This document shows, piece after piece, positions 1 to 49,009 of a DNA stretch of 49,009 nucleotides. The stretch is taken from positions 1 through 49,009 of the forward strand of contig JBDROH010000019.1 of NCBI GenBank assembly GCA_043810285.1, written 5' to 3'. Made by a program: the position numbers and the translations under genes. The DNA is from an archaeon. Its GTDB lineage: Archaea; Nanobdellota; Nanobdellia; Pacearchaeales; GW2011-AR1. Every line of letters begins with the position of its first letter. Within the stretch, counting starts at the first letter, position 1. The notes beneath the pieces were generated by a model. That model ran no database searches. It was not told where the DNA came from and worked only from the letters and a program-made list of their open reading frames with translations.

Positions 1-138
1 TTGTCGCCCCCGATAGTTCACATTGACGGGGCGGTTTGGTACATCGCTGTCGGCTCTTCCTATCCTGGATGTGCACAAGCATCCAAGGGTGTCGGAGTTC
101 ACGCATTAAAAGGGATCGTTAGCTGGGTTAAGAACGTC

Positions 139-905
139 AAATTAAAGCTAACAATCTGCTCGTGAATATAGAGTTAAATAAGTACACGGCGTTGCGTGGG
201 AGTAATCCCACGAAAAATAAAATCCGCTCATTTCGGTGAAACCTAAAGCTTTTTGGGATTTTTCATATGATTAATATGGAAGGTTAATTAAACTAGAGAG
301 ATATGGCAATACCGAGGGAAGATGAGATTTATGGATTCGACAATACTTGCATATATCGCTGGTTTTTTAGACGGAGATGGAAGCATCTTTTTCCAGATAG
401 TTCCAAGAGAAGATTACAAGCAGAAGTTTCAGATAAGAAGTTCAATAGCTTTTTATCAGAAAACGGAATGTGTTGAAATTTTGGATTGGCTAAAGGAAAT
501 TTTTAGATGTGGATATATCCGTCATAGAAAAACTGGAATTAGCGATTATACTATTGTTGAGTCAAAGGAAGTTCGGAGAATTTTGGAACTTCTGAGACCT
601 TATGTGCGTTTGAAAAAGAAACAAGTCGAGATTGGATTAGAAATACTTGACAGACTTGAAGATAAGGAAACGACTCGAGATTTTCTCGAGATTTGTAAAC
701 TTGTTGATAAGTTTGGCGAGATGAATTATTCTAAGAAGAGAACGATTACGCGTGAAACGGTGAGTAAATTTTTATCCCCGTAGAGACTGAGATTAAGTTC
801 GAGAGTTTTGCTGTTGAACAGGCAAAGCTAAGACGCGGATCTCCCGAAAGTAAGTCCGGGATGAAGGTATAGTCCACCCCTTATTGAAAAATTTGGATGA
901 AGTAC
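139..905 (+). mobile_element. ORF-bearing intron in 23S rRNA at the E. coli ~2593 position. Boundaries are +/-1 nt, and the class (group I-like versus archaeal BHB) is unresolved.
   Basis: Joining 138 to 906 restores the conserved strand GAACGTC+GTGAGACAG. The insert carries a LAGLIDADG ORF and a GNRA-capped hairpin at 195-212. It also has a group I-like aaggtatagtcc at 864-875. Confidence 0.8.
322..783 (+). CDS. LAGLIDADG homing endonuclease, single-motif (homodimeric) I-CreI-like
   Basis: Motif LAYIAGFLDGDGSI. Collinear resemblance to I-CreI (GYIRHRKTGISDY, RLKKKQ, FLEICKLVD). Located inside the rRNA intron. Confidence 0.9.
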   Translation: MRFMDSTILAYIAGFLDGDGSIFFQIVPREDYKQKFQIRSSIAFYQKTECVEILDWLKEIFRCGYIRHRKTGISDYTIVESKEVRRILELLRPYVRLKKKQVEIGLEILDRLEDKETTRDFLEICKLVDKFGEMNYSKKRTITRETVSKFLSP

Positions 906-1486
906 GTGAGACAGTTTGTATGATATCTACTAGATGTGTTGTTGATTGAGTGGAAGGACCCTCTAGTACGAGAGGAACGTGGGTTCGGAGCCTCTGGTCT
1001 ACCAGTTGTTATGAGCAGGCTGGGCAGCTACGCTCTATCCGATAAGTGCTGAAAGCATCTAAGCACGAAGCGGACCGCAAAACGAATCAACATAGGCCGC
1101 AATAAAAGATTGCGTTGATAGAGACGGAATGTAAGCATTGAGCTTTTGCGATTTGTTCAGTTCGCGTCTACTAAAAGCCACAAATATTTATCTACACTTC
1201 ACTTTATTCTGAGGAGCAATCCAAAGAAAGTGATCAAATCTAGACGGTGAAATTGTTTTGACGAAAGTTTACTTTTGTTAGAATGACGAAGCTGATTTAG
1301 TGAATTTCTTATACTGTTCTTGTTATGAATATAATTTTTTTAGAAATTAAAGACGTGACGAGAGTATAATAATTTTTATAAGTGTCCGAAGTGTGGTTCA
1401 AGAATTTTGATGAGATATTAGTAATTCTATAGATATAATCTTTAGAGTATAACCATATTTTTATAATAGCAAATTATCATTAAATA

Positions 1487-1696
1487 ATGGATAAAGTATT
1501 AGAAGAAAGGGTTAATGATATTAATACAAAAAAAGTAAAAAATGAGGGCAAATTTGATAAAGATTTATCTTTGAAAGAAATAGGGATTCGATTCGTGATT
1601 GGAACTGGAATTTGGTATGGGATTTGTTACAGTGTGAATTATATTTACAACCATCCAGAAATATACAAACCAATTATAGACTTCATTAAACGTTAA
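1487..1696 (+). CDS. hypothetical small protein with a hydrophobic segment
   Basis: ORF only, with one predicted TM-like stretch (FVIGTGIWYGICYSV). No recognisable family. Confidence 0.3.
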   Translation: MDKVLEERVNDINTKKVKNEGKFDKDLSLKEIGIRFVIGTGIWYGICYSVNYIYNHPEIYKPIIDFIKR

Positions 1697-1699
1697 AAA

Positions 1700-2410
1700 T
1701 TACTTTTTCAAAGATTTTCTAACCGGCATTGTTTTTTTCAAATGGGAACCTTGAGCAGTATGCTTTTGAGTCTTAACCATTGCTTTCTCAATCTTCGCGT
1801 CCAGTTCTGCACCAGCCTTTACATCTTCTTTCTCCTCAACTTTTTCTCCTTCAGTTTTTTCTTCTACAGGTACAACTTTTAGAGCCTTAACTTTTGCCTT
1901 CTCAGCGACGGAACCTCTCTTTTCAACCCAAGCCTTAGCAAACTTAACCGCTTCTGGAACCTCTGCTAACTCAGCATAAACAATACCGTCTTTTTTTACC
2001 GCTTTAATTTTAATTTTCCCCATAGGCTTTTTAATTCCCTTAAACCATAACTCATTATTCAAATAAATATCAATCTTAACTTTTCTCAAATCTCTATTTT
2101 CAACTTTCATATGCTTAGCTAAAAATTCTTTTAAAATTTTAACTGCTTTACTTGCTCTTCGATATCGTGGAACATTCAACGAACCCTTCCTCAACGGAAC
2201 AACATATTCCCGTTCAAGCTCAACCTTTGCTTCATCTTTTTTCTCGGACTTTTTAGCCTTGCTCTTTTCAACTGCAGATTTTGATATCTCTTTTTTCTCT
2301 ATTTTATTTTCTGCAATAATTTTTTTATTTTCCTCGCTGTTTTTAAATTCTTCAAGCTTCTTAACTTCCTTAACTTTCTCTTCCACGTTAGTATTTTTTT
2401 CTTCAACCAT
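1700..2410 (-). CDS. rpl31e: ribosomal protein L31e with long Lys/Glu-rich N- and C-terminal extensions
   Basis: Core YVVPLRKG...PRYRRASKAVKILKEFLAKHM...VKIDIYLNNELWFKGIKKP matches the L31e pattern. It lies in the conserved S19e-L39e-L31e order. Confidence 0.8.
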   Translation of the reverse strand: MVEEKNTNVEEKVKEVKKLEEFKNSEENKKIIAENKIEKKEISKSAVEKSKAKKSEKKDEAKVELEREYVVPLRKGSLNVPRYRRASKAVKILKEFLAKHMKVENRDLRKVKIDIYLNNELWFKGIKKPMGKIKIKAVKKDGIVYAELAEVPEAVKFAKAWVEKRGSVAEKAKVKALKVVPVEEKTEGEKVEEKEDVKAGAELDAKIEKAMVKTQKHTAQGSHLKKTMPVRKSLKK

Positions 2411-2625
2411 TATCCTAATTGTTTTTTCTTATTGGTTCTTGGTTTAATTTTTAATTTGTTTCTCTGCCAACTTCGCTTAACATGAGTAATACTTGATGGA
2501 TGAATCTTCTTACCCTTTCCAAATTTTTTAATAACTGTCCAAAACGGAGCCCATTTCGTCTGTCTTTTAGCTTTATCAAGATGTCTCTTTTTGCTACTTC
2601 GTGCCTTCGCTTTTCTAGTTACCAT
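2410..2625 (-). CDS. rpl39e: ribosomal protein L39e. The start is taken at the internal Met, although the ORF extends to 2664.
   Basis: KKRHLDKAKRQTKWAPFW...VKRSWQRNKL matches the L39e pattern. TAATG stop/start overlap with L31e. Confidence 0.8.
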   Translation of the reverse strand: MVTRKAKARSSKKRHLDKAKRQTKWAPFWTVIKKFGKGKKIHPSSITHVKRSWQRNKLKIKPRTNKKKQLG

Positions 2626-3172
2626 TTTCAATTTCCTCCCCCTCTTCATCACGCTCTTCAACATCTATAATATCGTTATCTTGAGACTGATTAATATCTT
2701 TCGTAATAACTTCTAGAGGATTAGTACTTATCGTTTCAAAGTTCAAATTTTCCTTAACTTCAACTTCAATAGAATCGAGTAGTTCTCTACCCTTAGCAGT
2801 CAATCTTCGACCATGTTGTACCCTTAAAACCTTTTCAACTAAACCTGCTACTTCCGCTTGCTGTAAAATAACACGAATAATTTTTCCACCAGATTTCTTA
2901 AACTTACTTCTTCTTCCACCCCTATCTTTTCTAGAGCCATAACGTGTCCTTAACTTTCCAACACCGACGACACCGTGAATGTATAACTGTCTCAAAATTG
3001 AAGCTGCCCGAGTATACCAAAAATCATCGCTAACCGGTGGTCTCTCACGCGAAACCCCTGATTTAACAAAAGTCGCCCATTCAGGAACTTCAAACTCTCC
3101 TATGCCTTTCAATGCCTCAGCTAAAGCGGGGATAAACTTCACAGGGTCTTTTGCATAAATTGTATTTACCAT
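2615..3172 (-). CDS. rps19e: ribosomal protein S19e with an acidic C-terminal tail
   Basis: VPEWATFVKSGVSRERPP..DFWYTRAASILRQLY...GGKIIRVILQQ is typical of S19e. Confidence 0.9.
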   Translation of the reverse strand: MVNTIYAKDPVKFIPALAEALKGIGEFEVPEWATFVKSGVSRERPPVSDDFWYTRAASILRQLYIHGVVGVGKLRTRYGSRKDRGGRRSKFKKSGGKIIRVILQQAEVAGLVEKVLRVQHGRRLTAKGRELLDSIEVEVKENLNFETISTNPLEVITKDINQSQDNDIIDVEERDEEGEEIENGN

Positions 3173-3255
3173 TTTTGTATTTAGGCTCTCTTTTCAGAGA
3201 TAGATAAGCCGAAGCTCATTAACCTAAATTAACCGAGAATTTTACATTTATAAAT

Positions 3256-3501
3256 CTACCGTTGAACTTTCCGAAACTTAATCACCGTAATCACATAACC
3301 TACCAACTTATAATCAAACTTCCCACCCAAAGCACTAATTAAATCCTGAGCAATCTTCTCGGCATCCTTTTTATCCCGACAAGCTGTTTTCAAAATAGAA
3401 ATTTTAACAACCTTTTCATTCTCAAAAATTTTCCGCACCTGTTCAACAAACGCCTCGCTAAGCCCATTCTTCCCAATTTGTAATCTCTTAATCGGTTTCA
3501 T
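3256..3501 (-). CDS. YhbY/CRM-domain RNA-binding protein
   Basis: An 81-aa protein with LQIGKNGLSEAFVEQV... and the overall CRS1/YhbY pattern. Confidence 0.65.
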   Translation of the reverse strand: MKPIKRLQIGKNGLSEAFVEQVRKIFENEKVVKISILKTACRDKKDAEKIAQDLISALGGKFDYKLVGYVITVIKFRKVQR

Positions 3502-3650
3502 AATTTATATTCCTCTTTTAATTTATCATAACACTCTTTGCAAATATGGTTCTTGAAAGTTTTCCCTTTTTCATCAGGAGGAGAAAATAACAATGCTCCA
3601 TAATCTTCAAGCTCTTTCTTACATAAATCACATTTAGGAGATATTCCCAT
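3498..3650 (-). CDS. small zinc-ribbon protein (50 aa), absent from the ORF track
   Basis: My translation is MGISPKCDLCKKELEDYGALLFSPPDEKGKTFKNHICKECYDKLKEEYKL, with CxxC...CxxC. Its TGA overlaps the ATG of the YhbY gene (ATGA). Confidence 0.45.
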   Translation of the reverse strand: MGISPKCDLCKKELEDYGALLFSPPDEKGKTFKNHICKECYDKLKEEYKL

Positions 3651-3720
3651 AATTTCAATAAAACTTTAAGGCTTATAAGTTTTCTCTAATTTACAAAAAA
3701 CTTATTTCAAATTTCTGAAA

Positions 3721-4110
3721 TCAATTTTTGTCTTCTTCTCTAAGCATCTTTTCGAATTTCAAAATATCGACCGCTTTAACTTTTATATTTTTTTGCTTCT
3801 TAACATTCCAACTTCCCACTTTCATTATTACTGGCTTATTCATATCACTTCGTTTAAACATATTAACAATGACATCCTTCTTCGTTTTTCTCCAGTCTTG
3901 AGAATACTTCGCGCAAAAAATCGCGGCTTCTTTAATATCTTGCTTCGAAGGATTTTCTTTAACATTCACAAAAGGACTTCCTGGAGCAGTTGTATGAAGT
4001 AAAACGTCTTTGTTGTCTGCCGCAAAAACCAACTCATCATTATTTTCTGCATTCTTTCCACCGAGCACACGTAAACTAGAAGAAGTAATATATTCTCTAA
4101 ACTTTGCCAT
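3721..4110 (-). CDS. stand-alone NFACT-R (DUF814)-like RNA-binding domain protein
   Basis: LGGKNAENNDELVF...DVLLHTTAPGSPFV resembles the GxNAxxND...H...GS.V signature of DUF814/NFACT-R. Confidence 0.55.
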   Translation of the reverse strand: MAKFREYITSSSLRVLGGKNAENNDELVFAADNKDVLLHTTAPGSPFVNVKENPSKQDIKEAAIFCAKYSQDWRKTKKDVIVNMFKRSDMNKPVIMKVGSWNVKKQKNIKVKAVDILKFEKMLREEDKN

Positions 4111-4177
4111 ATCTAAACTAGGAAAACAATCTTTAAAAAATCATCTAAACAATTCGCACTAAAAATCTCTAACTTTA

Positions 4178-4777
4178 CTAAAAGTCATCTTCATCAGTTT
4201 TTTTCTTTTGGATTTCCTTGATTCTTTTCAAAGCTGCCCTAACATTTTTGTTCAACTGAATAATTGATTCATCCAGCTGAGCTTTATTCTTCGTCCCAGT
4301 ACAAACCAGTTTTCCATTCGAGAAAAGTAAGAAAGTCGCAGTTGGATCTTCTAACTTATATACCATCCCTGGAAATTGTTCAGGTTCATATTCAGTATTT
4401 TCTAATTCCAAAGCAAGAGTGTTCAAATTCAAATTCAAATTAATCGCTCCAGAAGCAACAATATTCTGCACTGTAATTTTCGGTTTAATCTTAACATACA
4501 CATTAACTTTCTTCAATTGCTTGATAACTTGCTGAACAACGTCTCGTACCTGTGCAACCGATTTGGTCCCAGTACAAACAAGATTTCCTGAACTGAAAAC
4601 TAAAATAGCAGACTTAGGTTTTTTAACTCTCAAGACGAGTCCTGGAAAAGTATCTGGATTATATTCTGTATTAGGTTGTGTCCTAGCTAGTTTTGTTAAA
4701 GAAACATCTTCTCCAAGTGAAGTCGTTGCAACAATATTCTGAATTTTTAAAGAAGTGTCTTTTTTCTCTACTACCAT
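4178..4777 (-). CDS. tbp: TATA-box binding protein
   Basis: Two direct repeats: QNIVAT..FPGLVLRVKKPKSAILVFSSGNLVCTGTKS and QNIVAS..FPGMVYKLEDPTATFLLFSNGKLVCTGTKN. Confidence 0.95.
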   Translation of the reverse strand: MVVEKKDTSLKIQNIVATTSLGEDVSLTKLARTQPNTEYNPDTFPGLVLRVKKPKSAILVFSSGNLVCTGTKSVAQVRDVVQQVIKQLKKVNVYVKIKPKITVQNIVASGAINLNLNLNTLALELENTEYEPEQFPGMVYKLEDPTATFLLFSNGKLVCTGTKNKAQLDESIIQLNKNVRAALKRIKEIQKKKTDEDDF

Positions 4778-4796
4778 AAACTACTATGAAAATTTT

Positions 4797-4808
4797 CCTT
4801 TATAAAGG
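4797..4808 (-). promoter_or_regulatory. TATA-like box (cctttataaagg) ~25 nt upstream of the tbp ATG
   Basis: Sequence and spacing only. Confidence 0.45.
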
Positions 4809-4836
4809 CTTTGATTGACCGTCGGGAGAATTTAGA

Positions 4837-6528
4837 CTATTTATCCCCAACCTCTTCTTTAATTTCTTTTAACGTCGCTATATCTCCAACACCTCTATCA
4901 TCTCTCAACCGAGTAATTCGTGGAAACCTTAAAGCATAACCGCTAGAATAAGTCGGGGACTTCTGAATATTCTGATATTGAACAGCCACGACAATTTCAG
5001 GCTTAACTACAATATTTCGGCCATTAACTCTCACAATCAATTTTTCCAGAATTTCAGTCATCCCACTAAAACTCAAACCTTCTTCTGGCTTTTCCTTTAA
5101 CCCGGTAGAGACTTTCCCAACTTGCAAAAGTTTATCATTATCCTTACAACCAACATCAAAAGAAGTCAACCACCCTGCCCGTTTTCCCGTACCCCATTCC
5201 GCACCAGTGATTACTAAATCAAAGTCATTGTCCTCTGGCTTCAACTTAACAGCATATCCTACTCGAGCCCCGGGTTTATACGGTGCAGACAAATTCTTCC
5301 CCATAAGCCCTTCCTGATTCTCTCCAAGTGCTTCTTCATAAAATTTTTCAACTTCTCCAACATCTTGAGTAACAATTTGTTTTGCTAGAATAATTTTAAA
5401 TTTCTCCTCTCGAACAATCCTCTTAATTAATTTTCTCCTCTTAATAAATGGAGATTCAATTAAATTATCTCCTTCAAAATAAATAATATCAAAAACTACT
5501 AATTCTATGGGAAATTTATCCCCCATTTCCTCAATATTATATTTTCGGCGAATTCTCTGACTAACTGCCTGAAAATCAGTATATTTTTTTGTCTTCGCAT
5601 CAAACCCTACAGCCTCAGCATCTAGTATAAAGCTTTTACCTTTTACTTTATTCTTAACATATTCAACAATTTCTGGGAACTGATTCGTAACTTCTTCAAG
5701 CCTCCTAGTAAAAATTTTGATTTTACCGTTTTCTTCCTTGTTAATCATTACCCTAAAACCATCATATTTATATTCAAACGCTGCAGGCTTACCTACAATT
5801 CGAAATGCATCATCTATATCTTTTGCCTTGGGGAATAACATTACCTTTATAGGTTTCCCTGGCTTTAATTTAATTTTTTTCAACTCGTTACTATATGCCT
5901 TCGCAAAAACCTCTGCAAAATCCGTAGACTTATCATACGCCTCCTGAACAGCGATAGAATAAACTTTTTTATCCCCAATATCTTTCGGATTAAAACAACA
6001 CTTAACAATAGCATCTCTTAAAATTCCGGACCCGACACCAATCCTCAAATCACTAAGAACAGTTCGTACAATATATTTTGCTTCCATTGGGATAGCTGAA
6101 TGCAATAACTCAACAATTAAACCCATCTTAATCTCAACAGTTCCTTTTCCTTCCAGCGACGGTAATCGCTGCAAATTTGCAAGAACTTTTTCAACACTCA
6201 ACTTACTAGAAAACAAAGCCATTTGCTGTTTCTTTTTTCCTAAAACAGCTTCTGCAACATTCCCCAAATCACCAAGTTTCTTAAATTCCTCAACAACCTC
6301 TGATTCACTAATTCCTCCAGTCTTACTAATTATCTTAATAATTAACTGATGAGAAATCCCAAGTTCCCGAGAGTCATAATCCGCAAAAACATTTCCTTGC
6401 AACAAATAGATTAATTCAGGCTTACTAAGAATTTCTTTTAAAAATTTCGCAAGAATCTCTGTCTTCTCAAGCCCCTTAGTCGTCGACTCTAACGCATGAT
6501 AAACCTCACATATCTTTTGGTATTCCAT
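4837..6528 (-). CDS. lig: ATP-dependent DNA ligase
   Basis: Adenylation motif EYKYDGFRV, plus FILDAEAV, MGKNL..PYKPGAR and the C-terminal LRFPRITRLRDDR. Confidence 0.95.
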   Translation of the reverse strand: MEYQKICEVYHALESTTKGLEKTEILAKFLKEILSKPELIYLLQGNVFADYDSRELGISHQLIIKIISKTGGISESEVVEEFKKLGDLGNVAEAVLGKKKQQMALFSSKLSVEKVLANLQRLPSLEGKGTVEIKMGLIVELLHSAIPMEAKYIVRTVLSDLRIGVGSGILRDAIVKCCFNPKDIGDKKVYSIAVQEAYDKSTDFAEVFAKAYSNELKKIKLKPGKPIKVMLFPKAKDIDDAFRIVGKPAAFEYKYDGFRVMINKEENGKIKIFTRRLEEVTNQFPEIVEYVKNKVKGKSFILDAEAVGFDAKTKKYTDFQAVSQRIRRKYNIEEMGDKFPIELVVFDIIYFEGDNLIESPFIKRRKLIKRIVREEKFKIILAKQIVTQDVGEVEKFYEEALGENQEGLMGKNLSAPYKPGARVGYAVKLKPEDNDFDLVITGAEWGTGKRAGWLTSFDVGCKDNDKLLQVGKVSTGLKEKPEEGLSFSGMTEILEKLIVRVNGRNIVVKPEIVVAVQYQNIQKSPTYSSGYALRFPRITRLRDDRGVGDIATLKEIKEEVGDK

Positions 6529-6582
6529 AATCTTCTAAAGCGACAGCCCTATTTAATTTTACTGCTAAGAGGATTACCAAAC

Positions 6583-6593
6583 CTTTATAAAAA
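6583..6593 (+). promoter_or_regulatory. TATA-like box (ctttataaaaa) ~25 nt upstream of the thioredoxin ATG
   Basis: Sequence and spacing only. Confidence 0.45.
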
Positions 6594-6612
6594 AATTAAT
6601 CCTAAAACTCTC

Positions 6613-6936
6613 ATGGAAATAGAAGTAACAGATTTAAATTTTGAAAAAGAAGTAATAGATAAATCAAAAATAATTCCAGTTTTAGTAGATTTCTGGGCGA
6701 GCTGGTGCGGACCTTGTATGATGTTGAAGCCAATCCTTGAGAAAATAGCTGCAGAATACAAAGGAAAATTTATTTTAGCAAAGGCCGAGACGGACAACAA
6801 TCAAATACAATCTGATAAGTTTGGAGTAATGTCGATACCCTCGGTAAAACTTTTCAAAAATGGGAAAGTCGTCGACGAATTCATTGGTGCACAACCTGAA
6901 GTTAAAATCAAAGAATGGCTTAATCAGAAACTATAA
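6613..6936 (+). CDS. trxA: thioredoxin
   Basis: WCGPC active site in VLVDFWASWCGPCMMLKP. The ATG at 6613 sits ~25 nt downstream of a TATA-like box. Confidence 0.9.
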   Translation: MEIEVTDLNFEKEVIDKSKIIPVLVDFWASWCGPCMMLKPILEKIAAEYKGKFILAKAETDNNQIQSDKFGVMSIPSVKLFKNGKVVDEFIGAQPEVKIKEWLNQKL

Positions 6937-6945
6937 TTTTTCTAT

Positions 6946-7146
6946 TTATTTCCGAGGTGTAATAATCCACATAATCAAATATCCAAAAACTCCTGTTCCG
7001 AAACTAAAAATAGTCATCAAAACCCAAAACAACCGAACTAGCGTCGGGTCAATATTAAAATACTCCGCAATCCCTGCGCAAACCCCTCCAATCATCGAAT
7101 CCTTTTCACTAGCACGATACAGTCTTTTCATTTTCTTTTGAACCAT
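6946..7146 (-). CDS. PspC-domain membrane protein
   Basis: LYRASEKDSMIGGVCAGIAEYFNIDPTLVRLFWVL matches the PspC domain pattern. Confidence 0.7.
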   Translation of the reverse strand: MVQKKMKRLYRASEKDSMIGGVCAGIAEYFNIDPTLVRLFWVLMTIFSFGTGVFGYLIMWIITPRK

Positions 7147-7147
7147 T

Positions 7148-7714
7148 TTAATTTCCTCGCCCTCTATTAGCTCTTAAAGAAGGTCTAACCTTCGGACACT
7201 TAATTGAACTATTCCTCAAACCACGTGCTTTTCTTCCCGCCGAACTAATTCCTCTCAAAGCTCTCCTCTTTGGTGCTCTAACAAAAGGACCCAACTGTTT
7301 ATCATTCTTAATTTCTGGAGCTACACGGTCAACCAAGATAACTTCAAAAAAATAATTCATTCCATCTTTCCCAATTTGATAAGAATTTAAAACTTCCATA
7401 TTACTAAACTTCCGAGCTACTCTCTGTTCCCCAATCTCTTTATAATTCATCTTTAAATTTTTTCTATTATGTAATCTCTTAGTCCTACGTCCTTTATTCG
7501 GCCGACTTTTCTTATGGCCTCCACGTCCAACTCTAATTCTAACGACGGTAACTCCATTCTTTGCTTTATATCCCAAAGCTCGAGCTCTATCAAGTCTTAG
7601 AGGTTTTTCAACTCGAGTAATTACTTCAGATTTTCTCCACTCAGTCATTCGTGCTCGAAGTACCTTGACATCTGGTTTCTTCCAAGCCGCTCTCAAATAT
7701 TTTGCAATTCCCAT
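7148..7714 (-). CDS. rpl15e: ribosomal protein L15e
   Basis: MGIAKYLRAAWKKP...RLDRARALGYKAKNGVTVVRIRVGRGG is typical of L15e. Confidence 0.9.
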   Translation of the reverse strand: MGIAKYLRAAWKKPDVKVLRARMTEWRKSEVITRVEKPLRLDRARALGYKAKNGVTVVRIRVGRGGHKKSRPNKGRRTKRLHNRKNLKMNYKEIGEQRVARKFSNMEVLNSYQIGKDGMNYFFEVILVDRVAPEIKNDKQLGPFVRAPKRRALRGISSAGRKARGLRNSSIKCPKVRPSLRANRGRGN

Positions 7715-7756
7715 ACTAATCTTATTAAAATTTCCCTTTTAAAACTTTACTACAAG

Positions 7757-7773
7757 TGAGCCCGCTGAGATTT
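7757..7773. repeat. 17-nt direct repeat of the tRNA-Ile 3' end (tgagcccgctgagattt). The second copy is at 7871..7887, inside the tRNA.
   Basis: An exact 17/17 match read directly from the sequence. The copies are 114 nt apart. Confidence 0.85.
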
Positions 7774-7870
7774 TACTCGCAAAATGCATTTCGCAAAATA
7801 TCTTATCTAAATTTAATTTTGCTCAAAGCGTTTTGTTTGCTCAGGACTTGCCCCTCGTTCAAATCTTCTA

Positions 7871-7944
7871 TGAGCCCGCTGAGATTTGAACTCAGGACCC
7901 CCGCCTTATCAGAGCGGTGCGCTACCTGGCTGCGCTACGGGCTC
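7871..7944 (-). tRNA. tRNA-Ile (anticodon GAU), 74 nt, no encoded CCA, no intron
   Basis: Manual fold. Acceptor stem GAGCCCG/CGGGCUC and D stem GCGC/GCGC. Anticodon stem CCGCU/GGCGG with loop CUGAUAA. T arm CUGAG-UUCAAAU-CUCAG and discriminator A. Confidence 0.9.
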
Positions 7945-7967
7945 GTAATAATTAACCGAAATTTCAA

Positions 7968-7976
7968 TTTATAAAA
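7968..7976 (-). promoter_or_regulatory. TATA-like box (ttttataaa on the minus strand) ~28 nt upstream of the tRNA-Ile 5' end
   Basis: Sequence and spacing only. Confidence 0.5.
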
Positions 7977-7981
7977 CTAAC

Positions 7982-8587
7982 CTAAGCCTTCAATTCGACA
8001 AAAATCTTTCCATTCTCAACATAATATTCAATAAGTTCTACTGTCAAAGGAATAGATTTAACATAACATTTATCTTTAGAATATCCTTTAATTTCTAATC
8101 CAGAGGCCAATTTTACCACAACTATATCCTTCTTTGTCTGAACTCCTGGAGCTTCAATCTCATAAATAATTCTATCTGCAAGTCGCCTAATCCTTGATTC
8201 AACTTCCACCGTAGGTAATCTTGCCCGCCTTTCAATTTCCTTTTCAGAAACTTTCGGAATCTCTTCAATATTTTTCTGCTCTTTCTGAACAACCCTTCTC
8301 ATTGGCGGTTGACCCATCGCAATCTTAATTTTAAACCCCTTCGACCCATCCGAAGATACCTGTCCATTCATCTCATTCTCTAGTTGTTTCACCAAAGAAT
8401 TAACAATATTTCCCATCCCAAAAGGCAACTTCAATTCAGGCTGAATCCCCTCGATAGAGTCCCTTCGACCCAACATTCCAAAGTTATCTTTTTTCGCACC
8501 GACCTTTAACGAAACCCCGCAGTAAGGACAATAATTAAAATCTTTCTTAATACTCTTCGCACACGCAGAACATTTTTTCTCAAACAT
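7982..8587 (-). CDS. zinc-ribbon protein with a C-terminal Hsp20/alpha-crystallin-like domain
   Basis: N-terminal CSAC...CPYCG. The C-terminal YEIEAPGVQTKKDIVVVKLASGLEIKG resembles ACD strands. The ATG at 8587 is preferred over the TTG at 8605. Confidence 0.5.
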   Translation of the reverse strand: MFEKKCSACAKSIKKDFNYCPYCGVSLKVGAKKDNFGMLGRRDSIEGIQPELKLPFGMGNIVNSLVKQLENEMNGQVSSDGSKGFKIKIAMGQPPMRRVVQKEQKNIEEIPKVSEKEIERRARLPTVEVESRIRRLADRIIYEIEAPGVQTKKDIVVVKLASGLEIKGYSKDKCYVKSIPLTVELIEYYVENGKIFVELKA

Positions 8588-8611
8588 CTTTATAAAAACA
8601 ATCAACCATAT

Positions 8612-10042
8612 TTAAATATAATGTTCTACTTTCTCTACGATATGTTCTAAAGAATGAATCTCCCGAACAATACCTTGCATAGGTCTAAATTCCTTAATCA
8701 AATAGTTCGAAGAGAATTTTTTAACATATCTAACTTCTCTCAAATATTTTATGCCAAAAATAACCACTAAAAATCTACCAATTCCAGAAATCAAAAAGAT
8801 AAATAATAATGTGTTCATAAATGAAACATCCACCAAAGCAATCAGAGAACCAATACTCGCTCCGATAAAAGTTCCAACCCCTACAAGAAGATTCATATAC
8901 GAAATCCCGAAACCTCGTTTGCGAACACTAACAGCATCATAAACATAATTATTGGTAGTAAGATTGTATCCTGCAAAAGCAAAACCGCTTACAATAGCAG
9001 GTACAAACAATAGATAAATTTTAACACCAAAATCAGAACTTATCCAAGAAGATGCAATCCAAAGGAGAGGGGTCAGAAAAATTAATCCTGAACAGAGACC
9101 CATAATCCTAACATTTCCAAATCTATCTGAAGCCTTACCAAGTAATGGAAAGAATAAAAGCTGGAACACAATTCCTGAAACTGTAACTCCCATAAACCAC
9201 ATATACGAGAAACCCAAATCTCTCAACATATAAACTGCCCAGAACGGACCGGCAATCCCTATCGCAACGCTAAAGATTCCCCTAAATAATGCAAATCTTC
9301 CAAAAGGAGTAGACGGAGCAACTTTCAGAAATTGCAAAAACGAAAAACCATCCTTTTTCCGAATTTTTAATCTAGGTTCATATTGCCTTTTCAAAAGCGT
9401 CCAGGAAACCACTCGCATCAATGCAGCAAGAACGAATAATACCGCAAATCCTAAAATAGTATAACCTAAGATATTTCCTCGAGAAATTCCAACACCCTTC
9501 ATACTATCTAAAATAATCGCTCCGAGAATCATAGTTACTAAACCAAAAAAACCCGCCACTCTGTTTCTCTTAGCAAAGTATTTTCCTCGTTTATTTTCTG
9601 GAATTAAAGAGCCCATCCAGGAGAACCATGCAGGTTGATCAATTGCAATAAAACAATAAAACAATCCGATGAGTGAAATAAAAACCCAAATCATATAAGG
9701 AACTCCGATATAAAATAAAATTCCAGTTAATATAATTGGAATCCAAAGAAGAATCTGAAACATAACGCCGTTAAGAACAATTTTTTTTCTAGAAAATGTT
9801 CTAATAAGTTCCGCAGCTTTAAGTTGAACAATACTTGGAAGCAAACCGATAATCGCCTGTAAAATACCAATCTGACTAGAGGTGGCGTTTAGGATTAATG
9901 CAAATGGCGAAAGATAAGATAATCCAAATCCTGAAGACATCGAACAAAACGAACTTTCTTGAATACTCAATTTTAGACTATCTTCAATCTTCTTTTTAAC
10001 AACGGGGTGATTAACCCGAACAACACTCCCTTTTCTCACCAT
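8612..10042 (-). CDS. MFS-type transporter (about 12 TM segments)
   Basis: A 476-aa protein, hydrophobic throughout, with two six-TM halves and a basic central loop (RQYEPRLKIRKKD). Confidence 0.65.
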   Translation of the reverse strand: MVRKGSVVRVNHPVVKKKIEDSLKLSIQESSFCSMSSGFGLSYLSPFALILNATSSQIGILQAIIGLLPSIVQLKAAELIRTFSRKKIVLNGVMFQILLWIPIILTGILFYIGVPYMIWVFISLIGLFYCFIAIDQPAWFSWMGSLIPENKRGKYFAKRNRVAGFFGLVTMILGAIILDSMKGVGISRGNILGYTILGFAVLFVLAALMRVVSWTLLKRQYEPRLKIRKKDGFSFLQFLKVAPSTPFGRFALFRGIFSVAIGIAGPFWAVYMLRDLGFSYMWFMGVTVSGIVFQLLFFPLLGKASDRFGNVRIMGLCSGLIFLTPLLWIASSWISSDFGVKIYLLFVPAIVSGFAFAGYNLTTNNYVYDAVSVRKRGFGISYMNLLVGVGTFIGASIGSLIALVDVSFMNTLLFIFLISGIGRFLVVIFGIKYLREVRYVKKFSSNYLIKEFRPMQGIVREIHSLEHIVEKVEHYI

Positions 10043-10110
10043 ATAAAATTACTGTAAAGACTGTATAAAAATTCTTCTTTTACATATTCTTAATTATTTT
10101 GTCTCGATAA

Positions 10111-10120
10111 ATTTTTATAC
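10111..10120 (+). promoter_or_regulatory. TATA-like box (atttttatac) ~25 nt upstream of the metG ATG
   Basis: Sequence and spacing only. Confidence 0.45.
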
Positions 10121-10140
10121 CAACTTAACCTCACTAAATT

Positions 10141-11616
10141 ATGAAACAAAAATTTTATGTAACGACAGCAATAGACTATGTAAATGCCGAGCCACATATT
10201 GGTCACGCATACCAAAAAATTGTAGCAGATGTTTTAGCTAGATGGAATAAACTTAAAGGAAACGAAGTTTTATTTGTTACCGGAACCGACGAGCATGGGA
10301 AGAAAGTTGAAGATGCCGCGAAAGAAGCTGGAAAAGCTCCTCAAGAATTTGTCGATGAAGTATCAAAAAAATTCAAGGAAGCGTGGAAAGCTCTGAATAT
10401 AAATTATGATAGGTTCATTAGGACGACAGATAAAGACCATCAAAAAGTCGTAATAGATTTCATAAAAAAATGTGAAGCAAACGGCGACATATATCTTGGA
10501 AAATATAACGGATTATACTGTACAGGTTGTGAGGCATACTACACTGAAAAAGATTGTCCTGACTTAATCTGCCCTCACCACAAACGACCTCTTGAAAAAA
10601 TAGAAGAGGAAACATACTTCTTCAGATTATCTAACTATCAAAAATTTCTCCTAGACCACTACAAAAAAAATCCAGAATTCATTTTACCAAAATCTCGGAG
10701 AAACGAAATCGTGAACAGGGTAAAAGAAGGACTAAAGGATTTGAGTATAACCAGAACTTCATTCGATTGGGGAATCCCGTTCCCCCTAGATAAAAAGCAT
10801 ATAACTTATGTTTGGTTTGACGCATTAATCAATTACTATACTGCAACAAGAGAAAAAGGTCGAGAAGATTTCTGGGGCAAACCAACAGTCCACTTGTTGG
10901 GCAAAGACAACGCTTGGTTCCATACGGTATACTGGCCAGCAATGTTAAAATCTGCGGGAATTGAATTACCTAAGACTATTTTCAACCACGGGTTCCTGTC
11001 CTTCAACGGAGAGAAAATATCAAAATCACTAGGCAATGCAATATCTCCAATCACACTTACAGAAAAATATGGCGCTGATTCAGTAAGATATTTTTGCTTA
11101 AGACAATTCCCGTTTGCAACAGGCGACGACGGAGACTTCAGCGAAAAAGCATTGATACAAAGACATAATGATGAATTAGCAAACAAATTAGGAAATTTAG
11201 TTTCCAGAACCTCGGCACTAGCCGAAAAATATGGGATTGAAAAACTAGATAATAATGATTTTGAGAAAGCATACGATTCTATAAAACTTTTTAATGAAGT
11301 AAATAAATTAATAGAAAATTACGAAATAGATAAGGCATTGAATAAGATATTTGAGTTCATAGACAAATTAAACAAATATATTCAAGATAAAAAACCTTGG
11401 GAGATAAAAGATGAAAAGAAATTAGAAAGTCAAGAAATTATCTACAATCTTCTTCAAGGAATAAAAACAGCAACGATACTTCTCTTTCCGTTTATTCCAG
11501 AAACTTGCGAAAAAATAGCAAAACATTTCAAATTTAAAATTTCATTTGAAAAAATAAATAAACCAATAAAAAATTTAAATCTTAAAAAAATAGAAGTTCT
11601 GTTCAAGAGGATATAG
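10141..11616 (+). CDS. metG: methionyl-tRNA synthetase, catalytic and anticodon-binding body without a C-terminal tRNA-binding domain
   Basis: HIGH motif (EPHIGHAY), KMSKS variant (KISKSLGN), zinc knuckle CTGCEAY...CPHH. Confidence 0.95.
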   Translation: MKQKFYVTTAIDYVNAEPHIGHAYQKIVADVLARWNKLKGNEVLFVTGTDEHGKKVEDAAKEAGKAPQEFVDEVSKKFKEAWKALNINYDRFIRTTDKDHQKVVIDFIKKCEANGDIYLGKYNGLYCTGCEAYYTEKDCPDLICPHHKRPLEKIEEETYFFRLSNYQKFLLDHYKKNPEFILPKSRRNEIVNRVKEGLKDLSITRTSFDWGIPFPLDKKHITYVWFDALINYYTATREKGREDFWGKPTVHLLGKDNAWFHTVYWPAMLKSAGIELPKTIFNHGFLSFNGEKISKSLGNAISPITLTEKYGADSVRYFCLRQFPFATGDDGDFSEKALIQRHNDELANKLGNLVSRTSALAEKYGIEKLDNNDFEKAYDSIKLFNEVNKLIENYEIDKALNKIFEFIDKLNKYIQDKKPWEIKDEKKLESQEIIYNLLQGIKTATILLFPFIPETCEKIAKHFKFKISFEKINKPIKNLNLKKIEVLFKRI

Positions 11617-11638
11617 TCGAAGGGATACTTTTAGAAAA

Positions 11639-12196
11639 GTGGCACATAAAACATGTTTAATAAGAGAATGTTCTTTATTTGATGTAAGAGCTTGGCATGA
11701 GGGAGAATCCACAGAACTCAAAAAGTGGATTGGAGTTGGATTTTTTAATCATATATTTCAAAGCGAAAAAGGACTTGTAACTCTCTATTATGATATGGAC
11801 GAAGCAAATAATTTTGAAAAGGCATTGGATAAAAAGTTAACTGAAGAATTTTTCGATAAACTCTGTCACAACTTCTTTGAATTAATCGACCAAGAAAAAG
11901 ATGCAGACACCGATGAAAAAGTTTTTAATCTTTCAGTAAAAATCTGGCCAGCACTAACAATCTTCGACGAAATTTCCAAATACCCTGAATGGGCTACACC
12001 TTCAATGTTGAGAAGATTAATTCGTGTAAGAACCTCGACAGAATCTTTCTCTTATAAACTCTCAGCAAAAGTTAATCATTCAAAGTATCCTAAGGATTAT
12101 ATTTATTTCAAAGGACAATTAATCTATAAATCTCTTGAAGAAGTTTTACAACAAGAGAGAATCATAATTAAAAATAAAGAAAGACTTATAAGTTAA
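11639..12196 (+). CDS. hypothetical protein (GTG start) between MetRS and its detached tRNA-binding domain
   Basis: ORF only. No motif I can assign. Confidence 0.4.
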   Translation: MAHKTCLIRECSLFDVRAWHEGESTELKKWIGVGFFNHIFQSEKGLVTLYYDMDEANNFEKALDKKLTEEFFDKLCHNFFELIDQEKDADTDEKVFNLSVKIWPALTIFDEISKYPEWATPSMLRRLIRVRTSTESFSYKLSAKVNHSKYPKDYIYFKGQLIYKSLEEVLQQERIIIKNKERLIS

Positions 12197-12213
12197 AGAT
12201 TAAAAAAAATAAT

Positions 12214-12564
12214 ATGGAAAATATAGCGACAAAAGAAACAATAGAATTTACAGATTTTGAAAAACTTGATTTAAGAGTTGCAGAAATAAAAAATGTAGAA
12301 GATATTGAAGGGGCAGATAAGCTCTATAAATTGGAAATTAATTTAGGCAACGAAGCACGGACAATTTGTGCAGGGATTAAAAAGTTTTATTCTCACGAAG
12401 AACTCAAGGGAAAGAAAATAATTGTCTTAACAAATTTAAAACCAAGAAAACTCAAAGGCATAGAATCTCAAGGAATGCTACTTGCAGCATCAAACAAAGA
12501 TCATACAAAGTTATCTTTAATTTCCCCAGATATAGATATTGAAGTAGGAAGCATAGTTGGATAA
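12214..12564 (+). CDS. stand-alone tRNA-binding (Trbp111/EMAP/MetRS C-terminal-like) OB-fold protein
   Basis: LDLRVAEIKNVEDIEGADKLYKLEINLG...RTICAGIKKFY...LKGKKIIVLTNLKPRKLKGIESQGMLLAA. Confidence 0.85.
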   Translation: MENIATKETIEFTDFEKLDLRVAEIKNVEDIEGADKLYKLEINLGNEARTICAGIKKFYSHEELKGKKIIVLTNLKPRKLKGIESQGMLLAASNKDHTKLSLISPDIDIEVGSIVG

Positions 12565-12587
12565 ATAACATTTTAACAAACTAGATC

Positions 12588-13340
12588 CTAATGTCTAAAC
12601 AACCTAGTAAAAAACCCTTGTTTTTTCTCAATATTTTCTCCAGCAATTTTTCGAGCAATTTCACAATATTTTTTAGCAACCCTACTTCGAGGATGAGTAT
12701 GGACAACAGCATCCCTTAAATTCAAAGCTTCTTTTACAGCAAAATCCTCTGGAACAACACCAATAATTTGGGATTCTAACATTGACTTTATAGAAGGTAA
12801 CGACATTTCATATTTCGCACCCCTATGTTGAGTAATAATAACTCCATTAATCTCTTTTCCCATCTTCCTAGCAACCTTAACAGCCTTTAATGCATCCGTA
12901 ACCGAAGGCATCTCTGGATTAGTTACAATGATAATTTCATCAGCAGCCTCAATAGAGGCAATAACCTCTTCGCCAAATCCTGCCGCTGAGTCAATGATAA
13001 CATATTCACACATAGTTCCCAACTCTTGCGCAATCCCAGGGATTTTCTTTGTGTTAAACTTTGTAAGTTCCTCAATAGAAAGTGAAGAAGGAACAATCTT
13101 AGTTCCAGAGGAATGTTCATAGATTGCATCCTCAATATTGGCAGTTCCTTTTAAAACATGGTTTAACGTTACTGGAACAATCGGAGCCCCAAGTTGAAGA
13201 CCAATATTAGGCGTGTTTAAATTAGCATCGACAATGATAACATCTTTTCCTAATTTATTCAAAGATACTCCAAGATTAATTGCAGTAGTGGTTTTACCAA
13301 CACCGCCTTTCCCTGAATTTATAACTATTATTCGCGCCAT
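12588..13340 (-). CDS. minD: MinD/ParA-family P-loop ATPase
   Basis: Deviant Walker A in IVINSGKGGVGKTTTAINLG, and DxD in VIIDSAAG. Confidence 0.85.
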   Translation of the reverse strand: MARIIVINSGKGGVGKTTTAINLGVSLNKLGKDVIIVDANLNTPNIGLQLGAPIVPVTLNHVLKGTANIEDAIYEHSSGTKIVPSSLSIEELTKFNTKKIPGIAQELGTMCEYVIIDSAAGFGEEVIASIEAADEIIIVTNPEMPSVTDALKAVKVARKMGKEINGVIITQHRGAKYEMSLPSIKSMLESQIIGVVPEDFAVKEALNLRDAVVHTHPRSRVAKKYCEIARKIAGENIEKKQGFFTRLFRH

Positions 13341-13393
13341 TTTAATATAAAGTAAAACTATCAGAAAAACTCGCTTTATAAATTTTGTTTAGC

Positions 13394-13837
13394 TCAATCT
13401 GAAAGAATTAGTTTCACTTTATTAATAAATCTCTCGACAATTTCAGCATATTCTCCTAGTTTTTCCATATCAATTTCTGTAGTTTTCGTTAGCTCAATTA
13501 CATTCAAACCAACATTCTTTCTAAATTCTCCTCTCCTAGTTTTGTTTAAATCAGGAACTCTTTTAAAAAAAATATATAATGGAATCACTGCTTGAATTTC
13601 TTCCGATTTTTTAAAATAAGTTTTCATGAACTCCACCCGCTGTTTTGGACTTTCTGGAGTATGAGGTATCTTACCAGTCCCAACACCTTCCTCGAGCAAA
13701 GCGTCAAAACTAATCTCAATCAAACTTTTCCACCGAGCCAGTAAATTTAAAATTACATCACAAGTTTTTGTATATTTTAAACTAACATATAAGAGATGAT
13801 CGGCACTCGTCTTTTCTTTTATAATATCTTCAATCAT
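13394..13837 (-). CDS. hypothetical helical protein, likely a paralogue of the upstream ORF. The start is taken at an internal ATG.
   Basis: ORF, with weak collinear similarity to 13881..14336. Confidence 0.45.
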   Translation of the reverse strand: MIEDIIKEKTSADHLLYVSLKYTKTCDVILNLLARWKSLIEISFDALLEEGVGTGKIPHTPESPKQRVEFMKTYFKKSEEIQAVIPLYIFFKRVPDLNKTRRGEFRKNVGLNVIELTKTTEIDMEKLGEYAEIVERFINKVKLILSD

Positions 13838-13880
13838 AATTCGCAACCTTTCAGTGGAAAAGATCAAGTGAATGACCTTT

Positions 13881-14336
13881 TTATATGTGTCGAAAATTTC
13901 TAGGAAATACTGCAACACCTTTTTTTATAGATTCAATAAGTTCTCCAATCCTCATTACAGTTAGAAATCTATACCTTCCCTGGATTAATAAAATAATCTT
14001 CCCATCCTTAGCATACTCAATTGGAGAATATTTCTGCGCCCGCTCAATTTCAAGAACCTTAAACAAGTTCTCACAAGTCAATTTATCTAAATATTTTGGA
14101 GCTACAGTTTTCATAAAAATATTGATATTTTTCAAACTATTCCTTCCCCTAAAACCTTCATAAATTAAAAAAGCCTTAATCAAACTTGAAACTGCCTTAG
14201 CTAATTCATTAATTACTCCTACGAGAAACCTCTTATCAGGGAATTCACTATAACCCCTATACATTCTATCTGCCACGGCTAAATGATACTTTGCATTAAT
14301 TAGTTCTTCATTAAAATCTCTCATTCCATAACACAT
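13881..14336 (-). CDS. hypothetical helical protein
   Basis: ORF only. Confidence 0.45.
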   Translation of the reverse strand: MCYGMRDFNEELINAKYHLAVADRMYRGYSEFPDKRFLVGVINELAKAVSSLIKAFLIYEGFRGRNSLKNINIFMKTVAPKYLDKLTCENLFKVLEIERAQKYSPIEYAKDGKIILLIQGRYRFLTVMRIGELIESIKKGVAVFPRNFRHI

Positions 14337-14371
14337 CGAGAACTCTTTTTATTAATTATTATACTTGAGAA

Positions 14372-14701
14372 TTAATCCTTTAACTTCATAATCGCTTCAG
14401 CGATGTCTCCCTCACTTGTCTCTAAAGCTTCCCGAACTTCATCTTTACTTTTTCCAGTTTTATTAACAACCATCTCGATATCTTCCTCACTAAAATTATT
14501 CAATTCTTCTTCTCGAGCCTCGCCTGAAACTTGGTAAGTCTCTTGTCCCTGCATCATAACTCGAATTACAGAGGGTTCATCAATAATCAAATTCCCCTCC
14601 TCAATTTCAAAAATAACTCTCTTAACATTGAGAGGGGTTTGAGAAATCCCCATCTTTCTCATCATCCCTTGCATCTTCGCAGCATTCATTCCAGGAAACA
14701 T
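14372..14701 (-). CDS. nac: nascent polypeptide-associated complex protein (NAC domain plus UBA)
   Basis: The NAC beta-barrel region (VKRVIFEIEEGNLIIDEPSVIRVMMQGQETYQVSG) and a C-terminal UBA-like DEVREALETSEGDIAEAIMKL. Confidence 0.85.
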   Translation of the reverse strand: MFPGMNAAKMQGMMRKMGISQTPLNVKRVIFEIEEGNLIIDEPSVIRVMMQGQETYQVSGEAREEELNNFSEEDIEMVVNKTGKSKDEVREALETSEGDIAEAIMKLKD

Positions 14702-14702
14702 T

Positions 14703-14858
14703 TTACTTAATAAAAATTCTAAGTCCGACGATAAAAATAATTACTGCGATAATCATTCCGATGACAGCGCTAGGACCAAATTTAAATCTAGAATCATATT
14801 CTTCCTTATAACGCATCAAACCTCCGCCCATCCCGGGCATAGTCATTTCTCCTGCCAT
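14703..14858 (-). CDS. secG: Sec61 beta / SecG-type translocon subunit (51 aa), absent from the ORF track
   Basis: My translation is MAGEMTMPGMGGGLMRYKEEYDSRFKFGPSAVIGMIIAVIIFIVGLRIFIK. It shows the GL.RY.EE...P..V motif plus a C-terminal TM anchor. A TATA-like box lies ~26 nt upstream. Confidence 0.65.
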   Translation of the reverse strand: MAGEMTMPGMGGGLMRYKEEYDSRFKFGPSAVIGMIIAVIIFIVGLRIFIK

Positions 14859-14949
14859 CTTCCTTGATGTTAAACTCGGTTTATAAATTTTATTAATCTA
14901 CGACGTTGTTCAAAATTTAAATAATCCTGGTGTTAAGATTATAGGAATA

Positions 14950-15008
14950 TTTATATATTAACTTTCATCTATTTAATTAGACAAAATTATTAATAACGAA
15001 AAGGAGGT
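14950..15008 (+). promoter_or_regulatory. pilin gene control region: TATA-like tttatatat (14950-14958) plus Shine-Dalgarno aggaggt (15002-15008)
   Basis: Unlike most genes here, the TATA-like box is ~58 nt from the ATG and a strong SD is present. This implies a leadered mRNA. Confidence 0.45.
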
Positions 15009-15011
15009 AAA

Positions 15012-15443
15012 ATGAATAATAAAAAAGGACAGGCAGCTTTAGAGTTTTTAATGACTTATGGTTGGGCAATTCTTGCCGCTATTATAGTTATTGGTGCTTT
15101 AGGCTCATATTTCTACTTTAATCAAACAGGCTCTAGTTCTATATTTGTAAATGCGCCATTCTATGGTGTTGCATCCAGTGCATCAGAGGATACGGTAAAT
15201 TTAGAAATTATGAATAAAGGTGGAGAAACATTAAGTTCAGTAACTGTGAATATAACTGGGAAAGGTTGTACTCAAGATACGAGTTTTGATGGAACATCAA
15301 AAGCCGCACAGATTGTAACTCTAACTTGTACTGATGCAAATTCAGGGACTACTTTTTCAGGAGATGTAGTTATAACTTATCTAAGACCTGGAAGTTCACT
15401 TCCATTAACATCTACAGGATCAGTCTCAGCACCAGTAGCATAA
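15012..15443 (+). CDS. archaeal type IV pilin (class III signal peptide), candidate major pilin
   Basis: N-terminus MNNKKGQ/AALEFLMTYGWAILAAIIVIGAL (KGQ-A..EFL class III/DUF361-type signal). Strong SD aggaggt at 15002-15008. Confidence 0.8.
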   Translation: MNNKKGQAALEFLMTYGWAILAAIIVIGALGSYFYFNQTGSSSIFVNAPFYGVASSASEDTVNLEIMNKGGETLSSVTVNITGKGCTQDTSFDGTSKAAQIVTLTCTDANSGTTFSGDVVITYLRPGSSLPLTSTGSVSAPVA

Positions 15444-15468
15444 ATTTATTTATTTATTTTTATTTTTC
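15444..15468 (+). terminator. T-rich tract downstream of the pilin gene, a candidate archaeal oligo-T terminator
   Basis: atttatttatttatttttattttt lies immediately after the stop codon. The downstream gene is convergent. Confidence 0.35.
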
Positions 15469-15505
15469 CTCTAATCGAGGAAGTTTTTAATAATGGCAAG
15501 GGTTA

Positions 15506-16369
15506 CTATGTAGATTTAAAACGATCTAACTTCCCAGAATAAGGTTTAGAAGAAAGTTCAATTCCAATGTTTTTACGAATACTATACGGAAAAATCTTTG
15601 TCGAATGTTTAGTTCCCCTCATTTTATAAACTTCTAGAAATCTTTCTCTCGTCCTATTCAACCTAGTAAAATAAAGAAAAATCAACGAATCAGCTTCGAA
15701 CTCAAGAACTCTTGAAGATTGCTTTTTGTCAATTAATGGGTCTCTCTCATAAACTAAAAGTGAGGTGCATGTCCAACCTTTAAGAAGAGAAAACAAACCT
15801 AATGCTTGCTCTCGCATTTCAACATCACGTTCAAACAGCATTACAAATGTAGTTATACTATCCATTACAATTCGCTGAACTTTCTTACTTAACACAATCA
15901 TCTCGATATCTCCTCCACCTTCATCTAACATCGTCTTTATCTTTCCAGGAGTATACGATAAAAAGAAAAACTTTCCGGACTTTTCATATTTTTCCAAATC
16001 CCACCCAAGCTCCAACATGTTTCTATAAAAATCTTTTTTCTTTTCCTCAAAAGCAACATATAACACACCCTCGCCTCGCCTTAAACCTTCCATCAAAAAC
16101 TGCATTGCAAAGATAGATTTTCCATTTCCGCTTCCCCCAACAATAAGATTCGTAGAATTTTTTTCAAATCCTCCGCCAATAATTTTATCTAAATTTTTAA
16201 TCCCTGTAGGAACTCTTTCAATACTCTTCTTTTTTGAATTTTTATGTAACCCCGCTTTATATTTAACGTTTTTAATTATTTCCTTGAATTTTTTAAAAGG
16301 TATTCGTTTAGATTGAATATTTCTCTTTACATCCACTTTTCTTTTCCTTGCCTTTTTTTTATTCGCCAT
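15506..16369 (-). CDS. KaiC/RecA-superfamily ATPase (ArlH/FlaH-like) with a Lys-rich N-terminal tail
   Basis: VPTGIKNLDKIIGGGFEKNSTNLIVGGSGNGKSIFAMQFL..GEGVLYVAFEE matches the KaiC-like single-domain pattern. Confidence 0.8.
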   Translation of the reverse strand: MANKKKARKRKVDVKRNIQSKRIPFKKFKEIIKNVKYKAGLHKNSKKKSIERVPTGIKNLDKIIGGGFEKNSTNLIVGGSGNGKSIFAMQFLMEGLRRGEGVLYVAFEEKKKDFYRNMLELGWDLEKYEKSGKFFFLSYTPGKIKTMLDEGGGDIEMIVLSKKVQRIVMDSITTFVMLFERDVEMREQALGLFSLLKGWTCTSLLVYERDPLIDKKQSSRVLEFEADSLIFLYFTRLNRTRERFLEVYKMRGTKHSTKIFPYSIRKNIGIELSSKPYSGKLDRFKST

Positions 16370-16404
16370 ATTTTCTTTTAATAAAACATCTATAAAAACT
16401 TATG

Positions 16405-17331
16405 CTAGCCCGTAAGACCTGTGATAACTCCAGATAATATTTTCCCTACTGCAAGGAAAATACTCAAACTTAAAATGAGCATTATTGGGAGATATCTTAA
16501 CCCTTCTTTTTCATTCCCCTTACCTACAAGTCCCAAAACAAGTGAAGCCATAATATTCATTACAATTATGAATACTATAGAAAAATAAAAAACAAAATCA
16601 ATAGATATATTTATCGTCGAGAAAGATACTGGAAGATTCTGGGGTAAAGATTCTAGACTAATGCCTCCCATAAGATTTGTCATAGTTTCAACTAAAATTC
16701 CTGAAAGCGAGAAGAGTCCTGGGGCAAAAATTGAGACTGCTAAAAATATAAATATAACATACATTAACACTTGAGAAGCAGCTTTCTTTTCGATAAACTC
16801 TCTTTGTCTCATATTTCTAGAAGTCTCTTCTAATAAAATTGCTAAATTCCCTCCTGCACGAATTCCAGAAAAAATTATCAGAAAAGTTTTCTCAACTTTT
16901 TCAGAACCAATTCTACTGGACATAAATTTTAATGCAAGCTCCACTGGTTTTCCCGTAGAAATATCTTTTCCCGTCCGGAGGATTTCTTCATCAAGAGGAG
17001 CGAATTCTGGTCGAGAACTCAAAAGGATAGCCCTATCTATTGTCATTCCAGCCCTTAGATTGCTCGCAACCAATTGTAAGAAGTCCGGAAAAACTCCTTC
17101 TATCTTTGTTATTCTGGCAGATTTCTTCAAGGAAGTCATAAACTTAAAAGTTAAAAACGCTACTGTAAACGCTACTGCAAAAACCACTCCTGCTGAAAGA
17201 AGATTTCCATAAATAGCAAACACAATCAGGCTAATAAGCATCGCAATTATTCCTGTAATTCCTACATTTTTTCTTTCAATCATAATCTCCTCCTTACTCA
17301 ATCTAATCTTAATCTTTTTTTCAAGACTCAT
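16405..17331 (-). CDS. T2SSF-domain platform membrane protein (TadC/FlaJ-half-like)
   Basis: FPDFLQLVASNLRAGMTIDRAIL...GKPVELALKFMSSRIGS...IRAGGNLAILLEETSRNMR plus flanking TM segments. Confidence 0.7.
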   Translation of the reverse strand: MSLEKKIKIRLSKEEIMIERKNVGITGIIAMLISLIVFAIYGNLLSAGVVFAVAFTVAFLTFKFMTSLKKSARITKIEGVFPDFLQLVASNLRAGMTIDRAILLSSRPEFAPLDEEILRTGKDISTGKPVELALKFMSSRIGSEKVEKTFLIIFSGIRAGGNLAILLEETSRNMRQREFIEKKAASQVLMYVIFIFLAVSIFAPGLFSLSGILVETMTNLMGGISLESLPQNLPVSFSTINISIDFVFYFSIVFIIVMNIMASLVLGLVGKGNEKEGLRYLPIMLILSLSIFLAVGKILSGVITGLTG

Positions 17332-18209
17332 AATAAGCTCGGCCTCTTTGATTTAATTAAACCTAAAAAGATTATCTGAAAAACAAAAACAAAAACAAAA
17401 AGTCCAAGAAATATTCCCATCGTAAGATTTTCCTCAAGACCTATCATCGAGGCGATAACTGTAATGAAACTAACTGACAATGCAGGAACGATTACAGATG
17501 TTAACATATACATCATAACTAGTGGATTCAACTTATTCCCATAATTTTGAATCTGAATCATTTGTTCTTCGTTCAACATTTTTATATTCTCTCTTATAAT
17601 CATAGACATATCACTTCCAGCATTTAATCCGTTGCTGATTTGCCAAAGAGTTCGTTTAAATAAAACGGAATAGCTCCTTGCACTAATGTCTGCCAGAACC
17701 TCTGCTTCCGGTTCTCCTGAACCAATTTTCTTAACTACCTTCTTAAATTCAACACTTAACTCCCCATAATCAGAACCAGAGATATTGGTCAAAATATCAA
17801 ACAAGGGAATTCCAGAATCCAACTGAATTAAAATATCTTCTAACGCAAATATAAGATTCTTCTCAATATCTTTCTCCTTTTTAGAAACAAATACTCGTGG
17901 ATAAGCGAGCTGACTGAATGAGACAGATATCGCAAAGATAAAAGCAAGACCAAAACTTAAGATATAAAATAGATTTATACCTATAATCACAAAAATCGCA
18001 TTAAATAAAAAAAATAAAAACACAAATAAATTTACAAAAGATTTAAGGACAATTCCAAGATATTCTTCACGAGTTAAATTAACATCGACTCCTTTAAGGT
18101 ACTCTCCCAAGGAAGACTCTTTCTTATGTCTAAATCTCGAAGAAAAAAATTTCGCATTAGCCTTTAACCTTGTTATAGTGGAGGTTGTAAAAGGAATTAT
18201 AAATTTCAT
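17328..18209 (-). CDS. T2SSF-domain platform membrane protein (TadB/FlaJ-half-like)
   Basis: LEDILIQLDSGIPLFDILTNIS...GSGEPEAEVLADISARSYSVLFKRTLWQISNGLNAGSDMSMIIRE. 4-nt overlap with the downstream gene. Confidence 0.7.
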   Translation of the reverse strand: MKFIIPFTTSTITRLKANAKFFSSRFRHKKESSLGEYLKGVDVNLTREEYLGIVLKSFVNLFVFLFFLFNAIFVIIGINLFYILSFGLAFIFAISVSFSQLAYPRVFVSKKEKDIEKNLIFALEDILIQLDSGIPLFDILTNISGSDYGELSVEFKKVVKKIGSGEPEAEVLADISARSYSVLFKRTLWQISNGLNAGSDMSMIIRENIKMLNEEQMIQIQNYGNKLNPLVMMYMLTSVIVPALSVSFITVIASMIGLEENLTMGIFLGLFVFVFVFQIIFLGLIKSKRPSLL

Positions 18210-18298
18210 TAGTGGAAATTTTTAGATTTTTGATCAGTAAGAACTGTTTCATTACATAATCTTGACCTAACTACCTCCGAGGTTTTAGTTATCATCTC

Positions 18299-19846
18299 TT
18301 AATTCTCCTCTTTAAACATCTTCACATTGTTTTGCCTAATCTCTTTAAGAAGGTTGTCTTTATTTGAATAATAATGATTCATTACTTTTCCAAAATTTTT
18401 CAAACTTCTTATTTTATTTTTCATCAACCAGGTTATGATATGCCTTTTTTCTTCAAGATTCTTTTCTAATTCTGCTTGAGTCATCCCTGTATTTTTTGAT
18501 ATCTCTTCAAAAAATCTTGAGCTTTCCGAATGCTTAATAATCTTATCAACTTCAGGAATCCATCTATAAATGATATTAGCTTCTGCTCTGTCTCCGCTAG
18601 TATTAAATTCAGCAACTTGAAATACTCGTCTTATTCCCTTCCGCCTATCCCTAAACATAACAACATTCAAATTTACTGCATTAAGAAGATTCGCAGGAAT
18701 ACTCAATGGAGGGTTTATCAGTCTGGAGATAGTTTCTGTCGCGGAATTTGCGTGCATTGTAGCATAAACCGAATGACCTGTATGCATTGCCTCAAACAAT
18801 ACCATCGCTTCTTCTTTCCGTCTCATCTCTCCCAAAACAATCCTGTCTGGCCTCATTCTCAGAGAATTAACAAGAAGATCAAGCATAGTAATCGCACCCT
18901 TTCCTTCCGGATTTGCACTTCGAGTGACCAAGGGAGTCCAATATAAAAATTCTGGAAGCATTAATTCTCGAGTATCTTCAACACTGATCACTCGATGATT
19001 TGGTGGGATAAAAGGCATACATGCATTAAGAAGAACTGTCTTTCCCGACGCTGTACCTCCAGAAATAATAACATTCATTTCATATTCTACTGCAAGCCAT
19101 AGCAGTGCCGCAACTCCTAAATCACAAGTTTTGTTCTCAATCAAATCAACAATAGTATACGGGTCTCTTGCGAATCTTCTAATAGTTATAGTATTTCCCT
19201 TAGTGCTAATAGGATAAAGCACGGCATTAACTCTATCTCCCGAAACTAAATGTGCATCAAGTAAAGGACTTAGAACTGTAATCTGTCTTCCAACTCTTCT
19301 TGCAGTAATATTTGAATAATTAATAATTTCATCTTCTCGATTTATAGTAAGATTTGTCGGAAGCCAACCATACTTTTTATGAAAAATCATTATAGGTTCT
19401 TTTGAAGATGGAATTACAATTTCTTCTAAATTAGAATCATTAATCAAAAACTCAATTTCTCCCAAACCCAACATATCCTGCATCAACTTATTAACGAGAA
19501 TTTTCTTGGTCTCCGGAGCAAGAGTAGGAATCTTTCTTTCAAGAAGATCTTCTGCCTCCTTCACGAATTTTTCCCTAATAGCATCAACAGCATTTGGGTC
19601 AACAATTTCTCTCATTCCTACCGTCGTAGCAGTAATTAAATCATTTCTAATATCCTCAAGCAAAACCTTCGTAGCAAGATTAATCTCTGGAACTTTTAGA
19701 TTATAAGTTGTTCTAGTTTCATCTTTTTTTATTTCAACATTTATATCGATTGACTTAGCTGAGGTTATTACATAACTCTCAAGAACCTCTTTCTTAAAAA
19801 AAATCTTCTCTTCCAACTTTTTAACTATATTAACTTTGCCTTTCAT
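18299..19846 (-). CDS. type IV filament assembly ATPase (FlaI/PilB/VirB11 family)
   Basis: Walker A in ISGGTASGKTVLLNA, then VISVEDTRELMLP, RMRPDRIVLGEMR and the His box EAMHTGHSVYATMHA. Confidence 0.9.
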   Translation of the reverse strand: MKGKVNIVKKLEEKIFFKKEVLESYVITSAKSIDINVEIKKDETRTTYNLKVPEINLATKVLLEDIRNDLITATTVGMREIVDPNAVDAIREKFVKEAEDLLERKIPTLAPETKKILVNKLMQDMLGLGEIEFLINDSNLEEIVIPSSKEPIMIFHKKYGWLPTNLTINREDEIINYSNITARRVGRQITVLSPLLDAHLVSGDRVNAVLYPISTKGNTITIRRFARDPYTIVDLIENKTCDLGVAALLWLAVEYEMNVIISGGTASGKTVLLNACMPFIPPNHRVISVEDTRELMLPEFLYWTPLVTRSANPEGKGAITMLDLLVNSLRMRPDRIVLGEMRRKEEAMVLFEAMHTGHSVYATMHANSATETISRLINPPLSIPANLLNAVNLNVVMFRDRRKGIRRVFQVAEFNTSGDRAEANIIYRWIPEVDKIIKHSESSRFFEEISKNTGMTQAELEKNLEEKRHIITWLMKNKIRSLKNFGKVMNHYYSNKDNLLKEIRQNNVKMFKEEN

Positions 19847-19850
19847 TTAA

Positions 19851-20612
19851 TCACCGCTTTTTGGATTTCTTCTCAATCTTTTTTATTTTCTTAATCTTTT
19901 TATTCATTTTTCTAGCCCTTTTCTCAGCTTGTTTCCTAATCTTTAGAATTCTTTTCATATCTTTTTTAGAGATAACTTTCTTAACTGAAACAAATTCTTT
20001 ATGGGAAGAATTCTTAATCTCCTCTTCCACCTTTTTTTGCTCTACATTCTTTATTTTCATAACATTATCTTTAGATAAAGATTCATCTCGATTACCCTCC
20101 TCTAATAATCTCAAAACTGGTCGTCCAAACCCAGGGTAATCAATCATCGCAAGATCTCCATTTTCTAATATCTTGGACCACTCCAAAGCAATCTCTGGAT
20201 TAACCTTGAATACCTTTCCAATATCCCCTATGTCTATTTCCTTTTTATGTTTTAATATTTCATATAAAGTATCAAGGTCAGTTCTAGATTTAGTACTCTT
20301 TTTATTTATAAAATCATTCTTCAATAATTTTTTCTTCGATTTTAATTTTCTAACAATTATAAAAAAAGATATAACAATTACCAATAGCAAGAGGAATTGA
20401 AATGCTATAAATATCCTATGATTCACCGAACTCACCTCATAAAACCCTCCGATTGTTTCTCCAATAGAATTTCCCGATATAAGATTTATAGGATTCTCAA
20501 CTTGGTAAAGAAGATACGCACCATTGACTATAACTAAAAACACGACCATCCAAACTCCGGTAAAAACTATATCTCCTTCTTTTATCATTTTAGTAATATC
20601 CTCATAGTTCAT
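19851..20612 (-). CDS. membrane protein with a cytoplasmic winged-helix-like module and a poly-Lys tail. It is the first gene of the ATPase operon, and its start is uncertain.
   Basis: Two TM segments, then LDTLYEILKHKKEIDIGDIGKVFKVNPEIALEWSKILENGDLAMIDYP. The C-terminus is KKIKKIKKIEKKSKKR. Confidence 0.5.
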   Translation of the reverse strand: MNYEDITKMIKEGDIVFTGVWMVVFLVIVNGAYLLYQVENPINLISGNSIGETIGGFYEVSSVNHRIFIAFQFLLLLVIVISFFIIVRKLKSKKKLLKNDFINKKSTKSRTDLDTLYEILKHKKEIDIGDIGKVFKVNPEIALEWSKILENGDLAMIDYPGFGRPVLRLLEEGNRDESLSKDNVMKIKNVEQKKVEEEIKNSSHKEFVSVKKVISKKDMKRILKIRKQAEKRARKMNKKIKKIKKIEKKSKKR

Positions 20613-20696
20613 AAACTCTCAATTTTATAAAGATATTGTTTAATAAAATCAATAAGAACTTTTATTAATCTAATCTTCTAACTAGGCAGGTAAGAG

Positions 20697-21131
20697 ATGG
20701 TATCATTTAAAGAGAAAAATGCACAGTCAAGTATGGAGTTTTTAATCTTGATGGGATTTCTAACATTTGTTATAATTGGGATTTTAGGTATCGGGTATTC
20801 TTATAGTGGTACTACAAATGATAGAATCAAGTCAGGTCAAATTAATAGCTTCGCAAATAAGATTATATCGACTTCTGAAACGGTGTTTTATGCAGGAGAA
20901 CCCTCAAAAGCAACTATTTCTGTACGTCTTCCAGACGGAGTTCAAGATATAGAAATAATCAACGATACTCTCGTAATCACATACTATTTAGCAACAGGAC
21001 AAAATAAGATTTCTTTCTCAAGTAATGTTCCTATAGCTGAGAGCTCTACGGAAGAAATTTCTTCAGTTTCAGGTATAAAAAATTTGATTATTGTCGCTAA
21101 TTCAACTCACGCAGTAATATCTCAAAATTAA
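20697..21131 (+). CDS. pilin-like protein with a class III signal peptide
   Basis: KNAQ/SSMEFLILMGFLTFVIIGIL. Confidence 0.7.
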   Translation: MVSFKEKNAQSSMEFLILMGFLTFVIIGILGIGYSYSGTTNDRIKSGQINSFANKIISTSETVFYAGEPSKATISVRLPDGVQDIEIINDTLVITYYLATGQNKISFSSNVPIAESSTEEISSVSGIKNLIIVANSTHAVISQN

Positions 21132-21132
21132 A

Positions 21133-21528
21133 ATGGAGTACAAAAAAGCTCAAGTCAGCGTAGAGTTTATTATTATCCTTGGAACGGTCTTCTTTTTTGC
21201 TTCAATCTTTCTCTTAGTGATTCAAGAGAATATGAATGATAAAACATATCAAAGAGAGAATCTTTTGGTAAAAGAAATTGCATTAATAGTCCAGGACGAA
21301 ATCAACCTTGCACTTCAATCAGGAGACGGATACCTCAGAGAATTTGAACTCCCTCAAAAGGCTGGAAATATAGACTATGAAGCTAATATAGAATCAGGAA
21401 TTGTCTATATCAAAACAATAGATAATCGTCATGCACTAACTCTTCCAGTAGCCAATGTCGTAGGAGATGTAAACATAACAATGAATATAATTAAAAAAAT
21501 TGATGGAGTAATTTATCTTAACGCATGA
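21133..21528 (+). CDS. pilin-like protein with a class III signal peptide
   Basis: KKAQ/VSVEFIIILGTVFFFASIFLLV. Confidence 0.7.
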   Translation: MEYKKAQVSVEFIIILGTVFFFASIFLLVIQENMNDKTYQRENLLVKEIALIVQDEINLALQSGDGYLREFELPQKAGNIDYEANIESGIVYIKTIDNRHALTLPVANVVGDVNITMNIIKKIDGVIYLNA

Positions 21529-22034
21529 GAATTGAAAAAGGAGGACAAATATGGGGTTTTGATATTTTAACAGGAATAGTACTCTTCTTAGTAGGGATAA
21601 TTGTGTTCTTTGTCTATTCTTTAAATCAACCTAGTGAAGCTCAAGATAATTTTGAATTCCTTTTTTATGATGGAAAAATTATCGCAGATAATTTAATGTC
21701 TTCAGGTTATCCCCTTGATTGGAACTCAAGTAATGTAATCACTTTAGGAATTAGTAGCGAAGATAAAATTAATGAAACCAAACTAGAAAGACTCTATGAA
21801 ATGATTTATACCGAAAATAACTATACACTCACAAAAACTTTATTTAACACACAGTACGACTATTATTTTTTCTTAGACCAAAATATGACAATCAATTCTA
21901 TAGAAGTCGAAGGAATCGGAAAGCCTGGAGTTACAAAAGATAATATAGATGCGAGAAATCTTATCAAGATAACTAGGTTTACCATTTATCAAAATAAAAC
22001 TACCTCACTTTATATTTACATATGGGAAGAATGA
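21525..22034 (+). CDS. pilin-like or minor-pilin candidate with an N-terminal hydrophobic helix
   Basis: EKGGQIWGFDILTGIVLFLVGIIVFFV. ATGA overlap with the preceding gene. Confidence 0.55.
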   Translation: MRIEKGGQIWGFDILTGIVLFLVGIIVFFVYSLNQPSEAQDNFEFLFYDGKIIADNLMSSGYPLDWNSSNVITLGISSEDKINETKLERLYEMIYTENNYTLTKTLFNTQYDYYFFLDQNMTINSIEVEGIGKPGVTKDNIDARNLIKITRFTIYQNKTTSLYIYIWEE

Positions 22035-24544
22035 AAATAAAAGCTCAATTTTTTACGATAGATGCACTGATTGCGTTAATGATAATCTTGATAACAATTA
22101 TGATAGCATTGCCGATACTAAATCAGTCACAACAAGATTCTTCAGTTTCCAAAGATATTTTACAATCATTGGGTTCATTAAAAATTGGAGAACTTGATAA
22201 CAATTATTCAAGACAGCTAATAGATCAAGGATATATCTTGGATCCCGCTAAATCAGTCATAGACCAAATAGGTGAGTTTTATATAACCAACATAACTATC
22301 GCAGAAAGATTAAGTGAGGAGGTTTTGTCTTCGGTAAATCCTAATGAAAACATAGGAATATGGTATGGTAGCAAACTTCTAGCTTCTAAAAATATAACTC
22401 CTCTTGAAACCGCAGAAAATATTTTTACCGAAAGACAAGTAATTAGTGGAATAGGTGGGGGAGATGGAGTCACAGGATTCTCGGCAAGGGCATTTCTTTC
22501 AAGTAATGTCAGAACAAATTATATTTATTTTGGAGGTTACGTCGGAGAAGGAAATATAAGTGTATTAATTGATTATCAAGGAGGTATAAGTGCTGCAAAA
22601 ATAGAACTAGTTGTAAACAATGACTTTGAAGTTTACATCAATGGAGTAAGCTCTGGAAGCTTTTCAAAATCAGTAGATGATTTCACTCCAGTAGACTATA
22701 GTCTCAACACAACTAACTTTACCTCTGGACAAAATATTGTAGAAATAAAAGGTACCAACTTACATGTAACTGGAGGATTCATCAAAATTACTTATGACAG
22801 TTATGTTACTTATGAACAACCAACAAGATACTATTTCCCTGGAATATCTGGAATCATCAATCTTTATGACGGGTTTTATGTCCCTGGAAACCTAACTGGA
22901 TTAAGCATCTCAATTCATTTCAACAATTCCGTAGATACATTCCTAAACATTGGAGGTACACAAGTTTTCAACGGTTCCTCTGAAGGAGAAGTAATTACCA
23001 TAACAAACTTGACACTTGCCTCATTACTTAATTATACCGAGTTAAGCAAAAAAACCATTCCATTAAGATTCGGAATGGAAAATGTAAATTATGTTACAAA
23101 CAACACTCGAGACATTGATGTTTTTTCTGTTACAGATATATCTGGAAGTATGTTGCCAAGTTGTAGCGGAGTAAGTCCATGGTATTGTTGTTGGTTTAAA
23201 GACTGTAGTACTGAAGTGGGATGTGCAAGTTGTGGAGGAACTCTCGAAAATAAAATTCAAGATGCCAAGGACGCTAATAACCTATTTATTGATATGATTC
23301 TCAATGCTACAGGCAACAGAGTAGGATTATCTGCTTACTCAAGTAGTGCATTAGATTCAAACTATCATCCCCTCTCAAATAATAATGTTTCCCTAAAATC
23401 TGAAGTTGGTTCTTGGAGTGCAGACGGATTAACTTGTATTTGTTGTGGAATAAATAAAGCAGTCACAGGAATCTTAGCGGATTCAACAATAGATAAATTT
23501 CAATCTATTGTAATAATGAGTGATGGGGATGCAAATGTGCAATGTTCAGAACAAGGAACTGGAAATGCGAATCAAGATGCTATACAATCTGCTTGTGATG
23601 CTTACAACGACCACGGAATAAAAGTTTATACAATTGGATTTGGAGAAGCGGCTAATGTGCAAACCCTCACAAGTATGGCTTCCTGCGGTAACGGTAGTTT
23701 CTACAGCGCCATTGATAACTTAGCAGATATATATGAGAAAATCGCAACAGAATTAATAGAGACAGCATATTACGAACAAACTATTGAGGTTACGGGAGAT
23801 TTCTTTTCACAACTTTATCCCGACTCCTATATCGAATTTGACTATGCAAAAGAAAATCCCCCAATAGGGCTCATCACAACAATAGAAAAACCATTTTCAA
23901 CATCTGATGGAGGAACCTTTGACATACCAGAAAATTCTGTACCTTTAGAAGCAAATGTAATCTCTTATTCAGGACCTAAATGGACGAGCAACGTAAATCT
24001 AAACGGTAATAATATTTTTAACTTAAGTAGTTATGAAACAGAATTCCTAAAACTTGGAGACCCCTATACAATAAATATACCTCTATCACTTATTCAAAAC
24101 AACAATACCTTAGAATTAAACACCGGTCTCTCATCATCAAACACTAGCACAGGGTCAATTAGCAATAAGATTATTTACACAATATCTAAGAAGCTGGCAT
24201 CTTATACTTCCGTCTCAGCTACCGCCGAAGGATGTAGTTGGAGTGTCCAATTTAATGAGTATAATTTAACAATGTTAATTCCAAATGATTATCAAGGTTC
24301 TACAAATTGCAATTACGGAGATTCAAGCACCGAAGGAATATATTGCGGAATTTATTCTGAATGTGAGGGAGCAACTGATGCAGTACAAATCGCAGTTTAT
24401 AATATTTTCAAACTATTAGATTTCGATTCCGACGGTAAATTAGATGTAGATCTTTCTGAGGACGACCTACAGATTAGCACATCAAATTTAGAAGGAGTCC
24501 CCTTTCTTTTTTCAACGGAGGTACAAGTTAGAAAATGGTATTAG
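22022..24544 (+). CDS. large pilin-like surface protein with a von Willebrand factor A domain, a candidate tip adhesin
   Basis: N-terminus KIKAQ/FFTIDALIALMIILITIMIAL. vWA MIDAS DISGS at 23135-23149. Also VGLSAYSS, IVIMSDGDAN, VYTIGFG, and many N-x-S/T sequons. Confidence 0.8.
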   Translation: MGRMKIKAQFFTIDALIALMIILITIMIALPILNQSQQDSSVSKDILQSLGSLKIGELDNNYSRQLIDQGYILDPAKSVIDQIGEFYITNITIAERLSEEVLSSVNPNENIGIWYGSKLLASKNITPLETAENIFTERQVISGIGGGDGVTGFSARAFLSSNVRTNYIYFGGYVGEGNISVLIDYQGGISAAKIELVVNNDFEVYINGVSSGSFSKSVDDFTPVDYSLNTTNFTSGQNIVEIKGTNLHVTGGFIKITYDSYVTYEQPTRYYFPGISGIINLYDGFYVPGNLTGLSISIHFNNSVDTFLNIGGTQVFNGSSEGEVITITNLTLASLLNYTELSKKTIPLRFGMENVNYVTNNTRDIDVFSVTDISGSMLPSCSGVSPWYCCWFKDCSTEVGCASCGGTLENKIQDAKDANNLFIDMILNATGNRVGLSAYSSSALDSNYHPLSNNNVSLKSEVGSWSADGLTCICCGINKAVTGILADSTIDKFQSIVIMSDGDANVQCSEQGTGNANQDAIQSACDAYNDHGIKVYTIGFGEAANVQTLTSMASCGNGSFYSAIDNLADIYEKIATELIETAYYEQTIEVTGDFFSQLYPDSYIEFDYAKENPPIGLITTIEKPFSTSDGGTFDIPENSVPLEANVISYSGPKWTSNVNLNGNNIFNLSSYETEFLKLGDPYTINIPLSLIQNNNTLELNTGLSSSNTSTGSISNKIIYTISKKLASYTSVSATAEGCSWSVQFNEYNLTMLIPNDYQGSTNCNYGDSSTEGIYCGIYSECEGATDAVQIAVYNIFKLLDFDSDGKLDVDLSEDDLQISTSNLEGVPFLFSTEVQVRKWY

Positions 24545-25467
24545 GAAAAAGGGGGATGATTTTCACAATAATCACAATAACTCTATTGTCGTTATTTGCA
24601 GTTTCATATGGTGCATACAATTTAATCCAAGACCGTTCTGCGATAAACAAACGGATAAATACTCTCAATAATTTCGTCGCTTCTGTTGAACAAGATTTAC
24701 CACGACAAGTATTCATTTCAGGTTATCGGGCAGTATTTTTATTTGATAAAAAAATCTTGGACACAGGTTCTTATATAAATAATGTAAACTCCTCATTAAA
24801 TGAAATTTTTTTTAATGGCACTCTCGACGGAGTTCATCAAGATTTAATGGAAGATGCAACCTTCACAGCTATGCAAAACTTCCTAGCTGGAAATGCTAAC
24901 AAGATTAATGCAGATATAGAACTTCTAAATCCGGAAATAACTCTGACACAAGAAGACCCTTGGAATCTAAAAGTTGTTTTAAACATCACACTTATAATTG
25001 AGGACAGGGGAAAGTTAGTTAGCTGGAATCGATCAGCATTAATAGAATCTTATATCCCTATAAAAGATTTTGAGGACCCTATTTATTCTACAAACACTTT
25101 CGGAAAGGTTACTAATAAAATAAATCAAACACCTTATTCTACCTTTGTAACTGAAGGAGATTATACAAACCTTACATCGCATTTTGGAAATTCTTACTAC
25201 ATCGCATCAACGTCAGCTCCAAGTTTCCTAAACAGATTACAGGGAAATTTAATTGCAAATCAAAATGGAATAGAGTCATTAGTCAATCCTCAAAAATTAA
25301 TTGACCAGGGAATTTCGGTGAAATATAAATCGGTCGTAGACTATATTTACTTTTCATCAGATGATCCTCAAAAATATACGGTTCCTACAATAAGTAATTT
25401 AATTTTAGATAACGAAGACAATCATTTAGCAACATACAATGTTTCGGGAGTAGCAGTTCCAGTTTAA
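24535..25467 (+). CDS. pilin-like or filament-associated protein with an N-terminal hydrophobic helix
   Basis: KRGMIFTIITITLLSLFAVSYG. 10-nt overlap with the vWA gene. Confidence 0.55.
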   Translation: MVLGKRGMIFTIITITLLSLFAVSYGAYNLIQDRSAINKRINTLNNFVASVEQDLPRQVFISGYRAVFLFDKKILDTGSYINNVNSSLNEIFFNGTLDGVHQDLMEDATFTAMQNFLAGNANKINADIELLNPEITLTQEDPWNLKVVLNITLIIEDRGKLVSWNRSALIESYIPIKDFEDPIYSTNTFGKVTNKINQTPYSTFVTEGDYTNLTSHFGNSYYIASTSAPSFLNRLQGNLIANQNGIESLVNPQKLIDQGISVKYKSVVDYIYFSSDDPQKYTVPTISNLILDNEDNHLATYNVSGVAVPV

Positions 25468-25585
25468 TCACTTCTTAATCCTCTAAGTTTTTAGAAGGAT
25501 TAATTCCACCAAGATTTTTAAACTTCTTTTTCTAGAGATATTCTAAGAAGATGGATAAGAAATTTATTTTGAGTTATCCATATAC

Positions 25586-26257
25586 CTAAGATTTAAATTC
25601 CTCACTCAAAACACTACCATGCGTAGCCCCATTAATCTTGTCATAAAAATCAAATATTAATGCCGTCGGCATCTCTACAATAATTTGCAAATCTCCATTA
25701 TTCTCCCATTTTTCTTCAACCATAAATTCCTTCACAAGTCCATACGCTTTCCCAGTATGAATCGCAGGGATAGTTAGTCTAACTTTTTTCATCTCAATTT
25801 TTATTGGCAATACCCTAGAAAGCTGGTCCATAATCTCTCCAATCTGGGATTCAATAGGTTTGTGTTTAACATTGACATTTGCCTCTTCTAAGGCTTTCAT
25901 AATTCTGTCAGGAGTGTAAGGTCGACCTTCTGCCGAAACTGCATTTCTCGATAAAAAATCAACAAATTGTTTGTAATTCTGTTCGTGATTTGCCTTAATT
26001 GAATCAGCTGTCCGAACAACTTCTCCATTCTTGATAATTTTTTCAGCAACAGTCAAAAAATCATCACTACCAAATGCTTCTCTTAATTCATTCTCAGAAA
26101 CGTGCTCTCCAGATTTTAGATTATGAAAAACTGCATTCGTTAAAACTGCAATACTAAGATTTCCATTACCCTTCCGAACTTTCATCGCCTCCTCCAAGTC
26201 CACAAGAATCTCAAAATGCTTTCCATCTTTCGTTATTCGTGCAACAGTGTTTGTCAT
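25586..26257 (-). CDS. sdo1: SBDS/Sdo1-family ribosome maturation protein
   Basis: ARITKDGKHFEILVDLEEAMKVRKG at the N-terminus. Conserved position next to psmA. Confidence 0.85.
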   Translation of the reverse strand: MTNTVARITKDGKHFEILVDLEEAMKVRKGNGNLSIAVLTNAVFHNLKSGEHVSENELREAFGSDDFLTVAEKIIKNGEVVRTADSIKANHEQNYKQFVDFLSRNAVSAEGRPYTPDRIMKALEEANVNVKHKPIESQIGEIMDQLSRVLPIKIEMKKVRLTIPAIHTGKAYGLVKEFMVEEKWENNGDLQIIVEMPTALIFDFYDKINGATHGSVLSEEFKS

Positions 26258-26292
26258 ATTATAAATAAGAATCTAAACTTTATTAATCTTCC

Positions 26293-26991
26293 TTAATAGG
26301 TTAGTTCCTTTCCACCTAATTTCTCAATTTTACCATCCTTCACAATCCCTACGTCAAATTTATCAATACTAAACTCGTCTCCTTGAACTTCCTTAAAAAT
26401 GTTTAATCCTAATTTTATCGCTTCTTGTGAACTCAAGTTTTTGGTATACTTTTCTCTTAGAAGTCTCTTAATTTTTTCGTCATTCTCCCCAATTGCGTTT
26501 GCTTTGTATCTCAAATAATTTCCTGTAACGTCTACAGTATAAAGGGTTGGTTCGCCATTGTATCCTCCAAACATCATTGAAACCCCGAATGGTCGCACAC
26601 CGCCATATTGTGTAAATTGTTGTTGAATATCTGCGACATCTCTAATGACTGATTCGGTGCTCGGAGCTGAGTCGTAAGTCATTCTATGTTGTTGGGCAAT
26701 CATTCTCGCTTTCTCAACTAGAACTCTCGCGTCTGAAGTAATTCCTGCAGAAACTGCAATGATGTGCTCGTCAATCTCATTAATTTTATTCGCCGAATCC
26801 TCGATAATTAAATTGTCTTTTTGCCGTCTATCTGAAATGATTACAACACAATCTTTTCCAAGAATACCAATTGAAGCTGAGCCAAGTCGGACTGTCTTTT
26901 CCGCGTACTCTACTTGCAGAATATGTCCATCTGGAGCAAACATCGTCGCCGCTCGGTCATATCCCATCTGTTGGTGTTGTATATCTTCCAT
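26293..26991 (-). CDS. psmA: proteasome alpha subunit
   Basis: GYDRAATMFAPDGHILQVEYAEKTV is the signature N-terminus of alpha-type subunits. Confidence 0.95.
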   Translation of the reverse strand: MEDIQHQQMGYDRAATMFAPDGHILQVEYAEKTVRLGSASIGILGKDCVVIISDRRQKDNLIIEDSANKINEIDEHIIAVSAGITSDARVLVEKARMIAQQHRMTYDSAPSTESVIRDVADIQQQFTQYGGVRPFGVSMMFGGYNGEPTLYTVDVTGNYLRYKANAIGENDEKIKRLLREKYTKNLSSQEAIKLGLNIFKEVQGDEFSIDKFDVGIVKDGKIEKLGGKELTY

Positions 26992-27044
26992 ACTATAAAT
27001 AAAAAACTTACCTTAATAAAATCTATTATACTCCATTTTTAAAA

Positions 27045-27329
27045 CTATCCTTTCAATCCTCTAAGGGTTCCAGAAACGTTCTCAATCTTAATTCCTGCCA
27101 ATGCCAATGCTGTCCGAACATTCTCTAAAGATTTTGTTAAACAACTCCCCACTAATCTTTCTGGAAAATCTTTAGTATTAATTTTCATATAAGCCGATTT
27201 CGCAAATCCAAGCACCCCGATATATTCCAAAATAGCAGATTCAACTTTTTCATTAGTTGTTCTAACTAGGAAATATCTTCGCTTATCTCTCGCCGAGGGT
27301 TTAAGATTTAGTTTTTTTCCTTTTACCAT
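27045..27329 (-). CDS. rnp2: RNase P protein component Pop5/Rpp14-like (short)
   Basis: KPSARDKRRYFLVRT resembles the Pop5 N-terminal strand. Canonical position upstream of psmA in the archaeal exosome/proteasome superoperon. Confidence 0.55.
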   Translation of the reverse strand: MVKGKKLNLKPSARDKRRYFLVRTTNEKVESAILEYIGVLGFAKSAYMKINTKDFPERLVGSCLTKSLENVRTALALAGIKIENVSGTLRGLKG

Positions 27330-30108
27330 GTTTCTTTTTCTTCTTTTCTAAAGGCTTTTCTATTTTTAATTTTTTCCTATTTAGTTTAAGGATAATAAGA
27401 CCAACGAAGATAAAAATAATAGCTAAGACGATTACTATTGATGAATAATCCTTAACAATAATTGGCTCAGTTTCTACAATTTCTTCTTCTGTAATAACTT
27501 CAATAACCTTAATCTCAATAGGTTCATTAATCAACTGGATTATCAACTCTACCTCTTCAGCAACTATCTTGTTTACCTTGATAAATAAATCATAATAACT
27601 CTTCGAGGTTAAATTCAACTTAACAGATTGTCCAATACCTAACATTAAATTTATTGGGTCACTCTCGATAATAATATTGACGTAATCGACTCCAACTTCA
27701 TTAATAGTTAATAAATGTCGGCCACCCTCAAAATCAAAAATACTAAAGTTTACTTTTTCATTATTCTTTAAACTCTTGGTATAACCTTTTGAAATTTCAG
27801 ATACATTAACTTCATAAATTTGGGGTTCGGTTGAGCTAATTGTAATACTTCCTCCACCGCCTCCGCCCCCACTAGAACTACTAACAACTATTGGAGCAGT
27901 TATAGTAAAACTATTTTCCTCGGAAGAGTTCACATTTCCTGCCTGGTCGCTGCAATTAATTGTCCAAGGATAAGTTCCGGGGGTAAATACTTGGCTGAAT
28001 AATTGGGTTAAGGAGTTATTTATTGAATAGTTAGTCAGATTAATTTCTCCACTAATAATCAAACTACAATTAGCAATATTGTCGTCGGAGATATTAAAAC
28101 TAAAAGTTCTCGAAATTGAATCTGAAGTCGCACTAGCAGGTAAACTTATCAATGTCAGATTTGGAGTAGTAATATCATAAACCCCGCTAAAATTATTAGC
28201 ACCCCAAGATTCATTTGATATATTGTTCACCCCTAAACAATTCCATGAATAATTTCCTTCTGTGAGAAAAGTGTAATTGAAAATTGTCGTATTATCAAAG
28301 TTAGAAATATTTGTTGTTAAACTATAATTCAAACTCCCGCTTGAATTCCACAAATAAAACGTTACATTACTTAATTCGTTATTCGCGTCGGAAAGAGCTT
28401 GGCAACTAAAATTGGTGTCATTGATATTTGTATAGCTTCCATTAGAAGGCAATAGTAAGTTCACAGAAAGCCCTCCAATTGTTAAACTATAATTTGTTGG
28501 AGCATATGCTGAGTTGCCTTCTATGTCTGTAGATAAACAGTTCCAAGAGTAAGTATCCTCGCTCATATTCGTTAAGTTAAATGAAGTTTCATTCGCTGTT
28601 CCCGTTAAATTTTTCGTTTTGTTATAGTATAACTCTGTCGAGTTCCAAACATATAATGTTAAATTCGCTAGTTGCCAGTCTGTAGCGTTGCAGGTGAAAG
28701 TTTGGTTATTGGTTAGATTGATATGGTTATTAATTGGAGAGACTAATGTTACATTCGGGGCGTCGACGTCTAGGGAAAGAATGGCGGAGTATACGTCAAT
28801 TCTTGAATAATTTAATCCGCTTCCAGAAGTGTCGTCGATTAATACTCCTGTTTGATTAAATGCAGTTTCAATTTCTTGGGGAGTCATTAATTGATTTGTC
28901 AAGTTTAAAAATTGATTAAGGATTGCTATCGCTCCTGCCACCATTGGTGCTGCCATCGATGTTCCGGAAAATGAGATATATGCTCCATCCTTATAAGTTG
29001 AACATATCCTAGTGGCGTCCATACTTCCTGGAGAACAACTTCCACTTCCTCCAAATGTTCCTCCTGTTGCAAATAATTGGACCAGACTATTCCTGTTTGA
29101 AAATGATGAAACTCCGTCAGATTTTGTTGATGAAGATACAGGTATTGAATTTTCGATACATGCAGGAACTCCAATATGGGTTGTGTTCCCTTCATTTCCA
29201 GAAGACACGATAACTGAAATATTCTGGGCAACTGCAGAATCAATAGCATTTCGTAAGGTTGCAAATCCTGGTTCAGAATCACAATAATCGTCTATTAAAA
29301 TGCTTTCACAAGGATCTCCTTCACATAATCCTATACTCATTGTAATCACAGAAATATTATATGCCGAGGCATTAGCTACACACCTATCAATTGCAGAAAC
29401 TATCATATCTGTAGTTCCGCTTCCAACATCTGTAAAAACTTTCATTGAAACAATGTTAACATTCGGAGCCATCCCAAAGATTCCTCCTGATGCTCCAACG
29501 ATTCCTGTGACATGTGTCCCGTGTCCATGATAATCCATGGGGTCACTATCATCATTTCCGAAGTCATATCCTCCTATAACTCTCGAACAATTCCCTGCAA
29601 GAAAACTTTCAGTTGAGCAACCCCCTAAATCTGGATGGGAATAATTAACTCCCGTATCGAGAATACAAACACTTTGACGAATCCCTGTGAGGTTTAAAGA
29701 ATTAATTTGCTTTGGCCAAATAGAACTCGCATTTGTTATGCTGACGGCATCGTCCAATAAAAGCTTAATAGGATAATTATAACTTATCTCTTCCACATAA
29801 TTTTCCTTTGAAAGATATTCGATGTCCTCTTCTGTAAGTTCTGCAGAGAATGCGTTTGAAGAGCTAAACTCATTCTTTATTTTTTTGTCTAGCTGGCTCA
29901 TTATTTTATTTTTGTTTAAGGTATCCATCATAGAAATTACAACATTGCCACTTTCTTTATCTTTTAGTTTAACAATTACATCTACAGTTTTTTCATCTTC
30001 TAATTGCTCTGAAACTTTATCACTTATTTTTTCATCTAAAGAATTTTGAGAACTAACTATCGTTAAGAGCAATATAAGAATTGTAAAAAAACAGAAACCA
30101 AATTTCAT
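27301..30108 (-). CDS. secreted, membrane-anchored subtilisin-like (S8) serine protease with three Ig-like repeats
   Basis: Signal peptide. Catalytic triad contexts are ILDTGVNYSHPDL (Asp), HGTHVTGIV (His) and GTSMAAPMVAG (Ser). Three repeats end in Y(S/P)W(T)(I)NC. It also has a G7 linker, a C-terminal TM segment and a poly-Lys tail. Confidence 0.9.
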   Translation of the reverse strand: MKFGFCFFTILILLLTIVSSQNSLDEKISDKVSEQLEDEKTVDVIVKLKDKESGNVVISMMDTLNKNKIMSQLDKKIKNEFSSSNAFSAELTEEDIEYLSKENYVEEISYNYPIKLLLDDAVSITNASSIWPKQINSLNLTGIRQSVCILDTGVNYSHPDLGGCSTESFLAGNCSRVIGGYDFGNDDSDPMDYHGHGTHVTGIVGASGGIFGMAPNVNIVSMKVFTDVGSGTTDMIVSAIDRCVANASAYNISVITMSIGLCEGDPCESILIDDYCDSEPGFATLRNAIDSAVAQNISVIVSSGNEGNTTHIGVPACIENSIPVSSSTKSDGVSSFSNRNSLVQLFATGGTFGGSGSCSPGSMDATRICSTYKDGAYISFSGTSMAAPMVAGAIAILNQFLNLTNQLMTPQEIETAFNQTGVLIDDTSGSGLNYSRIDVYSAILSLDVDAPNVTLVSPINNHINLTNNQTFTCNATDWQLANLTLYVWNSTELYYNKTKNLTGTANETSFNLTNMSEDTYSWNCLSTDIEGNSAYAPTNYSLTIGGLSVNLLLPSNGSYTNINDTNFSCQALSDANNELSNVTFYLWNSSGSLNYSLTTNISNFDNTTIFNYTFLTEGNYSWNCLGVNNISNESWGANNFSGVYDITTPNLTLISLPASATSDSISRTFSFNISDDNIANCSLIISGEINLTNYSINNSLTQLFSQVFTPGTYPWTINCSDQAGNVNSSEENSFTITAPIVVSSSSGGGGGGGSITISSTEPQIYEVNVSEISKGYTKSLKNNEKVNFSIFDFEGGRHLLTINEVGVDYVNIIIESDPINLMLGIGQSVKLNLTSKSYYDLFIKVNKIVAEEVELIIQLINEPIEIKVIEVITEEEIVETEPIIVKDYSSIVIVLAIIFIFVGLIILKLNRKKLKIEKPLEKKKKKHGKRKKTKS

Positions 30109-30401
30109 CTAACAACACACTCTCCATCAACGTATTCGCAAGATTCAATCTGACAATTAAACATTGCGATGCAGACTCCATTTTCAAGACATTCAGATAA
30201 ATTTTCCTTATATTTTGTAACTTCACTGGCTAAAACACATTGCTCTTCACCACCCATATTGCATGGACAACAAGTAGTTTGAATTTTCACACATTCTATC
30301 GATTCTTCATTTAAATTGGTCTCTCCAACAAACCAAAAAAATCCCACGACTAGTAAAATTCCTGCGATAACAATCATTCCAATCAATCCTTTTTTATCCA
30401 T
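30105..30401 (-). CDS. small signal-anchored Cys-rich protein (10 Cys in ~70 residues)
   Basis: TM segment GLIGMIVIAGILLVVGFFWFV followed by ECVKIQTTCCPCNMGGEEQCV...CLENGVCIAMFNCQIESCEYVDGECV. 4-nt overlap with the protease gene. Confidence 0.5.
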   Translation of the reverse strand: MDKKGLIGMIVIAGILLVVGFFWFVGETNLNEESIECVKIQTTCCPCNMGGEEQCVLASEVTKYKENLSECLENGVCIAMFNCQIESCEYVDGECVVR

Positions 30402-30472
30402 AAGATACTTAATGCCTGGAGGATTAAAAAGATTGCGATAATTTAAAAATGTCTGTTCTTTAATAAAACGAG

Positions 30473-31804
30473 ATGGTGAAGATATATACAGTTGGTGGAT
30501 TTTCAGAAGTTGGAAAGAATATGGTGGTAGTTGAACTGGAAGAAGATGCTTTTATTTTTGATGAGGGGTTTTTTTTACCTGCGATTGTTTCAATGGAAGA
30601 GCGGGATAAAGTTATGACTGAGAAGAGGCTGAAGTCAATCAAAGCAGTTCCAGAAGATTCTATAATAGACCATATTCGGCATAAAATTCGGGCACAATTC
30701 ATAAGTCACGCACATCTTGACCATGTCGGAGCAATTCCTTTTTTGTCAGATAAATATAATGCTCCTATTTATGGAACCCCATTTACAATGCAAGTTCTTA
30801 ATTCTCTTTTAGCTGATAATGATATAGTCCTCCGAAATAAAACCTACTCAATCAAGCCAAACACAACATTTTATGTTCAAGGAAAAAATACAAAATACAA
30901 AATAGATTTTATCAATATCACTCATTCAACAATTCAATGTTTAATGATTGCACTTCAAACACCAAAGGGGATTGTTCTTTATGCCAATGATTTCAAAATG
31001 GACGACACTCCAGTTTTAGGTTTAAAGCCGAATTATAAACGATTAAGAGAAATCGCAAAAGAGGGAGTTCTGGCATTTATTGTAGATTCGTTATATTCTG
31101 GTTCAGAGAAAAAAACACCCTCGGAAAAAATCGCACGGGCATTGCTCCAAGAAGTTTTATTAACAATTCAAAACCGAAATGCTGGAATGATTGTAACAAC
31201 TTTCTCATCACATATCGCACGGCTAAAATCTATTGTTGAATTTGGGAAAAAATTAAATCGGGAAGTTGTTTTTTTAGGAAGGAGTTTGGATAAATATTCA
31301 ACCGCTGCAAAGAATGTGGGTGCCGCACCTTTCTTAAAGGACATTAAAATTTCAAAGTATCGACGACAAGTAGAAAAAACATTGCATAAAGTTGAGCGAA
31401 ACAGAAAGGATTATATGATTGTTTGCACGGGTCATCAAGGTGAACCTGGTTCAATTTTAGAAAGACTTTCACGTCATCAACTTCCATTCAAACTAAATCG
31501 TGATGATAACTTAATTTTTTCATCAAGTGTTATTCCTACGCCGGTTAATCAGGAACAGTTTGCAAAAATGGAAGCTCGTTTGAAAAAAAGTAAGCCTAGA
31601 ATTTTTAGAGATGCTCACGTTTCAGGTCATGGTGGGAGAGAAGATCTTCGAGACATTTTAAAAATTGTTCATCCCCAACATGTAATCCCTTCACATGGTG
31701 GTTTAGATAAGACAAGACCTATGGCAGAACTCGCTAAAGAATTTGGTTACAAACTTGGGAAACAATGTCATCTAATGCAAGATGGAGATGTGTTAAAATT
31801 GTAG
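30473..31804 (+). CDS. rnj: RNase J-like beta-CASP metallo-beta-lactamase ribonuclease
   Basis: HxHxDH in ISHAHLDHVGAIP. The beta-CASP region and the C-terminal motif HVSGHGGREDL are present. Confidence 0.85.
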   Translation: MVKIYTVGGFSEVGKNMVVVELEEDAFIFDEGFFLPAIVSMEERDKVMTEKRLKSIKAVPEDSIIDHIRHKIRAQFISHAHLDHVGAIPFLSDKYNAPIYGTPFTMQVLNSLLADNDIVLRNKTYSIKPNTTFYVQGKNTKYKIDFINITHSTIQCLMIALQTPKGIVLYANDFKMDDTPVLGLKPNYKRLREIAKEGVLAFIVDSLYSGSEKKTPSEKIARALLQEVLLTIQNRNAGMIVTTFSSHIARLKSIVEFGKKLNREVVFLGRSLDKYSTAAKNVGAAPFLKDIKISKYRRQVEKTLHKVERNRKDYMIVCTGHQGEPGSILERLSRHQLPFKLNRDDNLIFSSSVIPTPVNQEQFAKMEARLKKSKPRIFRDAHVSGHGGREDLRDILKIVHPQHVIPSHGGLDKTRPMAELAKEFGYKLGKQCHLMQDGDVLKL

Positions 31805-32181
31805 AACCTTTGAACTCAAATAGATATTTAGAATTAGTTGGAGGATTGAAAAATGCGTTTGAGAGGGGAGAATCTTTCGCAAAAGCTAAACAGAGTTTCA
31901 TTAATGCGGGATATAAATCTTCTGAAGTAGAAGCTGCAGCACAGGAAATGCGGAAATCAATTTCTCCGACAGCTCAACCTCCAGTTATACCAGTTGAAAC
32001 AAAGAAGTCTACACTAAATATTAAAAAATCTCGAATGAAAAAATTACCAATGACTCCCAAAACACATTCAACTCGGAAGAAGGACATATCAAATATTTTA
32101 ATAGTTGCCTTAATTATAGTTTCAATATTAATTCTTGTCGGTGCAACAATTTTAGGACTCTTCTGGGATAAATGGTTTTAA
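31765..32181 (+). CDS. hypothetical C-terminally membrane-anchored protein. The start is uncertain, and a TTG at 31810 would avoid overlap with rnj.
   Basis: ORF with a C-terminal TM segment ILIVALIIVSILILVGATILGLFW. Confidence 0.4.
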   Translation: MSSNARWRCVKIVEPLNSNRYLELVGGLKNAFERGESFAKAKQSFINAGYKSSEVEAAAQEMRKSISPTAQPPVIPVETKKSTLNIKKSRMKKLPMTPKTHSTRKKDISNILIVALIIVSILILVGATILGLFWDKWF

Positions 32182-32182
32182 A

Positions 32183-32707
32183 ATGACTGAGATTTACCAA
32201 CCTGCGGAAGACTCATATTTTTTTGCTAAGTTCTTAGAAGAATATCTTTCAAAAAATAAGATTAATTCCTTTTTAGATATGGGGGCTGGTTCAGCAATTC
32301 TTTCAGATAGCGTATCCAGATTTCTTGATAAAGACTATATCCTGGCTGCAGATATAAATCCTGTTGCGGTAAAATTTGCAAAGAAGAAAGGTTTTAATGC
32401 AGTCAAAACAAATCTTTTTGAGAAGATTAGGGGGAAGTTTGATTTGATAACTTTCAATGCACCTTATCTTCCAGAAGATATTCGCGAACCAAAGTCTTCT
32501 AGAATCGCAACAACTGGAGGGAAATATGGAGATGAAATTTCTTTAAAATTTTTAAGGCAGGTAAAAAAACATCTTAATAAGAATGGGAAAGTTTTTCTTT
32601 TAATTTCAAGTTTGACTCCAATGGATAATTTGAATAAATTCAGCCATAAAATTGTTGCTAGAAAAAAGTTATTTATGGAAGAGTTAAGAATTTTGGAATT
32701 TGGCTGA
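32183..32707 (+). CDS. HemK-related archaeal methyltransferase (Mtq2-like, putative release-factor glutamine methylase)
   Basis: N-terminus IYQPAEDSYFF, SAM motif LDMGAGSA, NPPY-type motif as FNAPYLP. Confidence 0.7.
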   Translation: MTEIYQPAEDSYFFAKFLEEYLSKNKINSFLDMGAGSAILSDSVSRFLDKDYILAADINPVAVKFAKKKGFNAVKTNLFEKIRGKFDLITFNAPYLPEDIREPKSSRIATTGGKYGDEISLKFLRQVKKHLNKNGKVFLLISSLTPMDNLNKFSHKIVARKKLFMEELRILEFG

Positions 32708-32796
32708 TTAATCTCTTGTAATATGCTAATTAAACCACAATTATCTTTATATACGTCGGCAGATACCTCAAAATATGAATAGGAGATGTATCTAAT

Positions 32797-33993
32797 ATGG
32801 TAAAATTCGCACATTTGGCTGATTGTCATCTTGGGGGGTGGAGGCAGGAGGAACTACAAAAATTGAATTTTCAATCATTTCAAAAGATCATCGAAAGGTG
32901 TATTCAAGAAAATGTGGACTTCGTTTTAATTTCAGGGGATTTGTTTGATTCTGCGTATCCCCCTATAGAAATTCTTAAAGATTCATTTGCTGAATTTAAA
33001 AAACTCCACGACGCTAAAATCCCTGTTTATTTAATCGCAGGTTCTCACGATTTTTCTGCATCTGGAAAAACTTTTTTAGACGTTTTAGAGAAGGCAGGTT
33101 TTTGTAAAAATATAGAAAACTGGGTGGTGGAAGAAGATGAAAGGATTAGGTTAAAACCTCATATGCATAAAGATATCGCAATCTATGGGTATCCGGGGAG
33201 AAAATCTGGAATGGAAATTGAAGATTTAAGGAAGGTGTATTTTGATGGAATTCATCCGTTTACAATTTTTATGGTTCACACTACTGTCAAGGATGTCGTC
33301 GGTACAATTCCTATGGAGTCGATAGAAAAACAAAAACTTCCTTTAGCAAATTACTACGCAATGGGACATATTCATCAACGGTTTAAAACTCACGAGGCGA
33401 ATTCATATTATGTTTATCCAGGACCAACATTTCCAAATAATTTCCAAGAACTCGCTGATTTAAACTATGGCGGTTTTCAACTAGTCGAAGTTACTGGCGG
33501 CAATATAAAAACTCAGAACATTCAAATTCCTCTTAAAGAAGTTGCGTATATCTGTATAGAAATAACAGATGGATTGACTGCTACACAAAAAATAATTTCT
33601 GAGTTAGACAAGCTTAACCTTAACGATAAAATCGTTCTTCTAAAATTAACAGGTATTCTTACGCAAGGAAAAACTGGAGATATACATTTCAATGAGATAG
33701 AAGAATTCATAAGAAAAAAGAAAGCATACGTTTTTTTAAGGAATATTTCATCCGTTCAGATCCGGGAGATTGGTTTTGAAACAACATTACTTCCAATGGA
33801 AAATGTGGAGAATGTAGAACTAAGAATTATGGGAGAATATTCACAAAAAAATCCTGGAGACTTCATAAAATATCTACCTCAACTAATGACTGCTCTCTCA
33901 ATAGAAAAAAATGAAGATGAAAAATCTTTTCTCTTCGAAGATAGACTTCTTTCTGAATTAAAAACTATACTTAAACTTTCGGAGATAATCTGA
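32797..33993 (+). CDS. mre11: Mre11 nuclease
   Basis: Phosphoesterase motifs FAHLADCHLG, ISGDLFD, AGSHD and MGHIH. Confidence 0.9.
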   Translation: MVKFAHLADCHLGGWRQEELQKLNFQSFQKIIERCIQENVDFVLISGDLFDSAYPPIEILKDSFAEFKKLHDAKIPVYLIAGSHDFSASGKTFLDVLEKAGFCKNIENWVVEEDERIRLKPHMHKDIAIYGYPGRKSGMEIEDLRKVYFDGIHPFTIFMVHTTVKDVVGTIPMESIEKQKLPLANYYAMGHIHQRFKTHEANSYYVYPGPTFPNNFQELADLNYGGFQLVEVTGGNIKTQNIQIPLKEVAYICIEITDGLTATQKIISELDKLNLNDKIVLLKLTGILTQGKTGDIHFNEIEEFIRKKKAYVFLRNISSVQIREIGFETTLLPMENVENVELRIMGEYSQKNPGDFIKYLPQLMTALSIEKNEDEKSFLFEDRLLSELKTILKLSEII

Positions 33994-36044
33994 TGATATT
34001 TAAAAAACTCCATCTACAAAATATCCGAAGCTATGAGGACTTAAAAATTGAGTTCCCTCAAGGTTCTGTTCTTTTGGCAGGAGATATAGGTTCTGGAAAA
34101 ACTTCTATACTTCTTGGACTTCAATTTGCATTATTTGGATTACAGCCTGGACAAAAAGGTGCATCTATCTTACGAAATGGAACTGAAAATGCATATGCGT
34201 GTTTAGAAATCGTTATCGATGATGAGACTATAACCTTAGAAAGAACAATAAAGAAAAGTAAAAGTGGCGGTATAACTCAAGATTCAAATGTTATCACCGT
34301 CGGCACAATTAGAGAAGAGCTCTCAACTTCTGAGATGAAAGATAGAGTCATCCGTCTTTTAAATTATCCAAAGGAATTCGTAAAAAAATCTAATCTTTTA
34401 TACAAATTTACCGTTTATACTCCTCAAGAAGAAATGAAATCAATTATCCAAGAAAGACCTGAAATTCGACTTGATACTCTACGGCACATTTTCGGAATTG
34501 ATAGATATAAAAGAATCAAAGAGAATTCTCAGATCCTCTTACAAAAGATTAAGGAAGCAACAAAAATAAAAGAAGTCCTCGCATCTGAGCTTAATCTTTT
34601 GAAGGAAAAATTCACGTTAGAAAATGAGAAGAAAATAATTCTTTCAAGAGAGAGAAATAATCTAAACTTAGAATATAGAGTATTATCTAGTAAAAAACAA
34701 GAGCTCGAAGAAAAATTAAGTGCTACACAGAAATTCATTGAAGAAAAAAGGGAAATAGATTCAAAAGTTGAAAAACTTCAAATTCTTGTTCAGGGAAAAA
34801 AAGATTTAGAATCTAGAATGAAAAAAGAGATAATGCTTATGCAAAAACAAATTCATGAGAAAATTGATTTTTCTGAAGAAAGACTTCGTGCAGTTTTAGA
34901 ACTTTTAGAGAAACATAACAGACGTCTCGAAGAGAAAAATTCGCAATTCCTTGTGATTTCTTCGCAAATTTCAGTTCTTGATTCAAGGAAAGAAAGTCCT
35001 TCAAGATTGAAGGAAAATATAAGGTCTCTAGAAAATTGTCCAACATGTTTTCAAACTGTAAGTCAAGAACATAAGGATAAAATCACAAAAAGAACACAAT
35101 TTGAAATGGAGGAAATTGATCGAGAACTTATGCAAAAAATTCAAGAGAAACAAATTCTTGTTAAGGAAGTAGAAAAAGAAAGAGAATTAGTTAAGGGATA
35201 CGAATTAGATAAAAATAATTTTCAGCAAGATAAAATAAAATTTGAACATCAAAAGATTATTGAAATAAAAATCAAAAGTGATGCATTTGTTTTGGATAGA
35301 GTATCTAATGAGATTAATATCTTGCAAGAGCAAATTGAGCAAATGAAAATAAAGGCAGAATCTTTTTCACAATTCCAAAAGTTATTCGAGGATACAAAGT
35401 ATAAATCCCAAAAGATTAATGATGAAACTCAGATAAAAGAAATTTCATTTGCTACAAAAAATAAAGAATTAGAAATATTGAAGAATAGATTGGAAGAACT
35501 TCTAATGGAGATTCAAGGCAAGGAAAAAATCCGTGAAGATATTAATTATCTTAGAAAGTTGCAAGATTGGATTGAGGAGAAATTTATTGCGATGATAAAT
35601 CTAACTGAGAAAAATGTTATGATGAAACTTTTAAATGAATTCTCTTCAATTTTTAGTGAATGGTTTTCGATGTTGGTCTCTGATTCGTTATCTGTCAGAT
35701 TGGATGAAGATTTTACTCCTGTGATTTCCAACCAAGATTATGAAATAGAGTATGATTTTCTTTCAGGAGGTGAAAGAACTGCAATCGCATTAGCTTATAG
35801 ATTGGCTCTAAATCAGGTTCTAAATTCTATGTTATCCAAAATCAAGACAAAGGATTTAGTTATTCTTGACGAACCCACTGATGGATTTGCAACAGAACAA
35901 ATAGATAAAATGCGGGACATTTTTGATCAACTTAAAGCCGAGCAGATAATTTTAGTAAGTCACGAACAGAAAATAGAGGGTTTTGTAGACCACGTGATAC
36001 ATGTTAGGAAGGATGGGGTTTCTAGGGTGGAGCCGGCTCAATAG
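33993..36044 (+). CDS. rad50: Rad50 ATPase (compact, 683 aa)
   Basis: Walker A GDIGSGKTS, coiled coil, zinc hook CPTC at 35037-35048, signature LSGGERTAIALA, Walker B LVILDEPT. Confidence 0.9.
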   Translation: MIFKKLHLQNIRSYEDLKIEFPQGSVLLAGDIGSGKTSILLGLQFALFGLQPGQKGASILRNGTENAYACLEIVIDDETITLERTIKKSKSGGITQDSNVITVGTIREELSTSEMKDRVIRLLNYPKEFVKKSNLLYKFTVYTPQEEMKSIIQERPEIRLDTLRHIFGIDRYKRIKENSQILLQKIKEATKIKEVLASELNLLKEKFTLENEKKIILSRERNNLNLEYRVLSSKKQELEEKLSATQKFIEEKREIDSKVEKLQILVQGKKDLESRMKKEIMLMQKQIHEKIDFSEERLRAVLELLEKHNRRLEEKNSQFLVISSQISVLDSRKESPSRLKENIRSLENCPTCFQTVSQEHKDKITKRTQFEMEEIDRELMQKIQEKQILVKEVEKERELVKGYELDKNNFQQDKIKFEHQKIIEIKIKSDAFVLDRVSNEINILQEQIEQMKIKAESFSQFQKLFEDTKYKSQKINDETQIKEISFATKNKELEILKNRLEELLMEIQGKEKIREDINYLRKLQDWIEEKFIAMINLTEKNVMMKLLNEFSSIFSEWFSMLVSDSLSVRLDEDFTPVISNQDYEIEYDFLSGGERTAIALAYRLALNQVLNSMLSKIKTKDLVILDEPTDGFATEQIDKMRDIFDQLKAEQIILVSHEQKIEGFVDHVIHVRKDGVSRVEPAQ

Positions 36045-36078
36045 AAACCCTTTTAAATCAAATTTCTCCAGTATATTT

Positions 36079-36333
36079 ATGGAAATCAAAATTCTAAAAG
36101 ATGAAAAGAACGAATTGGATGTTGAAATCGGTAGTCTGACAATCGCGGAAGTTCTTAGAGTTTATCTTAATAAATCTGGAGCAAAATTGGCAGCTTGGAG
36201 AAGAGACCATCCAACTAAGAATCCTGTTCTGCATATCGAAGGAGATAATCCAAAAAAGATTTTAAAAAGTGCAATCGCAATGCTCGAAAAAGAAATTGAT
36301 GATGCCGTAGATGAGTTCAAGAAATTGAAATAG
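36079..36333 (+). CDS. rpoL: RNA polymerase subunit L (Rpo11)
   Basis: An 84-aa protein. ELDVEIGSLTIAEVLRVYL...AAWRRDHPTKNPVLHIEG fits the RpoL pattern. The ATG at 36079 is preferred over the ORF-track start. Confidence 0.7.
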   Translation: MEIKILKDEKNELDVEIGSLTIAEVLRVYLNKSGAKLAAWRRDHPTKNPVLHIEGDNPKKILKSAIAMLEKEIDDAVDEFKKLK

Positions 36334-36339
36334 TTCTAA

Positions 36340-36549
36340 TTAAATAACCCACTTAATTCCTTTGAATTTGTGTTTTGTAGAAATCAAAACCAAATCAACT
36401 ATCCACCAAACTCCAAATCCGCCAAAAGTAATTAACTTTAAGATTCCGGTTCCAACCTTACCCATGATAAATCTATCAACACCAAATTGTCCAAAAACTG
36501 CAGACATAACCAAAACTAGGACCCAATTAACACGCCTCTCTTTCACCAT
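36340..36549 (-). CDS. TM2-domain membrane protein
   Basis: FGQFGVDRFIMGKVGTGILKLITFGGFGVWWIVDL. Confidence 0.7.
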   Translation of the reverse strand: MVKERRVNWVLVLVMSAVFGQFGVDRFIMGKVGTGILKLITFGGFGVWWIVDLVLISTKHKFKGIKWVI

Positions 36550-36601
36550 ATAATCTCATGCTTTTAGATTATATAAATCCTTTTAACTACTGAAAAATTA
36601 A

Positions 36602-37348
36602 ATGTATATGATTACCGAGAAAAAAATCTCAGCAGGTTCATTTGAATTGAATAAATTTCTAGCAGGAGGCTATGAATCAGATATCATTACAACCCTTTAT
36701 GGTTCGGGGGGTTCAGGGAAATCAAATTTTTGTATACTCGTAGCGACATCACAGGCACGAAAAGGGAACAAGATAATTTTTATAGACACCGAAGGAGGTT
36801 TTTCTTCGGATAGGTTTAAACAGATTCATCAAGGAACGAAAGAAGAAATTGAAAAAGATTTACAAAACATTTTATTACTGAAACCGACCTCTTTCGCTGA
36901 ACAGGAAAAGGATTTTCAAAAGCTATTATTTCACGTAAAACGGGGGGATGTTTCTTTAATCATAATAGATTCTATTGCTATGCTTTACCGGCTCGAACTT
37001 GGCGACGCAATAACTTCGAAAGATAATGAGAAAATTTCTGAAGTTAATCGGAAACTCGCAAAGCAATTAAGGTCGTTAAACGAAATTGCGAGGAAACAAA
37101 ACATTCCAGTTATTGTTACAAATCAGGTTTACTCGACATTCACTCAAAATAGCGATGACCAAAATTTTGAAAGAAAAGTTTCAATGGTCGGTGGTGACCT
37201 TCTCAAATATTGGAGTAAGTGTTTAATTGAACTTCAAGAATTCGGGGGAAAAAGAAAAATCGTCCTCAGAAAACATCGGAGTTTGCCAGTTAAGGAATTG
37301 GTATTTGAAATTGTGAATGAGGGGATTCGGAAGCGGGGAATTTTTTAG
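36602..37348 (+). CDS. radB: RadB-type RecA-family recombinase paralogue (no N-terminal HhH domain)
   Basis: LNKFLAGGYESDIITTLYGSGGSGKSNF (Walker A), IIFIDTEGGF, LIIIDSI (Walker B). Confidence 0.8.
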   Translation: MYMITEKKISAGSFELNKFLAGGYESDIITTLYGSGGSGKSNFCILVATSQARKGNKIIFIDTEGGFSSDRFKQIHQGTKEEIEKDLQNILLLKPTSFAEQEKDFQKLLFHVKRGDVSLIIIDSIAMLYRLELGDAITSKDNEKISEVNRKLAKQLRSLNEIARKQNIPVIVTNQVYSTFTQNSDDQNFERKVSMVGGDLLKYWSKCLIELQEFGGKRKIVLRKHRSLPVKELVFEIVNEGIRKRGIF

Positions 37349-37402
37349 ATATATACGTTATGAGGTAATAATCCTTATAAATTGGGTTCTTTTTGTTTTT
37401 CA

Positions 37403-38407
37403 ATGGTAGATATGACGAAGATAGCAATTATAGGTTATGGGAATATAGGTCGAAGCGTGTATAAGGCAATTGAAAGAAATCCCGACACAACTCTTGTTGG
37501 AATAGTTTCAAGAAATCCGTCTCGTGTTAGAAATGAAGTTAGTAATACAACAAATATTTATTCTACGCAATTAGTTTTAAAGGGGTATGAAGTAGTTCCT
37601 GCAGATGTAGCTATTTTATGTGGTGGTTCGAAAAAAGATTTGCCAGTACAAGGCCCTGCTTTTGCTGAATTTTTTAACACAGTAGATAGTTTTGATACTC
37701 ACTCAAATATCTCACAATATTTTGCAGACATGCAAGAAGTTGCAAAAAATTATAGACACACTTCGATAGTTTGTGCAGGATGGGATCCTGGGACGTTTTC
37801 AGTAAATAGAATTTTAGCAGATACATTTATTCCAGGATGTGTCCCAAAAGGATTTTATGGGTTGGGTCCGAAAGGCGGATTAAGCATGGGGCATTCTGAT
37901 GCTGTAAGGAGTATAAAGGGAGTTTTGGATGCAAGGCAGTATACTCACGCAATCCCTGAAGCTATAGCAAGAATTAGAAATGGAGAGAATTCTTTATTGA
38001 AACCTGAGGAGATGCACACTAGAGAAGTCTATGTAGTTGCAAAGGAAAATGCGAATAGGAGAAAAATAGAAAATGAAATAAGAAATATGCCTACCTATTT
38101 TGCGAATCATGATGTAACGATAAATTTCGTTTCTCAAGAAGAACTCAATAAAAATCACCAGGGTATGCCTCATGATGGGAAAGTTATTGCGGTTGGGAAA
38201 ACGACAGATAATAATAAGGCAACTATAGAATATTCTAATACTTGGGAAAGTAATCCTGAAGCAACGGCGAATATTTTGGTTGCTTGTGCCCGGGCCGCAA
38301 AAAAACTTAATCTTGAAGGAAGGACTGGTGCTTTCACAATGGCGGATCTTGCTCCATCGGATTTGAGTCCCAGATCTCGAGAAGATCTTTTGAAAAATTT
38401 TATGTAA
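37403..38407 (+). CDS. ddh: meso-diaminopimelate D-dehydrogenase-like oxidoreductase
   Basis: Rossmann motif KIAIIGYGNIGR. The CAGWDPGTFS, GLSMGHSDA and MPHDG contexts resemble Ddh as I remember it. Confidence 0.7.
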   Translation: MVDMTKIAIIGYGNIGRSVYKAIERNPDTTLVGIVSRNPSRVRNEVSNTTNIYSTQLVLKGYEVVPADVAILCGGSKKDLPVQGPAFAEFFNTVDSFDTHSNISQYFADMQEVAKNYRHTSIVCAGWDPGTFSVNRILADTFIPGCVPKGFYGLGPKGGLSMGHSDAVRSIKGVLDARQYTHAIPEAIARIRNGENSLLKPEEMHTREVYVVAKENANRRKIENEIRNMPTYFANHDVTINFVSQEELNKNHQGMPHDGKVIAVGKTTDNNKATIEYSNTWESNPEATANILVACARAAKKLNLEGRTGAFTMADLAPSDLSPRSREDLLKNFM

Positions 38408-38459
38408 TATGGCTAGATTTATCCTACCTCCAGAAATAGAATCATCTTGAATGAATTTT

Positions 38460-39320
38460 TTAGATGTTTGGAATTTCTACAAGGGAGACTAATTTTTTAA
38501 TAATTTCTAATTTTTGTTTTTTCAAATAATGACGAACTGCTTTATCTCCTACAATGAGTGACTGGTGAGGTTCATAATCGTAGCTTATAGCAGGCCCAAA
38601 TGTTAGTCCTCTTTGTATTGGAGAAAAAATATCGATATAAATCCCTTCCGGCCGATTATTTTTAAGAAGTGCATATTTTCCTTTTTGTAGAAGACTAATA
38701 ATTTTTTTTACTGTATTATTTGATTTGTATTCAGAAATTTTTAAAAACTCATTAATGAAATTGTCCAAGTGTAAATTAGTTTCGGCATTTTTCCATCCAT
38801 CGCTTTTTCTAAAAATTTTTAAATTAAATGTAACTGCCTCCACAGATCTTTCAGGCATCCGAATAGAATAAGTAATTGGTTGTAACCTCCCTAAAAAGAT
38901 ACTCCCTTCTTCATATTTTTTATGGAAAACTCCAGAAAAATTGCAACCCGCACTATTCTCTAAAATTAATTGACCAGAATATTTTGAAAGATTGATAAAA
39001 AATTTCTCGATACTTTTTATTTTTTTGCTGGCTTCAGAACCATAATGATAAAATGTGTAATCTAAGAAATTATTTTCTAGTTGCACTTTTTTATCCATTA
39101 AATTTCTAGCATATTTAACTGACTCATTTAAGTTTTTCCTATCTGACTCAAGACAGTTTTCATCATACTTGATTCTTTGAGCTTCTTTTGAAATCCTTAA
39201 ATCTTCCTCTAAAATAGTTTTAACTTTTTCTTCTAATTCTGCAGACTTGCTTTTTCCTATTAAATTCAAAATTAGATTATCCTTATAAAAATTATTATAC
39301 TCTAACGTATATCTCTTCAT
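38460..39320 (-). CDS. hypothetical protein, translationally coupled to topA
   Basis: A 286-aa ORF with a 4-nt ATGA overlap with the topA stop. Confidence 0.5.
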   Translation of the reverse strand: MKRYTLEYNNFYKDNLILNLIGKSKSAELEEKVKTILEEDLRISKEAQRIKYDENCLESDRKNLNESVKYARNLMDKKVQLENNFLDYTFYHYGSEASKKIKSIEKFFINLSKYSGQLILENSAGCNFSGVFHKKYEEGSIFLGRLQPITYSIRMPERSVEAVTFNLKIFRKSDGWKNAETNLHLDNFINEFLKISEYKSNNTVKKIISLLQKGKYALLKNNRPEGIYIDIFSPIQRGLTFGPAISYDYEPHQSLIVGDKAVRHYLKKQKLEIIKKLVSLVEIPNI

Positions 39321-41527
39321 TTCTTAATTTTCTTTTTCTTCACCAATTCCTTCTTTTCTTCCTTGCCATGATCCACAACTTTCCCATCTACAAATTCAAT
39401 CTCTCCACTAGCTAGTTTAGCTTTGAACTCTGCTTTCTTCTTCATAGCTTCTTCATTTGTTTTACATTCTGGATTAAAGCAAAATCTCCAAGGAGCACCG
39501 CCTTTCTTGAAGGCAGCAACTTTCGGAAAACCACATTCATCACATACTTCTAAAGCTCCCTCTTCCAAGCCTGCTTCTTCTGAAGCTTTCTTAGATATTC
39601 GAGCAGGTTTCATCATTCCTCTAGGTGGCAACGAATAAATTGTCTTACATTCGGGATAAGCATCACACGAAACAAAATACCTCGAATATCTTTTCCCATA
39701 CATGATTCGCAATTTTCCTTTATGACAAACCGGACATTCGGACATCGTGTTCGCTTCTCTCTCTTGCTCCCAAACAACAGCGTTTGCATCTGCTAAACAT
39801 TTCCCCATTGCATCCAAGTTTTCATTCATACTTTTAGCAATTTTGCTAACTGCCTCTTTAGCTTCATTTAAAATTTCTTCTTCTTGTTCTTTAAAATCTT
39901 TTTTCGAAACTTCAATTTTTTCTAACTCTTTCGTCATTTTTTTAGTCATCTTCTCATCTAAGATAATCGGCGAATATTTTTCCAATGTTTCAACCAGACG
40001 CATTCCTAATTCTGTAACTTCAATACTTTTCTCTCGAGCATAACCTCTTGAATAAAGTGTTTCAACAATCTCGGACCTCGTGGCTTTAGTCCCAAGTCCT
40101 CTTTTCTCAAGTTCTTTTACAAGCGAAGCTGCAGAATATCTTCTAGGGGGCTGGGTTTCTTTTTCTTCTGTTCGAATTTCTAAAACATCTACTTCCCCTT
40201 CTACCGTTGGGACTTTTGATTCTTTAATCGAACTTGGGTAAACATTCATCCAACCCTTATCTTTAATCTGTACACCTTTTGCCCCGAAATCCAAACCATT
40301 AACAATTACATTAATTTTTTTGTTCTCAACTTTTACAGGATTACAAAAACACGAAATAAATCTCTTTACGATTAAATCATAAATCTTCTTATCAACTTCA
40401 GAAATTTTCTTAATCTCTCCAGTGGGATAAATTGCTGGATGTGCTGGGTCAGTTTTCTTTCCCTCCGTCGGAATCTTATTTACGGCATATTTAACTTGCG
40501 TAGTATATTTTTTTAACATCTTCAAAATTTTGTCATAACCAATTGCAGGAGGGTATTTCTGACTCGAAGTTCTTGGATATGAAATCATTCCCATAAGATA
40601 AAGTTTCTGTGCAACCTTCAAGGTTTGTGATGGAGTGAACCCGTTATTTCTGTAAGCTTCTGTTTGTAATGTTGTTAAATCAAAAGGAACTGGAGCCGCG
40701 ACAATTTCTTCTTTTATCGTCGTAGTCGCATCTCCTTTCTTCCCTTGCAGATATTTAAATTTTAAAAGTTCACTTTTCTCAAAAATATCCCTTGGATGCC
40801 TAACGTCTACCTTTTGATTCTTAATATCTTTAACCTGCAAAAAAATCTGCCAATAAGGTTCTGACTTAAATTCATTAATCTCTTTTTCTCTATCTGCAAT
40901 AATTTTTAAGGCAGGACCTTGGACTCGCCCAATAGATAAAATTCTGAATGTTCCCGTCGAAGATAATGCCTTCATCAAACCCCTAGATAAATTAATCCCA
41001 TAAAACCAGTCAATATAATGTCGTGTCTCTCCAGCAATCGCAGCCCCCCAATTTAATGTCGGTAGCAGAGCTGCAAAACTTTCGTCTAGTGCTTCTTTAG
41101 TTAAAGAAGAAAATTTCATTCTCTTGGCATCCTTTTGATTACAAATAAATCTTATAATGTTCCAACCGATAACTTCTCCTTCAACATCAAAGTCTGTTGC
41201 TACGATAAACTCGTCGGCTTCCTTCGCTAGTTTTTTTAATGTTGTTAAATATTTTTTTGTAAAAGCTCCACGTCCTTTCTGGTATGCTGGTTGCCACTCA
41301 ACTTCAAAATTTGGAAATGGTCCTCTTTTCGCAATCTGTTGAATTCCAAATAAATGACCGACCGCACACCCGACAATATATTTTCTAGCCCCTTTATAGA
41401 ATTCATAATAATTAATTCCATCTTTTGTTATAATTTTCTCGTCGGTTGCACCACTTAATGCTGCCGCTATTTTTTCTGCTGCTGCTGGTTTCTCCGTAAT
41501 GATTAATGTGGTATTTTCCTTTGTCAT
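39317..41527 (-). CDS. topA: DNA topoisomerase, type IA, with C-terminal zinc ribbons
   Basis: TOPRIM LIITEKPAAAEKIA and DFDVEGE. Active-site Tyr context ISYPRTSSQKY. Zn ribbons CPVCHKG...CDAYPEC and CDECG...CFNPEC. Confidence 0.9.
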   Translation of the reverse strand: MTKENTTLIITEKPAAAEKIAAALSGATDEKIITKDGINYYEFYKGARKYIVGCAVGHLFGIQQIAKRGPFPNFEVEWQPAYQKGRGAFTKKYLTTLKKLAKEADEFIVATDFDVEGEVIGWNIIRFICNQKDAKRMKFSSLTKEALDESFAALLPTLNWGAAIAGETRHYIDWFYGINLSRGLMKALSSTGTFRILSIGRVQGPALKIIADREKEINEFKSEPYWQIFLQVKDIKNQKVDVRHPRDIFEKSELLKFKYLQGKKGDATTTIKEEIVAAPVPFDLTTLQTEAYRNNGFTPSQTLKVAQKLYLMGMISYPRTSSQKYPPAIGYDKILKMLKKYTTQVKYAVNKIPTEGKKTDPAHPAIYPTGEIKKISEVDKKIYDLIVKRFISCFCNPVKVENKKINVIVNGLDFGAKGVQIKDKGWMNVYPSSIKESKVPTVEGEVDVLEIRTEEKETQPPRRYSAASLVKELEKRGLGTKATRSEIVETLYSRGYAREKSIEVTELGMRLVETLEKYSPIILDEKMTKKMTKELEKIEVSKKDFKEQEEEILNEAKEAVSKIAKSMNENLDAMGKCLADANAVVWEQEREANTMSECPVCHKGKLRIMYGKRYSRYFVSCDAYPECKTIYSLPPRGMMKPARISKKASEEAGLEEGALEVCDECGFPKVAAFKKGGAPWRFCFNPECKTNEEAMKKKAEFKAKLASGEIEFVDGKVVDHGKEEKKELVKKKKIKK

Positions 41528-41548
41528 AATTAAATGTTGTCAGGGGGC

Positions 41549-41560
41549 TTTTTATATTTT
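41549..41560 (-). promoter_or_regulatory. TATA-like box (aaaatataaaaag on the minus strand) ~27 nt upstream of the topA ATG
   Basis: Sequence and spacing only. Confidence 0.4.
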
Positions 41561-41629
41561 CATACTAGCTTCTGTTTGATAGATTTTATTATAATCAAAA
41601 TATTTTATTGACAACCCATCTAGAAATAA

Positions 41630-42292
41630 TTATTCTTCTGCGGGTTCACTCGCTAAAAAAGCCCACCAAGGTTTTTGAATTCTTATAACCTCTCCATTTT
41701 CTGCATCTATCTGTGCTTGGACCTGCATTCTTGCATTGAACAATCCGAAGATTTTTGATTGTCTTTGTGTTTTCAATTCATAAGCAAGTTTTAATTGTTC
41801 GCCTTGGCCGACTTCTTTCAATTCTAGATTGCATCCTTCTTCTTCTACGCAGTTTTTAATTCTTAATCTCTGTAATGCCGTTTCAGAAGCTGTGTTTGGC
41901 ATAACTTTGATTTCTGCATTCATCCCATTACTTAATTTTGTTTCCAATCTTGTTTTATTTTGAACTTGTGTTTGAGTTAGATTAAGACCGGAAGTTACTC
42001 CAACTCCACCAACTTCTAATCGTATTCTATTATTAGATTGTTGTTGAATTTTCATTTGCTGTCCACTTTCTCCGGTATAATTTCCATCCATAACTCTATA
42101 TCTATTTTGTAGATTAGTTTCTTCTCCTTGATTTTGGACATCTGCTTCTAATCCTTGCCCAGTTCCTTGTCCTCCTTCTTTAATTTCAGAGTTACTCATT
42201 CCAGTTTCAAGATTATCAGCACCAGGTCCTTGTGCTACTACAAAACCCATAAGAAATATTCCCACCAATAAAAATAATGTTATCTTTTTCAT
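41630..42292 (-). CDS. secreted Gln/Asn/Gly-rich protein with a conserved-looking C-terminal module
   Basis: Signal peptide MKKITLFLLVGIFLMGFVVAQG. C-terminus FGLFNARMQVQAQIDAENGEVIRIQKPWWAFLA (PepSY-like feel, unverified). Confidence 0.5.
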   Translation of the reverse strand: MKKITLFLLVGIFLMGFVVAQGPGADNLETGMSNSEIKEGGQGTGQGLEADVQNQGEETNLQNRYRVMDGNYTGESGQQMKIQQQSNNRIRLEVGGVGVTSGLNLTQTQVQNKTRLETKLSNGMNAEIKVMPNTASETALQRLRIKNCVEEEGCNLELKEVGQGEQLKLAYELKTQRQSKIFGLFNARMQVQAQIDAENGEVIRIQKPWWAFLASEPAEE

Positions 42293-42392
42293 ATAATTAT
42301 TAAATCCCTCTATTATTTAAATGTTTTGACTCACGCCACTAAAAAGAAGATTATTTAAACAAACAATCATCTAGGTATTGAGAGAGGTTAAT

Positions 42393-43154
42393 ATGAAAAT
42401 TAAAATTAAACACGTTTTGTTCTTGGCAGTTTTAGTGTCGTTTCTAGCATCTTATTTTTTTCCAGGAGTTGGGGATGATGTTATGGTTCAAAATTCGATA
42501 ACGTTCATTGGAATCCTTTTTGGTATAATTGTAGGATTTTTTATTGCGGATTTATATTCAAGATATCAGGGAATAAGAGCTAACGCTGGGACTGATTCTA
42601 GCTGTTTATCTACGTTTTATTTTTTCGCGAAGATTTTAGCAAATGAAACTAAGAATAAACAATGGTTGAATGATGTAGAAAAAAGAATTCATAATTATGT
42701 TAACAAATTTATGCCGCTTCCTTGGGAAAGATATTCTGAAACTGAAAAAGAATTTTCTGATTTGGGTAAGTCTCTTGAAGAACTGAAATATTCTGGAGAG
42801 AAAGCAAACGAAACTTATTCTAATCTCTTGAATGTGTATAATCAACATTCTGAAGCAAGGGAAAAGTTGGTTATGTTCGGGCAAGATAAACTTTCGTGGG
42901 GAGAATGGTTGATTACTTTCTTTTTGGGGGGTTTATTGCTAGCCTCCTTATTTTATGTTAAAGATACCTCTTCAGTATCTGTACTTTTTACAGGAGCGAT
43001 TACCTCGGCAATCCTTCTCCTATTTATGGTTTTAAGAGACTTGAATAATCTTAATTTTGGAGAGAATATCGTTTCGATAGAACCTTATGAAAGAGTTTTG
43101 GATGCGATTGGGAAACCAAGATATTACAAGACTAAAAGAGAAGCAGTATTTTAA
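42393..43154 (+). CDS. hypothetical membrane protein (2+2 TM segments flanking a soluble helical region)
   Basis: ORF. The ATG at 42393 follows gagagg (42382-42387), which is preferred over the TTG at 42378. Confidence 0.5.
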   Translation: MKIKIKHVLFLAVLVSFLASYFFPGVGDDVMVQNSITFIGILFGIIVGFFIADLYSRYQGIRANAGTDSSCLSTFYFFAKILANETKNKQWLNDVEKRIHNYVNKFMPLPWERYSETEKEFSDLGKSLEELKYSGEKANETYSNLLNVYNQHSEAREKLVMFGQDKLSWGEWLITFFLGGLLLASLFYVKDTSSVSVLFTGAITSAILLLFMVLRDLNNLNFGENIVSIEPYERVLDAIGKPRYYKTKREAVF

Positions 43155-43315
43155 TTATGGGGTTGGTTTTGAGATTTTATCTCGAGGTATCTTAAAAATT
43201 TTGCTCCAGTCTCTTTAATATAAAAATTTTGAAATAAACTCCTGTTGAAATAATCAAAAGATTAGTAATCTATTTAAAGATAGAATAAATATATTCAATT
43301 AAAGGATGTGTTGTT

Positions 43316-44065
43316 ATGAAGTTAAAAAATAAAGTTGCTATTGTTACTGGTTCAAGAAGGGGCATCGGTAAGTCTATAGCCCTTGAGCTAGCAAAAGAGG
43401 GAGCAAAAGTTGTAGTTTCTGATATTGACCTGAAAGAGTGTCAAAAAGTTTGTGATGAAATAAAAAAGATTGGTTCCGACACAATTGCCATAAAGTGTGA
43501 TGTTTCTAAAAAAACAGATGTAGACACAATGATAAAAAAGGCGATACAAAAATTCAAGAAAATAGATATCCTAGTTAATAATGCCGGAGTTGTTTCAATG
43601 AAACCTTTTATCGAGATGACAGAAAAGGACTGGGATTTTGTCTTAGATATAAACTTAAAGGGAGTCTTTCTGTGCACAAGTGCCGTAGCAAAACAAATGA
43701 TTAAACAAAAAAGCGGAAAAATAATTTCAATAAGTTCTATAGCTGGAGAGGTAGGATTTATGAATACGTCTGCTTATTGTGCATCTAAGGCAGGAGTTGT
43801 AAACTTGACAAGAGAGCTTGCGATGGAATTATCTCCCCACAATATTAATGTTAATTCAATAGCCCCGGGTATAATTGCTACCCAAATGACTGAGGATATG
43901 TTAAAAGATAAAAAGACAAAAGAGGTTTTGTTAGCAAGTATTCCCCTTGGCAGAGTTGGTCAACCAGAAGAAATAGGTAAAGCTGCAGTTTTTTTAGCTT
44001 CGAGTGATTCAGATTTTGTAACAGGGCATACTTTGGTTGTCGATGGTGGTTGGTTAACTCACTAG
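43316..44065 (+). CDS. short-chain dehydrogenase/reductase (FabG-like)
   Basis: TGSRRGIGKS cofactor motif, NNAG, and catalytic YCASK. Confidence 0.85.
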   Translation: MKLKNKVAIVTGSRRGIGKSIALELAKEGAKVVVSDIDLKECQKVCDEIKKIGSDTIAIKCDVSKKTDVDTMIKKAIQKFKKIDILVNNAGVVSMKPFIEMTEKDWDFVLDINLKGVFLCTSAVAKQMIKQKSGKIISISSIAGEVGFMNTSAYCASKAGVVNLTRELAMELSPHNINVNSIAPGIIATQMTEDMLKDKKTKEVLLASIPLGRVGQPEEIGKAAVFLASSDSDFVTGHTLVVDGGWLTH

Positions 44066-44107
44066 AGAACACAATATCTAACTATCCCCATTTATTTCAC
44101 AACCTTT

Positions 44108-44698
44108 CTAAATCTCTAAAATTTTTCCTCGCCGACCAACTTGCACAACCCTAGTCTTATCAATTTTATCTTCAATTCCTTCCCCTTCATGAATATGTGC
44201 AGATATCAATAAATCGGGTTTAAAGTATTCAACGGCTTTCCTCAAGATTTTATCTCCAGGAATTCCAGAAAATTCTGCCTTAGTTCCCTTCGCATGTAGG
44301 TGTGAAACCAAAACTCTTTTCTTGGATTTCATTCGTTCAAAATTCTGTTTTATGTTTTCTAAGTCTTCTTTGTCTAAATCTAATTTCCAGTTTGGGTTTC
44401 CAATTCCTGCGATTCCAACTTCCCCATAAGTCACATAATAATTATGGATATTTTTCCCATTCCTCGCTAACATTGCACACTCTTCATCAAACTCGCAGTT
44501 CCCCGGAATAAAAATAACTTTTTGGTTTGCCTTTATGAATGGCTCCAAAATTTTTCCGTCTCCTTTAGCATATCCATATATATCTCCCGCTAAGACAACT
44601 AAGTCTACCTTGCCTTTCTTTGCTTTTTCTGAAAGTTTAGTTGCTATGTCTACATTTCCGTGCAAATCCGCCGCAGCCAAAATCTTTAATTTTTTCAT
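44108..44698 (-). CDS. metallophosphoesterase (calcineurin-like, MJ0936/YfcE-like)
   Basis: ILAAADLHGN, VVLAGDI, PGNCE, SHLH and SAHIHEG motifs. The ATG at 44698 is preferred over the GTG at 44719. Confidence 0.7.
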   Translation of the reverse strand: MKKLKILAAADLHGNVDIATKLSEKAKKGKVDLVVLAGDIYGYAKGDGKILEPFIKANQKVIFIPGNCEFDEECAMLARNGKNIHNYYVTYGEVGIAGIGNPNWKLDLDKEDLENIKQNFERMKSKKRVLVSHLHAKGTKAEFSGIPGDKILRKAVEYFKPDLLISAHIHEGEGIEDKIDKTRVVQVGRRGKILEI

Positions 44699-44743
44699 CG
44701 TAGAATATCTAATCAACACTTTTTTAAATAACTTTTTGTTTGG

Positions 44744-47134
44744 ATGGATATGTTGACTTTAAAAGATATCAAGAATTGGAATGTGGAAATAGAGAAAGAG
44801 ATAACGCAAAACTGGAAAGATTCGGAACTTTTCACATTTAATCCAAAAACAAAAAAGAAAATTTACTCAATAGATACGCCTCCTCCGTATATTAATTCTC
44901 CAATTCATATGGGGCACGCAGTAACTTATTGCTTTATGGATTTTTTCGCGCGGTATCGACGGATGAAAGGTGATGAAGTTTTGTTTCCATTAGGTTTAGA
45001 CCGAAATGGACTTCCAATAGAAATGGCGACGGAGAAAAAATTCAAAATTTCACCATTTAAAATTGGTAGGGAAAAATTTGTGGAGTATTGTAAAAAACTT
45101 TTGAGCAAAGCATCGGCAGAATCAATTGATTCTTTTGCGAAACTTGGGATCTCATTTTCATCTTATAAGGAAGGGGATGAAATTGGTGCAGTTTATAATA
45201 CTGATTCTCCAGAATATCGAACCCTAACCCAATCAACTTTCGTTGAACTTTATAAGAAAGGGCTGATTTATGAGGCTTCTCGAATTAATAGTTGGGACTC
45301 CAAACTTCGAACCACAATTGCTGACTCTGAAATTGATTATGAAGAAATTCAATCTACGTTTAATGATATTAAATGGACGGTTAAAGAGACTGGAGAGGAA
45401 ATTGTAATTGGAACAACACGACCAGAATTAATCGCAACTTGTGGAATGGTTATCTATAACCCTAATGATAAAAGATACAAACATCTTGAAGGTAAGACTG
45501 CCATCTCCCCAATATTTAATGAAGAAATTCCTATAAAGGCACACCCTCTCGCACAAATTGATAAAGGAACTGGATTAGTTATGATGTGTTCGGCAGGAGA
45601 TTTATCAGACATCCAATTTTTTCGAGAGATGAAACTAACTCCAAGAATTGCAATTGGTCAAGATGGAAAAATGAATGAAAATGCAGAGATTCTCGAGGGG
45701 TTAAAAGTTAAGGAAGCACGGGGGAAAATAGTTGAACTAATAAAAGAAAAAGGTTTACTGGTTAAGCAAGAACAAATTACGCACCGAACTCCAATATCTG
45801 CAAGGTCGAAAGTAGAGATAGAATTTATTGAAATGTCGGAGTTTTACTTAAAGCAATTAGATTTTAAGGACGATATAAGAAGGATAATCAAAGACATAAA
45901 TTTCTATCCAAAAAACTCTAAAAAAATTCTTGACGCGTGGATTGACTCGGTTTCGATTGATTGGCCAATTTCACGACGAAGATACTATGCAACACCCATT
46001 CCATTATGGTATTCAGAAAATCTAATTGCTTTAGCTCCGCAAGGAACGTACATAGAACCTTGGAGGCAAGACCCTCCAAAAGAATCCGAAGTTCTCGATT
46101 TGGAAACAAAAAAAGTTTTAGGCACTATTGCAGATTATCCAAAAAATAAATGGTCTGGTGAAGAGCGAGTTTTAGATACTTGGTTTGATTCTTCAATCTC
46201 CGAGTTGAATATGTTAAAGTATAAATCTGACGACGAGTTCTTCAAGAAAGCTTATCCTGCTACACTCCGGCCTCAAGGAAAAGAAATTGTCCGGACTTGG
46301 TTATATTATACTATTTTAAGGGGATTCTTGGAAACTGGAAAGGCCTGTTTTAAAGATACTTGGATTCACCAACACATTCTCGACGGTAATGGGCGAAAAA
46401 TGTCAAAGTCATTAGGAAATATAATCGACCCTCAATTAATCTTAAATGAGGATGGAGCTGAGGCATTAAGGTTCTGGGCTGCAACGGAAGGAGATTTGTC
46501 CAAGGGTGATTTTGTTTGCTCACGAGAAAAGATACGTGCAGAAAGAAAATCTTTGAATAAGCTACTCAACATTTCACATTTTGTAATGGCGTTTGGGAAG
46601 CCAAAGACAAAACCAAAATTGACTCCCTTGGATAAGCTAATGATAGATTATATTGAAGGACTAACTGTAAAATGTGACAAGTCTTACAAAGTTTACGATT
46701 TTAATCATCCTGCACAGGAACTAAGGAACTTCCTTTGGGAAATTTTCGCTTCAAGTTATATAGAACTTGTAAAAAACAGGGCCTACAATGAAGAAGGAAA
46801 ATTTATAGAAGAAGAATCTGCATCAGCAAAATATACACTTCACTTTCTTCTTGAGAGATTAATAACCTTACTCTATCCGATTATTCCTCAAATAACTTCT
46901 GTAATTGCAAATGAAAAAGGAATAGATTTGTTAACCTTAGAATGGCCTCAAGCAAAAAAAACAGAGTTTGAAGTAGATAATGAAATTATTAAAAAAGTAA
47001 TTGATTTTAACAAAATGGTTTGGAAAGCGAAAAAAGAATTGGGAATCTCATTGAGAGAGTCGATTAAAGATATTAGTATTCCGAAAGAATTGCAATTATT
47101 TGAGAAAGACCTGAAAGCTTGTCACAAAATATAA
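44744..47134 (+). CDS. valS: valyl-tRNA synthetase (archaeal type)
   Basis: IDTPPPYINSPIHMGHA (HIGH region), GLDRNGLPIE, and the KMSKS motif RKMSKSLGN. Confidence 0.85.
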   Translation: MDMLTLKDIKNWNVEIEKEITQNWKDSELFTFNPKTKKKIYSIDTPPPYINSPIHMGHAVTYCFMDFFARYRRMKGDEVLFPLGLDRNGLPIEMATEKKFKISPFKIGREKFVEYCKKLLSKASAESIDSFAKLGISFSSYKEGDEIGAVYNTDSPEYRTLTQSTFVELYKKGLIYEASRINSWDSKLRTTIADSEIDYEEIQSTFNDIKWTVKETGEEIVIGTTRPELIATCGMVIYNPNDKRYKHLEGKTAISPIFNEEIPIKAHPLAQIDKGTGLVMMCSAGDLSDIQFFREMKLTPRIAIGQDGKMNENAEILEGLKVKEARGKIVELIKEKGLLVKQEQITHRTPISARSKVEIEFIEMSEFYLKQLDFKDDIRRIIKDINFYPKNSKKILDAWIDSVSIDWPISRRRYYATPIPLWYSENLIALAPQGTYIEPWRQDPPKESEVLDLETKKVLGTIADYPKNKWSGEERVLDTWFDSSISELNMLKYKSDDEFFKKAYPATLRPQGKEIVRTWLYYTILRGFLETGKACFKDTWIHQHILDGNGRKMSKSLGNIIDPQLILNEDGAEALRFWAATEGDLSKGDFVCSREKIRAERKSLNKLLNISHFVMAFGKPKTKPKLTPLDKLMIDYIEGLTVKCDKSYKVYDFNHPAQELRNFLWEIFASSYIELVKNRAYNEEGKFIEEESASAKYTLHFLLERLITLLYPIIPQITSVIANEKGIDLLTLEWPQAKKTEFEVDNEIIKKVIDFNKMVWKAKKELGISLRESIKDISIPKELQLFEKDLKACHKI

Positions 47135-47171
47135 CACAAAACTCTATAAATAAAATTCTCTATCTCTAGTT

Positions 47172-48266
47172 ATGGATGAAGCACAAAAATTTGAATTGGA
47201 AAGCTTAGTTGAGGAACTGGAAGGATATAGAGGAAGACATACAGAGCTCATTACCGTTATGGTTCCTGCAGGGGCCACGCTGACGCAGACGACAAAGCAG
47301 CTTGAAAATGAAAAAGGGACCGCGACGAATATCAAATCTTCTGGTGCAAGAAAAAATGTTATTAATGCTTTAGAGAGGGCGATAAGAAAGCTTAAGGAAA
47401 TTGAGCGGACACCTCCGAATGGTTTGGCGGTTTTTTCAGGGAATGTCTCCGACGTGGTTGGGAAAGAAGACTTGAAAGTCTGGGCAATTGAACCTCCAAA
47501 AAAAATGAAAGTTAAAATTTATCGTTGCGACCAAACGTTTGTTTTAGAACCTTTAAAGGAAATGTTAGAAACTGATGAAGTCTATGGGCTTTTAATTATC
47601 GAGCGAAATGAAGCATCAATCGGACTTCTCGATGGTAAACATATAAAAAAATTACAACATATGACTTCTGGGATTCCTGGGAAAACTAGGGCTGGAGGTC
47701 AGAGTTCTCAGCGTTTTGCTAGGATCAGGGAAAGTATGGCAAAAGAATTTTTTAAACGAGTTGCAGAGGCAATGAAAAAACATTTTTGGGATAATAAAAA
47801 ATTAAAAGGGATTCTCGTTGGAGGACCAATTCCTACAAAAGATGAGTTTCTTGAACAAGGGCAATTGGTAACTGCACTAAAAGAAAAAGTTATTGCAGTA
47901 AGAGATTTGGGTGGTACAGAGATGCACGGGTTGCAAGAACTTGTTCAGTTATGTGGAGATGTTTTAGCCGAACAGGAAATTACAAAACAGAAAAAAATTC
48001 TCGACGAGTTTTTTGAGAGGCTGGCAAAGGAGCCCAACAAGGTTGCATATGGTGAGGCTGAAGTTGAAGATAGGCTCAATCGGGGAGCAGTAGCTAAGTT
48101 AATCCTCTCTAAATCTTTAGATAAAGATAAGATAAAAATTTTGGAAAATCTAGCAAAAGCTTCATCGACAGAAATATATCTTGTTACAAACGAAACTTCC
48201 CAAGGAGTTCAATTCGATAATCTCGGAGGAGTGGGTGGTTTGTTGAGGTTTGAGATTCACGATTAA
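47172..48266 (+). CDS. prf1: peptide chain release factor aRF1
   Basis: NIKS (TATNIKSS), YxCxxxF (YRCDQTF) and GGQ (RAGGQSSQRF). Confidence 0.95.
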   Translation: MDEAQKFELESLVEELEGYRGRHTELITVMVPAGATLTQTTKQLENEKGTATNIKSSGARKNVINALERAIRKLKEIERTPPNGLAVFSGNVSDVVGKEDLKVWAIEPPKKMKVKIYRCDQTFVLEPLKEMLETDEVYGLLIIERNEASIGLLDGKHIKKLQHMTSGIPGKTRAGGQSSQRFARIRESMAKEFFKRVAEAMKKHFWDNKKLKGILVGGPIPTKDEFLEQGQLVTALKEKVIAVRDLGGTEMHGLQELVQLCGDVLAEQEITKQKKILDEFFERLAKEPNKVAYGEAEVEDRLNRGAVAKLILSKSLDKDKIKILENLAKASSTEIYLVTNETSQGVQFDNLGGVGGLLRFEIHD

Positions 48267-48331
48267 TAATTTCAATTAATTGAATGAACTCGAGCCAGTA
48301 ATCTTTTAAAACTCCATTACTAATAAATTAT

Positions 48332-49009
48332 ATGGAAGAAATAGAAATAAAGGAGGTAGACCATACTCCAATTATTACTGAGTCTACAGCAGAAGAACTA
48401 GATAATGTATTTGAGGACAATGAACGAAACTCAATTGAAAAAGTAGAGGCTGCACTTTTTATCGCAGGGAGGTTTCTCAACTTACAAGAGTTAATTATGT
48501 TAACTGATATGAATCCAATAATGCTCAAGGAAATTTTGCATCGTCTTGGGAAAAAATACTCTGAAGGAGTTCTCCGTTTAATTAATAGAAATAACTCTTG
48601 GAAGATGGATGTCGCAGAGAAATATCATTATCTAATCAATAAGTTAGCTACGGGAAATGTTGAATTCACTAAGGCAGAACAGGAAACTCTCGCCATCATC
48701 GCCTACAAACAACCCATCAAACAGTCTGTGATAATAAAAATTCGAGGGAATAAATCTTATGACCATATTAAAAAATTTCTGGAACTTGGTCTGGTCCTAG
48801 CGAAAGTTGTTGGGCATACATTAAATCTTTCGCTTTCTGAAGAATTTTATCTCTTGAGATGCGGCCTTTACATAAAAAAAGCCGCGGGCTTTGGGGCCCG
48901 CGGCTCGAATACCTATTTCATCAGCATTGTCGAGCGACGGTCCCCGTATTTACTACGACGACCAAGCTTACCAATACTACCAAAAGCCGATGAATCATTA
49001 TATTTCCCT
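48332..49009 (+). CDS. scpB: ScpB-like segregation/condensation protein. Family-like sequence is credible only to about 48870, and the frame then runs through GC-rich foreign-looking sequence with no stop in the window.
   Basis: Two winged-helix modules: VEAALFIAGRFLNLQELIMLT and EQETLAIIAYKQPIKQSVIIKIRGNKSYDHIKKFLELGLV. Confidence 0.7.
   Translation, partial: MEEIEIKEVDHTPIITESTAEELDNVFEDNERNSIEKVEAALFIAGRFLNLQELIMLTDMNPIMLKEILHRLGKKYSEGVLRLINRNNSWKMDVAEKYHYLINKLATGNVEFTKAEQETLAIIAYKQPIKQSVIIKIRGNKSYDHIKKFLELGLVLAKVVGHTLNLSLSEEFYLLRCGLYIKKAAGFGARGSNTYFISIVERRSPYLLRRPSLPILPKADESLYFP
48874..48904 (-). terminator. bacterial-style intrinsic terminator (minus strand): a 9-bp all-GC stem followed by U7
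   Basis: gccgcgggc (48881-48889) pairs with gcccgcggc (48896-48904), with a 6-nt loop. The A7 run at 48874-48880 reads as T7 downstream on the minus strand. Confidence 0.5.
48921..48998 (-). CDS. 25-codon hydrophobic peptide ORF (MIHRLLVVLVSLVVVVNTGTVARQC) upstream of the terminator. Its status is uncertain.
   Basis: ATG preceded by AGGGA with a 6-nt spacer. The stop lies 17 nt before the terminator stem. Confidence 0.3.
   Translation of the reverse strand: MIHRLLVVLVSLVVVVNTGTVARQC

Follow-up and report, generated by a model that had tools for sequence, protein, structure and literature searches.

Which machine do the eleven genes at positions 15012-25467 of the window (the whole stretch of archaeal DNA analysed, 49,009 nucleotides) encode, and could it attach a DPANN cell to its host? 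In a groundwater study the lack of pili genes was used to exclude DPANN archaea as piliated cells. An earlier note, made from the sequence alone, had read the region as a complete-looking type IV filament locus of unusual, non-archaellar composition. We consider it likely that the locus encodes an Epd/Tad-like archaeal type IV pilus, probably adhesive and plausibly directed at the host cell. An ORF check of the window recovered all eleven genes with the coordinates and strands of the earlier note; they and the putative regulatory elements are arranged as follows (a slash marks the predicted cleavage site).

14950-15011, plus strand: putative promoter/leader of pilA from sequence reading, with TATA-like TTTATATA (14950-14957) and Shine-Dalgarno GGAGGT (15003-15008)
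15012-15443, plus strand: pilA, stand-alone pilin, 143 aa, candidate major pilin
15444-15490, no strand assigned: putative convergent terminator region between pilA and kaiC, T-run and hairpin (15465-15483), from a consensus scan
15506-16369, minus strand: single-domain KaiC-family ATPase, 287 aa (PF06745, E 1.6e-57)
16405-17331, minus strand: F2, platform protein with one T2SSF domain, 308 aa (PF00482, E 1.8e-15), TadC/EpdK-like
17328-18209, minus strand: F1, platform protein with one T2SSF domain, 293 aa (PF00482, E 5.7e-14), TadB/EpdJ-like
18299-19846, minus strand: PilB/GspE/FlaI-family assembly ATPase, 515 aa (T2SSE, PF00437, E 3.3e-36)
19851-20612, minus strand: memWH, 2-TM/winged-helix protein, 253 aa, uncharacterised accessory protein (AlphaFold2 and Foldseek)
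20613-20696, no strand assigned: putative divergent promoter region between memWH and p144, with AACAATATCTTTATAAAAT and TTTTATTAAT
20697-21131, plus strand: p144, minor pilin, 144 aa, N-terminus ...KNA/QSSMEF
21133-21528, plus strand: p131, minor pilin, 131 aa, N-terminus MEYKKA/QVSVEF
21525-22034, plus strand: p169, pilin-like, 169 aa, N-terminus ...KGG/QIWGFD
22022-24544, plus strand: vWA840, modular pilin-like adhesin, 840 aa (VWA domain, PF00092, E 3.4e-7)
24535-25467, plus strand: p310, pilin-like, 310 aa, N-terminus MVLGKRG/MIFT

The memWH, ATPase, F1, F2 and kaiC genes form a minus-strand operon, in which F1 overlaps F2 by 4 nt, and the five pilin-like genes from p144 to p310 form a divergent plus-strand operon. 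The latter had been described as overlapping throughout; the number of genes is correct, but p144 and p131 merely abut (21131/21133). Within the divergent region, TTTTATTAAT lies upstream of p144, and AACAATATCTTTATAAAAT, on the minus strand just upstream of memWH, recurs in loci L006, L010, L013, L021 and L052. The locus is flanked by housekeeping genes and, as proposed earlier, stands out as the window's machine for surface functions or attachment. Two kb away lie genes for a large S8 subtilase and for a small protein whose N-terminus is class-III-like.

Relatives of the ATPase are found at 125 places in public genomes of Pacearchaeota, Woesearchaeota and Nanoarchaeota, 80 of which were fetched, 35 of these with full flanks of ±10 kb. 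All eleven genes are present in 29 of the 35 full-flank loci, memWH-ATPase-F1-F2 are collinear in 75/75 loci, F1 is found in 80/80, kaiC directly follows F2 in 50 of 62, and p310 lies after vWA840 on the same strand in 46 of 48, i.e. the clustering of the eleven genes is far from chance. The closest loci belong to Nanoarchaeota/Pacearchaeota MAGs with 93% ATPase identity, in agreement with the DPANN-type archaeon assumed earlier. As to completeness, the eleven genes are in place, but a prepilin peptidase is found neither in the ORFs of at least 90 aa in the rest of the window (Pfam, E ≤ 1e-3) nor within 10 kb of the ATPase gene in any of the 80 related loci.

The core components, T2SSE and T2SSF by Pfam/NCBIfam, identify a type IV filament system. 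The ATPase has a weak PilB3_C match beside PF00437; its best PDB match is Archaeoglobus fulgidus GspE (2OAP, 239 bits over the full length), followed by FlaI (190 bits) and CpaF (167 bits). Among NCBIfam models FlaI scores best, covering the full length, with 281 bits against a cut-off of 550, and the TadA model reaches 181 bits. F1 and F2 are diverged paralogues (hhalign, 96%), and F2 aligns with positions 179-462 of the 465 of the ArlJ model, approximately its C-terminal two-thirds. The score for the ArlJ model is 31.5 bits (cut-off 400).

All six pilin-like proteins carry a short basic leader, G or A at position -1 and a hydrophobic stretch, each conserved in 47-57 orthologues. The class-III-signal-like N-termini ascribed to them are thus present as a motif in every case, whereas aromatic residues at +2/+3 make p169, vWA840 and p310 non-canonical. 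Orthologue alignments show Q+1 and E+5 to be invariant in pilA, p144 and p131 (57 orthologues each for the latter two), and D+6 in p169 and vWA840. Q at +1 is typical of Epd pilins, not of archaellins. p144 and p131 are paralogues (hhalign, 96%); p131 matches PF04021 (Class_IIIsignal) with 19 bits, under the 23.7-bit cut-off, and this family is the only recurring Pfam match on the N-termini (8/46), always below the Pfam cut-off. In p169, Q+1, W+3 and D+6 are conserved (48 orthologues), the N-terminus resembles that of vWA840 (hhalign, 68%), and there are 3.0 N-glycosylation sequons per 100 aa. p310, for which no family was found, conserves K/R at -2, G at -1 and FFT at +2 to +4 (47 orthologues). 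Under what we take to be the strict class III pattern (FlaFind-type), p169, vWA840 and p310 would probably fail, and they could be uncleaved membrane anchors.

The predicted cleavage site of pilA is MNNKKG/QAALEFLMTYGWAIL, and G-1, Q+1, A+2, E+5 and F+6 are invariant or almost so in 49 orthologues. Hardly any variation is seen in the first 25 residues of the mature protein, whereas overall identity to the protein of the window (tblastn) is 36-50% in most loci, and the globular part is variable, beta-rich and has two conserved Cys residues. The family comprises at least 1352 clusters, is named 'UPF0333 family' in some JGI entries and has no PDB relative by sequence. As the earlier note observed, pilA is a leadered gene with its own Shine-Dalgarno sequence: GGAGGT ends 4 nt before the ATG, and no other gene of the eleven has this motif immediately before the start codon (in p310 it lies approximately 12 nt upstream). 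The gene also has its own TATA-like box and terminator-like hairpin. Standing alone, being strongly signalled and having an invariant assembly helix together form the hallmark of a pilin that is polymerised as the major subunit, and thus pilA is probably the main constituent of the fibre.

This hallmark bears directly on a second reading, in which the locus encodes a short pseudopilus or surface-display machine, similar to the Sulfolobus bindosome (Bas) or a type II secretion piston, that positions or releases surface proteins such as vWA840 and the neighbouring S8 protease and forms no long adhesive fibre. The atypical signals of three of the six pilin-like proteins would fit such a device, as would the S8 subtilase and the class-III-like small protein 2 kb away and a full-length match (135.7 bits) between the ATPase and the BasE model of the bindosome. 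That score, however, is far under the 1000-bit cut-off and below those of the FlaI, TadA and VirB11 models and of AfGspE in the PDB. Moreover, the locus contains no substrate-binding proteins bearing class III signals, and the S8 gene is not conserved beside it in relatives, so that we regard a pseudopilus as unlikely, given also the features of pilA.

An adhesive pilus, the reading we prefer, is suggested by vWA840. Its AlphaFold2 model (pLDDT 83.5) combines a helix at the N-terminus, a beta-sandwich and a vWA/MIDAS domain with beta domains at the C-terminus, the packing of the domains being uncertain (pTM 0.54). The MIDAS is intact, D372-x-S374-x-S376, T471 and D501 being conserved in 60 sequences, and its Foldseek matches, which are extracellular adhesins, include ITIH1, BatB, the Streptococcus sanguinis minor pilin PilB (7B7P, E 8.6e-10), Mfa5 and LapA. 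The protein contains 16 Cys residues, with conserved Cys among orthologues, and 20 sequons, an enrichment that fits an extracellular location, and some orthologues carry variable lectin inserts. Pilin-anchored vWA840 is a concrete candidate for host attachment.

The two remaining proteins of the minus-strand operon are less readily assigned. The KaiC-family protein, which has a K/R-rich N-terminal extension, as have its orthologues, conserves Walker A GxGK, the FEE glutamates, the DS Walker B and KMRGT.HS in 62 sequences. The earlier designation 'KaiC/ArlH-like' holds for its first half: PDB scores are 198 bits for KaiC, 109 bits for PH0186 and 29 bits for FlaH, and the ArlH model gives 60.6 bits against a cut-off of 215, so that orthology to ArlH is rejected. 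memWH belongs to no Pfam or NCBIfam family, although its own family has 1120 representatives at E ≤ 1e-3. AlphaFold2 predicts two TM helices, a cytoplasmic winged helix (helix-strand-helix-helix-wing, residues 112-169, pLDDT about 88-92) and, at the C-terminus, a Lys-rich helix; Foldseek relates the domain weakly (E ~1e-3) to the winged helices of MarR and ESCRT-II.

Such features might recall a DNA-uptake (competence-type) pilus, with a fibre that would capture DNA from outside and so supply a DPANN cell poor in nucleotides, while Lys-rich memWH and the Lys-rich KaiC tail would handle nucleic acid at the base. Pili taking up external DNA have been proposed for ultra-small groundwater organisms (PMC9938205), the winged helix of memWH is of a DNA-binding (MarR-like) fold class, and the K/R-rich extensions recur on KaiC orthologues. 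Yet winged helices also mediate contacts between proteins, for instance in ESCRT-II, Lys-rich tails are common among low-GC DPANN proteins, and no ComEC/ComEA-like channel or DNA receptor was found in the window or among conserved neighbours. As the vWA/MIDAS and lectin architecture moreover points to protein or glycan ligands, DNA uptake appears quite improbable. A reduced archaellum-like rotary organelle, in which the KaiC protein, the FlaI-like ATPase and the platform would mirror ArlH-ArlI-ArlJ, can be dismissed almost entirely, even with FlaI as best NCBIfam model and a KaiC-family gene in the same operon: the FlaI, ArlH and ArlJ models all stay far under their cut-offs, which largely refutes an archaellum identity and bears out the earlier non-archaellar assignment, FlaI is a more distant match of the ATPase than non-archaellar AfGspE, the platform is divided between two proteins, position +1 of the pilins is Q, and neither an archaellin family (window ORFs of at least 90 aa, Pfam, E ≤ 0.1) nor ArlF/G, ArlX or ArlCDE families were found in the window.

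For the adhesive pilus we propose the following scheme. The six prepilins would be cut after a [KR][KR][GA] leader by a prepilin peptidase whose gene would lie elsewhere in the genome. The hexameric PilB-family ATPase would dock on an F1/F2 heterodimeric platform, as in TadB/TadC and EpdJ/EpdK, and drive the polymerisation of pilA, whereas p144 and p131 may be low-abundance or priming pilins. The contiguous p169-vWA840-p310 trio might constitute a priming or tip complex presenting the metal-dependent (MIDAS) vWA adhesin, in some lineages with an inserted ConA-like lectin. In the archaellum, KaiC-like ArlH modulates ArlI (PMC8978795); by analogy, the KaiC-family ATPase, presumably co-transcribed after the platform genes, may modulate the assembly ATPase. 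memWH, encoded just upstream of the ATPase, may sit at the base as a scaffold or regulator anchored in the membrane, in a position like that of ArlX.

How does this machine relate to known systems? The earlier note had called its composition unusual, a view that holds only in part: two TadC-like genes and KaiC-family ATPases, i.e. the split platform and the KaiC association, are already recorded in euryarchaeal clade 1/2 pilus loci (Makarova et al. 2016, PMC4858521), and conserved type IV pilus loci have been reported for Pacearchaeota and Woesearchaeota (Hamm et al. 2024, PMC11291902). Of the two outcomes that the note had named as counting against it, membership of a described class with identical gene content and N-termini failing as class III signals, the first was not observed, the gene content being identical to that of no described class, and the second would probably apply to the three non-canonical N-termini. 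As described, the 'cluster 2 DPANN' loci of Hamm et al. contain CpaF, TadC, FlaF/PilA-like genes and a P-loop NTPase; their account centres on Nanohaloarchaeota coiled-coil proteins, whereas no coiled-coil sigma-1-like protein was recognised here.

The archaellum core ArlH-ArlI-ArlJ represents the same three superfamilies as one operon of our locus, but none of the three reaches the equivalog cut-off and there are no archaellins, stator or ring proteins. Bacterial Tad/Flp systems (TadA, TadB, TadC, Flp, TadE/F, TadG) share the CpaF/TadA-like ATPase, two single-domain platform proteins, a small major pilin with pseudopilins and, with TadG, a membrane-anchored vWA protein (PMC4858521) comparable to vWA840. 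Here, by contrast, KaiC and a winged-helix membrane protein are present, all scores are below family cut-offs, and secretin, TadZ and TadD are lacking because the system is archaeal. S. sanguinis PilB, a bimodular minor pilin, likewise fuses a pilin N-terminus to a vWA/MIDAS module, but identity is 14%, and vWA840 is twice as long, has an extra beta-sandwich and C-terminal beta domains, and its leader is non-canonical.

Points in common with clade 2 pili (Haloferax PilB3/PilC3-PilA and PilB4 locus; Archaeoglobus GspE) are the full-length similarity of the ATPase to AfGspE, its weak PilB3_C match, and the two tadC genes and associated KaiC-family ATPases found in many loci of that clade. At our locus, by contrast, the pilin N-termini belong to the Q+1/E+5 type and arCOG02911, the signature minor pilin, was not identified; neither a modular vWA pilin nor memWH is described for that clade. 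The Epd pili of Methanococcus maripaludis (clade 1) also have an ATPase and a platform of two separate TadC-like proteins, together with a major pilin encoded on its own, at least five minor pilins and large adhesin-like proteins (PMC4858521), and they share Q+1 pilins with DUF361/PF04021-type signals, echoed here by weak PF04021 matches and the UPF0333 name. Our locus differs in having KaiC in the operon instead of or besides MinD, a vWA/MIDAS adhesin in place of a DUF2341 protein, memWH but no EppA peptidase, and an ATPase whose best solved relative comes from Archaeoglobus, a genus outside clade 1 as defined in PMC4858521. In sum, the locus represents a known machine in a lineage-specific form, conserved in more than 100 related genomes, and its distinctive features are the pilin-anchored vWA/MIDAS adhesin and a large unnamed family of membrane winged-helix proteins.

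The type IV filament locus occupies 15012-25467, and the gene map that the earlier note had read from the sequence was matched exactly, in coordinates and strands, by the ORF listing. Searches with Pfam and NCBIfam confirmed the KaiC, T2SSE and VWA domains as well as one T2SSF domain in each of the two platform proteins.

Genes of the locus, with the number of 80 related loci, fetched from public genomes, in which tblastn with the eleven window proteins detected each
15012-15443, plus: pilA, stand-alone pilin-like protein (ORF listing); 49/80
15506-16369, minus: kaiC, PF06745 KaiC, E 1.6e-57, 195 bits; 61/80
16405-17331, minus: F2, platform protein with a single PF00482 T2SSF domain; 77/80
17328-18209, minus: F1, platform protein with a single PF00482 T2SSF domain; 80/80
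18299-19846, minus: ATPase, PF00437 T2SSE, E 3.3e-36; 80/80
19851-20612, minus: memWH, predicted membrane winged-helix protein without Pfam or NCBIfam family; 77/80
20697-21131, plus: p144, pilin-like (ORF listing); 66/80
21133-21528, plus: p131, pilin-like (ORF listing); 63/80
21525-22034, plus: p169, pilin-like (ORF listing); 53/80
22022-24544, plus: vWA840, pilin-like, PF00092 VWA, E 3.4e-7, residues 419-568 of 840 aa; 52/80
24535-25467, plus: p310, pilin-like (ORF listing); 49/80

The five plus-strand genes from p144 to p310 had been described as overlapping, which applies to three of the four junctions (4-13 nt), but p144 and p131 merely abut. As the flanking genes are housekeeping genes, i.e. 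Sec61-beta and NAC on one side and SBDS and proteasome alpha on the other, the locus is sharply delimited. pilA has a TATA-like box upstream, a T-run and hairpin downstream and, as the only gene of the locus, a GGAGGT directly 5' of its start codon. Immediately upstream of memWH (20613-20660, minus strand) lies the element AACAATAYCTTTATAAAAT, which recurs in the related loci L006, L010, L013, L021 and L052; it probably serves as BRE/TATA for the ATPase operon, whose leader would, judged from this position, be very short.

Several other genes of the window deserve mention. At 1-1194 the window, which is archaeal, carries the 3' end of a 23S rRNA; this rRNA segment (Rfam model positions 2552-2987) takes up 1194 nt and is interrupted by an ORF at 322-783 (plus strand) for a LAGLIDADG homing endonuclease (PF00961, E 1.5e-12), a pattern that points to an rRNA intron with a homing endonuclease. 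At 27301-30401 (minus strand) a 935-aa S8 subtilase with I9 propeptide, Ig-like repeats, poly-Gly linker and C-terminal TM anchor is encoded. The gene ahead of it, overlapping by 4 nt, is for a Cys-rich protein of 98 aa with an N-terminus, MDKKG/LIGMIVIAG, that resembles a class III signal; the two make up a further, putative surface module at a distance of 2 kb from the pilus locus. On the other side, two ORFs that overlap each other (174 and 151 aa; 13394-14336, minus strand) and have no Pfam family lie between NAC and a gene for a ParA/MinD-type ATPase (12588-13340, minus strand), the latter 1.7 kb upstream of the locus. Archaeal pili of clade 1/2 would be expected to come with MinD/FleN; nevertheless, we rejected this gene as a component, since relatives do not keep it beside the locus.

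The core components of a type IV filament (TFF) machine are present, the prepilin peptidase excepted (see below). The ATPase is predicted to be a hexameric enzyme of the PilB/GspE/VirB11 family, with Archaeoglobus fulgidus GspE (2OAP) as best solved relative (239 bits, nearly full length) and scores of 190 for FlaI and 167 for CpaF. F1 and F2, diverged paralogues (20% identity, 96% in hhalign), would provide the polytopic T2SSF platform in the form of two single-domain genes. The KaiC protein contains one KaiC domain, which aligns with both halves of two-domain circadian KaiC (198 bits) and reaches about 100-109 bits with PH0186/PH0284, but only 29 and 25 bits with FlaH/ArlH (all PDB). It is a RecA-type KaiC domain: across 62 KaiC sequences the Walker A GxGK and Walker B DS motifs, the catalytic FEE glutamates and KMRGT.HS are all conserved.

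The best-supported reading of the locus is an adhesive type IV pilus; gene content, motifs and synteny are observed, and whatever goes beyond these is inferred. As rival explanations, the same genes may encode a bindosome/T2SS-like pseudopilus or a competence pilus. An archaellum-like rotor is rejected, as the earlier note had anticipated, since every archaellum membership test failed: the NCBIfam equivalog scores stay below the cut-offs (FlaI 281 vs 550 bits, ArlH 60.6 vs 215, ArlJ 31.5 vs 400), the six pilin-like proteins do not match archaellin (ArlA/B) or ArlF/ArlG at E <= 0.1, and Pfam and NCBIfam detect no ArlX or ArlC/D/E cytosolic ring family in the window, i.e. archaellins, stator and ring genes are absent. 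The ATPase once called KaiC/ArlH-like is thus KaiC-like, but not ArlH-like.

When the N-termini of 47-57 orthologues per family were projected onto the pilin-like proteins of the window, all six families showed K/R at -3 and -2 and G/A, rarely S, at -1 of the predicted prepilin cleavage site. At +1, Q is invariant in pilA, p144, p131 and p169, and vWA840 and p310 have I/V/M; E+5 is invariant in pilA, p144 and p131, and D+6 in p169 and vWA840. Judged by this position-specific conservation, the proteins seem to carry the features of class III signals, i.e. a basic leader, G/A at -1 and a hydrophobic helix. A strict class III pattern, distinct from FlaFind, was passed by pilA (49/49), p144 (45/57) and p131 (35/57) and fails at the true site in p169 (0/48), vWA840 and p310 (1/47). 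Class III-like N-termini on the five proteins of the plus-strand operon, as originally proposed, are supported by the conserved leader, but not by the strict pattern in p169, vWA840 and p310.

Profile-profile comparison splits the six into pilA/p144/p131 and p169/vWA840/p310; p144 and p131 are paralogues (96% probability), and the N-termini of p169, vWA840 and p310 are related at 60-68%. The mature N-terminus of pilA, QAA(M/L)EFLMTYGWAIL, is essentially invariant, while over the whole protein most loci are only 36-50% identical to the window pilA in tblastn, and the beta-rich C-terminal part is variable; neither single-sequence nor profile searches linked pilA to any solved pilin or archaellin. 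On the N-termini, PF04021 (Class III signal peptide, formerly DUF361) is the sole Pfam family to recur: it matches 8 of the 46 N-termini sampled at E <= 0.01, and window p131 scores 19 bits, below the 23.7-bit cut-off. Some pilA relatives are named 'UPF0333 family' by JGI. In M. maripaludis DUF361 pilins are processed by EppA (PMC10117864). Pfam revealed no A24-type prepilin peptidase (PibD/FlaK/EppA) among the window ORFs of at least 90 aa, in agreement with the initial reading. Sequence inspection, not HMM searches, of multi-TM ORFs within 10 kb on either side of the ATPase gene in the 80 loci also yielded no candidate, and the ORFs concerned were rejected as rhomboid-like and SpoIIM-like. 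Sequons number 2.3-3.0 per 100 aa in the extracellular candidates vs 0.3-1.2 in the ATPases and membrane proteins of the locus, a density that, together with the 16 cysteines of vWA840, would fit an extracellular location.

vWA840 belongs to a family of at least 580 clusters, whose sole annotation is 'VWA domain-containing protein'. In an alignment of 60 sequences the metal-ion-dependent adhesion site (MIDAS), D372-x-S374-x-S376, T471 and D501, is invariant or at least 90% conserved, and about a dozen cysteines are conserved. The AlphaFold2 model (mean pLDDT 83.5, pTM 0.54) starts with an N-terminal helix (13-33) and a small helical region, continues with a beta-sandwich (110-350) and the vWA domain (365-581), and ends in C-terminal beta domains; the vWA fold and the DxSxS...T...D metal site of vWA/MIDAS adhesins are present. 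Its Foldseek matches include the extracellular vWA proteins ITIH1, BatB, anthrax-toxin receptor, the pilus tip protein Mfa5 and the LapA adhesin, and also the minor pilin PilB of S. sanguinis, a bacterial pilin fused to a vWA module (E 8.6e-10). About 5% of the orthologues listed are longer, with 1000-1136 aa (P0083, P0097, P0102, P0106, P0115, P0117), and all four of these that were scanned contain an extra module, three a ConA/LamG lectin and three a Cys-rich DUF4215. In the single orthologue aligned, P0115, an insertion of about 300 aa within the vWA domain separates helix 473-487 from strand 493-500 (window residues 484/491). A MIDAS adhesin with swappable lectin modules is a candidate determinant of host range. 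The literature we covered, which is incomplete, contained nothing relevant on DPANN, type IV pili and von Willebrand domains together, and a vWA pilin may have been described earlier.

The AlphaFold2 model of memWH shows two TM helices, a winged-helix topology at residues 112-169 (pLDDT about 88-92) and a Lys-rich C-terminal helix, with a whole-model pTM of 0.36 and weak Foldseek matches to MarR and ESCRT-II winged helices (E about 1e-3). An exhaustive profile search placed memWH in a family of 1120 representatives (E <= 1e-3, 50% identity), many of them of ~165 aa and without the Lys-rich tail; Pfam and NCBIfam detected no relation to ArlX or ArlC/D/E. KaiC orthologues carry a K/R-rich N-terminal extension of very variable length (7-52 aa, 122 aa in one), and in the tails of both KaiC and memWH the composition, not the sequence, is conserved. 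The locus singles out a candidate regulator of the KaiC family and the large, unnamed memWH family as testable parts.

When one genome per GTDB species was scanned, relatives of the ATPase turned up at 125 places. The 80 fetched loci all stem from MAGs of Pacearchaeota, Woesearchaeota or Nanoarchaeota, i.e. DPANN/Nanobdellati, with ATPase identities of 62-93%. Genes are missing mostly where contigs end, and all eleven are found in 29 of the 35 loci with full flanks of 10 kb on both sides, so that the full pilus gene set appears to be a stable, lineage-wide trait of these archaea. Synteny is modular: memWH-ATPase-F1-F2 is collinear in 75/75 loci, kaiC directly follows F2 in 50 of 62, p131-p144 is divergent to memWH in 56 of 63, and p169-vWA840-p310 keeps order and strand in 46 of 48. 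Two arrangements exist, their sole difference being whether the p169-vWA840-p310(-pilA) block lies beside p131 or after kaiC. No further conserved gene family surrounds the locus in relatives, where the neighbours encode, for example, topoisomerase I and ribosomal proteins.

Little is known about the way in which DPANN archaea locate their hosts and attach to them, and we know of no cultivated Pacearchaeota or Woesearchaeota. At least one influential groundwater study, a cryo-TEM preprint, took type IV pilus components to be missing in DPANN and on this ground assigned piliated ultra-small cells to CPR bacteria (10.1101/2020.05.14.094862). The 125 places in DPANN genomes contradict this premise.

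In an adhesive pilus of this kind, pilA would be the fibre subunit, p144 and p131 minor pilins, and p169-vWA840-p310 a priming or tip module that displays the MIDAS adhesin. F1/F2 may serve as TadB/TadC-like platform and the ATPase as assembly motor, with memWH as membrane-anchored scaffold or regulator; KaiC may act as modulator, analogous to ArlH, which modulates ArlI (PMC8978795). To our knowledge archaea lack PilT, and in Saccharibacteria type IV pili trigger episymbiosis. We speculate, as an improbable combination, that Pacearchaeota and Woesearchaeota find and hold hosts by this pilus, that its tip, which recognises the host, is the pilin-anchored vWA/MIDAS protein with the lectin insert that varies between lineages, and that the co-transcribed KaiC ATPase and the membrane protein memWH act as a switch, controlled by phosphorylation, on one bifunctional ATPase, so that the pilus can both extend and retract. 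If true, the locus would be the archaeal counterpart of the Saccharibacteria episymbiosis pili.

Among the known systems, clade 1 (Epd) pili consist of an ATPase, two TadC proteins and stand-alone major pilins, together with five or more minor pilins, large adhesins, MinD and EppA; a pair of tadC genes also occurs in many clade 2 loci, and KaiC-family ATPases associate with archaellum, clade 2 and clade 4B loci (Makarova et al. 2016, PMC4858521). Since these associations are already on record, the split platform and the kaiC gene are not novel in themselves, and we no longer regard them as unusual. That census lies outside Pacearchaeota and Woesearchaeota, lists no membrane winged-helix partner, although memWH may have been described elsewhere in a literature we covered incompletely, and treats vWA proteins as cytoplasmic ArnB-type regulators, with bacterial TadG mentioned as pilus component. 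Hamm et al. 2024 (PMC11291902) reported that two type IV pilus loci are conserved across cluster 2 DPANN, these lineages among them, with a focus on coiled-coil proteins of Nanohaloarchaeota. With Epd our locus shares two separate TadC-like platform genes adjoining the ATPase (PMC4858521); of the Epd pilin traits Q+1 occurs in four families, PF04021 is weak and EppA was not found, and Archaeoglobus, the source of the closest solved ATPase, falls outside clade 1 as defined in PMC4858521. From the comparison with both studies we therefore suggest an archaeal pilus of Epd/Tad-like type whose accessory set is specific to DPANN, i.e. a putative pilin-anchored vWA/MIDAS adhesin, the KaiC ATPase and memWH. 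Through its split platform and its vWA protein, which is TadG-like, the locus also connects archaeal pili to the bacterial Tad system, a comparison that bears on the origin of Tad pili.
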